Origin: an uncultured Muribaculaceae bacterium | GTDB taxonomy: Bacteria > Bacillota_I > Bacilli_A > RF39 > UBA660 | DNA length: 43,337 nucleotides | Direction of reading: 5' to 3' | Assembly: GCA_964626795.1 (NCBI GenBank) | Contig: CAZVIQ010000002.1 | Coordinates: 1-43,337, forward strand | Shown: piece after piece, positions 1-43,337 of the stretch | How positions within the stretch are numbered: the first letter of the stretch is position 1 | How the letters are laid out: each line of letters starts with the position of its first letter | Translations under genes and position numbers: made by a program | The notes under the pieces: generated by a model | The model's input: only the letters and a program-made list of their open reading frames with translations | Told to the model about the DNA's origin: nothing | Database searches by the model: none

Positions 1-62
1 TAATTAATGAAAACTATGTTCCTCTGAGTTATAATATAGAAGAAGTTCAAACTTTAAAAAAG

Positions 63-91
63 TTTACTTAAATTAAAATATCTGCTATAAT
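63..91 (+). promoter_or_regulatory. Candidate sigma-A promoter of the pheST leader
   Basis: TTTACT at 63-68, a 17-nt spacer, then an extended -10 TGcTATAAT at 83-91. It lies upstream of the T-box leader. Confidence 0.45.
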
Positions 92-99
92 ATCTTTAG

Positions 100-299
100 T
101 CTTTTGAAAGAAATAGTAATAGTGAAATTATTTAAATAGAGAGTTAGTAATTAGGTGTAATACTAATAAATAATAGCTGTGAATTCAACTTTCGTTAAAA
201 GAATCGTTTGTATACGTTATATACTATTAAAGAGCATAATAACTTTATGAATTAAGGTGGTACCGCGATAACTCGTCCTTAAGTTGTAGAGTTTTTTTA
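100..299 (+). promoter_or_regulatory. T-box riboswitch leader (Phe specifier) with intrinsic terminator
   Basis: AGAGAG box at 138-143. Candidate specifier UUC followed by A at 184-187. Conserved T-box sequence AAGGTGGTACCGCG at 254-267. Terminator arms 241-257/277-293 (with G-U pairs) followed by a T7 run at 292-298. The element is directly upstream of pheS. Confidence 0.8.
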
Positions 300-315
300 T
301 TTAGGAGGAATAAAA

Positions 316-1368
316 ATGAAAGAAAAATTAAAAAGTTTAAAGTCTGAAGTATTAAAAGAATTAAGTGAAGTAAAAGATGAGATTTCTTTTAATTTAATTA
401 AGTCAAAATATTTAGGTAAAAAAAGTGAATTTACAGAGATAATGAAAACTATGTCTGAACTTAAAGATGAAGAAAAGAAAGAAATAGGACTTGTAGTTAC
501 TGAGTTTAGAAATACTGTAAATGAAGCTTTTGATACTAAATTAATAGAACTCAAAGAAAAAGAATTAAATAGTAAATTAGAAAGTGGAAGGATTGATATT
601 ACTTTACCTAGTAAAAAGGTTAAAAAAGGTAGTCTTCATCCAGTTACTAGAGTTGTTGAAGAAATTCAAGATTTATTTGTTTCTATGGGATATGAAGTAG
701 TTGATGGTCCAGAAATTGAAAGTGATCTTTTTAACTTTGAACTTTTGAATTTACCTAAGGGACATCCTGCAAGAGATGCACAAGATTCATTTTATATAAC
801 TGAAGAATTATTACTTAGAACCCATACTTCTCCAATGCAGGCTAGGGTGATGCAGAAATGTGAAGGTAAGAAGCCAATTAAAATTATCTGTACAGGTAAA
901 ACATATAGAAGAGATGATGATGCATCACATTCACATCAGTTTGGTCAGGTTGAAGGTCTTGTTGTAGATAAAAATATAACACTTTCAGATTTAAAAGGAA
1001 CTCTTGAAGAACTGTGTAAAAAACTCTTAGGAGAGAAAACTGAAGTAAGATTTAGAGCAAGTTATTTTCCTTTTACAGAACCATCTTATGAAGTAGATGC
1101 AACATGTTTTAAATGTGGAGGAAATGGATGCCCTTTATGTAAGCATACAGGATGGATAGAAATAGGCGGATCAGGTATGGTTCATCCTAATGTACTTAGA
1201 ATGAATGGATATAATCCTGATGAATGGACTGGTTTTGCCTTTGGTTCAGGACTTGATAGAATCGCGATGATTAAATATAATATTCCAGATATTAGATATC
1301 TGTATACAAATGATATAAGAATGTTAAATCAATTTACAAGAAAGGAAGATAAAAATGAAACTAAGTAA
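316..1368 (+). CDS. pheS: Phenylalanine--tRNA ligase alpha subunit
   Basis: 350 aa. Class II aaRS motifs (HPARD, FRASYFPFTEPS, GSGMVHPNVL, GFAFGSGLDRIAM). RBS AGGAGG lies upstream. The 3' end overlaps the pheT start. Confidence 0.95.
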   Translation: MKEKLKSLKSEVLKELSEVKDEISFNLIKSKYLGKKSEFTEIMKTMSELKDEEKKEIGLVVTEFRNTVNEAFDTKLIELKEKELNSKLESGRIDITLPSKKVKKGSLHPVTRVVEEIQDLFVSMGYEVVDGPEIESDLFNFELLNLPKGHPARDAQDSFYITEELLLRTHTSPMQARVMQKCEGKKPIKIICTGKTYRRDDDASHSHQFGQVEGLVVDKNITLSDLKGTLEELCKKLLGEKTEVRFRASYFPFTEPSYEVDATCFKCGGNGCPLCKHTGWIEIGGSGMVHPNVLRMNGYNPDEWTGFAFGSGLDRIAMIKYNIPDIRYLYTNDIRMLNQFTRKEDKNETK

Positions 1369-3712
1369 AAAGTTTTTAAAAGAATACCTAAATATAGATG
1401 AACCTTTTAAGAATATTGCTGAAGATATGACTAGAATAGGTAATGAGTATGAAAAAGTTTATCCTCTTGTAGATTCTTCTTTACTTGTTATTGGTGAAAT
1501 ACTTGAAGTTAAAGATCATCCTGATTCAGATCATTTACACGTATGTATGGTGAATACAGGTAAAGAAAAACTTCAAATTGTATGTGGTGCACCTAATGTT
1601 AGAGTAGGACTTAAAACTATCGTCGCAGTATCTGGAACAAAATTGCCTGGAGGTATGATAAATAAGTCGGTAATACGTGGAATAGAATCAAATGGTATGA
1701 TGGTTGCGCTTAATGAACTTGGAATTGAAAATAAATATTTATCAGAAAAGGATATTCTAGGGATACATGAATTTGATGATGATGCTCCTATAGGAGAAGA
1801 TGCTATAAAATATATGGAACTTGATGATGAAGTTATAGATTTTGAATTAACTGCAAATAGAGGAGATCTTTTAAGTATACTTGGTCTTGCTTATGAAGTG
1901 GGAACACTTTATTCAAAAGATATCAAACCAATAGATCTATCATATACTGAAACTGGTGAAGATATAAATAATTCATTTAAAATATCAGTTAAAACAGATA
2001 AATGTTTTACATTTCTTTCTAGAAAAGTACTTAATATAGAAATTAAAGAAAGTCCTAAATTTATTAAAAACAGACTTATAGCGTCTGGTATAAGGCCAAT
2101 AAACAATATAGTTGATATAAGTAATTATGTGATGCTTGAAACAGGGCAGCCAATGCATTTCTATGACGCTGATAAAGTAGAAGGTGAAATTGGTGTTAGA
2201 TTTGCAAAAGAAGGTGAATTATTAAAGACACTTGATGAGAAAGAAAGAGTTTTATCTGCTACTGATTTAATAATTGTAAATAAAAATGATGAAGCTATTG
2301 GACTTGCAGGTGTAATGGGTGGTTATAACACTGAGATAGAAAATACCACTAAAAATATAGTAATAGAATCTGCTATCTTTGATTCTTTTTCAGTAAGATA
2401 CACTTCTAAAAAAATATTAAGAAGTGAATCGTCAAATAGATTTGAAAAAGGTCTTGATGTAAATAGATGTTATATGGCTATGGATAGAGCATGTAACTTA
2501 CTTGAAAAGTATGCTTCAGGAACAGTAAATACTGGATTATGTGAATATAACACTCTTTCAAAGGAAAATAAAACTATTGAAATTAAAGTATCATTTATAA
2601 ATAAAATATTAGGTTTTGAAATTCCTAAGGAAGAAATTATTTCAATTTTTAACAGACTAAAATTTGAAGTTACATCTGAGGGAGAAAATTTAATCGTAAG
2701 TGTTCCTTCACGTAGAATAGATATTGAAATTAAAGAAGATCTAGTTGAAGAAGTAGGAAGAATATATGGTGTAGAAAAAGTAAAGGGTAAATTACCGGAT
2801 ACTGATTCAAAACCTGGATATGCTGATACTTATCTTAGAGATATAAAACATAAACTTGCTTCTTTGGGATTAAATGAGACTCTTACATATACTTTAGTAA
2901 ATCAAAATGAAAGTAAAGCATATACTAATGAAGAATTTGAAAGTATAAAAATATTAGATCCAATGACAGAAGAAAGAATGTATTTAAGATATAGTCTTAT
3001 ACCATCACTTTATTCTGTATACGAATATAATAAGTCTCGTAATAATAAAAATATTTCTATATTTGAAATAGGAAAAAGTTTTAAAAAAGAAACTGAGGAA
3101 TGTAAAGAAACATACAAGCTTTCAGCTTTAATGACTGGTAAGTATTATGAAGATATAAGTAAAAACAATAATGTTGACTTTTATGTTGTTAAAGGCGTAA
3201 TTGAAGAACTTTTAGATTATCATGGATATAATGGAAGATATAGTTTTGTAGAAGATTATTCATTAAAAGAACTTCATCCATATCAAAGTGCTAAAATAAT
3301 GGTAAATGGAATTACTGTTGGATATATAGGAAAACTTCATCCTAATATTACAAAAGAAGATGTGTATGTATTTGAAATTAATTTGGAAGTTTTAAGAAAT
3401 ATAAATTCTGGTAAAATAAAATATAAAGAACTTAGTAAGTATCCATCAGTTGAAAAAGATGTATCATTTATAACAGAGGATAATATAAATTCCTTAGATA
3501 TAGAAACTGCAATTAAAAAGGCTTCTTCAAATATACTTAAAGAAGTAAAAGTAGTGGATGTTTATAAAGAAGAAAATAAATATTCTATAACATATAAAAT
3601 GATATTTGAATCTTTTGATAGAACATTAACTGATGAAGAAGTACTCAGTGAATTTAATAAAATAATAGATACTGTATGTAAAAAATTTAATATTAAAATT
3701 AAAAATATGTGA
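1355..3712 (+). CDS. pheT: Phenylalanine--tRNA ligase beta subunit
   Basis: 785 aa. N-terminal tRNA-binding domain (HPDSDHLHVC, VCGAPNV), then B3/4 and B5 regions and a C-terminal FDX-ACB-like domain. Translationally coupled to pheS. Confidence 0.95.
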   Translation: MKLSKKFLKEYLNIDEPFKNIAEDMTRIGNEYEKVYPLVDSSLLVIGEILEVKDHPDSDHLHVCMVNTGKEKLQIVCGAPNVRVGLKTIVAVSGTKLPGGMINKSVIRGIESNGMMVALNELGIENKYLSEKDILGIHEFDDDAPIGEDAIKYMELDDEVIDFELTANRGDLLSILGLAYEVGTLYSKDIKPIDLSYTETGEDINNSFKISVKTDKCFTFLSRKVLNIEIKESPKFIKNRLIASGIRPINNIVDISNYVMLETGQPMHFYDADKVEGEIGVRFAKEGELLKTLDEKERVLSATDLIIVNKNDEAIGLAGVMGGYNTEIENTTKNIVIESAIFDSFSVRYTSKKILRSESSNRFEKGLDVNRCYMAMDRACNLLEKYASGTVNTGLCEYNTLSKENKTIEIKVSFINKILGFEIPKEEIISIFNRLKFEVTSEGENLIVSVPSRRIDIEIKEDLVEEVGRIYGVEKVKGKLPDTDSKPGYADTYLRDIKHKLASLGLNETLTYTLVNQNESKAYTNEEFESIKILDPMTEERMYLRYSLIPSLYSVYEYNKSRNNKNISIFEIGKSFKKETEECKETYKLSALMTGKYYEDISKNNNVDFYVVKGVIEELLDYHGYNGRYSFVEDYSLKELHPYQSAKIMVNGITVGYIGKLHPNITKEDVYVFEINLEVLRNINSGKIKYKELSKYPSVEKDVSFITEDNINSLDIETAIKKASSNILKEVKVVDVYKEENKYSITYKMIFESFDRTLTDEEVLSEFNKIIDTVCKKFNIKIKNM

Positions 3713-3769
3713 TTTTTAATGCATAATTACAAAATTTATTGTATAATATTTTCAGAAAGGTAGGTTATT

Positions 3770-4318
3770 ATGGGATATATAATCTTTGGTGTTGTAGTCG
3801 CACTATTAATTTTATACGTAGGCGCAACATATAATAGTTTAATTACTCTTAGAAATAGAGTAAAAGATCAATGGGCACAGATAGATGTTCAACTAAAAAG
3901 GAGATTTGATTTAATACCAAATTTAGTTGAAACTGTAAAAGGATATGCTTCACATGAAAGTGAAACTTTAGAAAAAGTTATTGAAGCGAGAAATAAATTT
4001 CAAAGTGCAACTAATAAAGAAGAAGAAATGAAAGCAAGTGGAGAACTTACAAATGTAGTATCTAAATTATTTGCTTTAGCAGAAAGTTATCCTGATTTAA
4101 AAGCTAACACTAATTTTCAGGAACTTCAAAGAGAACTTGGTGATACTGAAAATAAGATTGCTTCAGCTAGACAATTTTACAATGATACGGTTCTAACTTA
4201 TAATAATAAAGTTGAAATGTTTCCTTCTAATTTAATAGCTGGTATGTTTAAGTTTTCAAGAGATGTATTCTTTGAAGCAAATGCTAAAGAAAGAGAAAAC
4301 GTTAGTGTAAAATTTTAA
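3770..4318 (+). CDS. lemA: LemA family membrane protein
   Basis: 182 aa. N-terminal TM segment, then the typical LemA string YNSLITLRNRVKDQWAQIDVQLKRRFDLIPNLVETVKGYASHE and ARQFYNDTVLTYNNK. Confidence 0.85.
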   Translation: MGYIIFGVVVALLILYVGATYNSLITLRNRVKDQWAQIDVQLKRRFDLIPNLVETVKGYASHESETLEKVIEARNKFQSATNKEEEMKASGELTNVVSKLFALAESYPDLKANTNFQELQRELGDTENKIASARQFYNDTVLTYNNKVEMFPSNLIAGMFKFSRDVFFEANAKERENVSVKF

Positions 4319-4342
4319 GGCTTACTTTTGTAAGTCTTTTTT
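4317..4342 (+). terminator. Short hairpin plus T-run between lemA and the DUF2207 gene (partial terminator or attenuator)
   Basis: AAGGCTTAC (4317-4325) pairs with GTAAGTCTT (4330-4338) over 9 bp including one G-U. Loop is TTTT, followed by a T-run to 4342. Confidence 0.4.
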
Positions 4343-4356
4343 AGGAAGGGGATATT

Positions 4357-6261
4357 ATGAAAAAAATATTTTTTCTTTTAATTCTTATATTTTTTCCTCT
4401 TATTACCTTAAATGCGGTTCCAAGTGATGAAGTTGACTATAGTGTAGAAGGTATATATATTAATGGTCAGATAGAAATAGCTGGAGCTGTTCATTTTAGA
4501 GAAATAATTAAGATAAGCGGAACTTATAATGGTTATATAAGAGATTTAATATATAAAAGAGATGCTCCAAGTTTTAATGGAGATGCGGATAGTTTTTACA
4601 ACAGCGATATTTATAATGGTGATGGTGTTATTATAAATAAAGTGGGAATACTTAATGTAGAAGATTTTAGTTTTGAAAATTTTGATGAAAACCATATAAA
4701 TGAAAATGTAGATTTCTTTAAAAACGAATCAAATAATACTTACGAAATATCTTCTATTAATAATGGTAAAAGCATTAAAATGTATAATGAAACAATAAGA
4801 GGAGAAACTTATTTTTATATTGACTATACAGTTACTAATCTAATAGTAGAACATAATGATTGTGCAGAATTTTACTATAATATAATTGGAGACAGTTTTG
4901 ATGATTATATTAATGAAGTCAAGGCAGTAGTATATCTTCCAGAAGCAGATCCGGATAATTTAAGAATATGGGCACATGGACCATTAAATGGAGAAGCTTA
5001 TATCATAGAAGGTGGATATGGAGGAATATTAAAAATAAATGGTTTAAATTCTTTTACTTCGATTGATTTAAGAATGACATACTCAAAAGAACTTTTTCCA
5101 ATAAATATAAACGAACATAAAAAATCTGGTGTCGATGCTATTCCATTCATTCTGGAAGCTGAAAATAAAAGAGCAGAGGAAGCAAATATACAAAGAAGAG
5201 CTGCTAAAATAACGGTTTATACCTCTGTAATATCTGGAATTCTATACATAATGGGTATAGTAGCTTTAACTTTCTATGCTTATATTAAACATGATAAAGA
5301 ATATAAAAGTGAATTTAAAAATAGATATAACAGAGAATTTATAGAAGATTACGATGTAGAAGTTGTTGACTATCTAATGAAAAAGAATATTTCTTCAGAT
5401 GCGTTTTCTGCAAGTATTTTAAATTTAATTTATAAGAAAAAAATTAGTGTAGAAGAAATAAAAGAGAAGAAAAAAGATTACCTTTTTACTTTAATAAGTA
5501 AAGAAGGAATAAGTGAAAGTGAAACAAAAATAATAGAATTATTATTTGATAAAATAGGTTCAGATAATAAAGTTAAAATGAGTAAAATTAAAAAAGTTTC
5601 AAAAGAAGTATATAGCACTAATAAAAATGTTATTTATGATAGTTTTAATGCTTGGAAAAATATAGTTTTTAAGGAAAGTCAGAAACAAGAATTTTTCACT
5701 AAAAATTTGAAAGTTAAATTATTATTAGGTTTTTATGGAATTTTAGGTTTTCTTATATTTGCTCTTTTAGTGAATGTGGGATTAGAATCATTTGGAATAA
5801 TTTTATTAGTTATATCGATTATATATTTACTGTATATTATTCTATTTACTAAAAGAACTGTTAAAGGTAATGAACATTATATTAAGTGGAAGGCTTTTAA
5901 AAGATTTTTAGAAGACTTTGGAAGATTTAAAGAAAAAGAACTACCTGAAATAGTTCTATGGGAAAGATATCTAGTATATGCAACGGTTCTTGGAGTTGCA
6001 GATAAAGTAAGCAAAGCTATGAAAGTTAAATTTGAAGAAATGAATATAAATAATAATACATTTGATAATACTTTCTATCATATATATTTATTTAACAGCA
6101 TAAATAATGATATTTCAAGAAATATAAACAGTTCAATTCAAAGTTCAATTTCAACTGTAAATATTGCTAATTCTAAAACATCTTCTGGAAGTGGCTTTGG
6201 AGGAGGATTTTCTTCCGGTGGAGGCTTCGGTGGAGGTGGCGGAGGAGGCAGAGGTTTCTAA
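4357..6261 (+). CDS. DUF2207-like membrane protein with Gly-rich C-terminal tail
   Basis: 634 aa. Signal peptide, large extracytoplasmic N-domain, TM segments near aa 285-310 and 455-500, and a C-terminal SGSGFGGGFSSGGGFGGGGGGGRGF tail. It sits in the classic position next to lemA. Confidence 0.7.
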   Translation: MKKIFFLLILIFFPLITLNAVPSDEVDYSVEGIYINGQIEIAGAVHFREIIKISGTYNGYIRDLIYKRDAPSFNGDADSFYNSDIYNGDGVIINKVGILNVEDFSFENFDENHINENVDFFKNESNNTYEISSINNGKSIKMYNETIRGETYFYIDYTVTNLIVEHNDCAEFYYNIIGDSFDDYINEVKAVVYLPEADPDNLRIWAHGPLNGEAYIIEGGYGGILKINGLNSFTSIDLRMTYSKELFPININEHKKSGVDAIPFILEAENKRAEEANIQRRAAKITVYTSVISGILYIMGIVALTFYAYIKHDKEYKSEFKNRYNREFIEDYDVEVVDYLMKKNISSDAFSASILNLIYKKKISVEEIKEKKKDYLFTLISKEGISESETKIIELLFDKIGSDNKVKMSKIKKVSKEVYSTNKNVIYDSFNAWKNIVFKESQKQEFFTKNLKVKLLLGFYGILGFLIFALLVNVGLESFGIILLVISIIYLLYIILFTKRTVKGNEHYIKWKAFKRFLEDFGRFKEKELPEIVLWERYLVYATVLGVADKVSKAMKVKFEEMNINNNTFDNTFYHIYLFNSINNDISRNINSSIQSSISTVNIANSKTSSGSGFGGGFSSGGGFGGGGGGGRGF

Positions 6262-6576
6262 TCTTTGTCTTTTTTTATTGATATCCTTAAATAGTATATT
6301 TTTTAATTTTTGAAGAATAAATAAGGAAGATGAATTAATATTTTCTAATTATTTGAATAGAAAATTAATGTTAATTAAATATAATGTGAAATAGCACAGT
6401 TTTAAATGCGAAAACAGGTAAAATTTGGCAGCTGGAGGGTAGACTATGATTTAGTATTAATAAAACAAAGTTTTTGTTTTGTGGAAATAAATATAAAAAA
6501 GAAAAGTGTATGAATGAAATAAGTTTTAAAATAATTACTAAATAACATAATCATTTAGAAAAAAATTTTTAAAATG

Positions 6577-6645
6577 AAAGAACCACAATAATCTGCCATA
6601 GCCTAAATATACTAGCGTATATCAACCTATAACTTGTGGTTCTTT
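6577..6645. other. Long-range perfect 12-bp inverted repeat with a 45-nt loop (possible minus-strand terminator or small structured RNA)
   Basis: AAAGAACCACAA (6577-6588) and TTGTGGTTCTTT (6634-6645). The loop contains a nested TATAC/GTATA hairpin. The element lies just downstream of the minus-strand ORF that ends at 6686. Confidence 0.35.
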
Positions 6646-6685
6646 TAGTATTATTACCATAAAATAATAAATTATACATAAATGT

Positions 6686-7072
6686 TTATTGTAATACAAA
6701 TTTTCTATCATCTTCTAATTCAATTAGGCCTTTAATTTTATCTTCATTCATGGTTAAGAATAGATTATCTAAAGTGCTAAATGAATAATCAACATCTTTT
6801 AGATTACCAGTGTAATATTTAACTGATTCTGTATCCTTTGAAGTTTTTCTTGTTACAAATATATCAATATATGGGTTATCTTTAATTATCATATATTGGA
6901 TGGCTAAATTTGGTAAAAAATGTGTTCTAATTATCGCATCATATTTAGAAATTTTTTGAATACATAAAGGTGTGTAAACATAGTTTTCTGCTAGACTATT
7001 CGAATCATTTCCTGTTAAATCCTTAGAAACATATAAAGTTTTAAAAAGCTTATTATTTAATACAGAAAACAC
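6686..7072 (-). CDS. Hypothetical protein (possibly the 3' half of a frameshifted gene)
   Basis: 128-aa ORF whose only possible start is GTG at 7072. It overlaps the upstream ORF by 16 nt. No recognisable motif. Confidence 0.45.
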   Translation of the reverse strand: MFSVLNNKLFKTLYVSKDLTGNDSNSLAENYVYTPLCIQKISKYDAIIRTHFLPNLAIQYMIIKDNPYIDIFVTRKTSKDTESVKYYTGNLKDVDYSFSTLDNLFLTMNEDKIKGLIELEDDRKFVLQ

Positions 7073-7422
7073 ACTTTTTTACTGTCCTTTTGGCAAGGAA
7101 GAATTCCTGTAGCTTGTGAAAACTCTATTTCAAATATAATTCCATTACTATCAGTTTTAGTTGATATTTGTGAATTACAGGTTCTTTTTATATCGCTGTA
7201 GGGATCTTCTATAGTTTCTATAGATGATAATCCATCTAATTCAGGGATAAGTGAACTGTCATAAACAGTTGAATCAGGATTAAATGTATTTGAATTATCT
7301 CTTAAAAGCATATCATTCAAATATTTTTCAAATGATTCCAGATCAGTTTGAAACTGACTATCATTTGCAATTAACTTATCTGTTCTTTTTTTAAATAAAT
7401 TTGTTATATCAATTTTTTTCAT
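7057..7422 (-). CDS. Hypothetical protein (possibly the 5' half of a frameshifted gene)
   Basis: 121-aa ORF with an ATG start. The minus-strand sequence upstream reads AAGGAGTATGTATG, giving an RBS. No recognisable motif. Confidence 0.5.
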   Translation of the reverse strand: MKKIDITNLFKKRTDKLIANDSQFQTDLESFEKYLNDMLLRDNSNTFNPDSTVYDSSLIPELDGLSSIETIEDPYSDIKRTCNSQISTKTDSNGIIFEIEFSQATGILPCQKDSKKVCFLY

Positions 7423-7527
7423 ACATACTCCTTAACTTTTTATTATAAACAAGTTATATCACTAAATCAAGTGAAAAAATCTTTATATTTTAATGCTTTT
7501 AGTATATAATTAAATTTAGGTGAAATA

Positions 7528-9303
7528 ATGCAGGACAAAATAAGAAATTTTAGTATCATAGCGCATATAGATCATGGAAAGAGTACTTTAGCAGATAGAA
7601 TTATTGAAATCTGTGGAGGTCTTACTTCAAGAGAAATGAAAGATCAATATTTAGATTCAATGGATATAGAACGTGAAAGAGGAATAACTATTAAACTTAA
7701 TGCAGTTGAACTTAAATATAAAGAACATATTCTTCATTTAATAGATACTCCGGGACACGTGGATTTTTCTTATGAGGTAAGTAGGAGTCTTGCTGCTTGT
7801 GAAGGCGCAATCTTAGTTGTAGATGCAGCCCAAGGTATAGAGGCTCAGACTCTTGCCAATTTTTATCTTGCTCTTAATAATGGTTTAAATATTATTCCAG
7901 TTATAAATAAAATTGATTTACCCAACAGTGATATTGAAAAGGTAACAAAAGAACTTTGTGATATTGGATTTAATAAAGATGAGATAATTTGCTGCAGTGG
8001 TAAAACTGGTGTCGGAGTTTCAGAACTTCTCGATGCAGTTATAGAAAGAATTGAAGCACCTAAAAGCGAAAATAATAAATTCAGAGCTTTAATATTTGAC
8101 AGTTATTTTGATGCATATCGTGGTGTGGTTGTACTTATGAGAGTAATGGATGGCTCTGTTAAAGTTGGAGATAAAATAAAAATGATATCTACAGATGGAG
8201 AATATGAAGTATTAGAACTGGGAAAATATACTCCTAAAGTAAACAAAAGAGAAACTTTAAGTGCGGGAGAGGTTGGATATTTAACTGCCAGCATTAAAAG
8301 TATAAGCGATATAAATGTAGGAGATACGATTTATAAAGCGGGTGAGAAAATTGAACCGCTTCCGGGATATAAACCTATGAAACCTATGGTTTATTCAGGT
8401 ATTTTTCCTGTTGAAAGTAATAAATATGAACAATTAAAAGAAGCGCTATCTAAACTCAAATTAAATGACGCGGCTTTAATATATGAACCAGAAACCAGCG
8501 TAGCTTTAGGATTTGGTTTTAGATGTGGATTTCTAGGTCTTCTTCATATGGAAATAATAGAAGAACGAATAGAAAGAGAATTTGGAATAGAAATAATCGC
8601 GACAAGTCCAAGTGTTGTATATGAAATTATTTTAAATGATAAAACAAATATATTTATAGATAGTCCTTCAAAAATGCCTGAGCAGACTAAAATAAATAAA
8701 ATTTTAGAGCCTTATGTAAAAACCAGTATATTTGTTCCAAATGAATACATAGGCGCTGTAATGGAGATTTGCCAAGATAAAAGAGGAAGCTATCAGGGAA
8801 TGGATTATTTAGATACTGGAAGAGTAAATATTCATTATGAAATTCCTTTGAGTGAAATAATATATGATTTTTTTGATAAGCTTAAAAGTAATACTTCAGG
8901 ATATGCTTCAATGGATTACGAATTAATTGGTTATAAAGAAAGTAGTCTTGTTAAGCTTGATATATTATTAAATGGTAGTATAGTAGATGCACTTAGTATT
9001 ATAGTTCATAAGGATTTTGCTTATAAGCGTGGTAAAAAAGTAGTTGAAAATTTAAGAAAGATTATACCAAGGCAGATGTTTGTTGTACCTATACAGGCCT
9101 CGATTGGATCTAAAATAATCTCAAGAGAAGATATACCAGCAATGAGAAAAAACGTACTTGCGAAATGTTATGGAGGAGATATTTCTAGAAAAAGAAAACT
9201 TTTAGAGAAACAAAAAGAAGGTAAAAAAAGAATGAAACAGGTAGGAAATGTAAGTATACCACAGGAAGCTTTTTTATCAGTACTTAGTGTTGATGATAAT
9301 TAA
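7528..9303 (+). CDS. lepA: Translation elongation factor 4 (LepA)
   Basis: 591 aa. GTPase motifs [14 protein letters not shown] and NKID, plus the LepA-specific C-terminal domain ([22 protein letters not shown]). Confidence 0.95.
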
Positions 9304-9320
9304 TTTTTAGGAGGGTTTGG

Positions 9321-9881
9321 ATGAAAAAAATTGGTTTAGAAGAATATAAAAAAATGTTAATAGGTTACTATCGTCAAAGAGCAGATGAAAATACATATGA
9401 AAAAAGAAAAAGAAATATAGAAACAAAATATAGTGATGAATTCTTAGATAGAGTAGTGTTAGAAACTAAAGAATTTATTTCATTTTTACTTAATAAAATT
9501 AACACAGAAAAGAAAACAGTAGATGATTTAATCTTTTTTAAGCTCGAAAGACCGGTTTCACTTAATGGAGAAGAACTTTGTGATCATATTAGTAATGGCT
9601 GCTATGGAGGCTGGTATTCTGACAACCTATATTCGGTTATTTGCGAAAACAAAATAATATCAGTAAGTGACTATTTACTTAGAAGTTTTTTTGGAGAGAA
9701 CTTTAAAATATATTGGAGTTCTGAAATACAAAATAGATATACATCTAGTGAAACTGCAGGATGTGAATATCCATTATATTATTTATGTTTTATTGGACCA
9801 GTTCAAGAATTTAATCAAATTTTAAATGATGTTGGTTCATTAAATGGTGATTTTGCAAAACATTTAAGATTTCCTAATTAA
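9321..9881 (+). CDS. Hypothetical protein
   Basis: 186-aa ORF with RBS GGAGGG, 18 nt after the lepA stop. No recognisable family. Followed by a strong terminator. Confidence 0.55.
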   Translation: MKKIGLEEYKKMLIGYYRQRADENTYEKRKRNIETKYSDEFLDRVVLETKEFISFLLNKINTEKKTVDDLIFFKLERPVSLNGEELCDHISNGCYGGWYSDNLYSVICENKIISVSDYLLRSFFGENFKIYWSSEIQNRYTSSETAGCEYPLYYLCFIGPVQEFNQILNDVGSLNGDFAKHLRFPN

Positions 9882-9882
9882 G

Positions 9883-9929
9883 AAAATAATATATTTACTT
9901 TAATAAACAGTAAATATATTATTTTATTT
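9883..9929 (+). terminator. Rho-independent terminator
   Basis: Perfect 17-bp stem AAAATAATATATTTACT (9883-9899) / AGTAAATATATTATTTT (9909-9925) with a 9-nt loop and a T-rich tail. Confidence 0.7.
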
Positions 9930-9987
9930 GATTGAATAAATTGTCGAACTTTATTATAATATATTTAGAAATAAATAGGTGAGAGTA

Positions 9988-11073
9988 ATGAGAAGTGTTT
10001 ATGTTCATATACCTTTTTGCAATAGTATTTGTTCTTATTGTGATTTTTGCAAAATGCTTTACAATGAGGAGTGGGTTGACCACTATTTAAGTAAACTTGA
10101 GACAGAAATAAATAAATATTATGAAAATGATGTTGTTAAAACGATTTATATTGGAGGAGGAACTCCTTCAAGTTTAAGTATAAACTTTTTAGAAAGATTA
10201 TTTTCTATGCTTAGCAATATAAAAATTTGTGATAAAAACGAATATACTATTGAAATGAATGTTAATGATATTACTGAAGAGAAACTTATATTACTAAAAA
10301 AATATAAAATAAACAGAGTAAGTGTTGGAATTGAAAGCTTTAATAAATTTAAGCTTAAATTTATGAATAGAAAACATAATAAAAAAGAAATAATAAAGGC
10401 AATCAAATTATTAAGAAAATATGATTTTGATAATATAAATATAGATTTTATGTATGCTCTTCCTATAGAAAATTATAAAATATTTAAAAAAGATTTAAAG
10501 AAATTTCTACATCTTGATGTTGAACATATAAGTACATATTCTTTAATTATAGAAGATAATACTGCTTTAAAAATAAATGATATAAAACCACTTGATGAAA
10601 ATCTTGATGCTAAAATGTATAAATATCTTACTAGGAAATTAAAAAAATATGATTTTAATCATTATGAAGTAAGTAATTTTTCTAAAACCGGATATGAAAG
10701 CATTCATAATTTAACTTACTGGAATAATGAAGAATATTATGGATTTGGACTTGGATCACATGGATTTATTAATAATGTCAGATATGAAAATACTAGAAAT
10801 CTAAATAAATATTTAAATGAAGAGTTTAGAAAAGAAGAATATATAGTATCGACAAAAGAAGATATGGAAAATGAAGTTATATTTGGTCTTAGAAAACTTT
10901 CTGGAATAGATATAAAGAAATTCTATGATAAGTTTGGAAAGAATATACAGGAAGTATTTGATATCAAAGCTCCTTTTAAAAATAAATATTTAATATTAGA
11001 AGGTAATTATCTTAAAATACCAGAAGATAAGATCTATTTAATGAATGAAATACTTGGAATGATGCTAAAATAA
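9988..11073 (+). CDS. hemW: Radical SAM heme chaperone HemW (HemN-like, oxygen-independent coproporphyrinogen III oxidase family)
   Basis: YVHIPFCNSICSYCDF (CxxxCxxC) and GGGTPS motifs. I prefer ATG 9988 (RBS AGGTGAG) over the track's GTG at 9979. Confidence 0.85.
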   Translation: MRSVYVHIPFCNSICSYCDFCKMLYNEEWVDHYLSKLETEINKYYENDVVKTIYIGGGTPSSLSINFLERLFSMLSNIKICDKNEYTIEMNVNDITEEKLILLKKYKINRVSVGIESFNKFKLKFMNRKHNKKEIIKAIKLLRKYDFDNINIDFMYALPIENYKIFKKDLKKFLHLDVEHISTYSLIIEDNTALKINDIKPLDENLDAKMYKYLTRKLKKYDFNHYEVSNFSKTGYESIHNLTYWNNEEYYGFGLGSHGFINNVRYENTRNLNKYLNEEFRKEEYIVSTKEDMENEVIFGLRKLSGIDIKKFYDKFGKNIQEVFDIKAPFKNKYLILEGNYLKIPEDKIYLMNEILGMMLK

Positions 11074-11088
11074 TAAAAAGGAGAATTT

Positions 11089-11874
11089 ATGGATTTTAAA
11101 TTTATTATTAATACTGATGTTCTTGCTATTCATTTATTAACAAAATTAAAAGATTTTAGAGAAGTAAAATATGAATTGGAAAAGTTAAGACAAATGTATC
11201 CTGAAGAGTTTAATGAACTTTTCTCTCTTAGTGTAGATAAATATTTAAATGTAGATGGAAGATTTAAACAGATGCTTGAAGAATTTAAAAAATCTGAATA
11301 TTTTAAAAAAATGTATATTGAAACAAAAAAATATAAAAGATTTGTTTTATTTGGGTGGAAATTAAATAAGAAGAGAATTAATAAGTTTCTTTCTAAGATT
11401 TTAAGAATAAATATAGACAAAACGTTAAATGTTTATATATCACATCCTTATTGTTCAATTGGATATAATTCAAAAGGAGATATATTTTGGGGACACTGGC
11501 AGGGCGAAAGGAATATAAAACATAATTTAATATATCTTGTTCATGAAGCAATGCATACAATATTACCGTATAAGAACTATTATGTAAGAGAAGATTTTGA
11601 TAAAAATCACGCAATAATAGAACTTATTTCAGAATATGAACTTAGGTACTTTTTATATAAGAAGCCTGATATGGATCAAGGGCATGAGTTTCTTCTTAAA
11701 TATAGATATAAATTATATCCATATTGGCTTAAGTATATTGGTTTATCTGAAAGCGAAATACAAAAAAGAATTAAAAATGATAAAGTGGTTAATATAGTTC
11801 TTCCTTTAGAAGAGCTTAGTAAACTTAATATATATGAATTTGTAGAGTTTATTTTAAATAAAGAAATTAAATAA
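11089..11874 (+). CDS. Hypothetical protein with an HExxH motif (possible metallopeptidase-like)
   Basis: 261-aa ORF with RBS AAAGGAG. It contains LVHEAMHTI followed by HAIIE. No signal peptide. The family is not recognised. Confidence 0.5.
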   Translation: MDFKFIINTDVLAIHLLTKLKDFREVKYELEKLRQMYPEEFNELFSLSVDKYLNVDGRFKQMLEEFKKSEYFKKMYIETKKYKRFVLFGWKLNKKRINKFLSKILRINIDKTLNVYISHPYCSIGYNSKGDIFWGHWQGERNIKHNLIYLVHEAMHTILPYKNYYVREDFDKNHAIIELISEYELRYFLYKKPDMDQGHEFLLKYRYKLYPYWLKYIGLSESEIQKRIKNDKVVNIVLPLEELSKLNIYEFVEFILNKEIK

Positions 11875-11972
11875 AATTAACTGAAAAAGTAAATAATATT
11901 AGACTTATAAAAACAGAAATATATATAATGAAGTTAAATAAAAATGAAGTATTAATAATAAAATAAAGACTT

Positions 11973-12002
11973 GAACTGGTATAATAGCCAGTTCTTTTTT
12001 TG
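11973..12002 (+). terminator. Rho-independent terminator
   Basis: GAACTGG (11973-11979) / CCAGTTC (11988-11994), an 8-nt loop, then a T8 run. Confidence 0.65.
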
Positions 12003-12065
12003 TTTGACAAAATTTTGGTCTTGTTTTGGTCTTGTTTTTGTCAATACTAATGTTTTGTTTGTCAA
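12003..12065. repeat. Cluster of short inverted and tandem repeats next to the 3' side of tRNA-Ser
   Basis: TTTGACAAAA (12003-12012) against TTTTGTCAA (12036-12044). Perfect tandem 11-mer TTTTGGTCTTG x2 (12013-12034). A third TTGTCAA at 12059-12065. Confidence 0.6.
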
Positions 12066-12119
12066 TTATTAGGCTATATAAAACAATATAAAATCTTAAT
12101 TTAACACTATAAAACAAAG

Positions 12120-12140
12120 AAAAAGCACGTGTTTACGTAC
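12120..12140 (-). terminator. Small terminator hairpin downstream of tRNA-Ser
   Basis: Minus strand reads GTACGT-aaac-ACGTGC (6 bp including one G-U) followed by U5. Confidence 0.45.
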
Positions 12141-12155
12141 TTTGATTAAAATAAG

Positions 12156-12246
12156 TGGCGGAGTAGGAGAGATTTGAACTCTCGCGCCAGTTTCCCGACC
12201 TACACCCTTAGCAGGGGCGCCTCTTCAGCCTCTTGAGTACTACTCC
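12156..12246 (-). tRNA. tRNA-Ser (anticodon GCU), class II with long variable arm and encoded CCA
   Basis: The reverse complement reads GGAGTAGTACTCAAGAGGCTGAAGAGGCGCCCCTGCTAAGGGTGTAGGTCGGGAAACTGGCGCGAGAGTTCAAATCTCTCCTACTCCGCCA. The acceptor stem GGAGTAG/CTACTCC pairs. The anticodon loop is CT-GCT-AA. A T-loop GTTCAAATC and a long extra arm are present. Confidence 0.9.
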
Positions 12247-12272
12247 AAATTTATCTGCTAATTAATAATACA

Positions 12273-12614
12273 TTATTTTTGAATATTAGTCAAGTTTAGA
12301 GTGACACCTATATTAATACAATTTTCTTCTATAAATTCACTTGGAAGTTCTAAAACATAATAAACTTTTTTATTTTTAACTATAATTCTATTAGGCTTTA
12401 AATTGTTAAAAACATAAAGAACTTTAAAATTTTTATCCATCATGATAACATCAATATTTTGAAAACAAAAGAAAGTATGTATTGAACTTACTTTTTTAAA
12501 AAGTATTCCATAATCAATTTTTTTTCTTTTAAACATAATTCCAATTAATCTTTTAAAAAAATTGTCTGCAGTAACAGTTTTAATTTTTATATTCTTTGTC
12601 ATATCAAACCACAT
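12273..12614 (-). CDS. DUF192-like small protein
   Basis: 113 aa (109 aa if ATG 12602 is the start). The pattern ADNFFKRLIGIMFKR...GILFKK..SIHTFFCFQNIDVIMMDKNFKV...YVLELPSEF matches my recollection of the DUF192/COG1430 consensus (GLM..., hMknt.hpLDhhFhD, vLEl.aG). Confidence 0.55.
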   Translation of the reverse strand: MWFDMTKNIKIKTVTADNFFKRLIGIMFKRKKIDYGILFKKVSSIHTFFCFQNIDVIMMDKNFKVLYVFNNLKPNRIIVKNKKVYYVLELPSEFIEENCINIGVTLNLTNIQK

Positions 12615-12635
12615 AATAAGTATAACATATTTAAT

Positions 12636-12664
12636 TTGACAAAAATATAAAATTCATTTAGAAT
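12636..12664 (+). promoter_or_regulatory. Candidate sigma-A promoter of the pilus operon
   Basis: TTGACA (12636-12641), a 17-nt spacer, then TAGAAT (12659-12664). RBS AGGTGAG follows at 12671-12677. Confidence 0.55.
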
Positions 12665-12681
12665 TATACTAGGTGAGACGT

Positions 12682-12879
12682 ATGTTAAATAGGTTAAATA
12701 AAAAAGGTCAAGCTTTAACAGAATACATTCTTATCATTGCATTAGTAAGTGTTATAGCAATCGCGATTGTAAACGTTTTTGGAGGATATCTTAAAGATGC
12801 CATGACAAAAACAAGTTGCAATTTAGTGAATCAATCTTATGTTGAGGGAGAAAAGCCGGGTGAAGGTTATTGTGAATAA
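12682..12879 (+). CDS. flp: Flp/Fap-family type IVb prepilin
   Basis: 65 aa from ATG 12682 (the track starts at GTG 12673). Short basic leader MLNRLNKKG, then the Flp motif QALTEYILIIALVSVIAIAIV (G at -1, E at +5, Y at +6). Confidence 0.8.
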   Translation: MLNRLNKKGQALTEYILIIALVSVIAIAIVNVFGGYLKDAMTKTSCNLVNQSYVEGEKPGEGYCE

Positions 12880-13336
12880 GAAAGCAGGTTTTACGCTGGT
12901 AGAGCTTTTAGCAACAATCGCACTTTTATCAATATTGATAGTTTTTGTTGTCCCAAAAATATACAGTTATATTCAAACAGGTACAAATAAAGCTTTAGAA
13001 CTTCAGGAGAAGAATGTAGAGGATGCTGCTAAAATATTTTTAGAAGATTATTGTAAATCACCTATAACTTTAGCTCATGCTACTCAGTGTACTAAACTTT
13101 TAAATAAAGAAATTACTTCCAGTGGTTTTGCAACTTTTGAAGGTATATTAAAATTAAGCTTTTTAATTGAAAAAGATTATATTGATCCAGTTACATTTAA
13201 AAAGAATTCTTGTGATGATACCAGCTATATAGAGTTTAATACTGATGATACAATTAAAGCATATTTAAAATGTGGTGATATAAAAACTTCAGACTGGAAT
13301 CAGGAAAAATTAAATGATGCAAAACCTAATGAATAA
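12872..13336 (+). CDS. Type IV pilin/pseudopilin with a class III (prepilin-type N-terminal cleavage/methylation) signal
   Basis: (V)NKKAG|FTLVELLATIALLSILIVFVVP is a canonical GFTLxE motif. GTG 12872 is in frame and overlaps the flp stop (12877-12879). The track's upstream start at 12839 would lie inside flp. The globular part has four Cys. Confidence 0.8.
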   Translation: MNKKAGFTLVELLATIALLSILIVFVVPKIYSYIQTGTNKALELQEKNVEDAAKIFLEDYCKSPITLAHATQCTKLLNKEITSSGFATFEGILKLSFLIEKDYIDPVTFKKNSCDDTSYIEFNTDDTIKAYLKCGDIKTSDWNQEKLNDAKPNE

Positions 13337-13691
13337 AAAAAAGAAAGGACAAGCGCTGGTAGAATTTATTATTATATTACCAATTTTCTTATTCTTAATA
13401 TTTGGATTAATAGATTTTGGAAAGATACTTTATATTAAAAATGAACTTACTGTTTTATTACCCGAAGTTAAAGAAATGTATAAGGATAAAACTTATGAAG
13501 AAATTGAAAAGTATGTTAGAAAGAATAATAAGGATAATAAGATTAGTATAACGACTAAAGATGAGAATGTTACTTTTGAAATTTATAGAAATTTAAATAT
13601 TGTAACACCGGGGCTTAATCTTATAATTGGTAATCCGTATAAAGTTACTGCTTCGCTTATTATTAATAATGAGAGTACTGAAAAAGAATGA
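13314..13691 (+). CDS. tadE: TadE-like pseudopilin
   Basis: MNKKKKG|QALVEFIIILPIFLFLIFGLIDFG matches the TadE N-terminal signature. The start is either 13314 or 13329. It overlaps the preceding pilin gene. Confidence 0.75.
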   Translation: MMQNLMNKKKKGQALVEFIIILPIFLFLIFGLIDFGKILYIKNELTVLLPEVKEMYKDKTYEEIEKYVRKNNKDNKISITTKDENVTFEIYRNLNIVTPGLNLIIGNPYKVTASLIINNESTEKE

Positions 13692-13980
13692 TGGTCAAAT
13701 CTTAGTGATGTTTCTTATGCTTCTTCCTGTTATGATAATGCTTATAATGTTGGTAGTAGATACAGGCTTCATGATTAATAGAAATCTTAGTATAAAAAGT
13801 GTTATAAATAATGAAGAAGATATTGCTAAAATAGAAGTGGAACTTGGTAGAAATAAAATAAATTATGATAGTCTGGAAAAGAAAGATGATTGCATAATAG
13901 TAAATTCAACTGTAAAGGCTCTTTTTGGAAAGATAATTGGAAAAAAAGAATATAAAATAGTTGTAAAAAACTGTAAATAA
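13669..13980 (+). CDS. TadG/TadF-like (Tad_N type) pilus assembly protein
   Basis: From ATG 13669: MRVLKKNDGQILVMFLMLLPVMIMLIMLVVDTG. This fits the G-x-hydrophobic...LLP...VDxG pattern of TadE/G-like N-termini. It overlaps the tadE end. The track start at 13627 is probably too far upstream. Confidence 0.6.
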   Translation: MRVLKKNDGQILVMFLMLLPVMIMLIMLVVDTGFMINRNLSIKSVINNEEDIAKIEVELGRNKINYDSLEKKDDCIIVNSTVKALFGKIIGKKEYKIVVKNCK

Positions 13981-13991
13981 AGAGGGATGTT

Positions 13992-14762
13992 ATGAAAGGG
14001 ATAAAAGGAAAAAGTCTTTGTATCTATTCTCCTAAAGGTGGAATAGGTAAAACTATTTTGGTTTCTAATCTAGGTGCAGTGGCAAGTAAGATGAATAAAA
14101 AAGTACTGCTTCTGGATTTTGATTTATATTTTGGGTGTTTATCCATGTTCATAAATGAAAATATTACCAAGACAGTATTTAATCTAGCAGATGATTTAAA
14201 TAATAATAGATATAAGTCAATTAATGATTATATATATAAGTATAATGATAACATTGATATTCTTTGTGCACCCAAAGATCCTAGACAGGGTTCTAAAATA
14301 AGTGCCAAATATATTGATATAATTCTTGACAGAACTACAAGTATATATGATTTAGTAATAATAGACACCTATGCAAGTTCTGATGAAATAACAGTAAGTA
14401 TTTTAGATGTCATAGATAATATTCTTTTTGTAGTTGATAATGATCCTTTTACTATGAAAAACATGAGAAATATACTTAGTATTTTTAAAGATAATGAATT
14501 TGATAATTATAAAGTTTTATTAAATAATTCACTTAGTTCAAAAATATATTATTTTTCAAATGCAGAAATTAGAAAAGTAATTGATGCAAATATTGATTAT
14601 ACATTAAGTAATAATTTTTTTATGAAAGATATATCTTCAGCTATATATGATTCTACTATACCTATACTTTATAAAAATAATTATAGGAAATATAGAAATG
14701 ATATAAATAACATGAAACTTATAATTAAAGATGTAATTGAGGTTGAAGATGAAAAAGAATAG
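13992..14762 (+). CDS. tadZ: TadZ/CpaE-like ParA/MinD-family ATPase (no N-terminal receiver-like domain)
   Basis: 256 aa with a deviant Walker A, YSPKGGIGKTILVSNLG, then LLLDFD. It sits immediately upstream of tadA. Confidence 0.75.
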   Translation: MKGIKGKSLCIYSPKGGIGKTILVSNLGAVASKMNKKVLLLDFDLYFGCLSMFINENITKTVFNLADDLNNNRYKSINDYIYKYNDNIDILCAPKDPRQGSKISAKYIDIILDRTTSIYDLVIIDTYASSDEITVSILDVIDNILFVVDNDPFTMKNMRNILSIFKDNEFDNYKVLLNNSLSSKIYYFSNAEIRKVIDANIDYTLSNNFFMKDISSAIYDSTIPILYKNNYRKYRNDINNMKLIIKDVIEVEDEKE

Positions 14763-16086
14763 TTTAAAAGATGTTTTTGAAATTCAGAATAAAGATGCTT
14801 GTCCTACTATTGTTTCAGATTATGAAGTATTTAAAGATAAGGTTCTTTTGGATGAACTTAGAACAAAAATAATTTCTAATTTAATAGATAACGAACTTCC
14901 TGTTGGGATTTCTTTAATCGATTTTATAAATAATGAAATAGATAGAAGTTTAGAAGGATATGATTTATCAAATCTTGAAAGAAGTCATATTTTTAATTTA
15001 ATAGATAATGAAATTACAGGATATGGACCTTTAACAGAACTCTTAAAAGATAAAAACATTAGTGAAATAATGGTAAATGCACCAGATGAGATTTATATTG
15101 AAATAGATGGTTCTCTTGTAAAAGATTCAAGTATTTCATTTATTAATAATGAACATATAATTAGAACAATACAGAGAATGATCCAGCCTTTAGGAAGAAC
15201 AATAGATGCGACTAATCCTATGGTTGACTCAAGACTTAAAGATGGTTCAAGAATTAATGCTGTTATACCTCCTCTTAGTGTAAGAGGCCCTGTACTAACT
15301 ATAAGAAAGTTTAAAGCTTCTTTAGAAACAGCTGATGATTTACTTAGAATGGGTACTTTTACTCCATATATGGCAAGATTTTTAGAAGCAGCAGTTCAGG
15401 CTAAACTTAATATTATAATATCTGGAGGTACAGGAAGTGGTAAAACTACACTTCTTAATATCTTAAGTTCGTTTATAAATAATAATGAAAGAATTATTAC
15501 AATAGAAGATGCAGCAGAACTTAAACTTCGTCAAAGTCATGTTATTTCTTTAGAAACCAGAGTAATGAATTATGACTCTGATGGTGAAGTAACAATTAGA
15601 GATTTAGTGATAAATTCACTTCGTATGAGACCAGATAGAATTATAGTAGGTGAAGTTCGTGGTAAAGAAGCGTTTGATATGCTTCAAGCAATGAATACAG
15701 GTCATGACGGCTCTCTTTCAACACTTCATGCAAATGGAGTAATGGATGCTTTAAATAGACTTGAGACAATGGTACTGATGAGTGGTATAGAAATTCCAAT
15801 TAAAGCAATAAGAGAATATATATTTAATGCTATAGATATTGTTATAAATATTGAAAGATTAAGTGATGGAAGAAGAAAAATTCTAAAGATAAGTGAACTT
15901 AAATCAATGGAAAATGGGGATATAATTCTTGAAGATATCTTTGCGTTTACTGAAAAAGGTCTTACAAAAAATGGAGAAGTAGATGGAGAATTTATACTTT
16001 ATGAAAAAGTTCCTAAAGTTTTAAAGAAAATTAGAAGTAAAGGAATAAATTCTATAGATTTTATGTTTGAAAAAGTAGAGAGGTAA
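14749..16086 (+). CDS. tadA: TadA/CpaF secretion ATPase
   Basis: Walker A GGTGSGKTT, Asp box ITIEDAAEL, Walker B RPDRIIVGEVRG and His box NTGHDGSLSTLHAN, plus ISEIMVN. I prefer ATG 14749 (RBS GAGG) over the track's TTG at 14737. Confidence 0.9.
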   Translation: MKKNSLKDVFEIQNKDACPTIVSDYEVFKDKVLLDELRTKIISNLIDNELPVGISLIDFINNEIDRSLEGYDLSNLERSHIFNLIDNEITGYGPLTELLKDKNISEIMVNAPDEIYIEIDGSLVKDSSISFINNEHIIRTIQRMIQPLGRTIDATNPMVDSRLKDGSRINAVIPPLSVRGPVLTIRKFKASLETADDLLRMGTFTPYMARFLEAAVQAKLNIIISGGTGSGKTTLLNILSSFINNNERIITIEDAAELKLRQSHVISLETRVMNYDSDGEVTIRDLVINSLRMRPDRIIVGEVRGKEAFDMLQAMNTGHDGSLSTLHANGVMDALNRLETMVLMSGIEIPIKAIREYIFNAIDIVINIERLSDGRRKILKISELKSMENGDIILEDIFAFTEKGLTKNGEVDGEFILYEKVPKVLKKIRSKGINSIDFMFEKVER

Positions 16087-16088
16087 TT

Positions 16089-17099
16089 ATGGATAAGATA
16101 AGAATACTTGAAATATTAATTACTCAGATGATAATTGTTTTATCATTAGTTTTTATTATTATCTCACTTCTTATCGTTCGTAAAAATAATAAAATAATAA
16201 AGAAATTTAATAATTATACTGTTAAATCAATAAAAAGGGCTAATGTATCTTTTTTTGATAAGCTTATTTATATGATGGAATATATAATATCTAAGAATGC
16301 TGAAGTATTAAGAAAACTTAGATTTATGACTAGATATGCTAAAAAGTATGATAAACATTTAACTTTTGAAGAACTTAAGAATAAAGATGGTTTTTATATA
16401 CTTTCTACTAAGTTTATGATGACTTTTTTTATAGTACTTTTGTATTTTTTAAATCAGGTATTCAGATATAAAGATATAACTTTTGGAGGTATATTTTTAT
16501 CTGGAATACTTGGATATTTTATAACTGATATATTTCTTTTACTTAATTATATGAAGAAGAAAAAAGAGATTGAAGAAGATCTTTTAAAAGCAATCATGGT
16601 AATGAACAGTGCATTTAAAAGTGGTAGAAGTTTAGTTCAGGCAATTGAAATCGTTAAAGATGAACTTACTGGGGCGATAAGTGATGAATTTAAGAAAATA
16701 TATCTTGATATTTCTTATGGGCTTAGTGTTGAAACAGTATTTGAAAGATTTTATCAAAGAATAAAGCTTGAGGAAGCAAAATATATTTCAAGTAGTTTAA
16801 CTTTACTTAATCAAACAGGAGGAAATATTACTAAAGTATTTGAATCAATAGAAAAAGAATTTTATAGTAGAAAAAAACTTGATAATGAATTAAAAACTAT
16901 GACTGCTTCAAGTGTTTTTGTTTTTAGAACGTTATTATTTATGCCTTTTATAGTGTGTCTTGTAATATTTATATTAAATAATAATTATTTTGATCCTCTT
17001 TTTAACTCTGGATTAGGAAAAATAATTCTTGCTTTAATAGGAATACTTTATTTAATATATATAATAATTATTAAAAGAATAATAAAGGTGGAATTATAA
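16089..17099 (+). CDS. tadB: TadB-like platform protein (T2SS F-domain)
   Basis: 336 aa. Polytopic, with a cytoplasmic helical domain (LLKAIMVMNSAFKSGRSLVQAIE...) flanked by TM segments. Its position follows tadA. Confidence 0.75.
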   Translation: MDKIRILEILITQMIIVLSLVFIIISLLIVRKNNKIIKKFNNYTVKSIKRANVSFFDKLIYMMEYIISKNAEVLRKLRFMTRYAKKYDKHLTFEELKNKDGFYILSTKFMMTFFIVLLYFLNQVFRYKDITFGGIFLSGILGYFITDIFLLLNYMKKKKEIEEDLLKAIMVMNSAFKSGRSLVQAIEIVKDELTGAISDEFKKIYLDISYGLSVETVFERFYQRIKLEEAKYISSSLTLLNQTGGNITKVFESIEKEFYSRKKLDNELKTMTASSVFVFRTLLFMPFIVCLVIFILNNNYFDPLFNSGLGKIILALIGILYLIYIIIIKRIIKVEL

Positions 17100-17797
17100 T
17101 GAAAAATGAGATTTTAATTGAAAAAATATATTCTGCCAAGAGTATAGAAAAAATAAAAAAGAAAGTTAAACTTTTAGGTATTAATTCAAAAATAAATGCA
17201 ATAGAATTTCTCAATTTAAGACTTATGCTATGTTTCTTAGTTTTTATATCGCTTCTTTATTTTTCAGAGTTACCTTTTATATATGCACCTTTAGTTACAA
17301 TTATTATTTATATTGCTTTTGAATATATTATAATTGACTACCAAATAAAAAATAGAATAAGAAAACTAGATAAAGATGCATTATTCTTTTTTGAAATATT
17401 AGCTTTATCACTTGAAGTAGGAAGAAATTTAAAGGGTGCATTAGATCTTACCGTTAAAAGTATTAAAAATGACTTATCTGATGAGTTTGGGATAGTAATA
17501 GAAGAAGTAAATTATGGTAAAAGTTTAAATGAAGCACTTGTAAAAATGAAAGAAAGAATACCAAGTGAAACTGTAAATAATGTAATACTAAATATTACTC
17601 AATCAAATACTTTTGGAACTTCAATTATAGATACACTTCATCAGCAGGTAGCGTATATCAGAGATAAAAAATTCTTAGAAACAAAAGCTATAATTAATAA
17701 GATGCCAATTAAAATAAGTGTTATATCTGTAGTACTGTTTCTTCCAATTATGCTTTTACTTTTACTTGGACCTATACTTATAGATTTTATGAAGTAA
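17099..17797 (+). CDS. tadC: TadC-like platform protein (T2SS F-domain)
   Basis: 232 aa with the same TM - helical domain (FFEILALSLEVGRNLKGALD...) - TM architecture. ATGA overlap with tadB. Confidence 0.7.
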   Translation: MKNEILIEKIYSAKSIEKIKKKVKLLGINSKINAIEFLNLRLMLCFLVFISLLYFSELPFIYAPLVTIIIYIAFEYIIIDYQIKNRIRKLDKDALFFFEILALSLEVGRNLKGALDLTVKSIKNDLSDEFGIVIEEVNYGKSLNEALVKMKERIPSETVNNVILNITQSNTFGTSIIDTLHQQVAYIRDKKFLETKAIINKMPIKISVISVVLFLPIMLLLLLGPILIDFMK

Positions 17798-17851
17798 AAA
17801 AAACATTAAACGACAAAATTTATTCTTGAAAAGAAAAGATAAAAACGATAA

Positions 17852-17989
17852 AATTCATCGGTTAACCTAAACTACATCAACGTGGGCAGTGACGTGCATC
17901 TGGCAGTTTCTCTTAAATCTTGTATTACTGTAACTGGAGGAACCGGTATTAAAGAAAATCCTTATATAATATCTAATTCTACTTGTTAA
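17852..17989 (+). pseudogene. 3' remnant of a paralogue of the 472-aa protein encoded at 25366-26784
   Basis: An open frame of 45 codons without a start codon or RBS. It translates as ...LNYINVGSDVHLAVSLKSCITVTGGTGIKENPYIISNSTC*. By hand alignment, 16 of the last 28 residues are identical to ...SVSLKSCIVVTSGDGTLSSPYILSDKAC* (26698-26781). The DNA string CAGTTTCTCTTAAATC is shared. Confidence 0.7.
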
Positions 17990-18081
17990 TCAATTTATTC
18001 GTAAAATTCTTGTAAAACGAAACAAATTAATTTTTGTTTTTTTTATTGTTTTAGTATATAATAAGAACGGAGAGTGAATAA

Positions 18082-18192
18082 ATGAAAGATAAAGGAAGAA
18101 CAATTGTAATTTTTGCTATTTTACTATTACTACTTGGGCTTTTATATATATTATATTTTCATACGGGTTATTTCGATATTTTGAAAAAATAA
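18082..18192 (+). CDS. Small hydrophobic protein (36 aa), not in the ORF track
   Basis: MKDKGRTIVIFAILLLLLGLLYILYFHTGYFDILKK. RBS GGAGAG lies about 8 nt upstream, and a TATAAT-like box lies at about 18056. Single TM segment. Confidence 0.45.
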   Translation: MKDKGRTIVIFAILLLLLGLLYILYFHTGYFDILKK

Positions 18193-18227
18193 ATTTCTAG
18201 GGATTTTTGGTTAGTTAGGAGTAGAAG

Positions 18228-18926
18228 ATGATAAAATTCGGCAATAAATCGTTAGAAAGTTTTATACAGTTTAAATTAAATAAAACAAATAATAATTTTA
18301 CTGAAAAAGAGTTGAAGAGCATTAAGACTTTAGACTTGAATCCTATAGATATTGATTCTAATTATAGTAGAATCAATCTTGAAGATTTAAAATATTTTCC
18401 CAATTTAAAATATCTGACTATATCAAATATGCATGTTGATATAGCTTCTTTTGCGTTTATATTAAGATTAGAACATTTAGTAAGTCTAACTTTTATTAAT
18501 TCCACATTTCAGGATTTGTCAATTTTGTCTAATTTTAAACTAGAACATATTGGTTTTATTAATTCAAATCTTGAAGATTTAGGGATTATAAATAGAGTAA
18601 AGAGTTTAAAAGAGTTAACTTTAATTAATTATAAAGATATAGATTTATCATATTTTATAAATTTAAATTTAATTTCATTGGAATTATCAAACAGTACAGT
18701 TAAGAATGAGAATGGTATTGGTGAACTTAGTAATTTAAGTAAACTTATTGTATGTAATACTAATATCATGAATTTAAACTTTTTAAACAAACTTAAGAAA
18801 TTAAAAGAACTTTATATTACAAAGACACAATATATTGCTAATAAAATGATTATAAATAATTTAGTTAAAAATAAAGTTTCAGTATACATTGATAATAATA
18901 TATTAATTAATAAAGGAGAATTATAA
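18228..18926 (+). CDS. Leucine-rich repeat protein without a signal peptide
   Basis: 232 aa with about seven repeats of roughly 22 residues (LxxLxxLxLxNxxIxDLxxL type), e.g. LKYFPNLKYLTISNMHV and LSNLSKLIVCNTNIMNLNFLNKLKKLKELYI. RBS AGGAG. Confidence 0.75.
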   Translation: MIKFGNKSLESFIQFKLNKTNNNFTEKELKSIKTLDLNPIDIDSNYSRINLEDLKYFPNLKYLTISNMHVDIASFAFILRLEHLVSLTFINSTFQDLSILSNFKLEHIGFINSNLEDLGIINRVKSLKELTLINYKDIDLSYFINLNLISLELSNSTVKNENGIGELSNLSKLIVCNTNIMNLNFLNKLKKLKELYITKTQYIANKMIINNLVKNKVSVYIDNNILINKGEL

Positions 18927-20419
18927 TGATATTTTCAAATAAAATAATTGATCTTAAATATTTTAATCCTACTCTTATTAATTATATAAATGATACTGTT
19001 AAAAACAATGCTTTTTTAGGTACAACTATTGTTTTTGAAAGTACAAAAGGTTTAACGTCAGAAATGGTTGAACTTATTAATAAGTCTTCTAAGCTTAAAT
19101 TTAGAATATCTGGTGCTTTTGATTCCAAAAGAATAGAATCAAAAAAAATAAGTAAAAAACAGATTGAAGAAGAATATATCGAACCAGTTACTTATTCTAG
19201 AGAAGAACTTTTTAATATTTTAATAGTTATTGAAAGAATGGAAGAGAGTATTCCAGAAGAAATTTCAGATTTAGAAAAAGCGTTATATATATATAATAAT
19301 TTAAATAAATATTTTAACTATAAATATCATAAGGATACTGTTTCTAATAAAGAAGCAAGTTCATTTAGAGGACTTGTAACTAAAAACATAAATGCTAAAG
19401 GTATTGCACTTATTTTTCAAGAATTAATGCGCAGACAGAGCATTGAAGCTCATTATGTTGAAGGGAAACTCAAAAGTGAAGAATTTGATATTCCTCATTT
19501 TTGGAATATAATTCAGATTGATGGTAAATTTATTCCTTTAGATTTATATCTTGAAATAGAAGAATCAAGAAAAGGGTATTTTGGAGAATTATTGTATTTT
19601 GGAGAAATAAATTCGTTTTCTGAGACACATGTTCCAAGTAATACAGAGATTATACAGTTCTATAACAATTCTCTTTTTGCAATTTCAAAACAAGATTTAA
19701 TAGACTCGTTTAAAAACATATTTACTAATAAAGAGTATAAATTTAAAATAAATGCTTTTAAAAGAAGTAATGGAACTGAAGGAGTGTTCTCTTTTGTAGA
19801 AAGTGAACAGTGTTTAGAAAAAGAATATCAAAAAATAATTTATTTTGATGTAGTAGGCGGCAATACAATAGAAAACCCTTCAATTTTATATCTTGATGCT
19901 AATATAGAATTTATAGAAGAAGAACTTTTTATAGATAAAGTCAAGGTTGATGAAGCTGGATATAAAATCTTATATGAGAAGGTACTGGATCCTACCAATA
20001 TAAGAACAGGGATAACGCTTAACAATGGTTATATAGGAACACTAAAAAATGAAGATAATATTTTAAAGTTCTCTTATGATAGTAAAGTAAAAGATAATAT
20101 TAAAAACTTTCAAAAACTTCTTGTAAGAAGTGATAATACTACATTTGTTTTAGAACAGTTAAATACTACTTTAGAAGGTGAAATAGTAAGTACCAATAAA
20201 TATAAAATATACGAATTATTATATAATGAAGAATACTATGTATCTGAAAAAATTATATATACTGAGAAAGATATAATTGGAAATAATAGTGCAGAATTTA
20301 TTAATAATATATTGTCTGTTAAAAATATTAATAATGCTGTACTTTATAAAAGTGGTTATTTGGGATATTTTAATCCGGCAGAAATAAAAATAATAGATAA
20401 AAAAGAAAGCGAACAGTAA
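18926..20419 (+). CDS. Transglutaminase-like-fold protein apparently lacking the catalytic Cys, plus an unknown C-terminal half
   Basis: 497 aa, with an ATGA overlap to the LRR gene. The segment AKGIALIFQELMRRQSIEAHYVEG...PHFWNIIQIDGKFIPLDL matches the G-x-C...G-I-P-A-R-x-V-x-G...H-x-W-N...D core pattern, but Ala sits where the nucleophile Cys is expected. Confidence 0.5.
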   Translation: MIFSNKIIDLKYFNPTLINYINDTVKNNAFLGTTIVFESTKGLTSEMVELINKSSKLKFRISGAFDSKRIESKKISKKQIEEEYIEPVTYSREELFNILIVIERMEESIPEEISDLEKALYIYNNLNKYFNYKYHKDTVSNKEASSFRGLVTKNINAKGIALIFQELMRRQSIEAHYVEGKLKSEEFDIPHFWNIIQIDGKFIPLDLYLEIEESRKGYFGELLYFGEINSFSETHVPSNTEIIQFYNNSLFAISKQDLIDSFKNIFTNKEYKFKINAFKRSNGTEGVFSFVESEQCLEKEYQKIIYFDVVGGNTIENPSILYLDANIEFIEEELFIDKVKVDEAGYKILYEKVLDPTNIRTGITLNNGYIGTLKNEDNILKFSYDSKVKDNIKNFQKLLVRSDNTTFVLEQLNTTLEGEIVSTNKYKIYELLYNEEYYVSEKIIYTEKDIIGNNSAEFINNILSVKNINNAVLYKSGYLGYFNPAEIKIIDKKESEQ

Positions 20420-20445
20420 AGAGTTTTTATAACTCTTTTTTATTT
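20419..20445 (+). terminator. Rho-independent terminator
   Basis: AAGAGTT / AACTCTT stem with a 5-nt loop, followed by TTTTaTTTT. Confidence 0.6.
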
Positions 20446-20548
20446 TAATAACTACTTATTATCTTAAAATAATCGGTTTTTAAGAATTTTATAATAAAAA
20501 AAAAGCGTTTTGTAATTTTTTGTCATATATATATAGGTAGGAGGGTGT

Positions 20549-22276
20549 ATGAGCTTTATAGATAATGAAATACTTAATAAAATAATAACATCAAATGATA
20601 TAGTAGATATAATTGGATCATATTTATCTTTGATTCCAAAAGGCAAAAATTATTTTTGTGTATGTCCTTTTCATGATGATCATTCTCCAAGTATGTCAGT
20701 TAGTCCTCAAAAACAGATATTTAGATGTTTTGTATGCGGAGAAACAGGGAATTCGATTTCATTTTTAATGAGATATCTAAATATATCTTTTGTCGAAGCT
20801 GTTAAAATATTATCGGACAAGTCTGGTATTCATCTTGATATTAATGAAACTAAGAAAACAGATAGCAAATATGATAAATATTACGATATTAATGCTATGG
20901 CGAATGCATTTTTTAAAAATAACTTGAATACTAAAGAAGGAACAGAAGCAAGAAAATATCTTGATAGTAGAAATATTACCAAAGAATTAATAGATGAATT
21001 TGATATAGGAGTAAGTTTAAATGAAGGATTAGGTAAAGCCTTATCTAAGAAATATAGTGTAAAAGAACTGGTAGATCTTGATCTGGTTTATGAACAGGGA
21101 AATGTATTAAAAGATATATTTTATAACAGACTTATTTTTCCAATAAAAGACTCTGAAGGTAATGTAGTGGCTTTCAGTGGAAGAATATATAAGACTTCAG
21201 CAGATTCCAAATATAGAAACACAAGCGAAACAATAATATTTAAAAAAGGAAAAATAATATATAATTTTTCTAAAGCTAAAGAATATATTAGAAAAGCTAA
21301 AGAAGTAATAATATGTGAAGGTTTTATGGATACAATAAGACTGCATAGTATAGGTATAAAAAATACAGTTGCGCTCATGGGATCAAGTATGACTAAAGAA
21401 CAACTTGAAATAATTAAAAATCTTAAAGTAAATGTTGTACTTAATTTAGATCAGGATGACGCGGGAAAACTGGGTACTTATAATATAGGCGAAGAAATGC
21501 TTGAAATAGGAATTAATCCTAAAGTTATAGTGTTTAGTAAGTCAAAAGATTCAGATGATCTAATAACCAAGTTTGGTAAGGATGAGTTTATTACTGCATA
21601 TAGAAATAAAGTAGATTTCATAGATTTTAAACTTGACTTTCTTAAAAAGAACAAGAATCTTGATAATGCTGAAGAACTGTCAAAATATATAAATGAAGCA
21701 CTTGAGAGTATAAACAATCTTAATGATTCTGTACTCCAGGAAATTAAAATTTCACAACTTTCTGAAAAATATAACATTAATAAAAGTACACTTTTAAGTA
21801 AGATAGTTAAAAAAGAAAAAATTAATGTTATTAAAAAAGAAGTTCCAAAATTAAAATTAGATAAATATTTAATCAGTGAAATAAGAATAATATATTTAAT
21901 GCTTAACTATAGTGATGTAATTAAAATATATGAAAAAAATTTAGGATATCTAAATAATAGGAAACTTAATAGTTTTGCTAATGAAATAATCTCATATAAA
22001 CTTAAATATAAAATATTTGATTATAAAGATTTTATAACTTCCATATTGGATAATGAAGAACTTAATAATACACTTAAATTTATTATGTCATATCAGCATA
22101 TGGAAGATTATACAGATGAAGAATTAGAAGATTATATAAATACTGTTAAATTATATTCTGTAAAGAAAGAAACAGAAAAACTTACAAAAAGAATGAATGA
22201 AAGTATTGATATAAATGAAAAAAAAGAATTATTAGAAAAAATAGTAAATATGAAAAAGGATGTGTTAGAATGGTAA
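20549..22276 (+). CDS. dnaG: DNA primase
   Basis: 575 aa. Zinc finger [13 protein letters not shown]...[11 protein letters not shown] and a TOPRIM region ([16 protein letters not shown]). Confidence 0.95.
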
Positions 22277-23358
22277 ACGAAATAAAATCATTTGAAGAAA
22301 GAACAAATGAATTAATAGAACAGGGTAAAAAAGATGGCTTTATTACTTATGAGCAGATAGCTAAAAAATTTATTGATCTTGAAATAGACAGTACTTCACT
22401 AGATGAACTGTATAATATTTTAACTGCTAATAATATAGAGGTTCTTCCAGAAGGTGAAGATGAAGGCTCAGCTGTAGTGCCAAGTGCAGATATAGTTATT
22501 GATATACCTGATGAATCTAAAGATATGAGTGTTAATGATAATGTGAGAATGTACTTAAAGGAAATAGGTAAAATATCTTTGTTATCTTTAGAAGAAGAAC
22601 AGGAACTTTCAAAAAGAGTAGCGGCTGGTGATGAAGAAGCTAAAAATATACTTGCAGAGTCTAACTTAAGACTTGTAGTTTCTATTGCAAAAAGATATGT
22701 AGGAAGAGGACTGTTATTTCTTGATTTAATTCAAGAAGGAAATATTGGTCTTATGAAAGCAGTAGAAAAATTTGACTATGATAAAGGTTATAAATTCAGT
22801 ACTTATGCGACATGGTGGATTAGACAAGCTATAACAAGAGCACTTGCAGATCAAGCGAGAACAATCAGAGTACCAGTTCATATGGTTGAGACAATAAATA
22901 AAATGGTAAGAATAGAAAGACAAATGACTCTTGAACTTAATCGTGAACCTACAAATGAAGAACTTGCAAAGAAAATGGGACTTTCAGTAGAAAAAGTAAT
23001 TGAAATAAGAAAAATTAGTCAGGATCCTGTATCACTTGAAACACCTATTGGTGAAGAAGATGATTCACATTTAGGTGATTTTCTTGCAGATGAGAGAACT
23101 ATGTCTCCTGAAGAATTTACTACTTATGAAATATTAAAAGAAGAGCTTAAAGATGTGCTTCTTACTCTAACTAAAAGAGAAGAAGAAGTACTTGAATTAC
23201 GTTTTGGCCTATTTGATGGAAGTTGTCACACTCTTGAAGAAGTAGGTAAAAAATTTGGTGTAACAAGAGAAAGAATCAGACAAATAGAAGCAAAAGCACT
23301 TAGAAAATTAAGACATCCTTCAAGAGCTAAAAAATTAAAGGATTTCTTAATTGAGTAA
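22270..23358 (+). CDS. sigA: Primary sigma factor (sigma-70/SigA)
   Basis: Region 2 motifs ([28 protein letters not shown]) and region 4.2 ([20 protein letters not shown]). Overlaps the dnaG stop. Confidence 0.95.
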
Positions 23359-23965
23359 AAGAATTAATGCAATACTAAATAATATTGATAAAGAAGATAT
23401 AGTACTTGATATAGGTTGTGATATGGCACATATAGGAATAAATCTTGCAAAGAAAGGAATAATTTCTTATGCTGGAGATATAAAAGAAAATATAATTAGT
23501 AGAGCTAAAGAAAATGCAAAAAAATTAAATCTTGATAAATTTATAAATTTTAAAACTTCAGATGGATTGAAAGAATTTGTTAATATATCTGAGATTAATA
23601 CTCTTGTTTTAGCGGGCATGGGGACATATACTATTTTAAATATTTTAAAGGAATCGGAACGTAAGTATAATAAAATTATAACAATATCTAATAATGACCA
23701 TTTATTACTTAGAACTGAAATGATAAAATTGGGATACAAAATAAAATTAGAAGAAATAATTTTTGAAAAAAATAAATATTATAATTTAATTGTATTTATT
23801 CTTGGAAAATGTAATTATAATGAAAAAGAATTGAATTTAGGATATAATCATCAAAATCAAGAATTATTAATACAAAGAAATAGAAATTTAATAAATAAAT
23901 ATAAAAATTTATCTGAAGAAGGGAAAGAAAAATTTAAAAATATACTCCAAATGTTAGAAAAATAA
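23351..23965 (+). CDS. trmK: tRNA (adenine22-N1)-methyltransferase TrmK-like
   Basis: 204 aa with a TTG start. [13 protein letters not shown]-binding motif and the conserved position downstream of sigA. Confidence 0.65.
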
Positions 23966-24011
23966 TAGTTGGAGAAATAAATATAATTATTTAATAGAAA
24001 GGAAAAGCAGT

Positions 24012-25292
24012 ATGTTTATCGATGAAGTAATAATTAAAGTAAAAGCTGGAAATGGAGGAGATGGATGTTCTTCTTTTAGGCATGAAAAATATGTTGAGCT
24101 TGGTGGTCCAGATGGTGGTAACGGTGGAAAAGGTGGAAACATTATATTTAAAGCAGATAAAGGTCTTAAAACTCTTATTGATTTAAAATATATGAAAACT
24201 GTTAAAGCAGATAAAGGTGGCAATGGAAGTGGTAATGATAAAACTGGTAGGAATGCAGAAGATACTTTTATAAAAGTACCAGTGGGAACTACCATTAAAG
24301 ATTCGGAAACTGGACTTATTATATGTGATCTTATAGAAGATAACGAAGAGCATATTATAGCAAAAGGTGGAAAAGGTGGTAAAGGTAATGCTGCTTTTAA
24401 AACAAATAAAAATAAAGCACCTACTATAAGTGAGTACGGTGAAGAAGGTGAAGAAAAAACTTTACAGTGTGAACTTAAACTTTTAGCAGATGTAGGACTT
24501 GTAGGATTTCCTTCAGTTGGTAAAAGTAGTTTAATAAGTATTATAAGTGCATCCAAACCAAAAATTGCTGATTATCATTTTACTACACTTTCTCCTAATT
24601 TAGGAGTTGTAAAAGTTGAAGATTATAGTTTTGTAGTTGCTGATCTTCCAGGACTTATTGAAGGTGCTTCAGAAGGTATAGGACTAGGTGATAGATTTTT
24701 AAAACATACACTTAGAACTAAAGTTATTTGTCATTTAATAGATATGAGTTCTTTAGAAGGAAGAAATCCAATTGAAGATTATAAGATAATTAGAAGAGAA
24801 CTAGAAAGTTATAGTGATAAACTTGCTAAAAAGACTGAAATAATTGTTGCAAATAAAATGGATTTACCAAATTCAAAAGATAATTTAGAATTATTTAAAA
24901 AAGAGTTTCCAGATTTAACTGTAATACCAATAAGTGCGGTGACTAAAGAAAATATTAATACACTTCTTTATAAAATTAAAGAAACACTTATAAAAGAAGA
25001 AGAAACTTCAGTTTATGAAGAAAATGAATTTGAAGATTATGTACTTTATGAATTTAAAAATAATAAGCCTTACACTATTATCAAAGAAGGTAATAGTTGG
25101 CTATTAGAAGGTGATGAATTACACAAACTACTTAAAAAAACCAGATTTAATAGTGATGAAGCGACTCTTAGATTTGCTAAAAAACTAAAAACTATGGGAA
25201 TTGATGATGAACTTCGCAAACTTGGCGCTAAAGAAGGAGACACAGTTAAAATACTTGATAAGGAATTTGAATATGAAGATAGATTTTATTAG
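24012..25292 (+). CDS. obg: GTPase Obg/CgtA
   Basis: MFIDEVIIKVKAGNGGDGCSSFRHEKY Gly-rich Obg fold, G-domain motifs GFPSVGKSS / DLPG / NKMD, and a C-terminal extension domain. Confidence 0.95.
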   Translation: MFIDEVIIKVKAGNGGDGCSSFRHEKYVELGGPDGGNGGKGGNIIFKADKGLKTLIDLKYMKTVKADKGGNGSGNDKTGRNAEDTFIKVPVGTTIKDSETGLIICDLIEDNEEHIIAKGGKGGKGNAAFKTNKNKAPTISEYGEEGEEKTLQCELKLLADVGLVGFPSVGKSSLISIISASKPKIADYHFTTLSPNLGVVKVEDYSFVVADLPGLIEGASEGIGLGDRFLKHTLRTKVICHLIDMSSLEGRNPIEDYKIIRRELESYSDKLAKKTEIIVANKMDLPNSKDNLELFKKEFPDLTVIPISAVTKENINTLLYKIKETLIKEEETSVYEENEFEDYVLYEFKNNKPYTIIKEGNSWLLEGDELHKLLKKTRFNSDEATLRFAKKLKTMGIDDELRKLGAKEGDTVKILDKEFEYEDRFY

Positions 25293-25310
25293 AATCTAAT
25301 TTAAAAAATC

Positions 25311-25339
25311 TTGAATAATGTTTCAATAAATGGTAAAAT
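25311..25339 (+). promoter_or_regulatory. Candidate promoter of the 472-aa gene
   Basis: TTGAAT (25311-25316), a 17-nt spacer, then an extended -10 TGgTAAAAT (25331-25339). Confidence 0.5.
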
Positions 25340-25365
25340 CCCTTTAAGGATAGAGTGATTTTATT

Positions 25366-26784
25366 ATGAATAAGAAAGCTATTATAATTAGTATATTAAT
25401 TACTTTACTATTAATGAGTTCATTAATAGTTTTTAGATTTGATAATAAAAAAGAAATATATATAACAAAATCCAGTGAAATAAAGAATACTAAACTAAGC
25501 ATGATAAAAATAGAAGAAGGAATATCAACAGTAATAAAAGCAGTACCGACAAGTGGCAACTGGTATATGGATTATAATTGTGAAAATGACAATACAAAAT
25601 TATTCTGGGATGATGACAGCAAAAAAATCTTGGTAAAAGAAGCTGGAGATACAGAATGCACAGTAATATTTGAAAAGACAAAATCAGCAATAAATATAGT
25701 ATCAATGTATGTAGATGATGTATATGTAGGAGAGCTAGAAGAAAGTAAATCATATAGGTTATTATCATATGAATGTGCAAACGGAGAAACAGTAATGTGG
25801 AACGGAATAGAAAGTGAAGTTTCTGTAAAACCACTAAGACAGAACACACATTGTAAATTATATTTTGAAGAAGCACCATATTTATATAATAAAATACTAT
25901 TAGACAATGTTGTACAAAGTGATTCAAGTATAAACTTCGCTAATTCATCATCAGACACAAATGGAAAAGGATTATACTATACAGAAAATGAACTAACATA
26001 TGGAGAGGATAATACAAGAATCTACTATTTTAGAGGAAGAGTAGAAAACAACTGGGCAAGCTTTGGAGGATACTTATGGAGAATTGTGCGTACAACAAGT
26101 GAAAATGGAATAAAGTTAGTATATTCAGGAAATGGACAGGGAACTACTAGTGGACATATAAAATCAGTTGTGTTTAACACAACTAATAATCGATATCGTA
26201 TGGGATATACTTATAACTTAACTGGTTACAGTGGAAATCAAACAGATAGTTTAGTTAAAACAGAAATAGATAGTTGGTATGAAAGTAATTTAAGTTCTTA
26301 TTCAAATTATTTAAGTGAAACTGCTGTATATTGCTCTGATAGAGATGGTTCTTCATTTCCTGTGAGAGTTCGACTTTATGCAAATAAAAGACCATCATTT
26401 GCATGTCCGAATGCAAATGAAAGTAGATATACAGCAAGTATAACAACAGGAAATGGATACTTACAAAAACCAATTGCCTTACTAACTGCAGATGAGGTAC
26501 ATTATTCAGGAGTCATTTATGGAACAAAAAGTTTAAATTCATATATTATGGATAATGTAACAGAGATATCTAATTGGTGGCTTATATCACCTTTTAGTCA
26601 AGATGTTAGAGGGGGAGGCTGGTGGTGTCTTTTCTCAGTACGTCCTGGCGGAGATTTATACGATGATGCTCATGTAAATTCTGGTGCTGTTCGTCCCTCA
26701 GTTTCTCTTAAATCATGTATAGTGGTAACAAGTGGAGATGGAACTTTATCTAGTCCATATATATTAAGTGATAAAGCTTGCTAG
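25366..26784 (+). CDS. Membrane-anchored extracytoplasmic protein of unknown function, with two Cys-bracketed modules and a conserved C-terminal domain
   Basis: 472 aa with an N-terminal TM anchor. Two modules of about 40 aa (aa 65-104 and 128-168) follow the pattern Y.C.N...W....VK....C..FE. Later motifs are NNWASFGGYLWRIVRTTSENGIKLVY, WWLISPFS and AVRPSVSLKSCIVVTSGDGTLSSPYIL. Confidence 0.6.
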   Translation: MNKKAIIISILITLLLMSSLIVFRFDNKKEIYITKSSEIKNTKLSMIKIEEGISTVIKAVPTSGNWYMDYNCENDNTKLFWDDDSKKILVKEAGDTECTVIFEKTKSAINIVSMYVDDVYVGELEESKSYRLLSYECANGETVMWNGIESEVSVKPLRQNTHCKLYFEEAPYLYNKILLDNVVQSDSSINFANSSSDTNGKGLYYTENELTYGEDNTRIYYFRGRVENNWASFGGYLWRIVRTTSENGIKLVYSGNGQGTTSGHIKSVVFNTTNNRYRMGYTYNLTGYSGNQTDSLVKTEIDSWYESNLSSYSNYLSETAVYCSDRDGSSFPVRVRLYANKRPSFACPNANESRYTASITTGNGYLQKPIALLTADEVHYSGVIYGTKSLNSYIMDNVTEISNWWLISPFSQDVRGGGWWCLFSVRPGGDLYDDAHVNSGAVRPSVSLKSCIVVTSGDGTLSSPYILSDKAC

Positions 26785-26792
26785 AAATACAT

Positions 26793-26826
26793 AACTCTAT
26801 ATTTTACTTTTAAATATAGAGTTTTT
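26793..26826 (+). terminator. Rho-independent terminator
   Basis: Perfect 11-bp stem AACTCTATATT (26793-26803) / AATATAGAGTT (26813-26823) with a 9-nt loop and a T-run. Confidence 0.7.
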
Positions 26827-26860
26827 ATATTATAATAAAATAAGCAGTAAAGGAGTATCT

Positions 26861-27385
26861 ATGATAACTAAATTTGTACCAGATAAATATCAAAAAAGTG
26901 TTTATACTATTAATTATAAAAAATTAAAACGTGAAGGCTTTAAATGTATTATATTTGATTTAGATAATACTTTAGTGCCTATTAATGTAATTGATGCAAA
27001 TAAAAGACTTAAGAATCTTATAAATGATGTTAAAATGATTGGTTTTAAAGTCATTATTATGTCTAACAGTCCTAAATCAAGAGTGATGGCATTTCAAAAA
27101 TCTTTAGTTGTAGATTGTGTTCCTTTTGCTTTAAAACCTCGAAAAGAAAAATATGAAAAAATACTTAAAATATATAATTTAAAAGAAAAAGAAGTATGTT
27201 CTGTAGGTGATCAACTTTTTACTGATGTTTTAGGTGCTAATAGAGTTGGAATAACAAGTATTCTAGTAAATGCTATGAGTTCAAATGATCATCATATTAA
27301 ATTTATTTATAAATTTTTAGAAAAAGCAATATGGAGAGTTTTAAGTAAAAAAGATTTACTTATAAAGGGGAAATATTATGATTAA
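26861..27385 (+). CDS. yqeG: YqeG-family HAD phosphatase
   Basis: 174 aa. HAD motif I IIFDLDNTLV and motif SVGDQLFTDVLGANRVG. Followed by yqeH. Confidence 0.85.
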   Translation: MITKFVPDKYQKSVYTINYKKLKREGFKCIIFDLDNTLVPINVIDANKRLKNLINDVKMIGFKVIIMSNSPKSRVMAFQKSLVVDCVPFALKPRKEKYEKILKIYNLKEKEVCSVGDQLFTDVLGANRVGITSILVNAMSSNDHHIKFIYKFLEKAIWRVLSKKDLLIKGKYYD

Positions 27386-28376
27386 AAAATGTATAGGTTG
27401 TGGTTCATTATTACAAAGCACTGTTGCTAATAAAAGTGGATATGTAAAGTCAAATAAACTTAATACTGCTGAATATTGTGAAAGATGTTTTAAAATTAAA
27501 AATTATGGTGACTGTGATATTGTAAGTGAAAAAAAAGATTTTAAGAAAATAATTGATAATATAAACAGTACTAATAATGCTATCGTTTATTTAGTAGATG
27601 TTTTAAATATAACTAAAGAAGAAGTAGAATATATCAATAAATTTAATAAAGATGTTTTTATTCTGCTTACTAAGAGAGATATATTACCTAAAAGCATTAA
27701 AGATAAAAAACTAATTGAATATTTTAAAAACAATTATTATAAAAATGAGAATATTATGTGCGTAAGTAGTTTTAAAAAATATAATATTGATAAATTTTTA
27801 AATCTATTAAAAGAAAAAAATATTTCTACTATACACGTAGTAGGTTTTACTAATGCTGGAAAAAGCACTTTTATAAATACGCTTCTTTCAAGTATTAATG
27901 AAAAACCATTTATAACAACAAGTGCGATTCCTAATACAACAAGTGACTTTATAAATATAAAACTAGGAGATATTACTATTATAGATACACCAGGATTTGT
28001 AACTAAAAACTCTATCTATAATCATTTGAATATAAATGAAGTATTAAAAATAATTCCTAAAAAAGAAATAAAGGTAAAGACTTATCAAATTAAACCTAAT
28101 GAATCGGTTATTGTAGATAATATATTAAGAATAGATCATCTTGGTGATAAAACTAATAGTTTTAGTTTTTATATGAATAATAATCTTAATTTTGAAAGGA
28201 TTAAAATTAAAACTAACGATAAGTTAAAAATGCTTCCAAAGAAAACTATACATATAAAAGGTAATGAAGATATTGTAATTAATGGTCTTGGTTTCATTAA
28301 AATAGTTAAAGAGACAGATGTTGTAATATATACACTTGATGAAAGTCTTATAAGTGTAAGAGAAAAGATGATATAG
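27378..28376 (+). CDS. yqeH: Ribosome biogenesis GTPase YqeH (circularly permuted)
   Basis: N-terminal zinc ribbon CIGCG...YCERCF. Permuted G motifs: TKRD before VVGFTNAGKSTFIN and DTPG. Confidence 0.85.
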   Translation: MIKKCIGCGSLLQSTVANKSGYVKSNKLNTAEYCERCFKIKNYGDCDIVSEKKDFKKIIDNINSTNNAIVYLVDVLNITKEEVEYINKFNKDVFILLTKRDILPKSIKDKKLIEYFKNNYYKNENIMCVSSFKKYNIDKFLNLLKEKNISTIHVVGFTNAGKSTFINTLLSSINEKPFITTSAIPNTTSDFINIKLGDITIIDTPGFVTKNSIYNHLNINEVLKIIPKKEIKVKTYQIKPNESVIVDNILRIDHLGDKTNSFSFYMNNNLNFERIKIKTNDKLKMLPKKTIHIKGNEDIVINGLGFIKIVKETDVVIYTLDESLISVREKMI

Positions 28377-28406
28377 TAATTAATTAAAAAAACAGAGGTG
28401 TGATAT

Positions 28407-30119
28407 ATGGGACAGATAAAAATAATGCCCGAAAATCTTGCAAATAAGATTGCAGCAGGAGAAGTAGTAGAGAAAGTAGCAAACGTAGTTAAAGAACTAG
28501 TGGAAAATAGTATAGATGCAGGTGCTAAAAGTATAAAAATAGAACTTTTAGAATCTGGAACAAGGCAAATTAAAGTTACTGATGATGGATCAGGAATGGA
28601 TGAAGAGGATGCACTTTTGGCATTTAGCAGGCACGCAACCAGTAAAATAAGAAGTGAAAATGATTTATTTTTTATAAATACTCTTGGTTTTCGTGGAGAA
28701 GCTTTAGCCTCTATCGCATCAGTTAGTCATATAAAATTAAATACATCAAAAGGTGGAGTTGGAACTTTTGTAGAAATAAAAGGTGGCAAACTAATAAATA
28801 AAGATAAAGGTGACGCAAGAGTTGGAACTATTATTGAGGTAAATAATCTTTTTTACAATACTCCTGCCAGACTAAAGTTTTTAAAAAGTTTGAATACTGA
28901 ACTTTCTAATACTGTTTTATATCTTGAAAAACTTTCACTTTCACATCCAGATATTTCATTTAGTTTATATAATGATGAAAAAGAAATATTTAAAACTACT
29001 GGAAGTAAAGATTTACTTAAAACGATTCATGAAGTATTTGGATTTAATGTAAGTAAAAATATGAACTATATTGAAGGTGAAAACTTTGATTATAAAGTAA
29101 GTGGTTATGTAAGTAATATTAGTATAAATAAAAGTAACAGGAGTTTTATAATTACTCTTGTTAATGGACGTGTAGTGCAAAATAGTGAACTTAATAAAGA
29201 AATTAAAGATTCTTATCATACATTTCTTGTTGAAAATAAATTTCCAATAACTGTAATAAATATAGAAACTGATCCTACTTTAATAGATGTGAATATTCAT
29301 CCAACGAAACAGGATATAAAATTTAGTAAAATAAATGCCCTTAAAGATTTAGTTTTTTCGTTAATAAGAGATAAACTAAATAATATAGATAATACTTTTA
29401 AAGCTTATAATGAGGAACCTGTTAAGTTTGAGATTCCTTTATCCGTAAAAGAGAAAGAAGAAATTAAACCGATAGAGTATAAAGAAATTGTAATGAGTTT
29501 TGACGTGAATGAACCAACTGTGGAATTTAATAAAGAAGAAATTTTAATTACACCTGTAGGACTTGCACTTGGTACTTATCTTATTGCAGAAACTTCTGGT
29601 ACTATGTTTATGATTGATATACATGCTGCAAATGAAAGAATTAATTATGAAATATATTTAGATGCTTTAAAAAGAGAAAGAAACGATTCAATAGATTTAA
29701 TTATTCCTATAAATATAGAACTTACTAAAAATGAATTTATGATAATAAATGAAAATATAGAAGTGTTAAAAGCAATGAATTTTGAAATAGAGGAATTTGG
29801 AATAAATACTTTTAAAATTAGTTCTCATCCAATATGGCTTAAGGAAGGTTACGAAGAAGAGAGTATTAGAAAAATATTTGATCTTATATATATGTTTAAC
29901 GGTGATTTTGACAGAGTAAAATTTAATGAGCGTCTAGCAATGAATTTAGCCTGTAAGATGAGTGTTAAAGCAAACACAAGTATTGGAGCTATTGAACAGG
30001 AAACTCTTATAAATAGACTGTTTAAATGCGAATTTCCATATACCTGTCCTCATGGAAGACCTACTATTATAAAATATCCTAAATATGAACTTGAAAAGCT
30101 CTTTAAGAGGGTAGAATAA
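28407..30119 (+). CDS. mutL: DNA mismatch repair endonuclease MutL
   Basis: GHKL ATPase N-domain (IAAGEVVEKVANVVKELVENSIDAG, DDGSGM, LGFRGEAL). C-terminal endonuclease motifs DIHAANERINYE and CPHGRP. Confidence 0.95.
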   Translation: MGQIKIMPENLANKIAAGEVVEKVANVVKELVENSIDAGAKSIKIELLESGTRQIKVTDDGSGMDEEDALLAFSRHATSKIRSENDLFFINTLGFRGEALASIASVSHIKLNTSKGGVGTFVEIKGGKLINKDKGDARVGTIIEVNNLFYNTPARLKFLKSLNTELSNTVLYLEKLSLSHPDISFSLYNDEKEIFKTTGSKDLLKTIHEVFGFNVSKNMNYIEGENFDYKVSGYVSNISINKSNRSFIITLVNGRVVQNSELNKEIKDSYHTFLVENKFPITVINIETDPTLIDVNIHPTKQDIKFSKINALKDLVFSLIRDKLNNIDNTFKAYNEEPVKFEIPLSVKEKEEIKPIEYKEIVMSFDVNEPTVEFNKEEILITPVGLALGTYLIAETSGTMFMIDIHAANERINYEIYLDALKRERNDSIDLIIPINIELTKNEFMIINENIEVLKAMNFEIEEFGINTFKISSHPIWLKEGYEEESIRKIFDLIYMFNGDFDRVKFNERLAMNLACKMSVKANTSIGAIEQETLINRLFKCEFPYTCPHGRPTIIKYPKYELEKLFKRVE

Positions 30120-30997
30120 TGAGTAAAATAATAGTTCTTGTAGGGCCTACTGGTATTGGTAAAACTAAATTAAGCATAATGCTTGCTAAAAAATATAATG
30201 CAGAAATTATTAATACTGATAGAATGGCTATGTACAAAGAAACCTCAATTGGAACTGCAAAAGTAACTGATAAAGAAATGGAAGGTATAGTTCATTATTT
30301 TATCAGTAATATTTCACTTAATGATTACTATACAATATATGATTTTCAAAAGGAAGGTAGAAAAGTACTTGATAACCTAATAAAAAAGAATAGAAATGTA
30401 ATCGTGGTTGGAGGAAGTGGGCTATATACTAAAGCTCTTTTATATGATTATAAACTTGAAGATGAAGTTAAAATCAATGATAGTTATGAAAATCTATCTA
30501 ATGAAGAACTTAAAGCTTTAGCGGATTCAATTTCTGAAAATGATATTCATAAAAATAATAGAAAGAAATTAATTAGATTTATAAATTCATACAAATCAGG
30601 TAATTCTATTAAAAACTCTGATGAAAAAGATAAGCCTTTGTACAATTTCATTATTATAGGTTTAACTACTGAAAGAGAAGAACTTTATAAAAGACTGAAT
30701 GACAGAGTAGATAAAATGATAAAGGTTGGACTTGTAGAAGAAGCTAAAAAATTATATGAAAAAGAATATTACAGTTTAAGTAATATAATTGGATATAAAG
30801 AATTGATTCCTTATTTTAAAGGAGAATTAGATTTAGAGTCAACAATAGAAGACATAAAAAAAGATACCAGACACTATGCAAAAAGGCAATATACATGGTA
30901 CAGGCATCAATTTAATAATATTAATTGGTTTAATGTAGATTTCAATAATATAAATAATACATTTAAAGAAATAGATGAGTTTATTTCGCTTCAATAA
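30119..30997 (+). CDS. miaA: tRNA dimethylallyltransferase
   Basis: P-loop GPTGIGKT, with GGSGLY and YAKRQYTW motifs. ATGA overlap with mutL. Confidence 0.9.
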   Translation: MSKIIVLVGPTGIGKTKLSIMLAKKYNAEIINTDRMAMYKETSIGTAKVTDKEMEGIVHYFISNISLNDYYTIYDFQKEGRKVLDNLIKKNRNVIVVGGSGLYTKALLYDYKLEDEVKINDSYENLSNEELKALADSISENDIHKNNRKKLIRFINSYKSGNSIKNSDEKDKPLYNFIIIGLTTEREELYKRLNDRVDKMIKVGLVEEAKKLYEKEYYSLSNIIGYKELIPYFKGELDLESTIEDIKKDTRHYAKRQYTWYRHQFNNINWFNVDFNNINNTFKEIDEFISLQ

Positions 30998-31883
30998 AGA
31001 ACGTAGTATCAAAATTATGTTCTTTTTTATCTATTTCAATTAATTTTTCAGTACTTATTAAGAAAAATTTATCTTTTAAATCATGTTCACTGTCAGTATC
31101 ACTCCAAGTAATATCAATATGACTCCATTTATCATTAATATAAACTAAGTTCCAGATATGATTTTCAGTAGATACCTTTATATTTGGAATTCCAAGTTTG
31201 TCTAAAAATAAAGCCATTGCATCACTGTAACCACTGCATACTGCTTTTCCATCAAATAAAGCACCAGTAGCTTTTGTAGATGGACTTTTTACATCTCCGC
31301 CTAGAAAGTCATCATCATATGTTACATTATTTACTAAATAATATTTTATTTTTCTAAGATTGTTTTCAACTTCATTTTCTTTTAATTCTAACTGTTCAAT
31401 AACTTCCTTAACTTTCTCATTAAGAAGTTCTATTTCATTTTGAGTATATGATTTATGAACTGTTAAAGTTATCGTACCATATTCATCTATCGAAGTATCT
31501 AAATATGCAAAACTGTTATATGGACTAACATAGTTGTTTATTTTGCTTATTAAAGTAGTATCATTACTCATAACTCTTATATCATCAAGACATCTTTCAT
31601 ATTCATCAGGACAATAAAATGTAAATGTATCCCATCCATTATTAAGAATATTAAAATATATATTTTCTAAATCATCTTTATTCATAGGTTTGTAATCATC
31701 AAGATACATAAATCTCTTAAAATTATAATCTCTTCTATAGTCATTGCTGTCTTCAATTACTAAAGGCATATTTTTGGTGAAGAATTTAATTGTATAGTCA
31801 GTTATAGTATCAATATTAAAATATACTAAAGGTATTAGCAGTATTAAGAAAGAAATAAATATAAAACTTACTATCTTTTTCAT
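30981..31883 (-). CDS. Membrane-anchored transglutaminase-like domain protein (Cys-His-Asp triad present)
   Basis: 300 aa with an N-terminal TM segment. Core GKAVCSGYSDAMALFLDKLGIPNIKVSTENHIWNLVYINDKWSHIDITW. Its 3' end overlaps the miaA 3' end by 17 nt (convergent). Confidence 0.7.
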   Translation of the reverse strand: MKKIVSFIFISFLILLIPLVYFNIDTITDYTIKFFTKNMPLVIEDSNDYRRDYNFKRFMYLDDYKPMNKDDLENIYFNILNNGWDTFTFYCPDEYERCLDDIRVMSNDTTLISKINNYVSPYNSFAYLDTSIDEYGTITLTVHKSYTQNEIELLNEKVKEVIEQLELKENEVENNLRKIKYYLVNNVTYDDDFLGGDVKSPSTKATGALFDGKAVCSGYSDAMALFLDKLGIPNIKVSTENHIWNLVYINDKWSHIDITWSDTDSEHDLKDKFFLISTEKLIEIDKKEHNFDTTFFIEAK

Positions 31884-31895
31884 ATTATAAGTATA

Positions 31896-31921
31896 ACAAA
31901 AAAAAGTAGCAAAGACTACTT
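31896..31921 (-). terminator. Terminator of rpsT
   Basis: Minus strand reads AAGTAG-tctttg-CTACTT followed by U8. The stem includes the rpsT stop codon. Confidence 0.6.
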
Positions 31922-32179
31922 TAATTCATTTATTTTTTTTGATAAATTTGATTTATATCTGTTTTTAGCATTATCTTTAATAACGTTAGCTTTACATGCC
32001 TTGTCAATTTTCTTAAATGCTAGATTTAAATTTTTTGCTGCTTCTTCTTTATTTGCTTCACGAACATTTTTATCTACTCTTTTAATAGCAGTTTTCATAG
32101 AAGATTTTAAATCATTGTTTGATACCTGTTTCTTTACAGTAGTTTTTACTCTTTTTATAGCACTTTTAATATTTGGCAT
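31916..32179 (-). CDS. rpsT: 30S ribosomal protein S20
   Basis: MPNIKSAIKRVKTT... from ATG 32179, preceded by GGAGGTG. The track's longer start at 32194 would overlap the RBS. Confidence 0.92.
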   Translation of the reverse strand: MPNIKSAIKRVKTTVKKQVSNNDLKSSMKTAIKRVDKNVREANKEEAAKNLNLAFKKIDKACKANVIKDNAKNRYKSNLSKKINELK

Positions 32180-32300
32180 AATCCACCTCCTCATGAATAC
32201 TTTTAAAGTTTATCAAAATTCCTATTAAAAATCAAGTTTTTCTTAAAGAAATAACATAATTTCTACATAATTTGTGATTTTCATAATATATACTTTATAT

Positions 32301-33275
32301 ATGAAAAGAAGATTTAAAACAAAACATAAATTTAACAGATTTATAAAAACAGGTTGTTATCTGTATGTTTTTTATGTATTAGTAAGTATAGTGTTTAACG
32401 GAAAAGTAATAAACATTAAAAACTTCTTATTAAATAGTTCATTAAATAATATGATAAATGAGAAAAGTTATTTATTAAAACTTGTGGATGTTAATATAAC
32501 AACTCCTAAAAATATTGTATATGCTTCTTTTAATAAAGTAATAGGTAAAGAGGATCTTTCAGTGTTTAAAAACGAGCATGATGACTATGACAGTTATGAA
32601 AAAAATAATTCTGTATATGTGGAAGATATAAATGAAACAGTAGTGTCTAATCCAGTTGTTTATATTTATAATACACATCAGCTTGAAGAATATAGTTCAG
32701 AACTTTTAAATAATTATAATATTAAACCAAATGTAATGATTGCTTCTTATACATTAAAAGAAAAACTTGTAAATTTAGGAGTAAATACTATAGTTGAAAA
32801 AAACAATATAAAAGAGTATTTAAATAGTAACGGACTTACTTATGATTACAGTTACAGAGCTTCAAGATATTTTCTAAATGAAGCTATTAAAAATAATTCA
32901 GGATTAAGATATTTTATAGATATACATAGAGATTCTGCTCCATTAAATGTAACACTTTTAAAAACAGAAGATAAAGAATATGCAAGAATACTTTTTGTAG
33001 TTGGTATGGATAATAAAAAATGCGAGGAAAATTTAAAAATTGTTACCGATATGAATAATAGAATGGAAGAAAAACTTAAAGGTATATCAAGAGGAATAAT
33101 GAAAAAAGGCGGGAAAGGTGGAAATAATTATATTTTTAATCAGGATATAAGCACTAATTCAGTTTTAATAGAAATAGGCGCAGTAGAAAACAATATTGAA
33201 CAAGTTTATAATACGTTGGAAATTCTTGCTGAAGTAATTTCAGAAATAGTAAAGGGAGGTGCATATGGAACCTAA
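32301..33275 (+). CDS. spoIIP: Stage II sporulation protein P (SpoIIP)
   Basis: N-terminal TM segment, VYIYNTHQLEEY, IDIHRDS, and a late ILFVVG...IEIG region typical of SpoIIP. The start is ATG 32301 or the track's GTG 32274. Confidence 0.8.
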   Translation: MKRRFKTKHKFNRFIKTGCYLYVFYVLVSIVFNGKVINIKNFLLNSSLNNMINEKSYLLKLVDVNITTPKNIVYASFNKVIGKEDLSVFKNEHDDYDSYEKNNSVYVEDINETVVSNPVVYIYNTHQLEEYSSELLNNYNIKPNVMIASYTLKEKLVNLGVNTIVEKNNIKEYLNSNGLTYDYSYRASRYFLNEAIKNNSGLRYFIDIHRDSAPLNVTLLKTEDKEYARILFVVGMDNKKCEENLKIVTDMNNRMEEKLKGISRGIMKKGGKGGNNYIFNQDISTNSVLIEIGAVENNIEQVYNTLEILAEVISEIVKGGAYGT

Positions 33276-33600
33276 AAAAAAGAATAAAAATTATATGACT
33301 ATAACTATTATACTTTTCTTTATATTTTTTCTAGCTCTTTATTCATCTCAGGTAGGTGGATATTATGAATATGGACAATATAAGAAAGCAGCTTTAACCA
33401 ATGAAGCTATTGAAGAATTTGAAAAAGATATACAACAGGGTAAAGAAATTGATTCAAAGGAATATTTAAATTCTAAATATAAAGATTATTCAAATAATAT
33501 GTCTAAAATCGGTCTTAAAACTAGTTCTTATATAGAAAAAGTATTTACTGAAGGAATAAGAAATACTTTTAGGTATTTAAGTAAATTAGTTCTTGAATAA
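33265..33600 (+). CDS. Small membrane protein in the yqxA (DUF3679) position after spoIIP
   Basis: About 111 aa with a single TM segment. RBS GGGAGG lies 5 nt before ATG 33265, and the gene overlaps the spoIIP end. The family assignment rests on synteny only. Confidence 0.4.
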   Translation: MEPKKKNKNYMTITIILFFIFFLALYSSQVGGYYEYGQYKKAALTNEAIEEFEKDIQQGKEIDSKEYLNSKYKDYSNNMSKIGLKTSSYIEKVFTEGIRNTFRYLSKLVLE

Positions 33601-33671
33601 AAATCCTTAAAAATAAAAATTTACTTTTGTTATTTTTTTATTTATAATATTATGAATAAGGAAGTGCAATA

Positions 33672-34709
33672 ATGGAGAATTCTTTTGAATATGATGAAAA
33701 GATTATTGAATATACTAAAAGGTTATTTAGAATAACTGAAGTTATTGATGGTATTTATGAGAGATTATATAATTTGGAAATTTCTGGTAATAAAAACAGT
33801 GATAAATATAATAAAGCAATAAGAGATTTAAATATAGCTTTAGAAGTAGAATCTTTAATTTATAGTGAAATTACATATGATTCAAACATCATTAATTCTA
33901 TAATAAATTATATATTAGCAACAGAAGTTTTGGATAAATATGAATCTGCAAGCATTAGTTTATTATCACAAAAGAATTTTTATAAAATTCCAAGAAGAAT
34001 AATAAACAATTTATTTGAAAGAGTTCATAATAATAAAAACTTTTTACCAAATGAACCAGAAAATAAAATTGTTGGTGTAAAGCAAAGTGAATCTATTTAT
34101 TATTGTTTAAACAATATTGATTTATCTTTTGAAATTAATAATGCATTTATAAATGAAATATTTATACTTTTTTTAAATATTTTAGAAGAATATATTGAAA
34201 ATGAAAAAGTTTCTCATTTAAGTGTTGATTTAATGAAAATAAAATATGATTTATCTTTTGTCATAAAAAGAATAGAGACTAAGTTAATCTCTGAAAATTT
34301 TGATGTAAAAAATTCATCGCTATTCTTATCTGATTATATGAAAAATTATTTAGATCTTAGTGATGATGAATTTGAATTATTAAAACAGCAGTTTTTAGAA
34401 ATTGAGATATACGAACAAATTCCAAATCTTCTTAATACTCACGACTATGAATATAATAAAGCAAAAAAAATGATAGCATCATTACTCAGATGTGCATATT
34501 TAAGAGCAGGTTTATTACTTTTAAATGAAGAAGAACATGCAGAAGTTAAAGATTATATACCTGAGTATATGTTAGAAGAAGAATACAAACCATATGAAAA
34601 TGAAAAAATAGGTATTAAATTTATAATGTATGTTATTAATTCAACTAATGAAGATAGAAATAGGTATTTAAAGAAAAATATTTATGTAATGGAAAAAAGA
34701 GAAGAATAG
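33672..34709 (+). CDS. Hypothetical protein (345 aa, predicted helical, cytoplasmic)
   Basis: Long ORF with RBS AAGGAAG. No recognisable motif. Confidence 0.55.
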   Translation: MENSFEYDEKIIEYTKRLFRITEVIDGIYERLYNLEISGNKNSDKYNKAIRDLNIALEVESLIYSEITYDSNIINSIINYILATEVLDKYESASISLLSQKNFYKIPRRIINNLFERVHNNKNFLPNEPENKIVGVKQSESIYYCLNNIDLSFEINNAFINEIFILFLNILEEYIENEKVSHLSVDLMKIKYDLSFVIKRIETKLISENFDVKNSSLFLSDYMKNYLDLSDDEFELLKQQFLEIEIYEQIPNLLNTHDYEYNKAKKMIASLLRCAYLRAGLLLLNEEEHAEVKDYIPEYMLEEEYKPYENEKIGIKFIMYVINSTNEDRNRYLKKNIYVMEKREE

Positions 34710-34775
34710 TTTAAAAACAAGCTTTTTTTTCTTTAATTAAATTGTAATTTATTGTATAATTAATATGGAGGATTT

Positions 34776-35186
34776 ATGAAAGTCAGTAGAAGTGAATTAA
34801 GAGAAAAAATAATGGTTATTTTATATCAAATATATTTATATAGAAAAGAGAAAATAGAATATGATATAAATGAAATAATAAAAGAAAATGTAAAAATAGA
34901 AAATAAATTTGTTAATGATATTGTCTATGGAGTATTAGAAAAAGAAAAAGAAATAGACACTATTATTAACAAGCATTTAAAGAACTGGACAATAGATAGA
35001 CTTGGAACAACTGATAAGGCAATATTTAGAATTTGTACGTATGAACTAATGTTTTATGATACTCCAAGTATAGTAAGTATAAATGAAGGAGTAGAGCTTG
35101 GTAAAAAATATAGTGATGATAAAGTAATTAAAATGATAAATGCTACTCTTGATAGTATTTTAAGTAATGAGGTTAATCATGAATAA
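34776..35186 (+). CDS. nusB: Transcription antitermination factor NusB
   Basis: 136 aa. REKIMVILYQ and WTIDRLGTTDKAIFRICTYELMF motifs. Confidence 0.9.
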   Translation: MKVSRSELREKIMVILYQIYLYRKEKIEYDINEIIKENVKIENKFVNDIVYGVLEKEKEIDTIINKHLKNWTIDRLGTTDKAIFRICTYELMFYDTPSIVSINEGVELGKKYSDDKVIKMINATLDSILSNEVNHE

Positions 35187-36375
35187 CGAGAATTATTTAA
35201 GTGTTCAAGACATTAATAGTTATTTAAAAAGTATAATGGATAATAATGAATTCTTAAACAATGTATACATAAAAGGCGAAATAAGTAATTTAAAATTTCA
35301 TCCGAGAGGTCACTTATATTTTACTTTGAAAGACGAAGAATCAAGAATAAATGCAGTAATGTTTAATTATAGAAGCTATCCACTTTTATTTACACCTAAA
35401 GATGGTGATTCAGTTTTAGTTAAAGGAAAAGTTACTGTTTATGTTGCAGGTGGAAATTATCAAATAACTGTTACTGATATGAAAGAAGATGGAGTAGGAG
35501 ACTTATATAAAGTATTTGAAGAATTAAAACGAAAGTTAAGTCAAGAAGGATTATTTGATGAAAGTCATAAAAAACCTTTACCTAAACTTCCTAAAAGAAT
35601 AGGAGTTATAACTGCTTCAACAGGAGCTGCTATAAAAGATATAATATCCACTATAAATAGAAGATATCCTATATGTGAAATAATATTATTTCCAAGTTTA
35701 GTTCAGGGTATAGGAGCTAAAGAAGATATTGTTAAACAGATAAAGCTTGCAGATAAGAGCAATCTGGATGTAATCATAGCTGGAAGAGGTGGAGGAAGTA
35801 TAGAAGATTTATGGGCTTTCAACGAGGAAATTGTTGCAAGAACCATATTTGAATGTAATACTCCTATAATAAGTGCAGTAGGGCACGAAATAGACTTTAC
35901 AATTTCGGATTTTGTAGCAGATAAAAGAGCTCCGACACCGACAGGAGCGGCTGAAATGGTAGTTCCTTCAAAAGAAGAATTATTAAAAGTACTTGATGAC
36001 TCAAGGCTTAGAAATATTAATGCTATAAGCAAAATATACAGTATGAAGGAAGAAAAACTCGCGTTCTTTAAAAACAATCATATTTTAAATAATCCAATAA
36101 ACTTATATGAAGCAAAGGAACTAGCACTTGATCATACAATAGAAAAAATAAATTACAATATTAAAAGAATAATAGAAAAAAACGAATATAGGTTTAATAA
36201 TATATCAATAAAATTAAATTTATTAAATCCTAAAAATATATTGGATAAAGGATATTCGATTCTATATAAAGGCAGTAAAATAATAAAAGATAAGAACGAA
36301 TTAAAAGTATCTGATAATATAAATATAATGATAAGTAATGGAAGCATAAATGCTTCAGTAAAGGAAGTGATATAA
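35179..36375 (+). CDS. xseA: Exodeoxyribonuclease VII large subunit
   Basis: OB-fold N-terminus (YIKGEISNLKFHPRGHLYFTLKD), then IGVITASTGAAIKDI and GRGGGSIEDLWAFN. I prefer ATG 35179 (RBS GAGG). Confidence 0.92.
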   Translation: MNNENYLSVQDINSYLKSIMDNNEFLNNVYIKGEISNLKFHPRGHLYFTLKDEESRINAVMFNYRSYPLLFTPKDGDSVLVKGKVTVYVAGGNYQITVTDMKEDGVGDLYKVFEELKRKLSQEGLFDESHKKPLPKLPKRIGVITASTGAAIKDIISTINRRYPICEIILFPSLVQGIGAKEDIVKQIKLADKSNLDVIIAGRGGGSIEDLWAFNEEIVARTIFECNTPIISAVGHEIDFTISDFVADKRAPTPTGAAEMVVPSKEELLKVLDDSRLRNINAISKIYSMKEEKLAFFKNNHILNNPINLYEAKELALDHTIEKINYNIKRIIEKNEYRFNNISIKLNLLNPKNILDKGYSILYKGSKIIKDKNELKVSDNINIMISNGSINASVKEVI

Positions 36376-36591
36376 ATGGAAGAGTTAACATTTGAAACAG
36401 CATTAAAAAAATTAGAACTTATAACTAGAGAGCTTGAGAACGGAGAAATTGATTTAGATTCGTCGATTTTAAAATATAAGGAAGCTACTGATTTAATTGA
36501 ATTCTGTTCAGAAAAATTAAAAAATGCTCATGAAGCTGTGACAAAGATAGTTAATCCAGATGGAACATTATCAGATTTTAAAGAAGAATAA
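36376..36591 (+). CDS. xseB: Exodeoxyribonuclease VII small subunit
   Basis: 71 aa. FETALKKLELITRELENGEIDLDSSILKYKEA. Immediately adjacent to xseA. Confidence 0.9.
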   Translation: MEELTFETALKKLELITRELENGEIDLDSSILKYKEATDLIEFCSEKLKNAHEAVTKIVNPDGTLSDFKEE

Positions 36592-36601
36592 TTAAAAGAT
36601 T

Positions 36602-36634
36602 ACCAATAATTACTATAACAATTATTGGTTTTTT
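36602..36634 (+). terminator. Rho-independent terminator
   Basis: Perfect 10-bp stem ACCAATAATT / AATTATTGGT with an 8-nt loop and a T5 run. Confidence 0.7.
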
Positions 36635-36664
36635 ATTTATAATATTTTAGTTCATAATATAAAT

Positions 36665-37648
36665 ATGAGATATGGAAAGAAAGTAATTATAATTTTATTA
36701 TCATTTTTTATGTTTAATTTCAATCTATTTGCTTACTCTGAAAAAGTTATTCCTGGTGGGGATAATATTGGAATAACTCTTAATAGTGAAGGATTAATAG
36801 TAGTTGGATTTTATAAGGTAAATGATAAGTTTATTGCTAAAGAAACACTTAAAATAGGAGATGTTATTTTAAAAGTGGAAGGAAATGACATACATTCTAT
36901 AAATGATCTTTCATCTTTAATAAGTGAAAATATAGTTGATGATGCAGTTAGTATTGAAGTAAAAAGAAATAATAAAATAATTGAGTTAAAGCTTAGTTTA
37001 ATCTATGAAGAAGATGTTTATAAAACAGGTCTATATATTAAAGATAAAGTTACTGGTATTGGAACTCTAACCTTTGTTGATCCTGTAACAAGAATATATG
37101 GAGCTCTTGGACATGAAATAATTCTTAGTGATACTGGTAAGAGAGTAGAGATTAAAAATGGGAGTATATTCTCTAGTTATGTAAATAGTATTGATAGAAG
37201 TACAAATGGAACTGTAGGAAGTAAGAATGCAACTATACTATATAATAATGAAATAGGTAGCGTTGTTAAAAATACTGAATTTGGTATATATGGAACTTAT
37301 TCTGGAAATATAAATAATAGCAGTGTGCTAGAAGTTAGTACATTTGATGAAATAGAAAGTGGACCTGCTAAAATAAGAACTATTATAAATGGTGAATTAA
37401 TAAAAGAATATAATATATATATTATAGATAAAGATAAAAATAAACTAAATACTACAAAAGCTATTTTATTTGAGATAGCGGATGAATCACTCATTGAAAG
37501 TACTGGAGGTATTGTACAAGGTATGAGCGGAAGTCCAATCATACAGAACAATAAAATAATAGGTGCAGTAACTAACGTAGTTATTGATGATGTAAAAAGG
37601 GGATATGGAATATTTATAAGGACTATGCTCGAAGAAGGAGAAAGGTAA
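36665..37648 (+). CDS. spoIVB: SpoIVB peptidase (S55) with PDZ domain
   Basis: Signal/TM segment, PDZ segment LKIGDVILKVEGNDIHSINDL, GTLTFVDP...GALGHEI, and the catalytic Ser motif GMSGSPIIQNNKIIGAVT. Confidence 0.85.
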   Translation: MRYGKKVIIILLSFFMFNFNLFAYSEKVIPGGDNIGITLNSEGLIVVGFYKVNDKFIAKETLKIGDVILKVEGNDIHSINDLSSLISENIVDDAVSIEVKRNNKIIELKLSLIYEEDVYKTGLYIKDKVTGIGTLTFVDPVTRIYGALGHEIILSDTGKRVEIKNGSIFSSYVNSIDRSTNGTVGSKNATILYNNEIGSVVKNTEFGIYGTYSGNINNSSVLEVSTFDEIESGPAKIRTIINGELIKEYNIYIIDKDKNKLNTTKAILFEIADESLIESTGGIVQGMSGSPIIQNNKIIGAVTNVVIDDVKRGYGIFIRTMLEEGER

Positions 37649-37716
37649 TTCTCTTTTTTTCTGTACAAATATGTTGTAAAGTAGTATAATATATGCCATA
37701 AAAAAGGAGAATTAAT

Positions 37717-38424
37717 ATGTCTAAACCAATAATAGGAATTGTTGAATGGCCTTATACTGATACTGATGGTGATAAAATTTATGAAGTGTTTTCACCAATA
37801 ATTAATAAAGTTTCAAAAGCAGGAGGATTACCTATAGGTATATTTCCTACTCAAGGAATTGAATATACTAACTTTAGAATTAGTGAATTACCTCAACTTA
37901 GCGATAGAAATAAGAAGGATTTAATAGACTCACTTAGAATGTGTCATGCTATAGTTAAACCAGGCGCGACAAGAATATATCCATATGAACGTTTTATTTA
38001 TGATTATGCACGTGAAAAAAACATTCCCTTTCTTGGAATATGCGCAGGTATGCAAATAATAAGTCATTACGGTAAAGAAAATATCGCTAATGAAAGAAAC
38101 GACGCAAACAGTACTATAAGTCATAATAGTAAAGAAGAATATGCTCATGAAGTAACGATATTAAAGAATACTCTTTTACATAGTATTATCGGTAAAGATA
38201 AAATTTCAGTAAATAGTAAACATAATTTTCATGTTCCAGATGCTGGATACAATCTAGTCGCTGCTCTTTCTCCCGATGGAGTAATTGAAGCAGTAGAAAG
38301 TTTTAATGCAGACTTTCATTTAGGGTTACAATGGCATCCTGAATTATTAAATGATGAGTATAGTGAGAGAATTTTTGATGCGTTAATAGATGCATCTTAT
38401 ACATATGGAAAAAAATCTAAATAA
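37717..38424 (+). CDS. Class I glutamine amidotransferase-like / peptidase C26 (gamma-glutamyl-GABA hydrolase family)
   Basis: 235 aa. Nucleophile elbow LGICAGMQ and LGLQWHPE. Confidence 0.75.
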   Translation: MSKPIIGIVEWPYTDTDGDKIYEVFSPIINKVSKAGGLPIGIFPTQGIEYTNFRISELPQLSDRNKKDLIDSLRMCHAIVKPGATRIYPYERFIYDYAREKNIPFLGICAGMQIISHYGKENIANERNDANSTISHNSKEEYAHEVTILKNTLLHSIIGKDKISVNSKHNFHVPDAGYNLVAALSPDGVIEAVESFNADFHLGLQWHPELLNDEYSERIFDALIDASYTYGKKSK

Positions 38425-38477
38425 CAAAGAATCTACTAAAAGTATTTAATTATAATATAAAATAGTTTATAATATTT

Positions 38478-39101
38478 ATGATTGTTATGGATATTATTAA
38501 TTATGATATAAAATTTAAAGAAATTATTAGTAACTTAGAGTATAAACCTAAGTTACTTTTACATGCCTGTTGTGGTCCTTGTAGCAGTTATGTGCTTGAA
38601 CTTCTTTGTGAATATTTTAATATAACAGTTCTTTTTTATAATCCAAATATTTATCCAGAAGAAGAATATATAAAAAGAAAAAAAGAATTAATTAAATTAA
38701 TTAAGCTGATAAATAGAGAAAATATTAAATATTTAGATATTGATTATTTAAATGAAGAATATGACAATAAAGTTATAGGACTTGAAAAAGAAAATGAAGG
38801 TGGACTTAGATGTAATGAGTGTTTTAATTTAAGACTTGAAAAAACCGCAGAATTAGCGTCATTAAATAACTTTGAATACTTTGGTACTACATTGACTGTA
38901 AGTCCTCATAAGAACTCAAAAATAATCAATGGAATAGGGGAAAGGCTTTCAAAAAAATATAATATAAAATATCTTTATTCGGATTTTAAGAAAAATGATG
39001 GATATAAAAAATCTATTATAAATAGTAAAAAATATAATCTATATAGACAAAACTACTGTGGATGTAAATACTCTATTAAAAACGAAGTAAATAATATATA
39101 A
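38478..39101 (+). CDS. queH: Epoxyqueuosine reductase QueH (DUF208)
   Basis: LLHACCGPCS near the N-terminus, LTVSPHKN, and C-terminal YRQNYCGC. Confidence 0.8.
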   Translation: MIVMDIINYDIKFKEIISNLEYKPKLLLHACCGPCSSYVLELLCEYFNITVLFYNPNIYPEEEYIKRKKELIKLIKLINRENIKYLDIDYLNEEYDNKVIGLEKENEGGLRCNECFNLRLEKTAELASLNNFEYFGTTLTVSPHKNSKIINGIGERLSKKYNIKYLYSDFKKNDGYKKSIINSKKYNLYRQNYCGCKYSIKNEVNNI

Positions 39102-39120
39102 TTATATATGAGGAGAAAAA

Positions 39121-39837
39121 ATGGAAGAAGTAAAAATACCTAATCATCTTGCTATAATATTGGATGGAAACGGAAGATGGGCACAGGAAAAAGGTAAAAA
39201 AAGAACTGCTGGACATTATGCTGGATATAAAAATTTAAAAAAAATATCTATATATGCATTAAAAAAAGGAGTTAAATATTTAAGTGTTTATGCATTTTCT
39301 ACAGAAAATTTTAATAGAAGTGAAGAAGAAATAAATTATTTAATGGATTTATTTATTAAATGTTTTAAAAAAGATCAGGAATTTTTTAATAAAAGAAATA
39401 TTAAAGTATTATTTTCAGGGAGAGATAAACCTTTAAGAAATGATATTTTATCTGCCATGGATGAGATAACTGAGACTACTAAGAACAATACAGGTGGTAT
39501 ATTTAATATTTGTCTTAATTATGGTGGACAAAGTGAAATTGTAGATGCAGTTAAAAAAATATCAAAAGATATAATAAAAGGAAAAATAAAAGAACATGAT
39601 ATAAATGAACAAACATTTTATAATTATTTATATAATTCTCTTCCTCCAGTTGATTTTATGATTAGAACAAGTGGAGAGACAAGAATAAGTAATTTTATGT
39701 TATATCAGGTATCATATGCAGAAATGTATTTTCCCAAAGTTTATTTTCCTGATTTCAATGAAAAAGAACTTGATAAAGCATTTATTGAATACACTAGTAG
39801 AGATAGAAGATTTGGCAAAATAAAAAACACAAAATAA
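39121..39837 (+). CDS. uppS: Isoprenyl transferase (undecaprenyl diphosphate synthase)
   Basis: HLAIILDGNGRWA, YAFSTENF and IRTSGETRISNFMLYQ. Confidence 0.92.
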   Translation: MEEVKIPNHLAIILDGNGRWAQEKGKKRTAGHYAGYKNLKKISIYALKKGVKYLSVYAFSTENFNRSEEEINYLMDLFIKCFKKDQEFFNKRNIKVLFSGRDKPLRNDILSAMDEITETTKNNTGGIFNICLNYGGQSEIVDAVKKISKDIIKGKIKEHDINEQTFYNYLYNSLPPVDFMIRTSGETRISNFMLYQVSYAEMYFPKVYFPDFNEKELDKAFIEYTSRDRRFGKIKNTK

Positions 39838-39848
39838 TTTGTGTTTTT
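39822..39848. terminator. Bidirectional terminator hairpin
   Basis: AAAAACACAAA (39822-39832) / TTTGTGTTTTT (38-48 of the same decade), 11 bp with a 5-nt loop. It spans the stop codons of uppS and of the convergent small ORF. Confidence 0.6.
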
Positions 39849-39963
39849 AAATCTTCATAATCATTACAAGTATAGAAGACAATGCCCCTAAACATGTCAA
39901 TATTAATGCAATCCATGTCATAATTAATTTTAATTTTTTCTTTTTAATCTTTATCTTTTTCAT
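39847..39963 (-). CDS. Small membrane protein (38 aa), not in the ORF track
   Basis: MKKIKIKKKKLKLIMTWIALILTCLGALSSILVMIMKI. RBS GAGG lies 6 nt upstream. A basic N-terminus is followed by one TM segment. Confidence 0.4.
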   Translation of the reverse strand: MKKIKIKKKKLKLIMTWIALILTCLGALSSILVMIMKI

Positions 39964-40026
39964 AACAACCTCATTAATATTATATAACATTATGTATAAA
40001 AATAAAATACCTTAATATACTTTATT

Positions 40027-40611
40027 ATGAAAAAAATAATTGATAAGAAAATATTATTTATTTTATTATTAATAGCAGGACTAGGTTTTCTTTTTGGTCT
40101 GGTTTTTATTTTTTTAATTGATAAAATGGACAAGTTAATAATAAAGACAGAAATAACAGAATATATTTCTTTAATTTTAAATAAAAGTTATAGCATTAAG
40201 AAAGGAGTAATGAATGAAATAACTAATAATTTAGTAAATTATTCATTAATATTTATATCTTCGGTTATATTTATACTTTTACCACTTGTTTTATTTTTTG
40301 ATTTTTATATATTTTTTACCTTTGGTTTTATGATTAGTTCGTTTATATATACTTATAAAGTTAAAGGATTAATGTATTTAATATATTTTATTTTTCCATT
40401 TAAAATTCTTAATATATGTTTAATTTTAATGTTTATTATGTTTTCTATAAAATTTTCTAAAAAGATATATTTGTTTTTTAGTACAAATGAAGAAATCAAT
40501 ATAAAACTATATACTAAAAAATATATTATTATTTATTTATTATTTATAGTAACCTCAATTATTATAAGTGTTTTAGAAATGTATTTAAGTTTATTTCTTC
40601 TTACAATATAA
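40027..40611 (+). CDS. Polytopic membrane protein, SpoIIM-like
   Basis: 194 aa. The size, TM layout and soluble linker after TM1 resemble stage II sporulation protein M. No strict motif could be checked. Confidence 0.4.
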   Translation: MKKIIDKKILFILLLIAGLGFLFGLVFIFLIDKMDKLIIKTEITEYISLILNKSYSIKKGVMNEITNNLVNYSLIFISSVIFILLPLVLFFDFYIFFTFGFMISSFIYTYKVKGLMYLIYFIFPFKILNICLILMFIMFSIKFSKKIYLFFSTNEEINIKLYTKKYIIIYLLFIVTSIIISVLEMYLSLFLLTI

Positions 40612-40701
40612 TTTAATTGTTAATACATAAAGAAGAAATTGGCTTTGTAAAATTAGTAAATAAATAAAAATTATATGGTATAATAAAACCAGGTGAAAAC
40701 T

Positions 40702-41793
40702 ATGAAAGTTGTTGTCGGAATGAGTGGGGGAGTAGATAGTGCTGTAGCAGCTTATCTTCTAAAAAAAGAAGGATATGATGTAGTAGGACTATTTATGAAA
40801 AATTGGGATTCCAATATAAATAATGATGCTGAAGGTATTACTGATGATGTATGCCCGCAGGAAAAAGATTTTATAGATGCTAAAAAGGTATGTGATGAAC
40901 TCAATATACCTCTTTATAGAGTGGATTTTATTAAAGAATATTGGGATAATGTTTTTACTTATTTTCTTGAAGAATTAAAAAAAGGAAGAACCCCTAATCC
41001 AGATATAATGTGTAATAAATATATTAAGTTTGATAAATTTATAGAAGAAGCTGAAAAACTTGGAGCAGATAAAGTTGCAACCGGTCATTATGCAAGGCTT
41101 AAAGATAACAGACTATTAAAAGGATTAGATGATAATAAGGATCAGACATATTTTTTAAGTCAGGTTACTAAAAAGCAACTTGAAAATATACTTTTTCCTG
41201 TTGGAGAATATTTAAAAGAAGAAGTAAGAAACATTGCAAAGGAAAATAATATTCCTGTATTTGATAAAAAAGATTCAACAGGTATATGTTTTATAGGTGA
41301 GAGAAACTATCAAAGGTTTGTTTCTAACTATTTAACTGGAGAAGAGGGAAATATTATTGATATAGATACTAAAGAGATAATTGGCACTCATAACGGTCTA
41401 ATGAATTATACAATTGGTCAGAGAAAAAATGTTGGATTAAGTGGTAACAAAGATAAGCACTATGTTGTAGGTAAAGATCTTGAGAATAATATTCTTTATG
41501 TCGCATTTGGTGAAAATAACGAATATCTTTTAAGTGATGAAGCTATTATTGAAAATTTAAATTATATTAGTGATTTAAGACCTGCTGAATGCAATGCTAA
41601 ATTTAGATATAGACAAAAAGATATTCCGGTAACTATAGAATATTTAAAAAATAATGAAATAAAAGTAAAATATAATAATGTAACAGCGGTAACTCCTGGA
41701 CAAGCATGTGTTCTATATTTAGATGATGAATGTATCGGTGGTGGCTTTATAAAGGAAGTTAGAAGGAATAATACTAAACTTTGGTATTTATAA
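40702..41793 (+). CDS. mnmA: tRNA 2-thiouridine(34) synthase MnmA
   Basis: PP-loop VGMSGGVDS, NPDIMCN, ATGHYAR, DQTYFL and TGICFIGE. I prefer ATG 40702 (RBS AGGTGA) over the track's GTG at 40693. Confidence 0.92.
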   Translation: MKVVVGMSGGVDSAVAAYLLKKEGYDVVGLFMKNWDSNINNDAEGITDDVCPQEKDFIDAKKVCDELNIPLYRVDFIKEYWDNVFTYFLEELKKGRTPNPDIMCNKYIKFDKFIEEAEKLGADKVATGHYARLKDNRLLKGLDDNKDQTYFLSQVTKKQLENILFPVGEYLKEEVRNIAKENNIPVFDKKDSTGICFIGERNYQRFVSNYLTGEEGNIIDIDTKEIIGTHNGLMNYTIGQRKNVGLSGNKDKHYVVGKDLENNILYVAFGENNEYLLSDEAIIENLNYISDLRPAECNAKFRYRQKDIPVTIEYLKNNEIKVKYNNVTAVTPGQACVLYLDDECIGGGFIKEVRRNNTKLWYL

Positions 41794-41839
41794 ATATATA
41801 GTACAAAAAATGTAAATTTAAAAGAATTAAACTAATAAC

Positions 41840-41869
41840 TTGACAGTTAAGTGTAAAGTGTTATACAAT
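41840..41869 (+). promoter_or_regulatory. Candidate promoter of the HTH gene
   Basis: Consensus TTGACA (41840-41845) with TACAAT at 41864-41869 (18-nt spacer). Confidence 0.45.
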
Positions 41870-41897
41870 TAAAGAGTAAGATAAGGAGAAGATTTAA

Positions 41898-42674
41898 ATG
41901 AGTTATTTAAATGATTTATTACAAGAGTTAGGAATTTCAAAAGTAAAATTAGCTAAGTATTTAGGAGTTTCAAGGCAAATGATATATAATTACTTAGAAC
42001 TTGAAAGTTTAAACAAGTGGCCAAAAGAGAAAAAAATATTATTATTTAAATTATTAGATATAAAAGACGGAGACGAGGATACTTTAAAAACTATAAAGGT
42101 AGATGCTGAATATTTAGAAGGAGTAGAGTTAAGATTAAATCAAAATCTTAAGGAAGAATCTTTTTTAACTGATCAGTACTTTGATATGAAAAATTTAACT
42201 AAAGAAGAACAGGTTTTATTAAATGATTTAATTTTCTTAATTAAAGAGAAATTTAGTGATGAGAAGAAGAAAGATACATATTATTCATTTCTATATCTTT
42301 ATCATACACTTCAGTCAATTGATAATATACCAGAGATTAAATATATATTTGGATATTTATCAAAAAAGACAGGATTTACAGATCCTTTAGAATTTAAATT
42401 CAATGAAACTGCACAGTTTATGTTAGAAAGTATAATATTTACTGCATTTAATCTTTATAGTAATGGTGGTGCGACAAAAAGTAAACTTATTGAATCACAC
42501 AATAGATTTGTAGATGAATTAAAAAGTAAAAAAGAAGAGCAGCTTAGTAGAACTCAGCAATTAAATACAGTTAAGATACAGGCGTTAAAAGAACTAGGAT
42601 ATACCGAAATAACTGGTGATAATGCTTCAGAAGTATTTAATAAAATAGCAGAAATTCAATCTAGAGGAGTATAA
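41898..42674 (+). CDS. XRE-type helix-turn-helix protein with an unknown 190-aa C-terminal domain
   Basis: N-terminus LGISKVKLAKYLGVSRQMIYNYLE is a typical HTH_3 segment. The rest is unassigned. RBS AAGGAG. Confidence 0.6.
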   Translation: MSYLNDLLQELGISKVKLAKYLGVSRQMIYNYLELESLNKWPKEKKILLFKLLDIKDGDEDTLKTIKVDAEYLEGVELRLNQNLKEESFLTDQYFDMKNLTKEEQVLLNDLIFLIKEKFSDEKKKDTYYSFLYLYHTLQSIDNIPEIKYIFGYLSKKTGFTDPLEFKFNETAQFMLESIIFTAFNLYSNGGATKSKLIESHNRFVDELKSKKEEQLSRTQQLNTVKIQALKELGYTEITGDNASEVFNKIAEIQSRGV

Positions 42675-42723
42675 ACAGTAATATTTTCTTGAAGTTTTAA
42701 TATAAATAAATGAGGAGAATTTT

Positions 42724-43337
42724 ATGAAAGAAAAAAGAAGAAAACTATTAGCTTTAATTATATTAATTTCTTTGATAATACCTGCCTTTTATTTGACTGC
42801 AGAATTAATTATCACAAGAGAGTATGACAGTAATAAGATTTTAATTCTTATACAATGTGCTTTAGGTATAGTCGCATTTTTTCTGCCAAATATTATATCA
42901 AAAAAATTAAAACTTGAAATTCCACCTGTAATATATTTTTTATATTTATTTTTTTTATACGGTTCTATCTTTCTAGGGGAGGTAAGGAACTTTTATTATA
43001 AATATGATAATTGGGATACAATACTTCATTTTTCTAGTAGTATGATGCTTGGTTCTATAGGTTTTAGTATTGTACTTCTTTTAAACAAGAATTTAAAAAG
43101 CATGAGTTTGTCACCAATACTTGTATTGATATTCTCTATCTGTTTTGCAATGACAGTGGGTACTATATGGGAAATGTATGAATTCACATTTGATGGATTA
43201 CTTGGAATGAATATGCAAAAATACGCTTTAGAAGATGGCACGGAGCTTATCGGAAGATTAGCATTGGTAGATACTATGAAAGATTTGATAATTGATTTGT
43301 GTGGAGCATCATTAATGTCTATCTTAGGATATTTATC
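42724..43337 (+). CDS. Polytopic membrane protein, truncated by the window end (possibly DUF2238/YjdF-like)
   Basis: The frame is open from ATG 42724 (RBS GAGGAG) to the window end. At least five hydrophobic segments. Motifs are NWDTILHFSSS and WEMYEFTFDG. It is absent from the track because no stop codon falls in the window. Confidence 0.5.
   Translation, partial: MKEKRRKLLALIILISLIIPAFYLTAELIITREYDSNKILILIQCALGIVAFFLPNIISKKLKLEIPPVIYFLYLFFLYGSIFLGEVRNFYYKYDNWDTILHFSSSMMLGSIGFSIVLLLNKNLKSMSLSPILVLIFSICFAMTVGTIWEMYEFTFDGLLGMNMQKYALEDGTELIGRLALVDTMKDLIIDLCGASLMSILGYL

Follow-up and report, generated by a model that had tools for sequence, protein, structure and literature searches.

Tad systems, the type IVc (Tfpc) class of type IV filaments, were catalogued in 2019 with many examples in the Bacilli and Clostridia (PMC6668835). 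The model for a monoderm type IVc pilus is tad2003 of Bifidobacterium breve UCC2003, which has a minimal set of Flp, two TadE/F-type minor pilins, TadZ, TadA, TadB and TadC; it is without a secretin, RcpB/C and TadD, and the gene for its prepilin peptidase lies at a separate locus (PMC6916266). Within the Bacillota, the reduced genome of Bulleidia extructa (1.38 Mb; Erysipelotrichales) carries a tad operon of 13 genes, with tadV first and, towards the 3′ end, a DUF192 gene and then one for a coiled-coil protein. That operon was judged to be horizontally acquired, and DUF192 consistently adjoins Tad genes (PMC12786226). In diderms, the Cpa system of Caulobacter crescentus and the Tad system of Aggregatibacter actinomycetemcomitans add a secretin (RcpA/CpaC), RcpB/C, TadD, TadG and an in-locus peptidase.

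The locus described here, on a 43,337-nucleotide stretch of DNA that we call the window, is a genuine and ordinary Tad (type IVc) adhesive-pilus operon common to a lineage of gut Bacilli. With tad2003 it shares a single-membrane, gut-associated host and the same minimal set, although B. breve belongs to the Actinomycetota rather than the Bacillota, and its set lists neither an extra N_methyl pilin nor a divergent DUF192 gene, both of which the window has (PMC6916266). With B. extructa it shares Flp-like pilins that have no globular head, TadE-, TadF- and TadG-type proteins, and DUF192 (PMC12786226); in contrast to that system, the window is without tadV, its DUF192 gene lies divergently at the 5′ end, and its operon is lineage-wide. 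The diderm systems resemble it in their CpaF-type ATPase, paired TadB and TadC, and Flp pilin of the G|xxxxEY type accompanied by TadE-type minor pilins, whereas none of the diderm additions is found in the window. Gene order also differs from that of B. breve, whose pilin genes lie downstream; in the window they come first.

Eight packed or overlapping genes occupy positions 12682-17797 of the plus strand, in the order flp, a classical pilin gene (gene 2), tadE, tadE/G, tadZ, tadA, tadB and tadC, and the list of open reading frames places each of them where a preliminary description of this DNA had put it. The end of flp, at 12879, lies beyond all possible starts of gene 2 (12839, 12860 and 12872), so that the two overlap; the best Shine-Dalgarno sequence, GAGGGAG, stands 8 nt before the GTG at 12860. 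Further along, tadE starts at 13314, before the end of gene 2 at 13336, tadE/G starts at 13669, before the end of tadE at 13691, and tadA starts at 14749, before the end of tadZ at 14762, while tadB and tadC have position 17099 in common. The two remaining junctions are gaps of 11 nt (tadE/G to tadZ, which starts at 13992) and 2 nt (tadA to tadB, which starts at 16089), so that all junctions are overlaps or gaps of at most 11 nt; the operon has no internal terminator. Upstream of flp lie an AGGTGA ribosome-binding site at 12670 and a sigma-70-like promoter candidate on the same strand (12636-12664, TTGACA-17-TAGAAT). The latter is the top scan match in the region, agreeing at 11 of 12 positions, and is suggestive only, as the scan returned no more matches in total than shuffled sequence did. 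A tRNA-Ser(gct) gene lies at 12156-12246 on the minus strand, and dnaG starts at 20549. When the entire window was scanned with relaxed criteria, class-III-like signals stood at plausible coding starts only in the four pilin-like genes and in a 36-aa open reading frame at 18082; the four leader and cleavage motifs read as previously quoted.

The first gene (12682-12879, plus strand) encodes a Flp-type prepilin of 65 aa, with the leader MLNRLNKKG and a mature chain of 56 aa that begins QALTEY and contains two Cys. Its very short chain, its G|xxxxEY motif and its lack of a globular head give it the form of a Tfpc major pilin. Its match to Flp_Fap (E = 4e-6, 26.8 bits) falls below the Pfam cut-off of 32.2, but 26 of the 27 Flp orthologues of the lineage match this model, and neither G|QAL(V/T)EY nor the pair of Cys varies among the orthologues. 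Divergent from flp is a DUF192 gene (PF02643; 12273-12614, minus strand; E = 2.6e-11, 43.9 bits against a cut-off of 27), and the pair is carried by about half of the ~62 lineage genomes. Both genes are present at 20 loci and neither at 25, with flp alone at three and DUF192 alone at none. A DUF192 gene also adjoins the distant Tad loci L065, L069 and L073, and the association of Tad with DUF192 was already noted in 2025 (PMC12786226). As flp is missing from the neighbourhood of about half of the loci, the lineage does not have one uniform major subunit. Ig-like surface proteins stand in place of flp in about half of the lineage.

Two TadE/TadF-type minor pilin candidates follow gene 2, both above the PF07811 cut-off of 22.9 bits. 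The TadE-like protein (13314-13691, plus strand; KKKG|QALVEF) scores 40.5 bits (E = 2.9e-10), and an orthologue was detected at all lineage loci except L001, L008 and L018, three loci with either a contig end or too weak a match just upstream of tadZ. The second, TadE/TadG-like protein (13669-13980, plus strand; KKNDG|QILVMF) scores 26.0 bits, and 17 bits, under the cut-off, on PF13400; in an alignment of its family (39 sequences including the window's), 26 match the TadE model and 21 the Tad model. This protein and its orthologues, with the motif G|Q[ST]L[IVL][ML]F, do not have Glu5, and its processing is therefore uncertain. Of the four different substrates proposed in the preliminary description, all four leader motifs are present, but the one at NDG|QILVMF is a doubtful case for cleavage on this account.

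The remaining four genes encode the assembly machinery. TadZ (13992-14762, plus strand) is a ParA/MinD-like ATPase with a deviant Walker A motif (SPKGGIGKT) that matches AAA_31/ParA-MinD (E = 8e-14) and CbiA types, and reaches 55 bits on an archaeal MinD model. It consists of the ATPase domain only, with no N-terminal receiver-like domain; diderm TadZ/CpaE proteins have such a domain. No TadZ-specific model in two libraries matched, the closest being TIGR03815, an actinobacterial CpaE-homologue model (19.5 bits against a cut-off of 154), and the TadZ/CpaE component of a Tfpc is present at the superfamily level only. The secretion ATPase (14749-16086, plus strand; T2SSE E = 6e-63; Walker A GGTGSGKTT) has its best match in TIGR03819 TadA, at 313 bits, though under the equivalog cut-off of 373, as against 68 bits for ComGA and 50 for PilB. 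Against the PDB, it scored 345 bits with CpaF (residues 67-414), followed by the archaeal GspE-type 2oap (149), FlaI (131), VirB11 (122) and PilT (48). Its orthologues are named 'CpaF family protein' by NCBI. Identity is 62-76% to other TadA proteins of the lineage and 46-56% to those of Chloroflexota, Actinomycetes and Caldisericota, as opposed to 23-26% with the lineage's own PilB-like ATPases. By sequence comparison, then, the enzyme is of the CpaF/TadA type and not the PilB/ComGA type. TadB (16089-17099) and TadC (17099-17797), both on the plus strand, each have a single T2SSF domain (PF00482; E = 3.8e-15 and 3.5e-13), and form the pair of paralogous platform proteins characteristic of Tfpc. 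A type IVa pilus or ComG system was considered and rejected, given the 50-68 bits of the ATPase on PilB/ComGA and a platform split into two TadB/C-type genes. The preliminary gene assignments, and with them a TadA/CpaF rather than PilB/ComGA ATPase and a bare TadZ ATPase domain, are borne out.

The presence of gene 2 within the tad operon is a real and unusual detail of an otherwise ordinary locus. Its product (12860-13336, plus strand; maximal open reading frame from 12839; ...NKKAG|FTLVEL) is a classical type IV pilin of the N_methyl/GFxxxE class, scoring 28.9 bits on PF07963 (cut-off 21.2) and 25.8 on TIGR02532 (cut-off 16.3). The class III signal, KKAG|FTLVELLATIALLSILIVFVV, comprises a short basic leader to Gly, with Phe at +1 and Glu at +5, and the hydrophobic alpha1-N helix that follows spans some 20 residues. 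In all eight members of the family, G, F, T, L, V and E are unchanged. The N-terminus is similar to Geobacter PilA-N, PilA and MshA. Its leader-Gly|Phe-Thr-Leu-x-Glu signal and hydrophobic alpha1-N are shared with ComG pseudopilins and type IVa pilins, and the ComGC, GspG and PilA models are matched weakly. In contrast to those systems, gene 2 falls far below all equivalog cut-offs (ComGC 25.8 against 75), sits inside a Tad operon, and has no ComGA/PilB, ComGB/PilC or ComC/PilD genes beside it in the window. In an AF2 model (pLDDT 79), positions 13-66 form a 54-residue helix that is joined by a small alpha/beta head, a possible pilin 'lollipop', and the predicted fold gave no Foldseek match against the PDB with E below 0.9. 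Only seven homologues, with 28-98% identity, were found by a word-seeded search of a 5.8-billion-sequence database. The same slot is filled in L002 and L081-L083, and apart from the window a classical pilin between flp and tadE is restricted to L002 and L081, the closest two relatives found. Gene 2 is fast-evolving and joined the operon in a single sub-clade. Co-expression with the other genes is probable, its product serving as an additional minor or tip pilin or else riding along as a passenger on the same peptidase. Since its head has no structural match and such reading frames are no denser inside the operons than in the flanks, a functional link to the Tad machine is tentative.

For the source organism, a regular-expression search of the 43 kb of the window and a second search with an HMM of five TadV sequences both came back without an A24 prepilin peptidase, as the preliminary description had reported along with the absence of a secretin and TadD, likewise confirmed for the window. 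Nor is there an A24 peptidase within 10 kb of any lineage tad locus. The search works, since it recovered TadV adjoining five distant Tad loci. Four relatives (L028, L031, L055 and L062) have another type IV filament ATPase, accompanied by N_methyl pilins, and class-III N_methyl reading frames are frequent in the lineage (about 0.023 per kb), from which it follows that an A24 peptidase must exist; a genome entirely without one is highly improbable. Peptidases are sometimes shared between type IV filament systems (PMC6668835), and an unlinked prepilin peptidase is the established situation for the monoderm Tad system of B. breve (PMC6916266) and is compatible with Tad membership of the present locus.

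About 62 species-level genomes in the lineage (L001-L062) carry the core operon of tadE, tadE/G, tadZ, tadA, tadB and tadC. Its host lineage comprises uncultured, very AT-rich, small-genome gut Bacilli with sporulation genes. The neighbours of the operon are always housekeeping genes (obg, rpoD, mutS, a murC-like gene, ruvAB, lepA or hemW), so that it is no recent insertion, and L007 has the same lepA-hemW upstream context as the window. The preliminary description had instead seen an accessory insertion in a housekeeping backbone. A recently acquired island would fit the tRNA-Ser gene immediately upstream and the frequent horizontal transfer of Tad loci (PMC6668835), but about 62 relatives keep the operon, in housekeeping surroundings whose obg, rpoD, lepA and hemW genes the window has too, its GC content (0.23-0.30) equals that of the flanks, and the window's reading frames include no integrase, transposase, other mobility gene or repeat boundary. 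This very improbable alternative is already contradicted. The further suggestion of a poorly described variant likewise gives way, as the architecture is well populated, the very condition under which that description had said its claim would fail, and lies within the existing Tad/Tfpc class, Bacilli and Clostridia included.

We regard the locus with good confidence as a complete Tad pilus assembly operon of these uncultured AT-rich gut Bacilli. Its gene identities, packing and conservation across the lineage are shown here; its processing, assembly and function we infer as follows. The Flp prepilin and the TadE-like protein, possibly also the TadE/G-like protein and the classical pilin, would insert in the membrane and be cleaved after the leader Gly. 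The enzyme would be an A24 aspartyl prepilin peptidase whose gene lies elsewhere in the genome and which another type IV filament system may also use. A TadA/CpaF hexamer docked on the TadB/TadC platform would then drive polymerisation of Flp, with TadZ probably recruiting or positioning the machine and the minor pilins priming or capping the fibre; with a single membrane to cross, no secretin would be required. The most likely role of the pilus, by analogy with B. breve, is adhesion and gut colonisation. Rather unlikely, in our judgement, is a Tad machine with hybrid substrates, one that assembles or displays GFxxxE pilins as tip pilins, minor pilins or adhesin carriers beside Flp, with one peptidase for both classes. 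Classical pilin genes are tightly packed in tad operons at three different positions, namely between flp and tadE, between tadA and tadB (L035 and L054) and directly 3′ of tadC (L003 and L014), and gene 2 of the window overlaps both its neighbours. Against this, most lineage operons are without such a gene, the density of class-III N_methyl reading frames inside the operons (0.023 per kb) is the same as in the 10-kb flanks, gene 2 itself evolves very fast, and the PilB-like ATPase of relatives could be the true partner of the classical pilins. It is unlikely that GFxxxE pilin genes were captured repeatedly at these three positions as exchangeable tip or minor pilins, their globular heads evolving fast, of a fibre part type IVc and part type IVa-like, served by one shared peptidase. 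Such a hybrid fibre may be the lineage's main route of adhesin display; for the related uncultured Bacilli orders RFN20 and ML615J-28, published work infers that sortases are absent.

A competence pilus that supplies nucleotides or DNA to a genome-reduced auxotroph strikes us as quite improbable. The complete genomes of relatives are indeed small (1.2-1.34 Mb; L021 and L031), and the Flp pili of Micrococcus luteus (Angelov 2015, as cited in PMC6916266) and the Tad pili of Liberibacter (PMC8513845) are precedents for Tad-dependent DNA uptake. Yet the operon has nothing DNA-binding-specific, and inspection recognised no comEA-, comEC- or dprA-like genes in or next to the locus in the window.

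The locus, probably for an adhesive Tad pilus, belongs to systems whose architecture, unlinked peptidase, occurrence in Bacilli and link with DUF192 have already been described. The in-operon classical pilins, the strict pairing of flp with DUF192 and the Ig-like surface proteins that replace flp across about half of the lineage offer leads for specialists in type IV filaments, and none of the three alters the present picture of Tad systems. The value of the finding is modest: a widespread group of uncultured gut Bacilli has stably and vertically maintained a minimal monoderm Tad operon, whose peptidase, like that of B. breve, is consistently encoded away from it. Because the complete genomes of relatives measure only 1.2-1.34 Mb, the pilus probably matters for colonising the gut.

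The tad operon of the window consists of eight tightly packed ORFs on the plus strand, which were found, together with the junctions between them, as the preliminary description had laid them out, and profile searches confirmed the assignment of every gene. The operon opens with flp (12682-12879; Flp_Fap E 4e-6), whose score lies under the Pfam gathering score; Flp_Fap is matched by 26 of 27 orthologues in the lineage, the uncultured, very AT-rich, small-genome gut Bacilli to which this organism belongs. Gene 2, a classical pilin ORF of the GFxxxE class, scores above the N_methyl and TIGR02532 cut-offs and ends at 13336, with possible starts at 12839, 12860 and 12872, of which the GTG at 12860 is preceded by the Shine-Dalgarno sequence GAGGGAG. 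Two minor pilin genes, one TadE-like (13314-13691) and one TadE/G-like (13669-13980), both exceed the TadE cut-off, and the machinery proper comprises tadZ (13992-14762), with ParA/MinD-type domains only, tadA (14749-16086; T2SSE E 6e-63), tadB (16089-17099) and tadC (17099-17797), the last two with a single T2SSF domain each. The highest-scoring promoter match of the sigma-70 type in this region (TTGACA-17-TAGAAT, 12636-12664) is immediately 5′ of flp; in this very AT-rich DNA the promoter scan gave no more matches in total than shuffled sequence did. The terminator scan predicted no internal terminator in the operon and no plus-strand terminator 3′ of tadC. When the whole window was scanned for relaxed class-III-like signals, the plausible coding-ORF starts were those of the four pilin-type genes and of a 36-aa ORF at 18082. 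All four proposed prepilin-like substrates carry such a signal; the fourth, the TadE/G-like protein, begins NDG/QILVMF (the slash marks the end of the leader) and lacks Glu5, as do its orthologues (G/Q[ST]L[IVL][ML]F), making it a candidate substrate only.

The main test set for this locus was whether its ATPase belongs with CpaF/TadA or with PilB/ComGA, and it falls on the CpaF/TadA side. Profile scores were 313 bits for NCBIfam TadA versus 68 for ComGA and 50 for PilB, and against solved structures the protein scored 345 bits with Caulobacter CpaF, 149 with an archaeal GspE-type ATPase (2oap), 131 with FlaI, 122 with VirB11 and 48 with PilT. Its close orthologues are named 'CpaF family protein' by NCBI. 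By reference to the Tad literature, the Flp and TadE-type prepilins would be processed by an unlinked A24 peptidase, and Flp would then be polymerised by a TadA hexamer on a TadB/TadC platform, with TadZ positioning the machine and the minor pilins priming or capping the fibre; a secretin would be unnecessary.

The absence of a prepilin peptidase from the window, noted previously, was confirmed and holds for the whole lineage. We searched every ORF in the window and in the Tad loci compared with it (L001-L080), the lineage DNA covering about 1 Mb, both for the GxGDxK motif and with an HMM derived from five TadV sequences. No A24-type peptidase came to light in the window, nor in the 10 kb around any lineage locus. 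The five TadV proteins adjoin distant Tad loci (L069, L072, L073, L074 and L078), and their detection there indicates that the search method works. A multi-pass membrane ORF at 40027-40611 was considered as a cryptic peptidase and rejected, having neither a Pfam match nor a GxGDxK motif; it may possibly resemble SpoIIM. Class-III N_methyl ORFs are frequent in the lineage, some of them longer than 1000 aa, and a putative prepilin peptidase is almost certainly encoded elsewhere in the genome. A peptidase-less tad locus is not unusual, since B. breve, which has the model monoderm Tad system, likewise encodes its peptidase at a separate locus (PMC6916266), and type IV filament systems can share peptidases (PMC6668835).

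How widespread the operon is bears both on its origin and on its novelty. Relatives of TadA with 62-76% identity occur in about 62 species-level genomes, labelled as uncultured Bacilli, Tenericutes, Mollicutes or Erysipelotrichaceae, or as Candidatus Ventrenecus, Candidatus Coprosoma, Clostridium sp. CAG:710 and Firmicutes bacterium CAG:822; two of these genomes are closed (1.20 and 1.34 Mb). The core of tadE, tadE/G, tadZ, tadA, tadB and tadC is kept across the lineage loci and always lies amid housekeeping genes (e.g., obg, rpoD, mutS, a murC-like ligase, yebC, ruvAB), and the lepA-hemW context upstream in the window recurs in the relative L007. The operon had been taken for an accessory insertion in a housekeeping backbone, but it is conserved in that setting, does not differ in GC from the DNA on either side and is not accompanied by mobility genes, so the insertion idea is unsupported and the operon is an old trait retained by the lineage. 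It had also been put forward as a poorly described variant of the type IV filament superfamily, a proposal that was to fall if the architecture proved to be well populated already. Public genomes contain this architecture in abundance; it agrees with the minimal monoderm set already in the literature and sits inside the existing Tad/Tfpc class, which already includes Bacilli and Clostridia; the claim of novelty therefore fails. The window itself has a GC of about 25% and encodes pheST, lepA, dnaG, rpoD, obg, mutL and miaA along with the sporulation genes spoIIP (32274-33275; E 4e-49) and spoIVB (36665-37648; E 3e-67). The presence of the latter two in an organism of such low GC, with relatives whose complete genomes span only 1.2-1.34 Mb, is consistent with the published patchy retention of sporulation among uncultured Bacilli orders.

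Gene 2 carries a canonical signal (...KKAG/FTLVEL) and is similar at the N-terminus to Geobacter PilA-N, PilA and MshA. In its AlphaFold model (pLDDT 79) a 54-residue helix bears a small alpha/beta head, and because Foldseek retrieved nothing of significance for it from the PDB (best E 0.9), the fold argument is one of secondary structure only. Only seven homologues emerged when 5.8 billion proteins were searched with word seeding, and a gene occupies the position between flp and tadE only in the window, L002 and L081-L083, the closest relatives found. Other N_methyl pilin genes are packed between tadA and tadB (L035, L054) or lie directly 3′ of tadC (L003, L014), and this tight packing argues for co-expression of classical pilin genes with the tad operon. 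GFxxxE ORFs are equally dense in tad operons and in their 10-kb flanks (0.023 per kb, Poisson P 0.56), counts that are approximate in that the regular expression missed the KAG/F motif of the window and the FG/F motif of L025. With equal densities we make no claim of statistical linkage, and any specific role of these pilins in the Tad machine is hypothetical.

Divergent from flp is a DUF192 gene on the minus strand (12273-12614). Among loci L001-L063, which are phylogenetically non-independent, 20 have both genes, 25 have neither, three have flp without DUF192, and DUF192 never occurs without flp; the two genes behave as a single module. DUF192 also adjoins Tad loci in members of three other phyla (Dehalococcoidia, Bryobacterales and Caldisericia), and it has been described beside Tad genes in Erysipelotrichales and Helcococcus in a 2025 paper (PMC12786226). 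An alignment of lineage Flp proteins reveals two invariant cysteines of the precursor, C46 and C64, around a conserved YVEGEKPGEG loop, which suggests a C-terminal loop closed by a predicted disulfide, unusual for pilins so short and in a presumed anaerobe. In several relatives without flp, the slot 5′ of tadE is taken up by proteins of about 170-190 aa, one to four per locus (L012, about 5900-8400; L016, about 6700-8400; L034; L042; L055, 7904-8407). These share the N-terminus ...GVGYAAFQTxLNIxG, carry Ig-like or Listeria-Bacteroides-repeat domains and are possibly other fibre or surface cargo.

Past tadC, an LRR gene (18228-18926) lies directly 5′ of a transglutaminase-like gene (18926-20419), and a second protein with a transglutaminase core is encoded on the minus strand at 30981-31883. 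The LRR and transglutaminase-like genes were rejected as parts of the Tad system, since they are not found behind tadC in L081 or in any other relative with sequence beyond that gene, L002 being uninformative as its contig ends too soon. The 36-aa ORF (18082-18192, plus strand) has a class-III-like start without Glu5, MKDKG/RTIVIFAILLLLLGLLYILYF..., and may either encode a small membrane peptide or represent a degenerate pilin-like gene. Just 3′ of tadC, a 35-aa ORF (17882-17989, plus strand) matches the C-terminal module of a 472-aa membrane-anchored protein (25366-26784, plus strand; no Pfam match) at 50% identity (tblastn E 1e-7) and is a copy or remnant of that module. The ending ..VRPxxxLKSxxxxxGGxGTxxxPYxI is shared with large surface proteins near the Tad loci of L007, L009, L012, L031, L038 and L050.

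The lineage also possesses components of another type IV filament system, as shown by four relatives in which an orphan PilB/GspE-like ATPase is encoded on the minus strand, 6-9 kb 5′ of the tad operon (L028, 1132-2721; L031, 489-1832; L055, 2-1270; L062, 1973-3511), with N_methyl pilin genes adjoining those of L031 and L055. Very large proteins that open with the canonical GFTLxE signal of class III pilins are found in L053 (1070 aa), L049 (773 aa), L029 (574 aa), L033 (512 aa) and L025 (439 aa), which suggests modular pilin-adhesins. In the uncultured Bacilli orders RFN20 and ML615J-28, related to but not equated with this lineage, sortases have been inferred to be absent (PMC10868615).

By analogy, the pilus would most likely serve in adhesion and gut colonisation, with DNA uptake the lesser rival. 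Within this established class of Tad system, the leads worth noting are the classical pilins inside the operon, the pairing of flp with DUF192 and the variants that dispense with flp.

Follow-up and report, generated by a model that had tools for sequence, protein, structure and literature searches.

An N_methyl-class type IV pilin gene between flp and tadE in a Tad operon of uncultured gut Bacilli

Type IV filament systems are usually portrayed as closed sets. Tad machines are described as working with Flp and with TadE, TadF and TadG pilins, which are matured by TadV, and the T4a, T2SS and Com machines as working with N_methyl pilins, which are matured by PilD or ComC. The canonical Tad loci are the tad locus of A. 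actinomycetemcomitans, the cpa locus of Caulobacter and the tad loci of Bifidobacterium breve and Bulleidia extructa (PMC12786226). In the classic surveys of Gram-positive tad operons, the only pilins named are of the Flp, Flp-like and TadE-like kinds (PMC3244431). TadV is classically devoid of a methylation domain (PMC10191384); tadV can be encoded apart from the rest of the locus, and peptidases common to several systems are known (PMC6668835). Tad pili end in tips made of minor-pilin complexes, with adapter pilins linking these tips to the shaft (PMC12075869).

The locus analysed here lies in a stretch of DNA of 43,337 nucleotides, referred to below as the window, and comprises, in this order, flp, an N_methyl pilin gene, tadE, a second tadE-like gene (tadE2), tadZ, tadA, tadB and tadC. 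It resembles the canonical loci in having Flp, TadE-like pseudopilins, TadZ and TadA, together with split TadB and TadC platform proteins. A secretin is absent from the locus, as expected in a monoderm, and, as in some canonical systems, the peptidase may be encoded elsewhere (PMC6668835). In contrast to the canonical loci, this one has an N_methyl pilin gene between flp and tadE, no TadV gene in or near it, and a divergently oriented DUF192 gene upstream. No description of an N_methyl pilin within a Tad operon was found in the literature searched, the coverage of which was incomplete. A sequence-only reading of this DNA had claimed that the flanking genes are of the Tad type and that two prepilin classes are mixed within one operon. 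Both points were borne out, the N_methyl pilin gene being located between flp, which encodes the motif G/QALTEY, and tadE, which encodes G/QALVEF (the slash marks the cleavage site).

The Tad locus and the junctions of its pilin-like genes

On the basis of its gene content, the locus is assigned to the Tad (type IVc) pilus systems of the monoderm type, apart from the missing local TadV (Table 1). With regard to its ATPase, the best NCBIfam model was TIGR03819, which describes the TadA family. Flp carries the motif KKG/QALTEY, scores 26.8 bits against the Pfam model Flp_Fap, which is below the cutoff of 32.2, and is 83-84% identical to its relatives. Given that the G+C content of the window is 25.5% and that spoIIP and spoIVB are found among its housekeeping genes, the host is a low-GC, probably spore-forming Firmicute. 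The nearest named relatives of the components of the locus are uncultured Bacilli, Erysipelotrichaceae and 'Clostridium sp. CAG:524' metagenome-assembled genomes (MAGs).

Table 1. Features of the Tad locus in the window
Feature	Position	Strand	Remarks
DUF192 gene	12273..12614	-	Pfam DUF192, 43.9 bits; divergent from flp
Sigma-70-like promoter match TTGACA-17-TAGAAT	12636..12664	+	11/12 consensus matches; best in the region, just upstream of flp
flp, Flp-type prepilin	12673..12879	+	Likely start ATG 12682: MLNRLNKKG/QALTEYILIIALV...; C-terminal Cys pair
N_methyl (T4a/T2SS/Com-class) prepilin gene	12872..13336	+	154 aa; leader VNKKAG; mature F1...E5...P22; head with two Cys pairs
Predicted leader peptide V/M-N-K-K-A-G	12872..12889	+	From the sequence; cleavage predicted after Gly6
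tadE-like pseudopilin 1	13314..13691	+	KKG/QALVEF; Pfam TadE, 40.5 bits; in-frame ATG 13329
tadE/tadF-like pseudopilin 2	13627..13980	+	NDG/QILVMF, without Glu at +5; TadE 26.0 bits, Tad 16.8 bits
tadZ-like ParA/MinD ATPase	13992..14762	+	AAA_31 and CbiA matches
tadA/cpaF-type ATPase	14737..16086	+	T2SSE 213 bits; TIGR03819 313 bits, below the cutoff of 373
tadB platform protein, single T2SSF domain	16089..17099	+	T2SSF 56.4 bits
tadC platform protein, single T2SSF domain	17099..17797	+	T2SSF 50.0 bits

The GTG start codon of the pilin gene overlaps the flp stop codon (12877-12879) by 8 nt, as GTGAATAA, and a Shine-Dalgarno-like sequence, GGTGAAGG, is located 5 nt upstream of this GTG. The overlap had already been pointed out in the sequence-only reading; it is real, and it is conserved in related loci, since the GTGAA(T/G)AA junction and the Shine-Dalgarno-like sequence are both retained in L004, L005 and L172 (L numbers designate related loci). 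In L089, the pilin gene starts with ATG and is preceded by GGTGGAGG. The start proposed by the gene caller, an ATG at position 12839 upstream of the GTG (P0001), is not conserved. The junction between the pilin gene and tadE is of similar design, the ATG at 13329 overlapping the TAA of the pilin gene as ATGAATAA. The interval from flp to tadC revealed no terminator-like site, consensus matches being the only type of evidence used for such sites. Given the stop/start overlaps, the promoter-like site in front of flp and this lack of an internal terminator-like site, the four pilin-like genes look like a single translationally coupled block.

Class and predicted architecture of the pilin

The open reading frame of the pilin was confirmed, with 154 codons and a TAA stop codon at 13334-13336, and its translation is VNKKAGFTLVELLATIALLSILIVFVVPKIY... 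The prepilin starts with VNKKAG/FTLVELLATIALL... or, with a longer reach, VNKKAG/FTLVELLATIALLSILIVFVVPKIY... The segment VNKKAG/FTLVELLATIALLSILIVFVVP displays the features of a class III signal, namely a short basic leader, a glycine, a phenylalanine at +1, a glutamate at +5, a stretch of about 20 hydrophobic residues and a proline at position 22. This N-terminus scored 30.9 bits against the Pfam model PF07963 (N_methyl) and 25.9 bits against TIGR02532, above the respective curated cutoffs of 21.2 and 16.3, in agreement with the GFTLVE-type class III signal that had been proposed for this protein. In an alignment of 12 sequences, G-1, F1, T, L, E5 and P22 were invariant across the pilin homologues. 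The four cysteine residues previously noticed in the globular part were found at positions 61, 73, 114 and 134, and the C-terminal pair, C114 and C134, was also invariant in the 12-sequence alignment. The profile of the pilin family matched the N-termini of the alpha1 helices of solved T4a pilins, GspG, MshA and geopilin, with E-values ranging from 1e-10 to 1e-5.

The AF2 model of the full prepilin (pLDDT 85.8) shows a helix spanning residues 9-62, which corresponds to a 54-residue alpha1, followed by a short helix and four to five beta strands, and the model of the head with the C-terminal part of alpha1 reached a pLDDT of 87.6. The protein is thus predicted to have the general pilin architecture of a long alpha1 and a beta sheet. 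When both models were compared with the PDB using Foldseek, no match was obtained at E<0.001 and no pilin was present among the matches; the top E-value was about 0.8, for fatty acid-binding proteins (FABPs) and other chance matches. In the absence of a significant match, no specific kinship to the ComGC, PilA, GspG or TadE folds can be claimed. The comparison of folds proposed alongside the original observation therefore gave nothing specific beyond the arrangement of helices and strands.

The features shared with ComGC, GspG and PilA/PilE are the short basic leader, the G/FTLVEL motif, E5, P22 and, according to the models, an alpha1 of about 54 residues, a beta-sheet head and a C-terminal disulfide loop. 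Unlike those proteins, the pilin scores far below the equivalog cutoffs (for ComGC and GspG), lacks a comG, gsp or pil context and has no significant match for the head fold. Identification as ComGC was rejected, as the NF040999 score was 26 bits against a cutoff of 75 and involved the N-terminus alone, and comG genes are absent from the window. GspG was rejected as well: TIGR01710 gave 24.9 bits against a cutoff of 88.85, and the monoderm host has no gsp genes. Neither Flp_Fap (PF04964) nor TadE (PF07811) matched the pilin at E<=1 in the Pfam search. An Flp identity is further at odds with the size of the mature pilin, which has 148 aa including a predicted globular head, unlike Flp, which is expected to have about 50-60 mature residues, no head and a G/xxxxEY motif.

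It had also been considered that the protein might be a divergent TadF-type pseudopilin with an FTLVE N-terminus that is usual in the Tad loci of this clade. This does not hold. Besides the missing PF07811 match, hhalign against the TadE alignment of the clade gave a probability of only 36%, confined to 21 columns of the signal peptide, and in 27 related loci the operon maps show flp followed directly by tadE, with no N_methyl gene between them. The TadE-like proteins of these 27 loci carry GQALVEF or GQxLVMF. The protein is classed as a true member of the N_methyl type IV pilins, and it falls outside every named orthologous group.

Distribution and history of the pilin gene

Whether orthologous Tad loci carry the same gene had been raised as a question, and the answer is positive for L004, L005/L006, L089, L169 and L172-L175. 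Exact look-ups revealed the complete layout, with DUF192 on the opposite strand followed by flp, the N_methyl pilin gene, tadE, tadE2, tadZ, tadA, tadB and tadC, in L004, L005/L006, L169, L172, L175 (partial) and L173/L174. The pilin of L004 is 47% identical to that of the window (TadA, 80%), that of L005/L006 is 46% identical (TadA, 84%) and that of L169 is 98% identical. L173/L174 contain two tandem N_methyl pilin genes, which points to a duplication in place. A metagenome scan with the TadA alignment yielded 80 loci, with TadA proteins that are 64-75% identical, and the operon maps of the scanned loci revealed L089 as a further carrier, with a pilin gene between flp and tadE whose product is 33% identical. 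The maps also showed that many related Tad loci are devoid of any flp gene. One of the 27 loci without the N_methyl gene, L137, has an unrelated gene of 342 aa at the flp-tadE junction.

In a neighbour-joining tree of TadA, the window groups with L005, L004 and L089 in a single clade, which is sister to a clade without the insertion. The GC content of the pilin gene (0.28) and its GC3 (0.148) match those of the neighbouring genes. The open reading frame is intact in all carriers, and dN/dS is 0.15 between the window and L175 and 0.20 between L005 and L172, similar to the values for tadE. The pilin is under purifying selection, and, given these ratios and the full length of the homologues, its reading frame is not a chance one. 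The pilins themselves are only 33-50% identical across L004, L005, L172 and L089, although the junction with flp has been kept. As the carriers are monophyletic, the base composition is native and dN/dS is low, the simplest reading would be a single old capture at the flp-tadE junction, followed by vertical inheritance and purifying selection. A recent horizontal insertion was rejected on account of the native GC and GC3 and the monophyly of the carriers in the TadA tree.

With regard to the head domain, a word-indexed search returned 13 homologues, all of which contained PF07963, and in an exhaustive phmmer search with the head alone, only 35 of the 1.84 billion cluster representatives matched at E<=1e-3, which makes this domain a rare one. 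Nearly all of the 37 family sequences examined (36 distinct, from about 45 members) are of the GFTL[VI]E type, with minor variants, and the motifs LEDYC...P...C and C.G....YLKCG are common to most of them. One homologue, P0014, is 43% identical to the pilin and is probably another Tad-embedded copy. For the more distant members P0007-P0012 (28-37% identical), the neighbourhood contains no pilus genes; they are orphans, which indicates that the head family is not dependent on Tad. The family is small and fast-evolving, and it comes from uncultured low-GC gut Bacilli. Since the relatives of the head are nearly all of the N_methyl type, this N-terminus is ancestral to the family and not a graft, which speaks against a chimera consisting of a Tad-type head with a swapped N-terminus. 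Of the recombinant origin that the sequence-only reading had listed among its options, the old gene capture is thus retained, and the native composition, the monophyly of the carriers and the ancestral N_methyl signal argue against a recent insertion or a chimera.

N_methyl pilin genes were also found at other sites in related operons. A pair of them directly follows tadC in L091, L095 and L099, and L065, from an Erysipelotrichaceae MAG, has a 341-aa N_methyl pilin and a disrupted paralogue between tadA and tadB. N_methyl pilins were recruited into related operons on independent occasions, at three positions. In the clade carrying the gene at the flp-tadE junction, TadE2 has 97-100 aa, versus 105-127 aa in the clades without an N_methyl gene, and the alignment shows that it gained a cysteine pair in the carrier clade only. 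This change in TadE2 may be a hint of co-evolution.

Maturation and possible role of the pilin

No A24 peptidase was found in the 43-kb window among the 45/47 open reading frames of at least 100 aa that were scanned. The search was extended to all open reading frames of 84 related Tad loci, with about 8 kb on each side, by means of a GxGDxK regular expression and a relaxed phmmer search. Within these flanks, no A24 peptidase of the TadV type, that is, without the N-terminal methylation domain, was found. The sole A24 proteins near the 84 loci were three of the PilD type, comprising both A24_N_bact and Peptidase_A24 with both cysteine pairs. Their genes adjoin the Tad loci in L101, L102 and L133, each beside a two-domain PilC, and in L101 a PilB-type ATPase gene is located next to them as well.

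In P. aeruginosa, Flp needs FppA, and processing across pilin classes is therefore not guaranteed. Peptidases are shared in several known systems: PilD serves both T4P and T2SS, MSHA loci have no peptidase of their own and PilD has been proposed to act on KilP. Prepilin peptidases are promiscuous, and PilD has been suggested as the enzyme that matures some of the Tad pilins of Myxococcus (PMC12075869). As in these systems, a dedicated peptidase gene is missing from the vicinity of the Tad loci of the clade, some of which adjoin a PilD-type gene. Given the lack of TadV near the 84 loci, the PilD-type genes adjoining three of them and the published cases of sharing and promiscuity, it is plausible that a single PilD/ComC-type enzyme matures both pilin classes, a view that draws on the relatives and on flanks of about 8 kb. 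The single promiscuous peptidase suggested in the sequence-only reading thereby gains indirect support, and one enzyme probably serves several pilin classes in this clade. Unlike the shared peptidases known so far, it would process Flp- and TadE-type as well as N_methyl substrates encoded by a single operon.

The explanation that we consider best, and to which we give about an even chance, is that a T4a-class pilin has been captured, is used by the Flp pilus in a minor-subunit role and shares a peptidase, probably of the PilD type, with the other pilins. An ancestor of the subclade would have captured a copy of the pilin gene at the flp-tadE junction of a monoderm Tad operon. The flp promoter would drive transcription of the gene, its translation would be coupled to that of flp, and the prepilin would insert in the membrane and be cut after Gly6 by a peptidase encoded outside the window. 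This peptidase would most likely be a bifunctional enzyme of the PilD/ComC type, with Flp and the TadE-like proteins among its substrates as well. TadA, TadB and TadC would then load the pilin along with the two TadE-like pseudopilins. The pilin would serve as a minor subunit, either at the tip or as an adapter, and would thereby provide the headless Flp fibre with a disulfide-braced globular head. The data show to which class the signal belongs, where the gene sits in the operon, that the overlap is conserved, how the gene is distributed over the clades and that it is under selection; we infer the cleavage, the methylation, the acting peptidase and the incorporation in the Flp filament.

Known minor and tip pilins offer parallels for a role as minor subunit. 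PilA, PilB and PilC of the S. sanguinis T4aP, GspH-K and ComGD-GG likewise carry a class III signal and are encoded beside the major pilin. The Myxococcus Kil (Tad) system has TadE/F/G tip complexes and the adapters KilK and KilO (PMC12075869), and the pilin described here would similarly be a low-abundance subunit whose expected task is to prime the fibre or to decorate it. Its gene shares the operon with those of two TadE-like pseudopilins. The known minor and adapter pilins of Tad systems belong to the TadE, TadF, TadG or Flp classes, whereas this pilin belongs to the N_methyl class and has a head with no solved relative.

The strongest competitor, which we regard as less likely, is that the pilin serves as substrate for another machine, a T4a- or Com-like PilB/PilC/PilD system encoded elsewhere. 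Pilin genes would be dispersed as orphans in this lineage, with one copy lying by chance in the Tad operon, so that the pilin would be co-regulated with Flp and remain outside the Flp filament. This would fit the orphan head homologues P0007-P0012, which have no pilus genes nearby, and the finding that most N_methyl matches in representative genomes have neither PilB, PilC or PilD genes nor Tad genes within 8 kb. The PilC-PilD(-PilB) clusters located beside Tad in L101 and L133 are also in its favour; they have no local pilin genes, which means that their pilins are encoded elsewhere. Against it speak the retained position and overlaps with flp and tadE in loci whose pilins have diverged to 33-50% identity, and the tandem duplication in situ in L173/L174. 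The alteration of TadE2 specifically in the carrier clade, and the independent gain of N_methyl pilins at other positions of related Tad operons, likewise favour a link with the Tad machine itself.

If the pilin is indeed loaded by the Tad machine, it could in principle be the major subunit of the fibre, or else of another fibre that this machine assembles in addition, with Flp as a minor or adapter pilin. The coupling to flp could allow near-equimolar synthesis, the full predicted pilin architecture with a disulfide loop is that of major pilins, and flp is absent from many related Tad operons (operon maps; PMC3244431). We consider this arrangement very improbable all the same, as most sister loci use Flp alone and have no N_methyl gene, Flp (83-84% identical) is far better conserved than the pilin (33-50%), and flp comes first after the promoter-like site. 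Even less probable is that the protein is not a filament subunit at all, being a surface protein, anchored or released, with a class III-like signal or a functionless insertion in decay: its head has no match to a solved pilin in Foldseek and the flp-tadE junction does take unrelated insertions, such as the 342-aa gene of L137, but dN/dS is 0.15-0.20 with an intact reading frame in all carriers, conservation includes the C-terminal cysteine pair and is complete at G-1, F1, E5 and P22, and the AF2 model confidently predicts a long alpha1 and a beta sheet.

If the pilin does have such a minor role in the Flp pilus, a more specific and more tentative proposal is that of a hybrid filament, in which a headless Flp shaft bears N-methylated T4a-class subunits at its tip or as adapters, and one bifunctional enzyme of the PilD/ComC type processes all of them. 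Were this the case, Flp itself would be N-methylated here, and the locus would be a natural instance in which pilins of the Tad lineage, derived from archaea, are compatible across classes with those of the bacterial T4a/Com lineage. How type IV filaments are generally held to assemble would remain unchanged, given that shared peptidases and minor pilins of modular design are ideas with established acceptance. The operon provides a natural test of the pilin-class specificity of platform proteins and peptidases, and of the way in which headless Flp fibres gain functional modules, for example adhesive ones. As the carriers are uncultured gut Bacilli, the pilin may also matter for colonisation.

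Finally, the DUF192 gene that precedes flp in the window recurs upstream of flp in numerous related loci, both with and without the N_methyl gene: it was found in L004, L005/6, L089, L090, L094, L096, L100, L107, L108 and L123, as well as in L129, L133, L137, L169 and L173.

The flp-tadE junction

The junction between flp and tadE, which harbors the N_methyl pilin gene (encoding a prepilin of the T4a/T2SS/Com class) in the window, seems to be a recurrent site of insertion among related Tad loci (designated by L-numbers). In L173/L174, the inserted gene was duplicated in situ and subsequently diversified, giving a tandem pair of N_methyl pilin genes, and L137 carries an unrelated gene at the same place. 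When the window was compared with L175, another carrier of the inserted gene, dS reached 0.41 at the pilin gene and 0.12 at the adjacent tadE. As this is a more than 3-fold difference for the same pair of strains, it suggests allele exchange or a quicker turnover at the pilin gene. Separately, flp was found to be absent upstream of tadE in many related Tad operons (L110-L117, L122 and L126-L168), its place being occupied by a surface protein gene in L164.

Features of the window and of related Tad loci
Locus	Position	Strand	Feature	Context
Window	12273-12614	-	DUF192 (COG1430) gene	divergent, upstream of flp
Window	12682-12879		Flp pilin	
Window	12872-13336	+	N_methyl pilin	between flp and tadE
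Window	13627-13980		second TadE-like protein	
Window	18228-20419		LRR protein and transglutaminase-like protein	430-nt gap 3' of tadC
Window	30981-31883	-	second transglutaminase-core protein	
L173/L174	634-1506		N_methyl pilin genes of 127 and 155 aa, in tandem	between flp and tadE
L137	2039-3067		unrelated 342-aa gene, apparently cytoplasmic	between flp and tadE
L164	3920-6864		840-aa surface protein	in place of flp, upstream of tadE
L091	11063-12228		pseudopilin-like gene pair	after tadC, sister clade
L095			pseudopilin-like gene pair	after tadC, sister clade
L099	12381-13524		pseudopilin-like gene pair	after tadC, sister clade
L099	11201-12288		three short ORFs	between tadC and the pair
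L065	2840-4962		341-aa N_methyl pilin with large C-terminal domain, and frameshifted paralogue	between tadA and tadB
L101	6864-10658		PilC (two T2SSF domains) and PilD-type peptidase (A24_N_bact and Peptidase_A24)	adjoins Tad locus
L102			PilC and PilD-type peptidase, as in L101	adjoins Tad locus
L133	2709-5760		PilC and PilD-type peptidase, as in L101	adjoins Tad locus

Type IV pilin components elsewhere

The gene pair of L091, L095 and L099, which belong to the sister clade lacking an N_methyl pilin at the flp-tadE junction, looks like a separate recruitment of the same pilin class into Tad operons. One member carries the motif G|MTLLE or G|FTLME and the other G|FVFIE; the latter has no N_methyl match in Pfam, its class being assigned solely with an N-terminal profile made for this analysis. 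The pair follows tadC immediately in L091. A further position is used in L065, from an Erysipelotrichaceae MAG, where TadB also bears an extracellular-looking N-terminal extension of about 170 aa, shared with the related L133, L147 and L123.

The PilC/PilD clusters of L101, L102 and L133, the first of which also contains a PilB-type ATPase, constitute a second type IV filament machine. No N_methyl pilin gene was found near these three clusters, and the pilins of this machine must be encoded elsewhere.

Flp, TadE-like proteins and flanking genes

The Flp pilin of the window and its relatives conserve a C-terminal cysteine pair (TSCNL...GEGYCE); classical Flp pilins are not known to have one. 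In the clade carrying the N_methyl pilin, and only there, the second TadE-like protein has two cysteines and a length some 20-25 aa below that of its counterparts in L094, L096, L097, L101, L107 and L133. Both of these TadE-like traits may stem from co-evolution within the set of minor pilins.

The DUF192 gene is located likewise at L004, L005/6, L089, L090, L094, L096, L100, L107, L108, L123, L129, L133, L137, L169 and L173. Its position is kept throughout this clade of Tad loci, with or without the N_methyl pilin, and its product may be a partner or regulator of the Tad system. Neither the LRR nor the transglutaminase-like genes are conserved 3' of tadC among sister loci; the transglutaminase-like protein following tadC is weakly matched by the MAG6410 lipoprotein family of Mycoplasma.

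Follow-up and report, generated by a model that had tools for sequence, protein, structure and literature searches.

The window, i.e., the whole 43,337-nt stretch of DNA analyzed here, carries a Tad-like pilus locus whose last gene, tadC, has its stop codon at 17797, and the next sizeable open reading frame (ORF) starts at 18228. The question raised by this locus is what the sequence behind tadC is, from which gene it was derived, and whether that gene has anything to do with the pilus. An earlier note regarded a start-less open frame at 17852-17989 as the remnant of a paralogue of the 472-aa protein encoded at 25366-26784, and proposed that this paralogue was once located directly downstream of tadC, which would link its family genetically to the Tad locus. 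The frame is called the stub below, and the features of the window discussed in the text are as follows.

12673..17797, plus strand: Tad-like pilus locus (Pfam matches)
17099..17797, plus strand: tadC, 232 aa, last gene of the locus (PF00482, E 3.5e-13)
17798..17854, plus strand: putative remainder of the promoter region upstream of the lost family gene (promoter scan, spacer homology with the contig L099)
17826..17831 and 17849..17854, plus strand: promoter-like site, -35 TTGAAA and -10 TAAAAT separated by a 17-nt spacer (scan score 10/12)
17854..17855, no strand: putative deletion or recombination junction (end of the alignment between L099 and the window; GC jump from 17.5% to 47%)
17855..17910, plus strand: 3' half of the hypervariable-region equivalent (NSSVNLNYINVGSDVHLAVS), at the position equivalent to the variable region of P0004 in L008, the target of a diversity-generating retroelement (DGR)
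17911..17989, plus strand: conserved C-terminal tail (LKSCITVTGGTGIKENPYIISNSTC) and TAA stop codon (matches to P0007, the 472-aa ORF, and the family HMM)
17990..18081, plus strand: spacer from the stub to the next ORF, with the RBS GGAGAG for the 36-aa ORF at 18082
25366..26784, plus strand: intact 472-aa family member, between obg and yqeG

Tad locus and its surroundings

The locus consists, in this order, of genes for a Flp-like pilin (12673), a prepilin-type pilin (12839), two TadE-like proteins, a TadZ/ParA-like ATPase, TadA/CpaF (T2SSE), TadB, and TadC, with Pfam matches to N_methyl, TadE (twice), AAA_31/CbiA, T2SSE, and T2SSF (twice). The prepilin-type pilin (12839-13333) scores above the cut-off of TIGR02532; for the Flp-like pilin, a weak precomputed match to Flp_Fap is found in orthologous loci, and a G/xxxxEY-like motif is visible. 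The set of components by which a Tad locus is recognized (TadA/CpaF, two T2SSF proteins, a TadZ-like ParA, TadE-like proteins, and a Flp-type pilin) is present, and no prepilin peptidase was seen in the window. The T2SSF-domain platform protein TadC has 660 homologues, with names including 'tight adherence protein C' and 'MAG: Bacilli bacterium', and a TadC search of genome contigs returned one irrelevant Omnitrophota locus and nothing else.

Downstream of the stub, the window contains a 36-aa single-helix ORF with a good RBS (18082-18192), a 232-aa LRR protein in which no signal peptide is obvious (18228-18926), and a 497-aa transglutaminase-core protein (18926-20419), a second one of which is encoded at 30981-31883 on the minus strand. 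In the contigs L002 and L003, an assembly gap or a deletion falls on the start of the 36-aa ORF. In L019, L104, and L105, whose TadC proteins are 60-63% identical to that of the window, nusB-xseA-xseB(-spoIVB), located at 34776-37648 in the window, directly follow the position after tadC. Compared with these loci, ~17 kb of the window (18082-34775) were apparently inserted or translocated in this lineage, a block comprising the 36-aa ORF, the LRR and transglutaminase-like genes, dnaG, rpoD, trmK, obg, the 472-aa gene, yqeG, yqeH, mutL, miaA, and others. Elsewhere in the window, a 634-aa DUF2207 membrane protein with a Gly-rich C-terminal tail (...SGSGFGGGFSSGGGFGGGGGGGRGF) is encoded at 4357-6261, and the sporulation genes SpoIIP (32274) and SpoIVB (36665) are those of a spore-former-type Bacilli MAG with a GC content of 25.5%.

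Homology of the stub

In frame 1, the sequence is open from 17852 to the TAA codon at 17987-17989, and its translation is NSSVNLNYINVGSDVHLAVSLKSCITVTGGTGIKENPYIISNSTC. The stub ends in ...AVSLKSCITVTGGTGIKENPYIISNSTC and the 472-aa ORF in ...VRPSVSLKSCIVVTSGDGTLSSPYILSDKAC, each followed by the stop codon. When the last 28 residues of both were compared with their ends anchored, 16 were identical, exactly the count that had been made by hand, and the maximum in 10^6 residue shuffles was 11. When the 45-aa frame was searched by blastp against every six-frame ORF in the window, the C-terminus of 25366-26784 was the sole match, with E values of 1.1e-7 in short mode and 1.6e-7 in standard mode (runner-up E 0.04). 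The DNA string reported to be common to the two genes is real and slightly longer than claimed, as 21 of 22 nt agree between 17904-17925 and 26699-26720 (E 1.5e-4 within the window). In the HMM of the C-terminal domain of the family, the stub matches the final 40 of the 328 positions (289-328; E 9.8e-8). The similarity, on whose significance the earlier proposal depended, is accordingly significant in shuffles, blastp, and HMM alike, and the candidate explanation that it is due to chance was rejected on the E values and the 10^6 shuffles.

Matches were obtained with several family members at E values from 1e-7 to 3e-13, and every one of them is anchored at the stop codon. The homology is detectable from about 17867-17870 onward and extends over ~120 nt, which corresponds to the last ~40 codons and the stop codon, compared with ~470-720 codons in intact family genes. 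No other family fragment was found in or around the spacer, elsewhere in the window, or upstream of the Tad locus, the last of which was checked in case the locus had split a family gene, and the three frames of 17798-17875 gave nothing significant as traces of a lost N-terminus. The homology is thus partial and the rest of the gene is absent, as is characteristic of a gene remnant. Judged from its sequence, the stub is a true and statistically secure pseudogene remnant of a family of predicted surface proteins.

Decay of the stub

The statement that the frame 17852-17989 has neither start codon nor RBS was borne out: it contains no ATG and no Shine-Dalgarno sequence, and neither of its two in-frame GTG codons (17882 and 17894) is preceded by an RBS. 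Within the VRP motif of the family, R443 is invariant and P444 near-invariant in the family alignment, and the stub reads VHL, i.e., His-Leu, at this position. In L002 and L003, a +1 A insertion within the conserved-tail part truncates the frame before the conserved PY...C, where both contigs are very low-coverage assemblies, probably of one sample, and the insertion, in a homopolymer run, could have arisen in assembly. These two contigs and L004 encode a TadC protein identical to that of the window, and in L004 the spacer is identical as well. The remaining 420 nt of L099, which represents a further strain of this species, do not contain the stub. Translation signals are therefore missing and constraint is relaxed.

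An independent small gene, which would encode a peptide of ~35 aa from the GTG at 17882, or a chance origin of the resemblance can hardly be maintained against these results. The 45-codon open frame with its two in-frame GTG codons might be read in this way; however, the stop-anchored matches to several family members and the 16 of 28 identities against a shuffle maximum of 11 speak for homology, and the frame has no RBS and is frameshifted (L002/L003) or absent (L099) in other strains. The stub is a non-coding 3' end, an ordinary pseudogene without an expected function, and it would be untranslated and drift neutrally. As in ordinary internal-deletion pseudogenes, the sequence is truncated and start-less, has lost invariant residues, is polymorphic among strains, and is located in a variable inter-operon slot. 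It differs from them in being unusually legible, because intact paralogues exist and a promoter-like upstream region of the family type lies across the junction.

Regarding the sequence around the stub, the GC content of 17855-17910 is 47% in a window of 25.5% GC and belongs to the top 0.6% of 57-nt windows. A terminator scan of 17500-18400 found no terminators, an AT-rich hairpin at ~18002-18053 is no better than shuffles (z = -0.53), and 17990-18081 has no similarity to the regions downstream of paralogues. No Rfam families were found in the whole window.

Probable parent gene and its loss

The best match of the stub is P0007, a protein of 720 aa ending in ...SNSTC, with 20 of 28 identical residues (71%; E 3e-13). 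At the DNA level, the stub and the 3' end of P0007 share 72 of 87 nt, the last 20 nt being identical, compared with 56 of 87 nt for the 472-aa gene. Since the match to P0007 is better in both protein (20/28 vs 16/28) and DNA (72/87 vs 56/87), the parent of the stub was not the 472-aa gene, and the view that the lost gene was a close paralogue of the 472-aa protein has to be given up in favor of a different, P0007-like subtype.

The 57 nt between the tadC stop codon and the junction were compared with the region from -80 to -27 of P0007. The score was 35, with a maximum of 30 in 2000 shuffles; in a 1.06-Mb BLAST, on the other hand, the match was not outstanding, and equally good chance matches were found. 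The similarity is significant only as a targeted test, and AT-rich promoters have common consensus features, so that the resemblance taken alone is suggestive and supportive.

The comparison with L099 locates the junction. The alignment of L099 with the window has a length of 5647 nt and an identity of 99.26% over 12210-17854, and it is lost exactly at 17854/17855, which corresponds to 5647/5648 in L099. The L099 spacer is homologous to the 57 nt of the window (45/57, E 4e-8) and anchored at the tadC stop codon; the two spacers are only ~79% identical, compared with 99.3% for the tad genes. The divergence at 17854/17855 points to a recombination or replacement event that began at the stop codon of tadC. 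Beyond this point, the L099 spacer runs into a 5' leader of the family type, which agrees with the regions just upstream of the start codons of P0003 (29/33, E 6.5e-5) and P0007 (45/61, E 8e-4). No intact family gene was found in L099 within the 420 nt beyond the divergence, where the contig ends, and the intact ancestor gene was seen in no sampled genome of this species.

The upstream regions of family genes have a common layout, consisting of a TTGAAT-like -35 box, an extended -10 box TG(A/G)TAAAAT (TGATAAAAT), a short hairpin, and the ATG, which is seen at 25293-25365 of the window, 9930-10000 of L005, 9920-10000 of L007, and 5636-5670 of L099. The short inverted repeat just before the ATG, e.g., CACTCTAT/ATAGAGTG, might be a regulatory leader hairpin.

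Because the upstream region of L099 continues into a family-type leader behind tadC, the 5' end of a family gene was already present at this position, and because promoter-like sequence of the family type lies to the left of the junction and the family tail to its right, an internal deletion of ~2 kb is the best model. The stub is quite probably the dead 3' end of a P0007-type gene that followed tadC with its own promoter. In this model, a gene for ~720 aa with a TasA/camelysin-like N-terminal region would have been located directly downstream of tadC, although its N-terminal type is not directly readable from the ~40 surviving codons. The deletion would have fused the -10 box (17849-17854) directly to a point halfway through the hypervariable region, so that of the gene only promoter, junction, half of this region, conserved tail, and stop codon remain. 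The parent gene would have encoded a surface protein, either secreted or anchored in the membrane, with a ligand-binding C-terminal domain of the DUF6273-like, C-type-lectin-like kind. The part of the earlier claim that concerns position and loss by deletion is thus retained to the extent that a family gene was very probably there, as indicated by the promoter-like 57-nt spacer and by L099.

The same junction could have been formed in another way, in which a breakpoint in a family gene located elsewhere brought its 3' end beside tadC together with the downstream block (the 36-aa ORF, the LRR and transglutaminase-like genes, dnaG-rpoD, and so on), and the tadC slot never held a family gene. The homology of the window to its nearest sister species, L015 and L016, breaks off precisely at the stop codon of tadC; nusB-xseA, which follow the slot in L019, L104, and L105, are found ~17 kb further in the window (34776-36375), as expected if a block was inserted or moved; and P0007 itself is located between rlmH and clpP in its own genome. 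However, the 57 nt to the left of the junction resemble the promoter/upstream region of the same gene type as the stub, and the L099 upstream region leads into a family-type leader at the same position after tadC. Such a relic of rearrangement is unlikely on these grounds, while the synteny breakpoint downstream of tadC means that rearrangement could have contributed to the present arrangement. The internal deletion of a P0007-type gene is retained as the preferred explanation in the following.

Architecture of the family

For the 472-aa protein, 499 homologues were found, and the part in common is the C-terminal 63-66% (~300 residues), except in the three closest relatives. The protein consists of an N-terminal membrane anchor, a variable region, and a conserved C-terminal domain of ~300 aa, and the HMM covers residues 156-476 of the stop-to-stop frame of its ORF. 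Its N-terminus, MNKKAIIISILITLLL, has no G/FTLxE motif, and the combination that characterizes a prepilin, a class III signal peptide (G/FxxxE) with a hydrophobic helix, is not found in it; it is a plain membrane anchor, as in P0001-P0003. The N-termini of P0004, P0005, P0007, and P0008 have a hydrophobic segment ending in TYAFFS/TYAYFM, followed by a Peptidase_M73 (TasA/camelysin) region, and that of P0066 is a canonical type IV prepilin leader, MKKGFTLVELLAVI. A SipW-type signal peptide was considered for the P0007-type N-termini and rejected, as no NCBIfam match was obtained, and only the TasA/camelysin-like (Peptidase_M73) region was kept.

In a Pfam scan of 19 members, DUF6273 (PF19789) was matched in 8 at E <= 1, with a best value of 4.4e-7, Peptidase_M73 in 4, and N_methyl in 1, namely P0066. 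P0002 has a precomputed match to PF19789, and the 472-aa protein has no Pfam match at threshold. Features in common with DUF6273 are the C-terminal motif, in which (V)RPx(I/V)SLK precedes G-x-G-T...PY, and the hypervariable stretch immediately in front of the tail.

The AlphaFold2 model of the 472-aa protein, calculated from an alignment of 19 sequences, has a mean pLDDT of 43 and is too poor to use, and a profile search of PDB sequences found no relatives of the family. For this reason, the assignment of a lectin-like fold is taken solely from the DUF6273 domains of phage DGR targets, which have been modelled as C-type-lectin-like (PMC10743442). Like these targets, one family member, P0004, has an adenine-mismatch template repeat and a reverse transcriptase. 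The family differs from them in that its members are chromosomal proteins of Bacilli MAGs and not phage tail proteins, the window has no DGR machinery, and the 472-aa protein is below the Pfam thresholds. Taken together, the family may be described as multi-copy lectin-like surface proteins in which a DUF6273-like C-terminal domain is placed behind differing N-termini.

Diversity-generating retroelement in the family

A complete-looking DGR cassette is found at 763-4565 of L008 (contig ena:ERZ15185023:NODE_5275), and its parts are as follows.

763-2331: P0004 target gene, with its variable region at 2140-2249
2447-2556: template repeat (94/110 identity; 14 of 16 mismatches at template adenines)
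3439-3936 and 4143-4565: reverse transcriptase with YMDD and TSQ motifs, split into two ORFs in a low-coverage contig

Small accessory ORFs are present between the template repeat and the reverse transcriptase. A second apparent remnant right after P0004, detected as a match to the C-terminal-domain HMM, was considered as a pseudogene and rejected; it is the template repeat, as shown by the 14 of 16 mismatches located at adenines. At least one family member, P0004, is therefore a DGR target, and its variable region comprises ~37 codons directly before the conserved '(V)SLKSC...C' tail and stop codon. A local template repeat is absent for every other family gene in all fetched loci, L008 being the only one that has it.

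A search of the window for a reverse transcriptase and for repeats of the 3' regions of stub and 472-aa gene found none, so that neither of these two is recognized as a DGR target there. The equivalent of the variable region in the 472-aa gene (26578-26703) has a GC content of 46%, compared with 31% for the whole gene and 25.5% for the window, and in L008 the values are 58% for the variable region and 48% for the template. The GC-rich equivalents of the hypervariable region in the window are a hint of past adenine mutagenesis or diversification, and it is possible that a DGR elsewhere in the genome acts in trans on the 472-aa gene.

Given a DGR in the family, the stub could have been kept as a functional non-coding element, either a template-repeat-like or silent donor cassette for DGR activity or gene conversion, or a leader whose captured promoter now drives the downstream 36-aa, LRR, and transglutaminase genes. 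The template repeat of the true DGR target is a promoterless copy of the gene's 3' region, the 5' half of the stub resembles the L008 template (17/21 nt, by eye) and is unusually GC-rich, and a good promoter-like site lies directly upstream with no terminator between the stub and the next genes. On the other side, the window has no reverse transcriptase, Avd-like gene, or matching variable region; the 64% DNA identity of the stub to the family gene of the window is too low for a template/variable pair or for gene conversion; and the stub, unlike a template repeat, includes the conserved tail and the stop codon. Moreover, L099 lacks the stub and L002/L003 carry an indel in it. A retained function of this kind is very improbable, and the stub is treated below as the non-coding end of a deleted P0007-type gene.

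Family genes beside Tad loci of related genomes

TadC-containing contigs of related Bacilli MAGs, obtained from look-ups and from 80 metagenome loci, were scanned with the family HMM. Of the 70 species-level clusters, about 10 have family genes adjoining the Tad locus. Over the 70 clusters, 11 family matches are located within 3 kb of the locus (215 kb) and 3 further away (216 kb), which is an enrichment of ~3.7-fold near Tad (one-sided binomial p 0.028, not corrected for phylogeny), and all the Tad-proximal matches are on the tad strand.

Family genes that start 10-1056 nt after tadC on the same strand are found in L086, L077, L035/L036, L019, L053/L064, and L057/61/68. In three of these clusters, L086, L053/L064, and L057/61/68, the genes beside tadC are prepilin fusions; among the fusions tested, P0066 and the tadC-adjacent proteins of L064 and L086 score 23-29 bits against TIGR02532, whose cut-off is 16.3. 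Two more prepilin-like genes follow the family genes of L077 and L035/L036. In L019, where TadC is 60% identical, the family gene has an N-terminal half like those of P0005/P0007 and is probably frameshifted. Five further clusters have a family gene on the upstream side of the locus, with its end no more than ~1.5 kb away and often at the edge of a contig. The contigs of L035, L039, L050, L054, L060, and L087 end, at position 1, inside a family gene just upstream of the Tad locus. This suggests that multi-copy or hypervariable family genes break metagenome assemblies, and the adjacency counts are therefore probably underestimates.

The close subfamily with the tail SLKSC...C before the stop codon occurs singly among housekeeping genes, between obg and yqeG in the window and, elsewhere, between nrdG and ftsA, rlmH and clpP, or glyS and sepF. 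None of the five members of this subfamily that were looked up is adjacent to tadC. In L007, a second type IV filament-like cluster with a 386-aa T2SSE ATPase followed by several unannotated genes (599-5338) is located ~4.7 kb upstream of P0007, with rplI, dnaB, an M23 peptidase gene, and rlmH in between.

The position after tadC is occupied by ispD in L015 (TadC 74% identical), by a lipoprotein gene and a gene for an 802-aa prepilin with Flg_new repeats in L016 and L100 (70-71%), by a gene for a small zinc-ribbon protein in L104 (63%), and by a gene for a 402-aa membrane-anchored protein in L105 (60%), which has no match to the family HMM and is beta-helix-like by eye. The large post-tadC prepilin of L016 was considered as a protein ending in the family domain and rejected, as it has Flg_new repeats and a Cys-rich C-terminus. 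Proteins P0241-P0243 (L016 8559-10265, L100 3681-4376) represent this ~800-aa prepilin type, in which the Flg_new repeats belong to PF09479 and the Cys-rich C-terminus varies among strains. It has no relation to the DUF6273-like family and provides this Tad system with a further candidate for a modular pilin.

The orthologous Tad loci thus answer the earlier proposal in part. Family genes follow tadC in several relatives, although the three nearest sampled sister species hold unrelated genes there. A genetic link of the family to Tad is favored in part, by the ~10 of 70 adjoining clusters, whereas the enrichment is ~3.7-fold and the close subfamily is scattered. The suggested role as a pilus-associated adhesin or substrate would fit the prepilin fusions in relatives, but no prepilin signal is present in the 472-aa protein, whose N-terminus is a plain membrane anchor.

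Meaning of the tadC slot

The position after tadC would best be regarded as a variable slot that takes up surface or pilin-like genes, the DUF6273-like family being one recurrent tenant. In this low-GC Bacilli lineage, the slot beside the Tad genes would hold interchangeable surface or adhesin genes, including pilin-fused members. A functional link to the pilus is plausible for the part of the family that resembles modular pilins, and for the copies of the window itself it is at most a possibility. Modular type IV pilins carry a functional module grafted on a pilin, e.g., the vWA module of PilB and the lectin module of PilC in Streptococcus sanguinis (PMC8179133). Some family members likewise have a prepilin N-terminus (KGFTLVELL) on a ~300-aa lectin-like module, and prepilin-fused members adjoin pilus machinery genes in several relatives. 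The differences are that the machinery here is Tad-type (TadA/B/C/Z, TadE, Flp-like) and not T4aP or Com, that the 472-aa protein has a plain membrane anchor and the stub has lost its N-terminus, and that incorporation of family members into pili is a prediction.

As a product of genome decay, the stub is routine. Its worth is that of a marker pointing to a multi-copy, so far uncharacterised family of lectin-like surface proteins in MAGs of low-GC gut Bacilli, and it warns annotators that spacers beside such loci can hold relics mimicking small ORFs. The recurrence of the family at Tad edges, in some cases as a prepilin fusion, offers a hypothesis for the ligands of otherwise unstudied Tad pili and for a turnover of their binding specificity by cassette replacement, deletion, and possibly DGR mutagenesis. 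The DGR-targeted lectin-like family, the prepilin fusions beside Tad genes, and the variable slot are more interesting leads than the stub.

A further-reaching and rather doubtful interpretation is that the Tad-flanking position is a cassette slot for interchangeable adhesin modules shown on the Tad pilus, the stub being the trace of a recent loss or swap. The modules would include DGR-hypermutable lectin-like domains of the DUF6273 type, sometimes fused to prepilins, and the captured promoter may drive the LRR and transglutaminase-like genes. If this were true, there would be Tad pili with programmable, DGR-diversified tip adhesins.

Follow-up and report, generated by a model that had tools for sequence, protein, structure and literature searches.

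The gene described here, P0001, lies in a window of 43,337 nt (the whole stretch of DNA that was analysed), which belongs to an assembly of 81 contigs estimated to be 92% complete. The features of the locus are collected in Table 1. The 472-codon open reading frame is present on the forward strand as the initial annotation claimed. The promoter that had been proposed for the gene is by itself a weak match to the consensus, and it is corroborated by its recurrence upstream of paralogues, because a TTGAAT/TTGACC-17-TGnTAAAAT box was found in front of the paralogues C13, C7 and C67, of paralogue 2 in the related strain L047, and of P0003 and P0004. A family-specific leader, TAGGATAGAGTGATTTT, also recurs upstream of paralogues. 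Its 17-mer was found with at most one to two mismatches 2–3 nt before the starts of family genes on contigs C67, C33 and C64, and also in L047, while on C62 and C8 it is followed by no intact start. The strong terminator reported downstream was borne out by folding, which gave a perfect 12-bp stem at 26793–26823 followed by a T-run, with a dG of −11.5 kcal/mol (z = −4.16; 0 of 200 shuffles folded as well). It had been missed by a consensus scan because the stem contains fewer than three G-C pairs. The gene is a monocistronic unit. Its location between obg and yqeG was correctly described for this genome, but this pairing is not conserved, since obg was found within 1.5 kb upstream of yqeG in none of 15 relatives, and the insertion of P0001 into a conserved pair was therefore rejected. 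Other members of the family also sit singly between housekeeping genes.

Table 1. Features of the P0001 locus, in coordinates of the window
Feature	Position	Strand	Basis
Promoter TTGAAT-17 nt-TAAAAT, extended −10 TG	25311..25339	+	consensus scan
5′ leader and ribosome-binding element AAGGATAGAGTGATTTT, 3 nt before ATG	25346..25362	+	17-mer shared with family genes
CDS, variable surface protein P0001, 472 aa	25366..26784	+	ORF and translation
N-terminal TM helix, residues 5–23	25378..25434	+	KD19 = 2.82, sole hydrophobic segment; AF2 helix 3–27
Stalk module 1, ~residues 44–104, beta-rich, C72/C98-bracketed	25495..25677	+	alignment, AF2
Stalk module 2, ~residues 105–169, C137/C163-bracketed	25678..25872	+	alignment
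Polymorphic site G>T, codon 168 GAA to TAA	25867	+	L049 comparison
Head, residues 170–472, extended DUF6273-type, C-type-lectin-like, predicted ligand-binding	25873..26781	+	AF2, BFVD, phrog_9958
VR-equivalent segment, residues 408–447 (SPFSQDVRGGGWWCLFSVRPGGDLYDDAHVNSGAVRPSVS), hypervariable loop	26587..26706	+	composition, entropy, TR scan
Intrinsic terminator, 12-bp stem, 7-nt loop, T-run	26793..26830	+	folding versus shuffles

Searches with the P0001 protein returned 499 word-index matches and 4669 clusters of homologues at 50% identity (E ≤ 1e-3), while profile searches of the full protein against Pfam and NCBIfam assigned no family, and a PDB sequence search gave only chance matches to antibodies. 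None of the public records examined for P0001 and its close homologues carries a name. The proposed N-terminal membrane anchor corresponds to one strongly hydrophobic segment, beyond which a second TM segment, an LPXTG motif and a prepilin motif are all absent. The orthologues share no conserved AxA site, and the TM helix is probably an uncleaved signal-anchor. Sortase anchoring was considered separately, and the C-terminus, which reads ...SDKAC, has no LPXTG. An N-terminal Peptidase_M73-like domain, as in TasA/camelysin, is also absent from P0001. These data support the view that P0001 is a membrane-anchored protein, which would be exposed on the cell surface.

The two Cys-bracketed modules that had been noticed after the anchor are similar to each other, and this likeness is real although weak (28% identity over 39 aa, E = 4e-4 in a single comparison). 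They also align with two consecutive modules of a repeat protein encoded on contig C53 (E = 1e-6), with the cysteines in register. The Flg_new_2 HMM (PF18998) did not match P0001 itself, so that the link to the stalk modules is transitive: the C53 repeat protein reaches E = 9e-4 against Flg_new_2, which is under the cut-off, while the modules of a homologue from another genus (G017) score 25.9 bits against a cut-off of 23.6. Judging by these alignments, the modules are probably divergent spacers similar to the InlB B-repeat (Flg_new_2), and the pairs C72/C98 and C137/C163 would each form a disulfide. The modules were poorly modelled by AF2, with a pLDDT of about 50. The stalk is 74–85% identical to those of the orthologues P0002–4, and a word-index search with the stalk alone found only these three proteins.

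The remaining 303 aa form the head, and its model, obtained for the head alone from a deep alignment, was confident (pLDDT 95.8, pTM 0.94). The full-length model had a pLDDT of 70.7, and its fold search gave only weak matches to lectins. Two cysteines of the head, C323 and C347, are invariant, and another two, C451 and C472, are conserved within the subfamily. The motifs NNWASFGGYLWRIVRTT, WWLISP and AVRPSVSLKSC, pointed out earlier in the C-terminal part, are present and conserved across the family. The comparison of the head model with BFVD gave eight matches at E ≤ 1e-3, including DUF6273 and receptor-binding proteins, for which the E-values were between 2.6e-6 and 3.6e-4, at a probability of 0.97–1.0, over 250–290 columns and with TM scores of 0.30–0.44. 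The head also matched phrog_9958 with E = 3.6e-5. Among PDB folds, C-type lectins dominated the list, but none was significant (best E = 0.27, TM ≤ 0.38), and Mtd and TvpA, which are known DGR lectin folds, were not among the Foldseek matches. The C-type lectin label therefore owes its support to the models of phage DUF6273 proteins and to published work, which places DUF6273 among the C-type-lectin-like DGR targets and phage receptor-binding domains (PMC10743442). A DUF6273-like block had been suggested in the initial annotation, and this proved to be correct for the family, with P0001 itself below the Pfam level. P0001 did not match PF19789 (cut-off 23.5 bits) even at E ≤ 1, and its head alone gave no match either, while P0003, which is 65% identical to P0001, scored 30.4 bits, P0004 21.6 bits and P0002 19.5 bits, and 18 of 57 family members matched at E ≤ 0.01. 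P0001 is probably a cell-surface ligand-binding protein, most likely an adhesin, and the loop at approximately residues 408–447 is probably its binding site.

P0001 is one of at least 10 family members in this 0.905-Mb genome, and within the family the head is found on three kinds of carrier: a TM helix with a stalk, as in P0001, a TasA/camelysin-like N-terminal domain, and a type IV pilin N-terminus. The second kind is represented by the relatives P0006 and P0008, whose Peptidase_M73-like N-domain passes the Pfam cut-off, and the paralogues C31a, C13 and C38 have a similar ...YAFF... N-terminal sequence. The third kind, with a type IV prepilin N_methyl N-terminus, accounts for 7 of 57 family representatives, P0067 and P0122 among them. 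The family is present in 7 of 31 relatives, where lineage-specific expansions reach 28 and 34 copies. Dead fragments of family genes were found on contigs C40, C49, C30, C70 and C16, and at 17876–17986 of the window. The slot between nrdG and ftsA is occupied by different family members in related strains. Neither phase-variable repeats nor invertible promoters were seen.

A diversity-generating retroelement (DGR), consisting of a TR, Avd and RT, is located on contig C30. The RT matched RVT_1 (PF00078) with 49.2 bits; its reading is split between two frames, which meet at a poly-A run. The Avd match (NF033474, 29.6 bits) is under its cut-off. The TR matches the VRs of three paralogues, C31a, C31b and the target on C30; the three VRs show 13, 18 and 5 mismatches at TR adenines and only 2, 2 and 1 at non-A positions. 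Through adenine-specific mutagenesis, the DGR thus diversifies the loops of three or more paralogues. This element, which diversifies paralogues of P0001 in the same genome, had escaped the initial annotation. The equivalent loop of P0001 is the place where the column entropy of the family peaks. Compared with 21,601 genic windows of 120 nt, its GC content of 0.467 is at the 99.86th percentile and its A content of 0.175 at the 0.07th percentile, and 27 of its 40 codons end in a pyrimidine (Y), versus 184 of 432 elsewhere in the gene (p = 0.0027). The loop may be a fossil of past DGR mutagenesis, or alternatively, its scarcity of A could reflect the amino-acid composition (Gly, Trp, Arg, Pro, Val) and not a past action of the DGR.

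It is highly improbable that P0001 is itself an active DGR target, whether the retroelement acting in trans were that of C30 or another one missing from the assembly, even though several features could be read in this way. The head fold and the position of the loop are the same as in the true targets, the composition of the loop is VR-like, the sequence CCTCAGTTTCTCT just after the loop is common to the 3′ ends of real VRs, and at 92% completeness a second TR could fall in a gap of the genome. On the other hand, the loop differs from the C30 TR at 15 of 42 non-A positions, and it contains a 4-codon indel relative to the orthologues. The GC-rich GGGGCGCGGGCC that ends the real VRs reads GGTGCTGTTCGTCC in the P0001 gene, and likewise the true VRs have an IMH-type GC-rich 3′ end, GGGGCGCGGGCCTCAGTTTC, where the gene reads GGTGCTGTTCGTCCCTCAGTTTC. 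An A-tolerant reverse scan of the assembly for a TR of the loop found only the gene itself, while the same scan with a control VR found its real TR. The loop is also unchanged in an independent second sample, and the gene is cleanly assembled inside an unbroken 53.6-kb contig, while the true DGR targets lie at contig ends. For the assembled genome, blastn, TR alignment and the reverse scan led us to reject P0001 as a DGR target; this copy lacks DGR service and varies by recombination only. The loss of DGR linkage could also be taken as a sign that P0001 is a decaying, non-functional copy that is turning into a stub of the kind found after tadC, as could the several dead fragments in the genome and the second sample (L049), in which 2 of 4038 nt differ from the window and one of these is the nonsense change E168*, which cuts the protein between the stalk and the head. 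The nonsense allele may mean that the gene is dispensable or decaying. We consider decay of the copy analysed here to be very unlikely, however, as nothing interrupts the 472 codons in this genome, every invariant residue and Cys pair of the family is retained, the stalk is close to those of P0002–4, the head is modelled with confidence, and the promoter, leader and terminator are intact.

The two other readings concern the origin of the gene and its neighborhood. The initial annotation suggested a foreign origin or a mosaic gene on the basis of composition, and its spot counts (A26/T17 and A20/T23) are exact. Heterogeneity within the gene is indeed real: when compared with genic windows of 170 codons, the first 170 codons have A3 of 0.553 (99.4th percentile) and T3 of 0.271 (0.2nd percentile), while the last 170 codons have a GC content of 0.349 (97th percentile) and an A content of 0.318 (0.9th percentile). 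The codon statistics of the gene as a whole are ordinary, however, with GC, GC3, A3, T3 and synonymous-codon likelihood no more than about 1.4 SD away from the genome, which leaves a recent foreign origin without support. In the 5′ part, the preference for A-ending codons is common to the orthologues P0002–4 and P0007 and is therefore a trait of the subfamily. The antisense frames of 145, 128 and 72 aa exist as described, but they are unremarkable and were rejected as a special sign, since even the longest antisense frame left open, of 149 aa, does not rank above the 94th percentile among genes. A recent arrival of P0001 as foreign DNA, such as a phage gene for receptor binding or a prophage remnant, would agree with the resemblance of the head to phage DUF6273 and receptor-binding proteins and to a PHROG family, with the patchy distribution of the family among relatives, with the extreme A3 and T3 values of the 5′ part, and with an IS30-like fragment that adjoins the L047 allele. 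It is nevertheless most improbable, given the ordinary composition and the bias shared with orthologues, the lack of phage genes flanking P0001, the promoter and leader common to at least five chromosomal paralogues, and the large family resident in this lineage. The description as a mosaic gene holds, but on other evidence, namely the shuffling of the head across three scaffolds and the patchwork identity to a near-conspecific allele. As regards the neighborhood, P0001 could be an accessory or tip adhesin of the nearby Tad/type IV pilus, brought to the filament whose genes lie 7.5 kb upstream or docking on it, as would be consistent with the prepilin N-termini of some representatives, with a dead paralogue stub after tadC in the window, and with the family member of G017, which has the same Cys-bracketed modules and lies directly upstream of the genes for a GFTLVE pilin, tadZ and tadA. 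This is unlikely, because P0001 has no G-F-T-L-x-E class III signal motif and no N_methyl (PF07963) match, a promoter and a terminator of its own flank it, and dnaG, sigA, trmK and obg intervene. The resemblance of the modules to a segment of the operon pilin, which had been noted earlier, was rejected, as the named segment gave E = 18. An association of homologues with pili is seen in the pilin-fused representatives and next to the tad genes of G017, but the closest homologues, including pilin-fused ones, are solitary between housekeeping genes, and no family gene (E ≤ 1e-10) shares a contig with either of the two closest Tad loci, in G001 and G013. With 19–34 copies per megabase some proximity is also expected by chance. 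The association of P0001 with a pilus is only indirect.

Variation of P0001 between strains was seen in the comparison with L047, a near-conspecific strain, in which yqeG and yqeH are 99% identical to those of the window, while the adjoining P0001 allele is only 69% identical. Within this allele, the block 25665–25904, most of which is covered by stalk module 2, is 95–100% identical, and the DNA identity is lowest, 35%, in the loop. L047 is a metagenomic contig of 1.7× coverage, and its context differs on both sides of the segment formed by the allele, yqeG and yqeH, so that the mosaic could possibly reflect a chimeric contig. Recent gene conversion from an assembled paralogue was rejected, since no donor segment above about 78% identity was found either for the P0001 gene or for the P0002–4 alleles.

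The data are best explained, at a probability of about 0.68, by P0001 being a static copy of a variable lectin-like adhesin, in a family that includes DGR targets, with recombination as its source of variation. The TM helix would hold the protein in the membrane, the two disulfide-bracketed beta modules would serve as a short stalk, and the DUF6273-type head would present the hypervariable loop. Two routes of variation operate in the family: the TR, Avd and RT of the C30 element rewrite the loops of its target paralogues, while recombination between divergent alleles or paralogues reshuffles whole segments and is the sole route for P0001. The P0001 loop is still poor in A and rich in NNY codons, as would be expected if it had once been a DGR VR. 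A further-reaching and rather doubtful proposal is that the two routes form a two-tier system, in which the single DGR keeps making new binding loops in a few live copies, and recombination freezes heads or whole promoter-to-terminator cassettes in a few slots between housekeeping genes (obg|yqeG, nrdG|ftsA and glyS|sepF), where the static alleles would differ between strains and P0001 would be an archived head once written by the DGR. This proposal is allowed because the loop has its A-depleted, NNY-rich composition without a TR, the promoter and leader are shared across the family, the occupant of the nrdG–ftsA slot differs between related strains, and the mosaic allele sits beside the 99%-identical yqeG and yqeH.

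The gene can now be annotated, from sequence and structural models, as encoding a putative adhesin that is anchored in the membrane and bears a lectin-like head of the DUF6273 type. In an uncultured gut bacterium whose genome measures 0.9 Mb, at least 10 genes, together with a retroelement, are given over to a single family of variable binding proteins. In an organism of so few genes, this family probably sets the attachment target of the cell, whether host, mucus or partner cells. It may also govern escape from phages or antibodies. Within one genome, a copy that the DGR serves can be set directly against a static one, and this contrast, along with the allele of 69% identity found in a near-identical strain, offers a natural experiment on DGR-driven versus recombination-driven allelic diversity.

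The components of the P0001 system are individually all of known kinds. DGR variable proteins with a C-type-lectin fold include Mtd of a Bordetella phage, TvpA of Treponema denticola and LdtA of Legionella, and T. denticola has several lectin-fold paralogues besides the diversified one. The P0001 family is similar to them in that its ligand-binding head puts up with extensive change in a loop near the C-terminus, some paralogues within the genome are genuinely targeted by a DGR, and, as in T. denticola, non-diversified paralogues exist alongside the diversified ones. P0001 itself differs from these proteins in having no VR/TR pairing or IMH, and in varying by allelic recombination. The stalk modules are similar to the InlB B-repeat/Flg_new_2 spacers of Bacillota surface proteins in their length of about 60–65 aa, their beta-rich character and tandem arrangement, while they differ in the conserved Cys pair that brackets each module. 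With DUF6273 proteins, including the phage tentaclins and the small target2 proteins of the gut phages nd4 and nd12 (PMC10743442), P0001 shares the motif order G-x-x-W-R-[IV]-[IVL], W-Y/L-N, L-L-[ST]-x-D-E, W-W-x-x-S-P, V-R-P-x-[IV]-S, a similar predicted structure over the entire 300-aa head, and a variable loop that precedes the V-R-P motif. Its head of about 300 aa has large insertions relative to the 172-position Pfam model, however, and unlike the phage proteins P0001 is chromosomal and membrane-anchored, is not a virion protein and has no link to a template repeat.

Modular type IV pilins, such as PilB and PilC of Streptococcus sanguinis, are another known setting for binding modules. 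The relatives P0067 and P0122 likewise mount a P0001-type head on a type IV pilin N-terminus, which gives a filament-displayed binding module that is sometimes subject to DGR variation, as in the type V pilus adhesins of Bacteroides, which are DGR-diversified (bioRxiv 10.1101/2024.11.15.621889). P0001, unlike modular pilins, has a plain TM anchor, and neither a class III signal peptide nor an operon link to pilus genes. As for the scale of the family, there is a likeness to variable surface proteins of other bacteria. Small-genome Mollicutes have the variable surface gene families Vlp, Vsa and the MgPa repeats, and the alleles of pneumococcal PspA and PspC are mosaic. The P0001 family resembles the Mollicutes families in the large share of a tiny genome given to paralogous surface proteins and in the dead fragments scattered round the genome, and it resembles both these families and PspA/PspC in the patchwork alleles of otherwise near-identical strains. 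It differs from all of them in its unrelated fold and in the fact that a part of the family uses a retroelement, and not recombination, for its variation.

The gene studied here belongs to a family with a DUF6273-type head. This copy is static and diversified by recombination, while a diversity-generating retroelement (DGR) diversifies other members in the same genome. Its predicted product (P0001) contains only one strongly hydrophobic segment, at residues 5-23 (KD19 = 2.82), in agreement with the N-terminal membrane anchor proposed in the initial annotation, and a scan for anchor and export motifs found no LPXTG, lipobox or prepilin motif. Of the nine cysteines, two pairs (C72/C98 and C137/C163) each enclose a module of ~60 aa, and the proposed likeness between these modules was detected but is weak (28% over 39 aa, E = 4e-4); alignments showed that C323 and C347 are invariant throughout the family, and that C451 and C472 are kept within the subfamily. 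The proposed terminator was found, and the proposed promoter gains support, because the same box and a 17-nt leader recur before paralogues. The box TTGAAT/TTGACC-17-TGnTAAAAT and the leader TAGGATAGAGTGATTTT are common to family genes with differing N-terminal carriers, which suggests shared regulation or duplication of entire transcription units.

Coordinates of the features discussed (window positions unless a contig is named; C30 and the other C-numbered contigs belong to the source genome, G000; L047 is a low-coverage contig of a near-conspecific strain, and DNA identity to it was taken in 60-nt windows)
Feature	Position	Strand	Details
ORF, 472 aa	25366-26784	+	from translation
Promoter	25311-25339	+	TTGAAT-17-TAAAAT with TG; 9/12 consensus match
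Terminator	downstream of the ORF	+	12-bp stem and T-run; dG -11.5, z = -4.2
Common promoter box and/or leader	25310-25370; L047:5346-5407; C33, C64, C67, C62, C8		
VR-equivalent loop, 120 nt	26587-26706	+	residues 408-447
Dead paralogue stub	17876-17986	+	last ~36 codons (…VHLAVSLKSCITVTGGTGIKENPYIISNSTC, stop), in the spacer just after tadC
Identity to L047 allele	25326-25664		62-85%
Identity to L047 allele	25665-25904		95-100%
Identity to L047 allele	25905-26609		52-80%
Identity to L047 allele	26610-26669 (loop)		35%
Identity to L047 allele	26670-26785		80-88%
Identity to L047 contig	from 26786		98-100%
DGR cassette, chromosomal	C30:1-2352 (L019, L020)		adjoins ligA; outside window
DGR target gene, 3′ end	C30		
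DGR template repeat	C30 ~231-345		Asn-codon-rich, ~50% GC
DGR 118-aa ORF	C30		MutS domain-I match, PF01624, E = 2.9e-11
DGR Avd-like ORF	C30		
DGR reverse transcriptase	C30 1205-1723 and 1717-2352		split between two frames
Family member, first gene of G017 cluster (another genus of the same taxonomic family)	L050 (G017:C13) 1-4057		Flg_new_2-type Cys-bracketed modules
Next genes of G017 cluster, in order	L050		GFTLVE pilin (140 aa), tadZ, tadA

The family head was found on three kinds of N-terminus. A transmembrane helix with Cys-bracketed modules carries it in P0001, its orthologues P0002-4 and P0007, and the paralogues C20a, C20b and C67. Other members have a TasA/camelysin-like N-domain, some of them together with Big_2-like repeats; among these, the homologues P0006 and P0008 pass the Pfam model, and P0005 and the paralogues C31a, C13 and C38 have the same kind of N-terminal sequence. 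P0067 and P0122 have a type IV prepilin N-terminus (7 of the 57 representatives). A repeat protein encoded on C53 has two consecutive modules to which the stalk modules of P0001 align with their cysteines in register (E = 1e-6), and related modules in another genus score above the cut-off of Flg_new_2 (divergent InlB B-repeat). The modules are probably of this type. The transmembrane helix and its B-repeat-like stalk add a third kind of carrier for the head. The stalk is better conserved than the head between P0001 and P0002-4 (74-85% versus 64-66% identity); heads mounted on other scaffolds are 57-61% identical to that of P0001.

The source genome (904,802 bp, 81 contigs, 26.5% GC, 92% complete) contains at least 10 substantial paralogues and additional dead fragments, many of them at contig ends. 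The family was found in only 7 of the 31 relatives examined, and where present it is often expanded (28 or 34 matches per ~1-Mb genome). The template repeat (TR) of the DGR on C30 matches three variable regions (VRs), two on C31 and one on C30, which differ from it at 13, 18 and 5 TR adenines, and at only 2, 2 and 1 other bases. Since such a concentration of mismatches at TR adenines is the diagnostic DGR signature, these paralogues are genuine DGR targets. The two reverse transcriptase frames meet in a poly-A run, so the split is due to a frameshift or else to an error in the assembly. The MutS_I-like accessory gene is unusual within a DGR. Another copy of the TR, 100% identical over 128 nt, lies on C49 (~5362-5562, minus strand) just upstream of ftsA and runs on into a remnant of the head C-terminus (…ARASISLKAEVVFSGGNGSIESPYLVE); this copy may represent a second TR, what is left of an unmutated VR, or an alternative produced by the assembly.

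The VR-equivalent of the P0001 gene mismatches the TR at 15 of 42 non-A positions, and its GC-rich end element is degenerate. When the whole assembly was scanned for a window able to template 26581-26710, only the gene itself was recovered, while a control scan with a true VR recovered the TR. The loop is identical on a contig from another sample, with 2 differences in 4038 nt, and the gene was assembled cleanly in the interior of a 53.6-kb contig. Therefore, as far as the incomplete assembly extends, the P0001 gene is not a DGR target. Nevertheless, no other stretch varies as much as its loop, whether the four closest homologues or all 57 aligned family members are compared, and the loop is read as a predicted ligand-binding loop. 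Compared with 21,601 genic windows, the loop is poor in A (0.175, 0.07th percentile) and rich in GC (0.467, 99.86th percentile), its codons are enriched in Y-ending ones (27/40 versus 184/432, p = 0.003), and true VRs have the same composition. The odds are about even that DGR mutagenesis in the past left the loop behind as a fossil; alternatively, its unusual base content could be due to amino-acid composition.

The initial annotation had proposed a foreign or mosaic gene, and only the second part of this proposal stood, on a different basis. The spot base counts were exact on recount, and the first 170 codons do have an A-ending bias at the 99.4th percentile; however, this bias was rejected as a mark of recent transfer and is a subfamily trait, because P0002-4 and P0007 share it (A3 0.49-0.57). 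Whole-gene GC, GC3, A3, T3 and synonymous-codon likelihood are within ~1.4 SD of 673 genes, which does not support foreign origin, and the antisense ORFs are unremarkable. The mosaic character is instead seen in the patchwork identity to the L047 allele (P0002). This contig has the order X-yqeG-yqeH, in which yqeG and yqeH are identical to those of the window at 172/174 and 331/332 residues, while X is only 69% identical to P0001. No recent donor was found among the assembled paralogues. Upstream of the divergent allele, in place of obg, L047 encodes an IS30-type transposase N-terminus (HTH; 2-355, minus strand), and downstream of yqeH, too, its genes are arranged differently than in the window. 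The allele of one sample has a stop codon in place of E168 (window 25867 G>T).

In related contigs the nrdG-ftsA interval is occupied by the TM-stalk member P0004. In the source genome a TasA-like DGR target comes after nrdG, and ftsA is preceded by the TR-identical remnant on another contig. The location of nrdG on C31 and of ftsA on C49 suggests that these contigs adjoin. The differing occupants, together with the shared promoter and leader, point to interchangeable intergenic slots, among which family members would move with their own promoter and leader.

The link of P0001 to a Tad or type IV pilus is indirect. Pilin-fused relatives exist in the family, a paralogue stub follows tadC in the window, and the neighborhood survey revealed one Tad-adjacent member, in G017. 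On the other hand, P0001 is without a prepilin signal and its gene forms a separate transcription unit. Its closest homologues stand alone, and no family member adjoins the nearest Tad loci (genomes G001 and G013). The proposed resemblance of an operon-pilin segment to the P0001 modules was not significant.

By eye, window ORFs 32274-33275 and 36665-37648 resemble SpoIIP and SpoIVB, which are sporulation proteins. Pfam matches to SpoVA and SpoIVA come from genes on L003 and L017, contigs with family homologues that are not tied to the source genome. The source genome, although very small (0.9 Mb), may still retain endospore genes.

Pfam and NCBIfam searches with P0001 gave no match, while a word-indexed search gave 499 matches and an exhaustive one gave 4669 clusters (50% identity) at E ≤ 1e-3; in some of these the C-terminal region is repeated in tandem, in up to 11 copies. 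The giant proteins P0123 (3528 aa), P0125 (4905 aa) and P0126 (2129 aa) have 6-11 tandem heads each. Only residues ~170-472 of P0001 are widely shared. The head predicted from the 57-sequence alignment (pLDDT 95.8, pTM 0.94) gave nothing significant against the PDB, where C-type lectin domains dominate the list, but in Foldseek comparison with BFVD it gave 8 matches that span 250-290 columns with E ≤ 1e-3, and several of these bear the name DUF6273 or receptor-binding protein. P0003, which is 65% identical to P0001, passes the gathering score of DUF6273, a model that 18 of the 57 family members match. Hence, the proposal of a DUF6273-like C-terminal block was right, and P0001 is predicted to be a membrane-anchored, lectin-like variable surface protein, in line with the description of DUF6273 as a DGR-targeted, C-type-lectin-like domain of phage receptor-binding proteins (PMC10743442).
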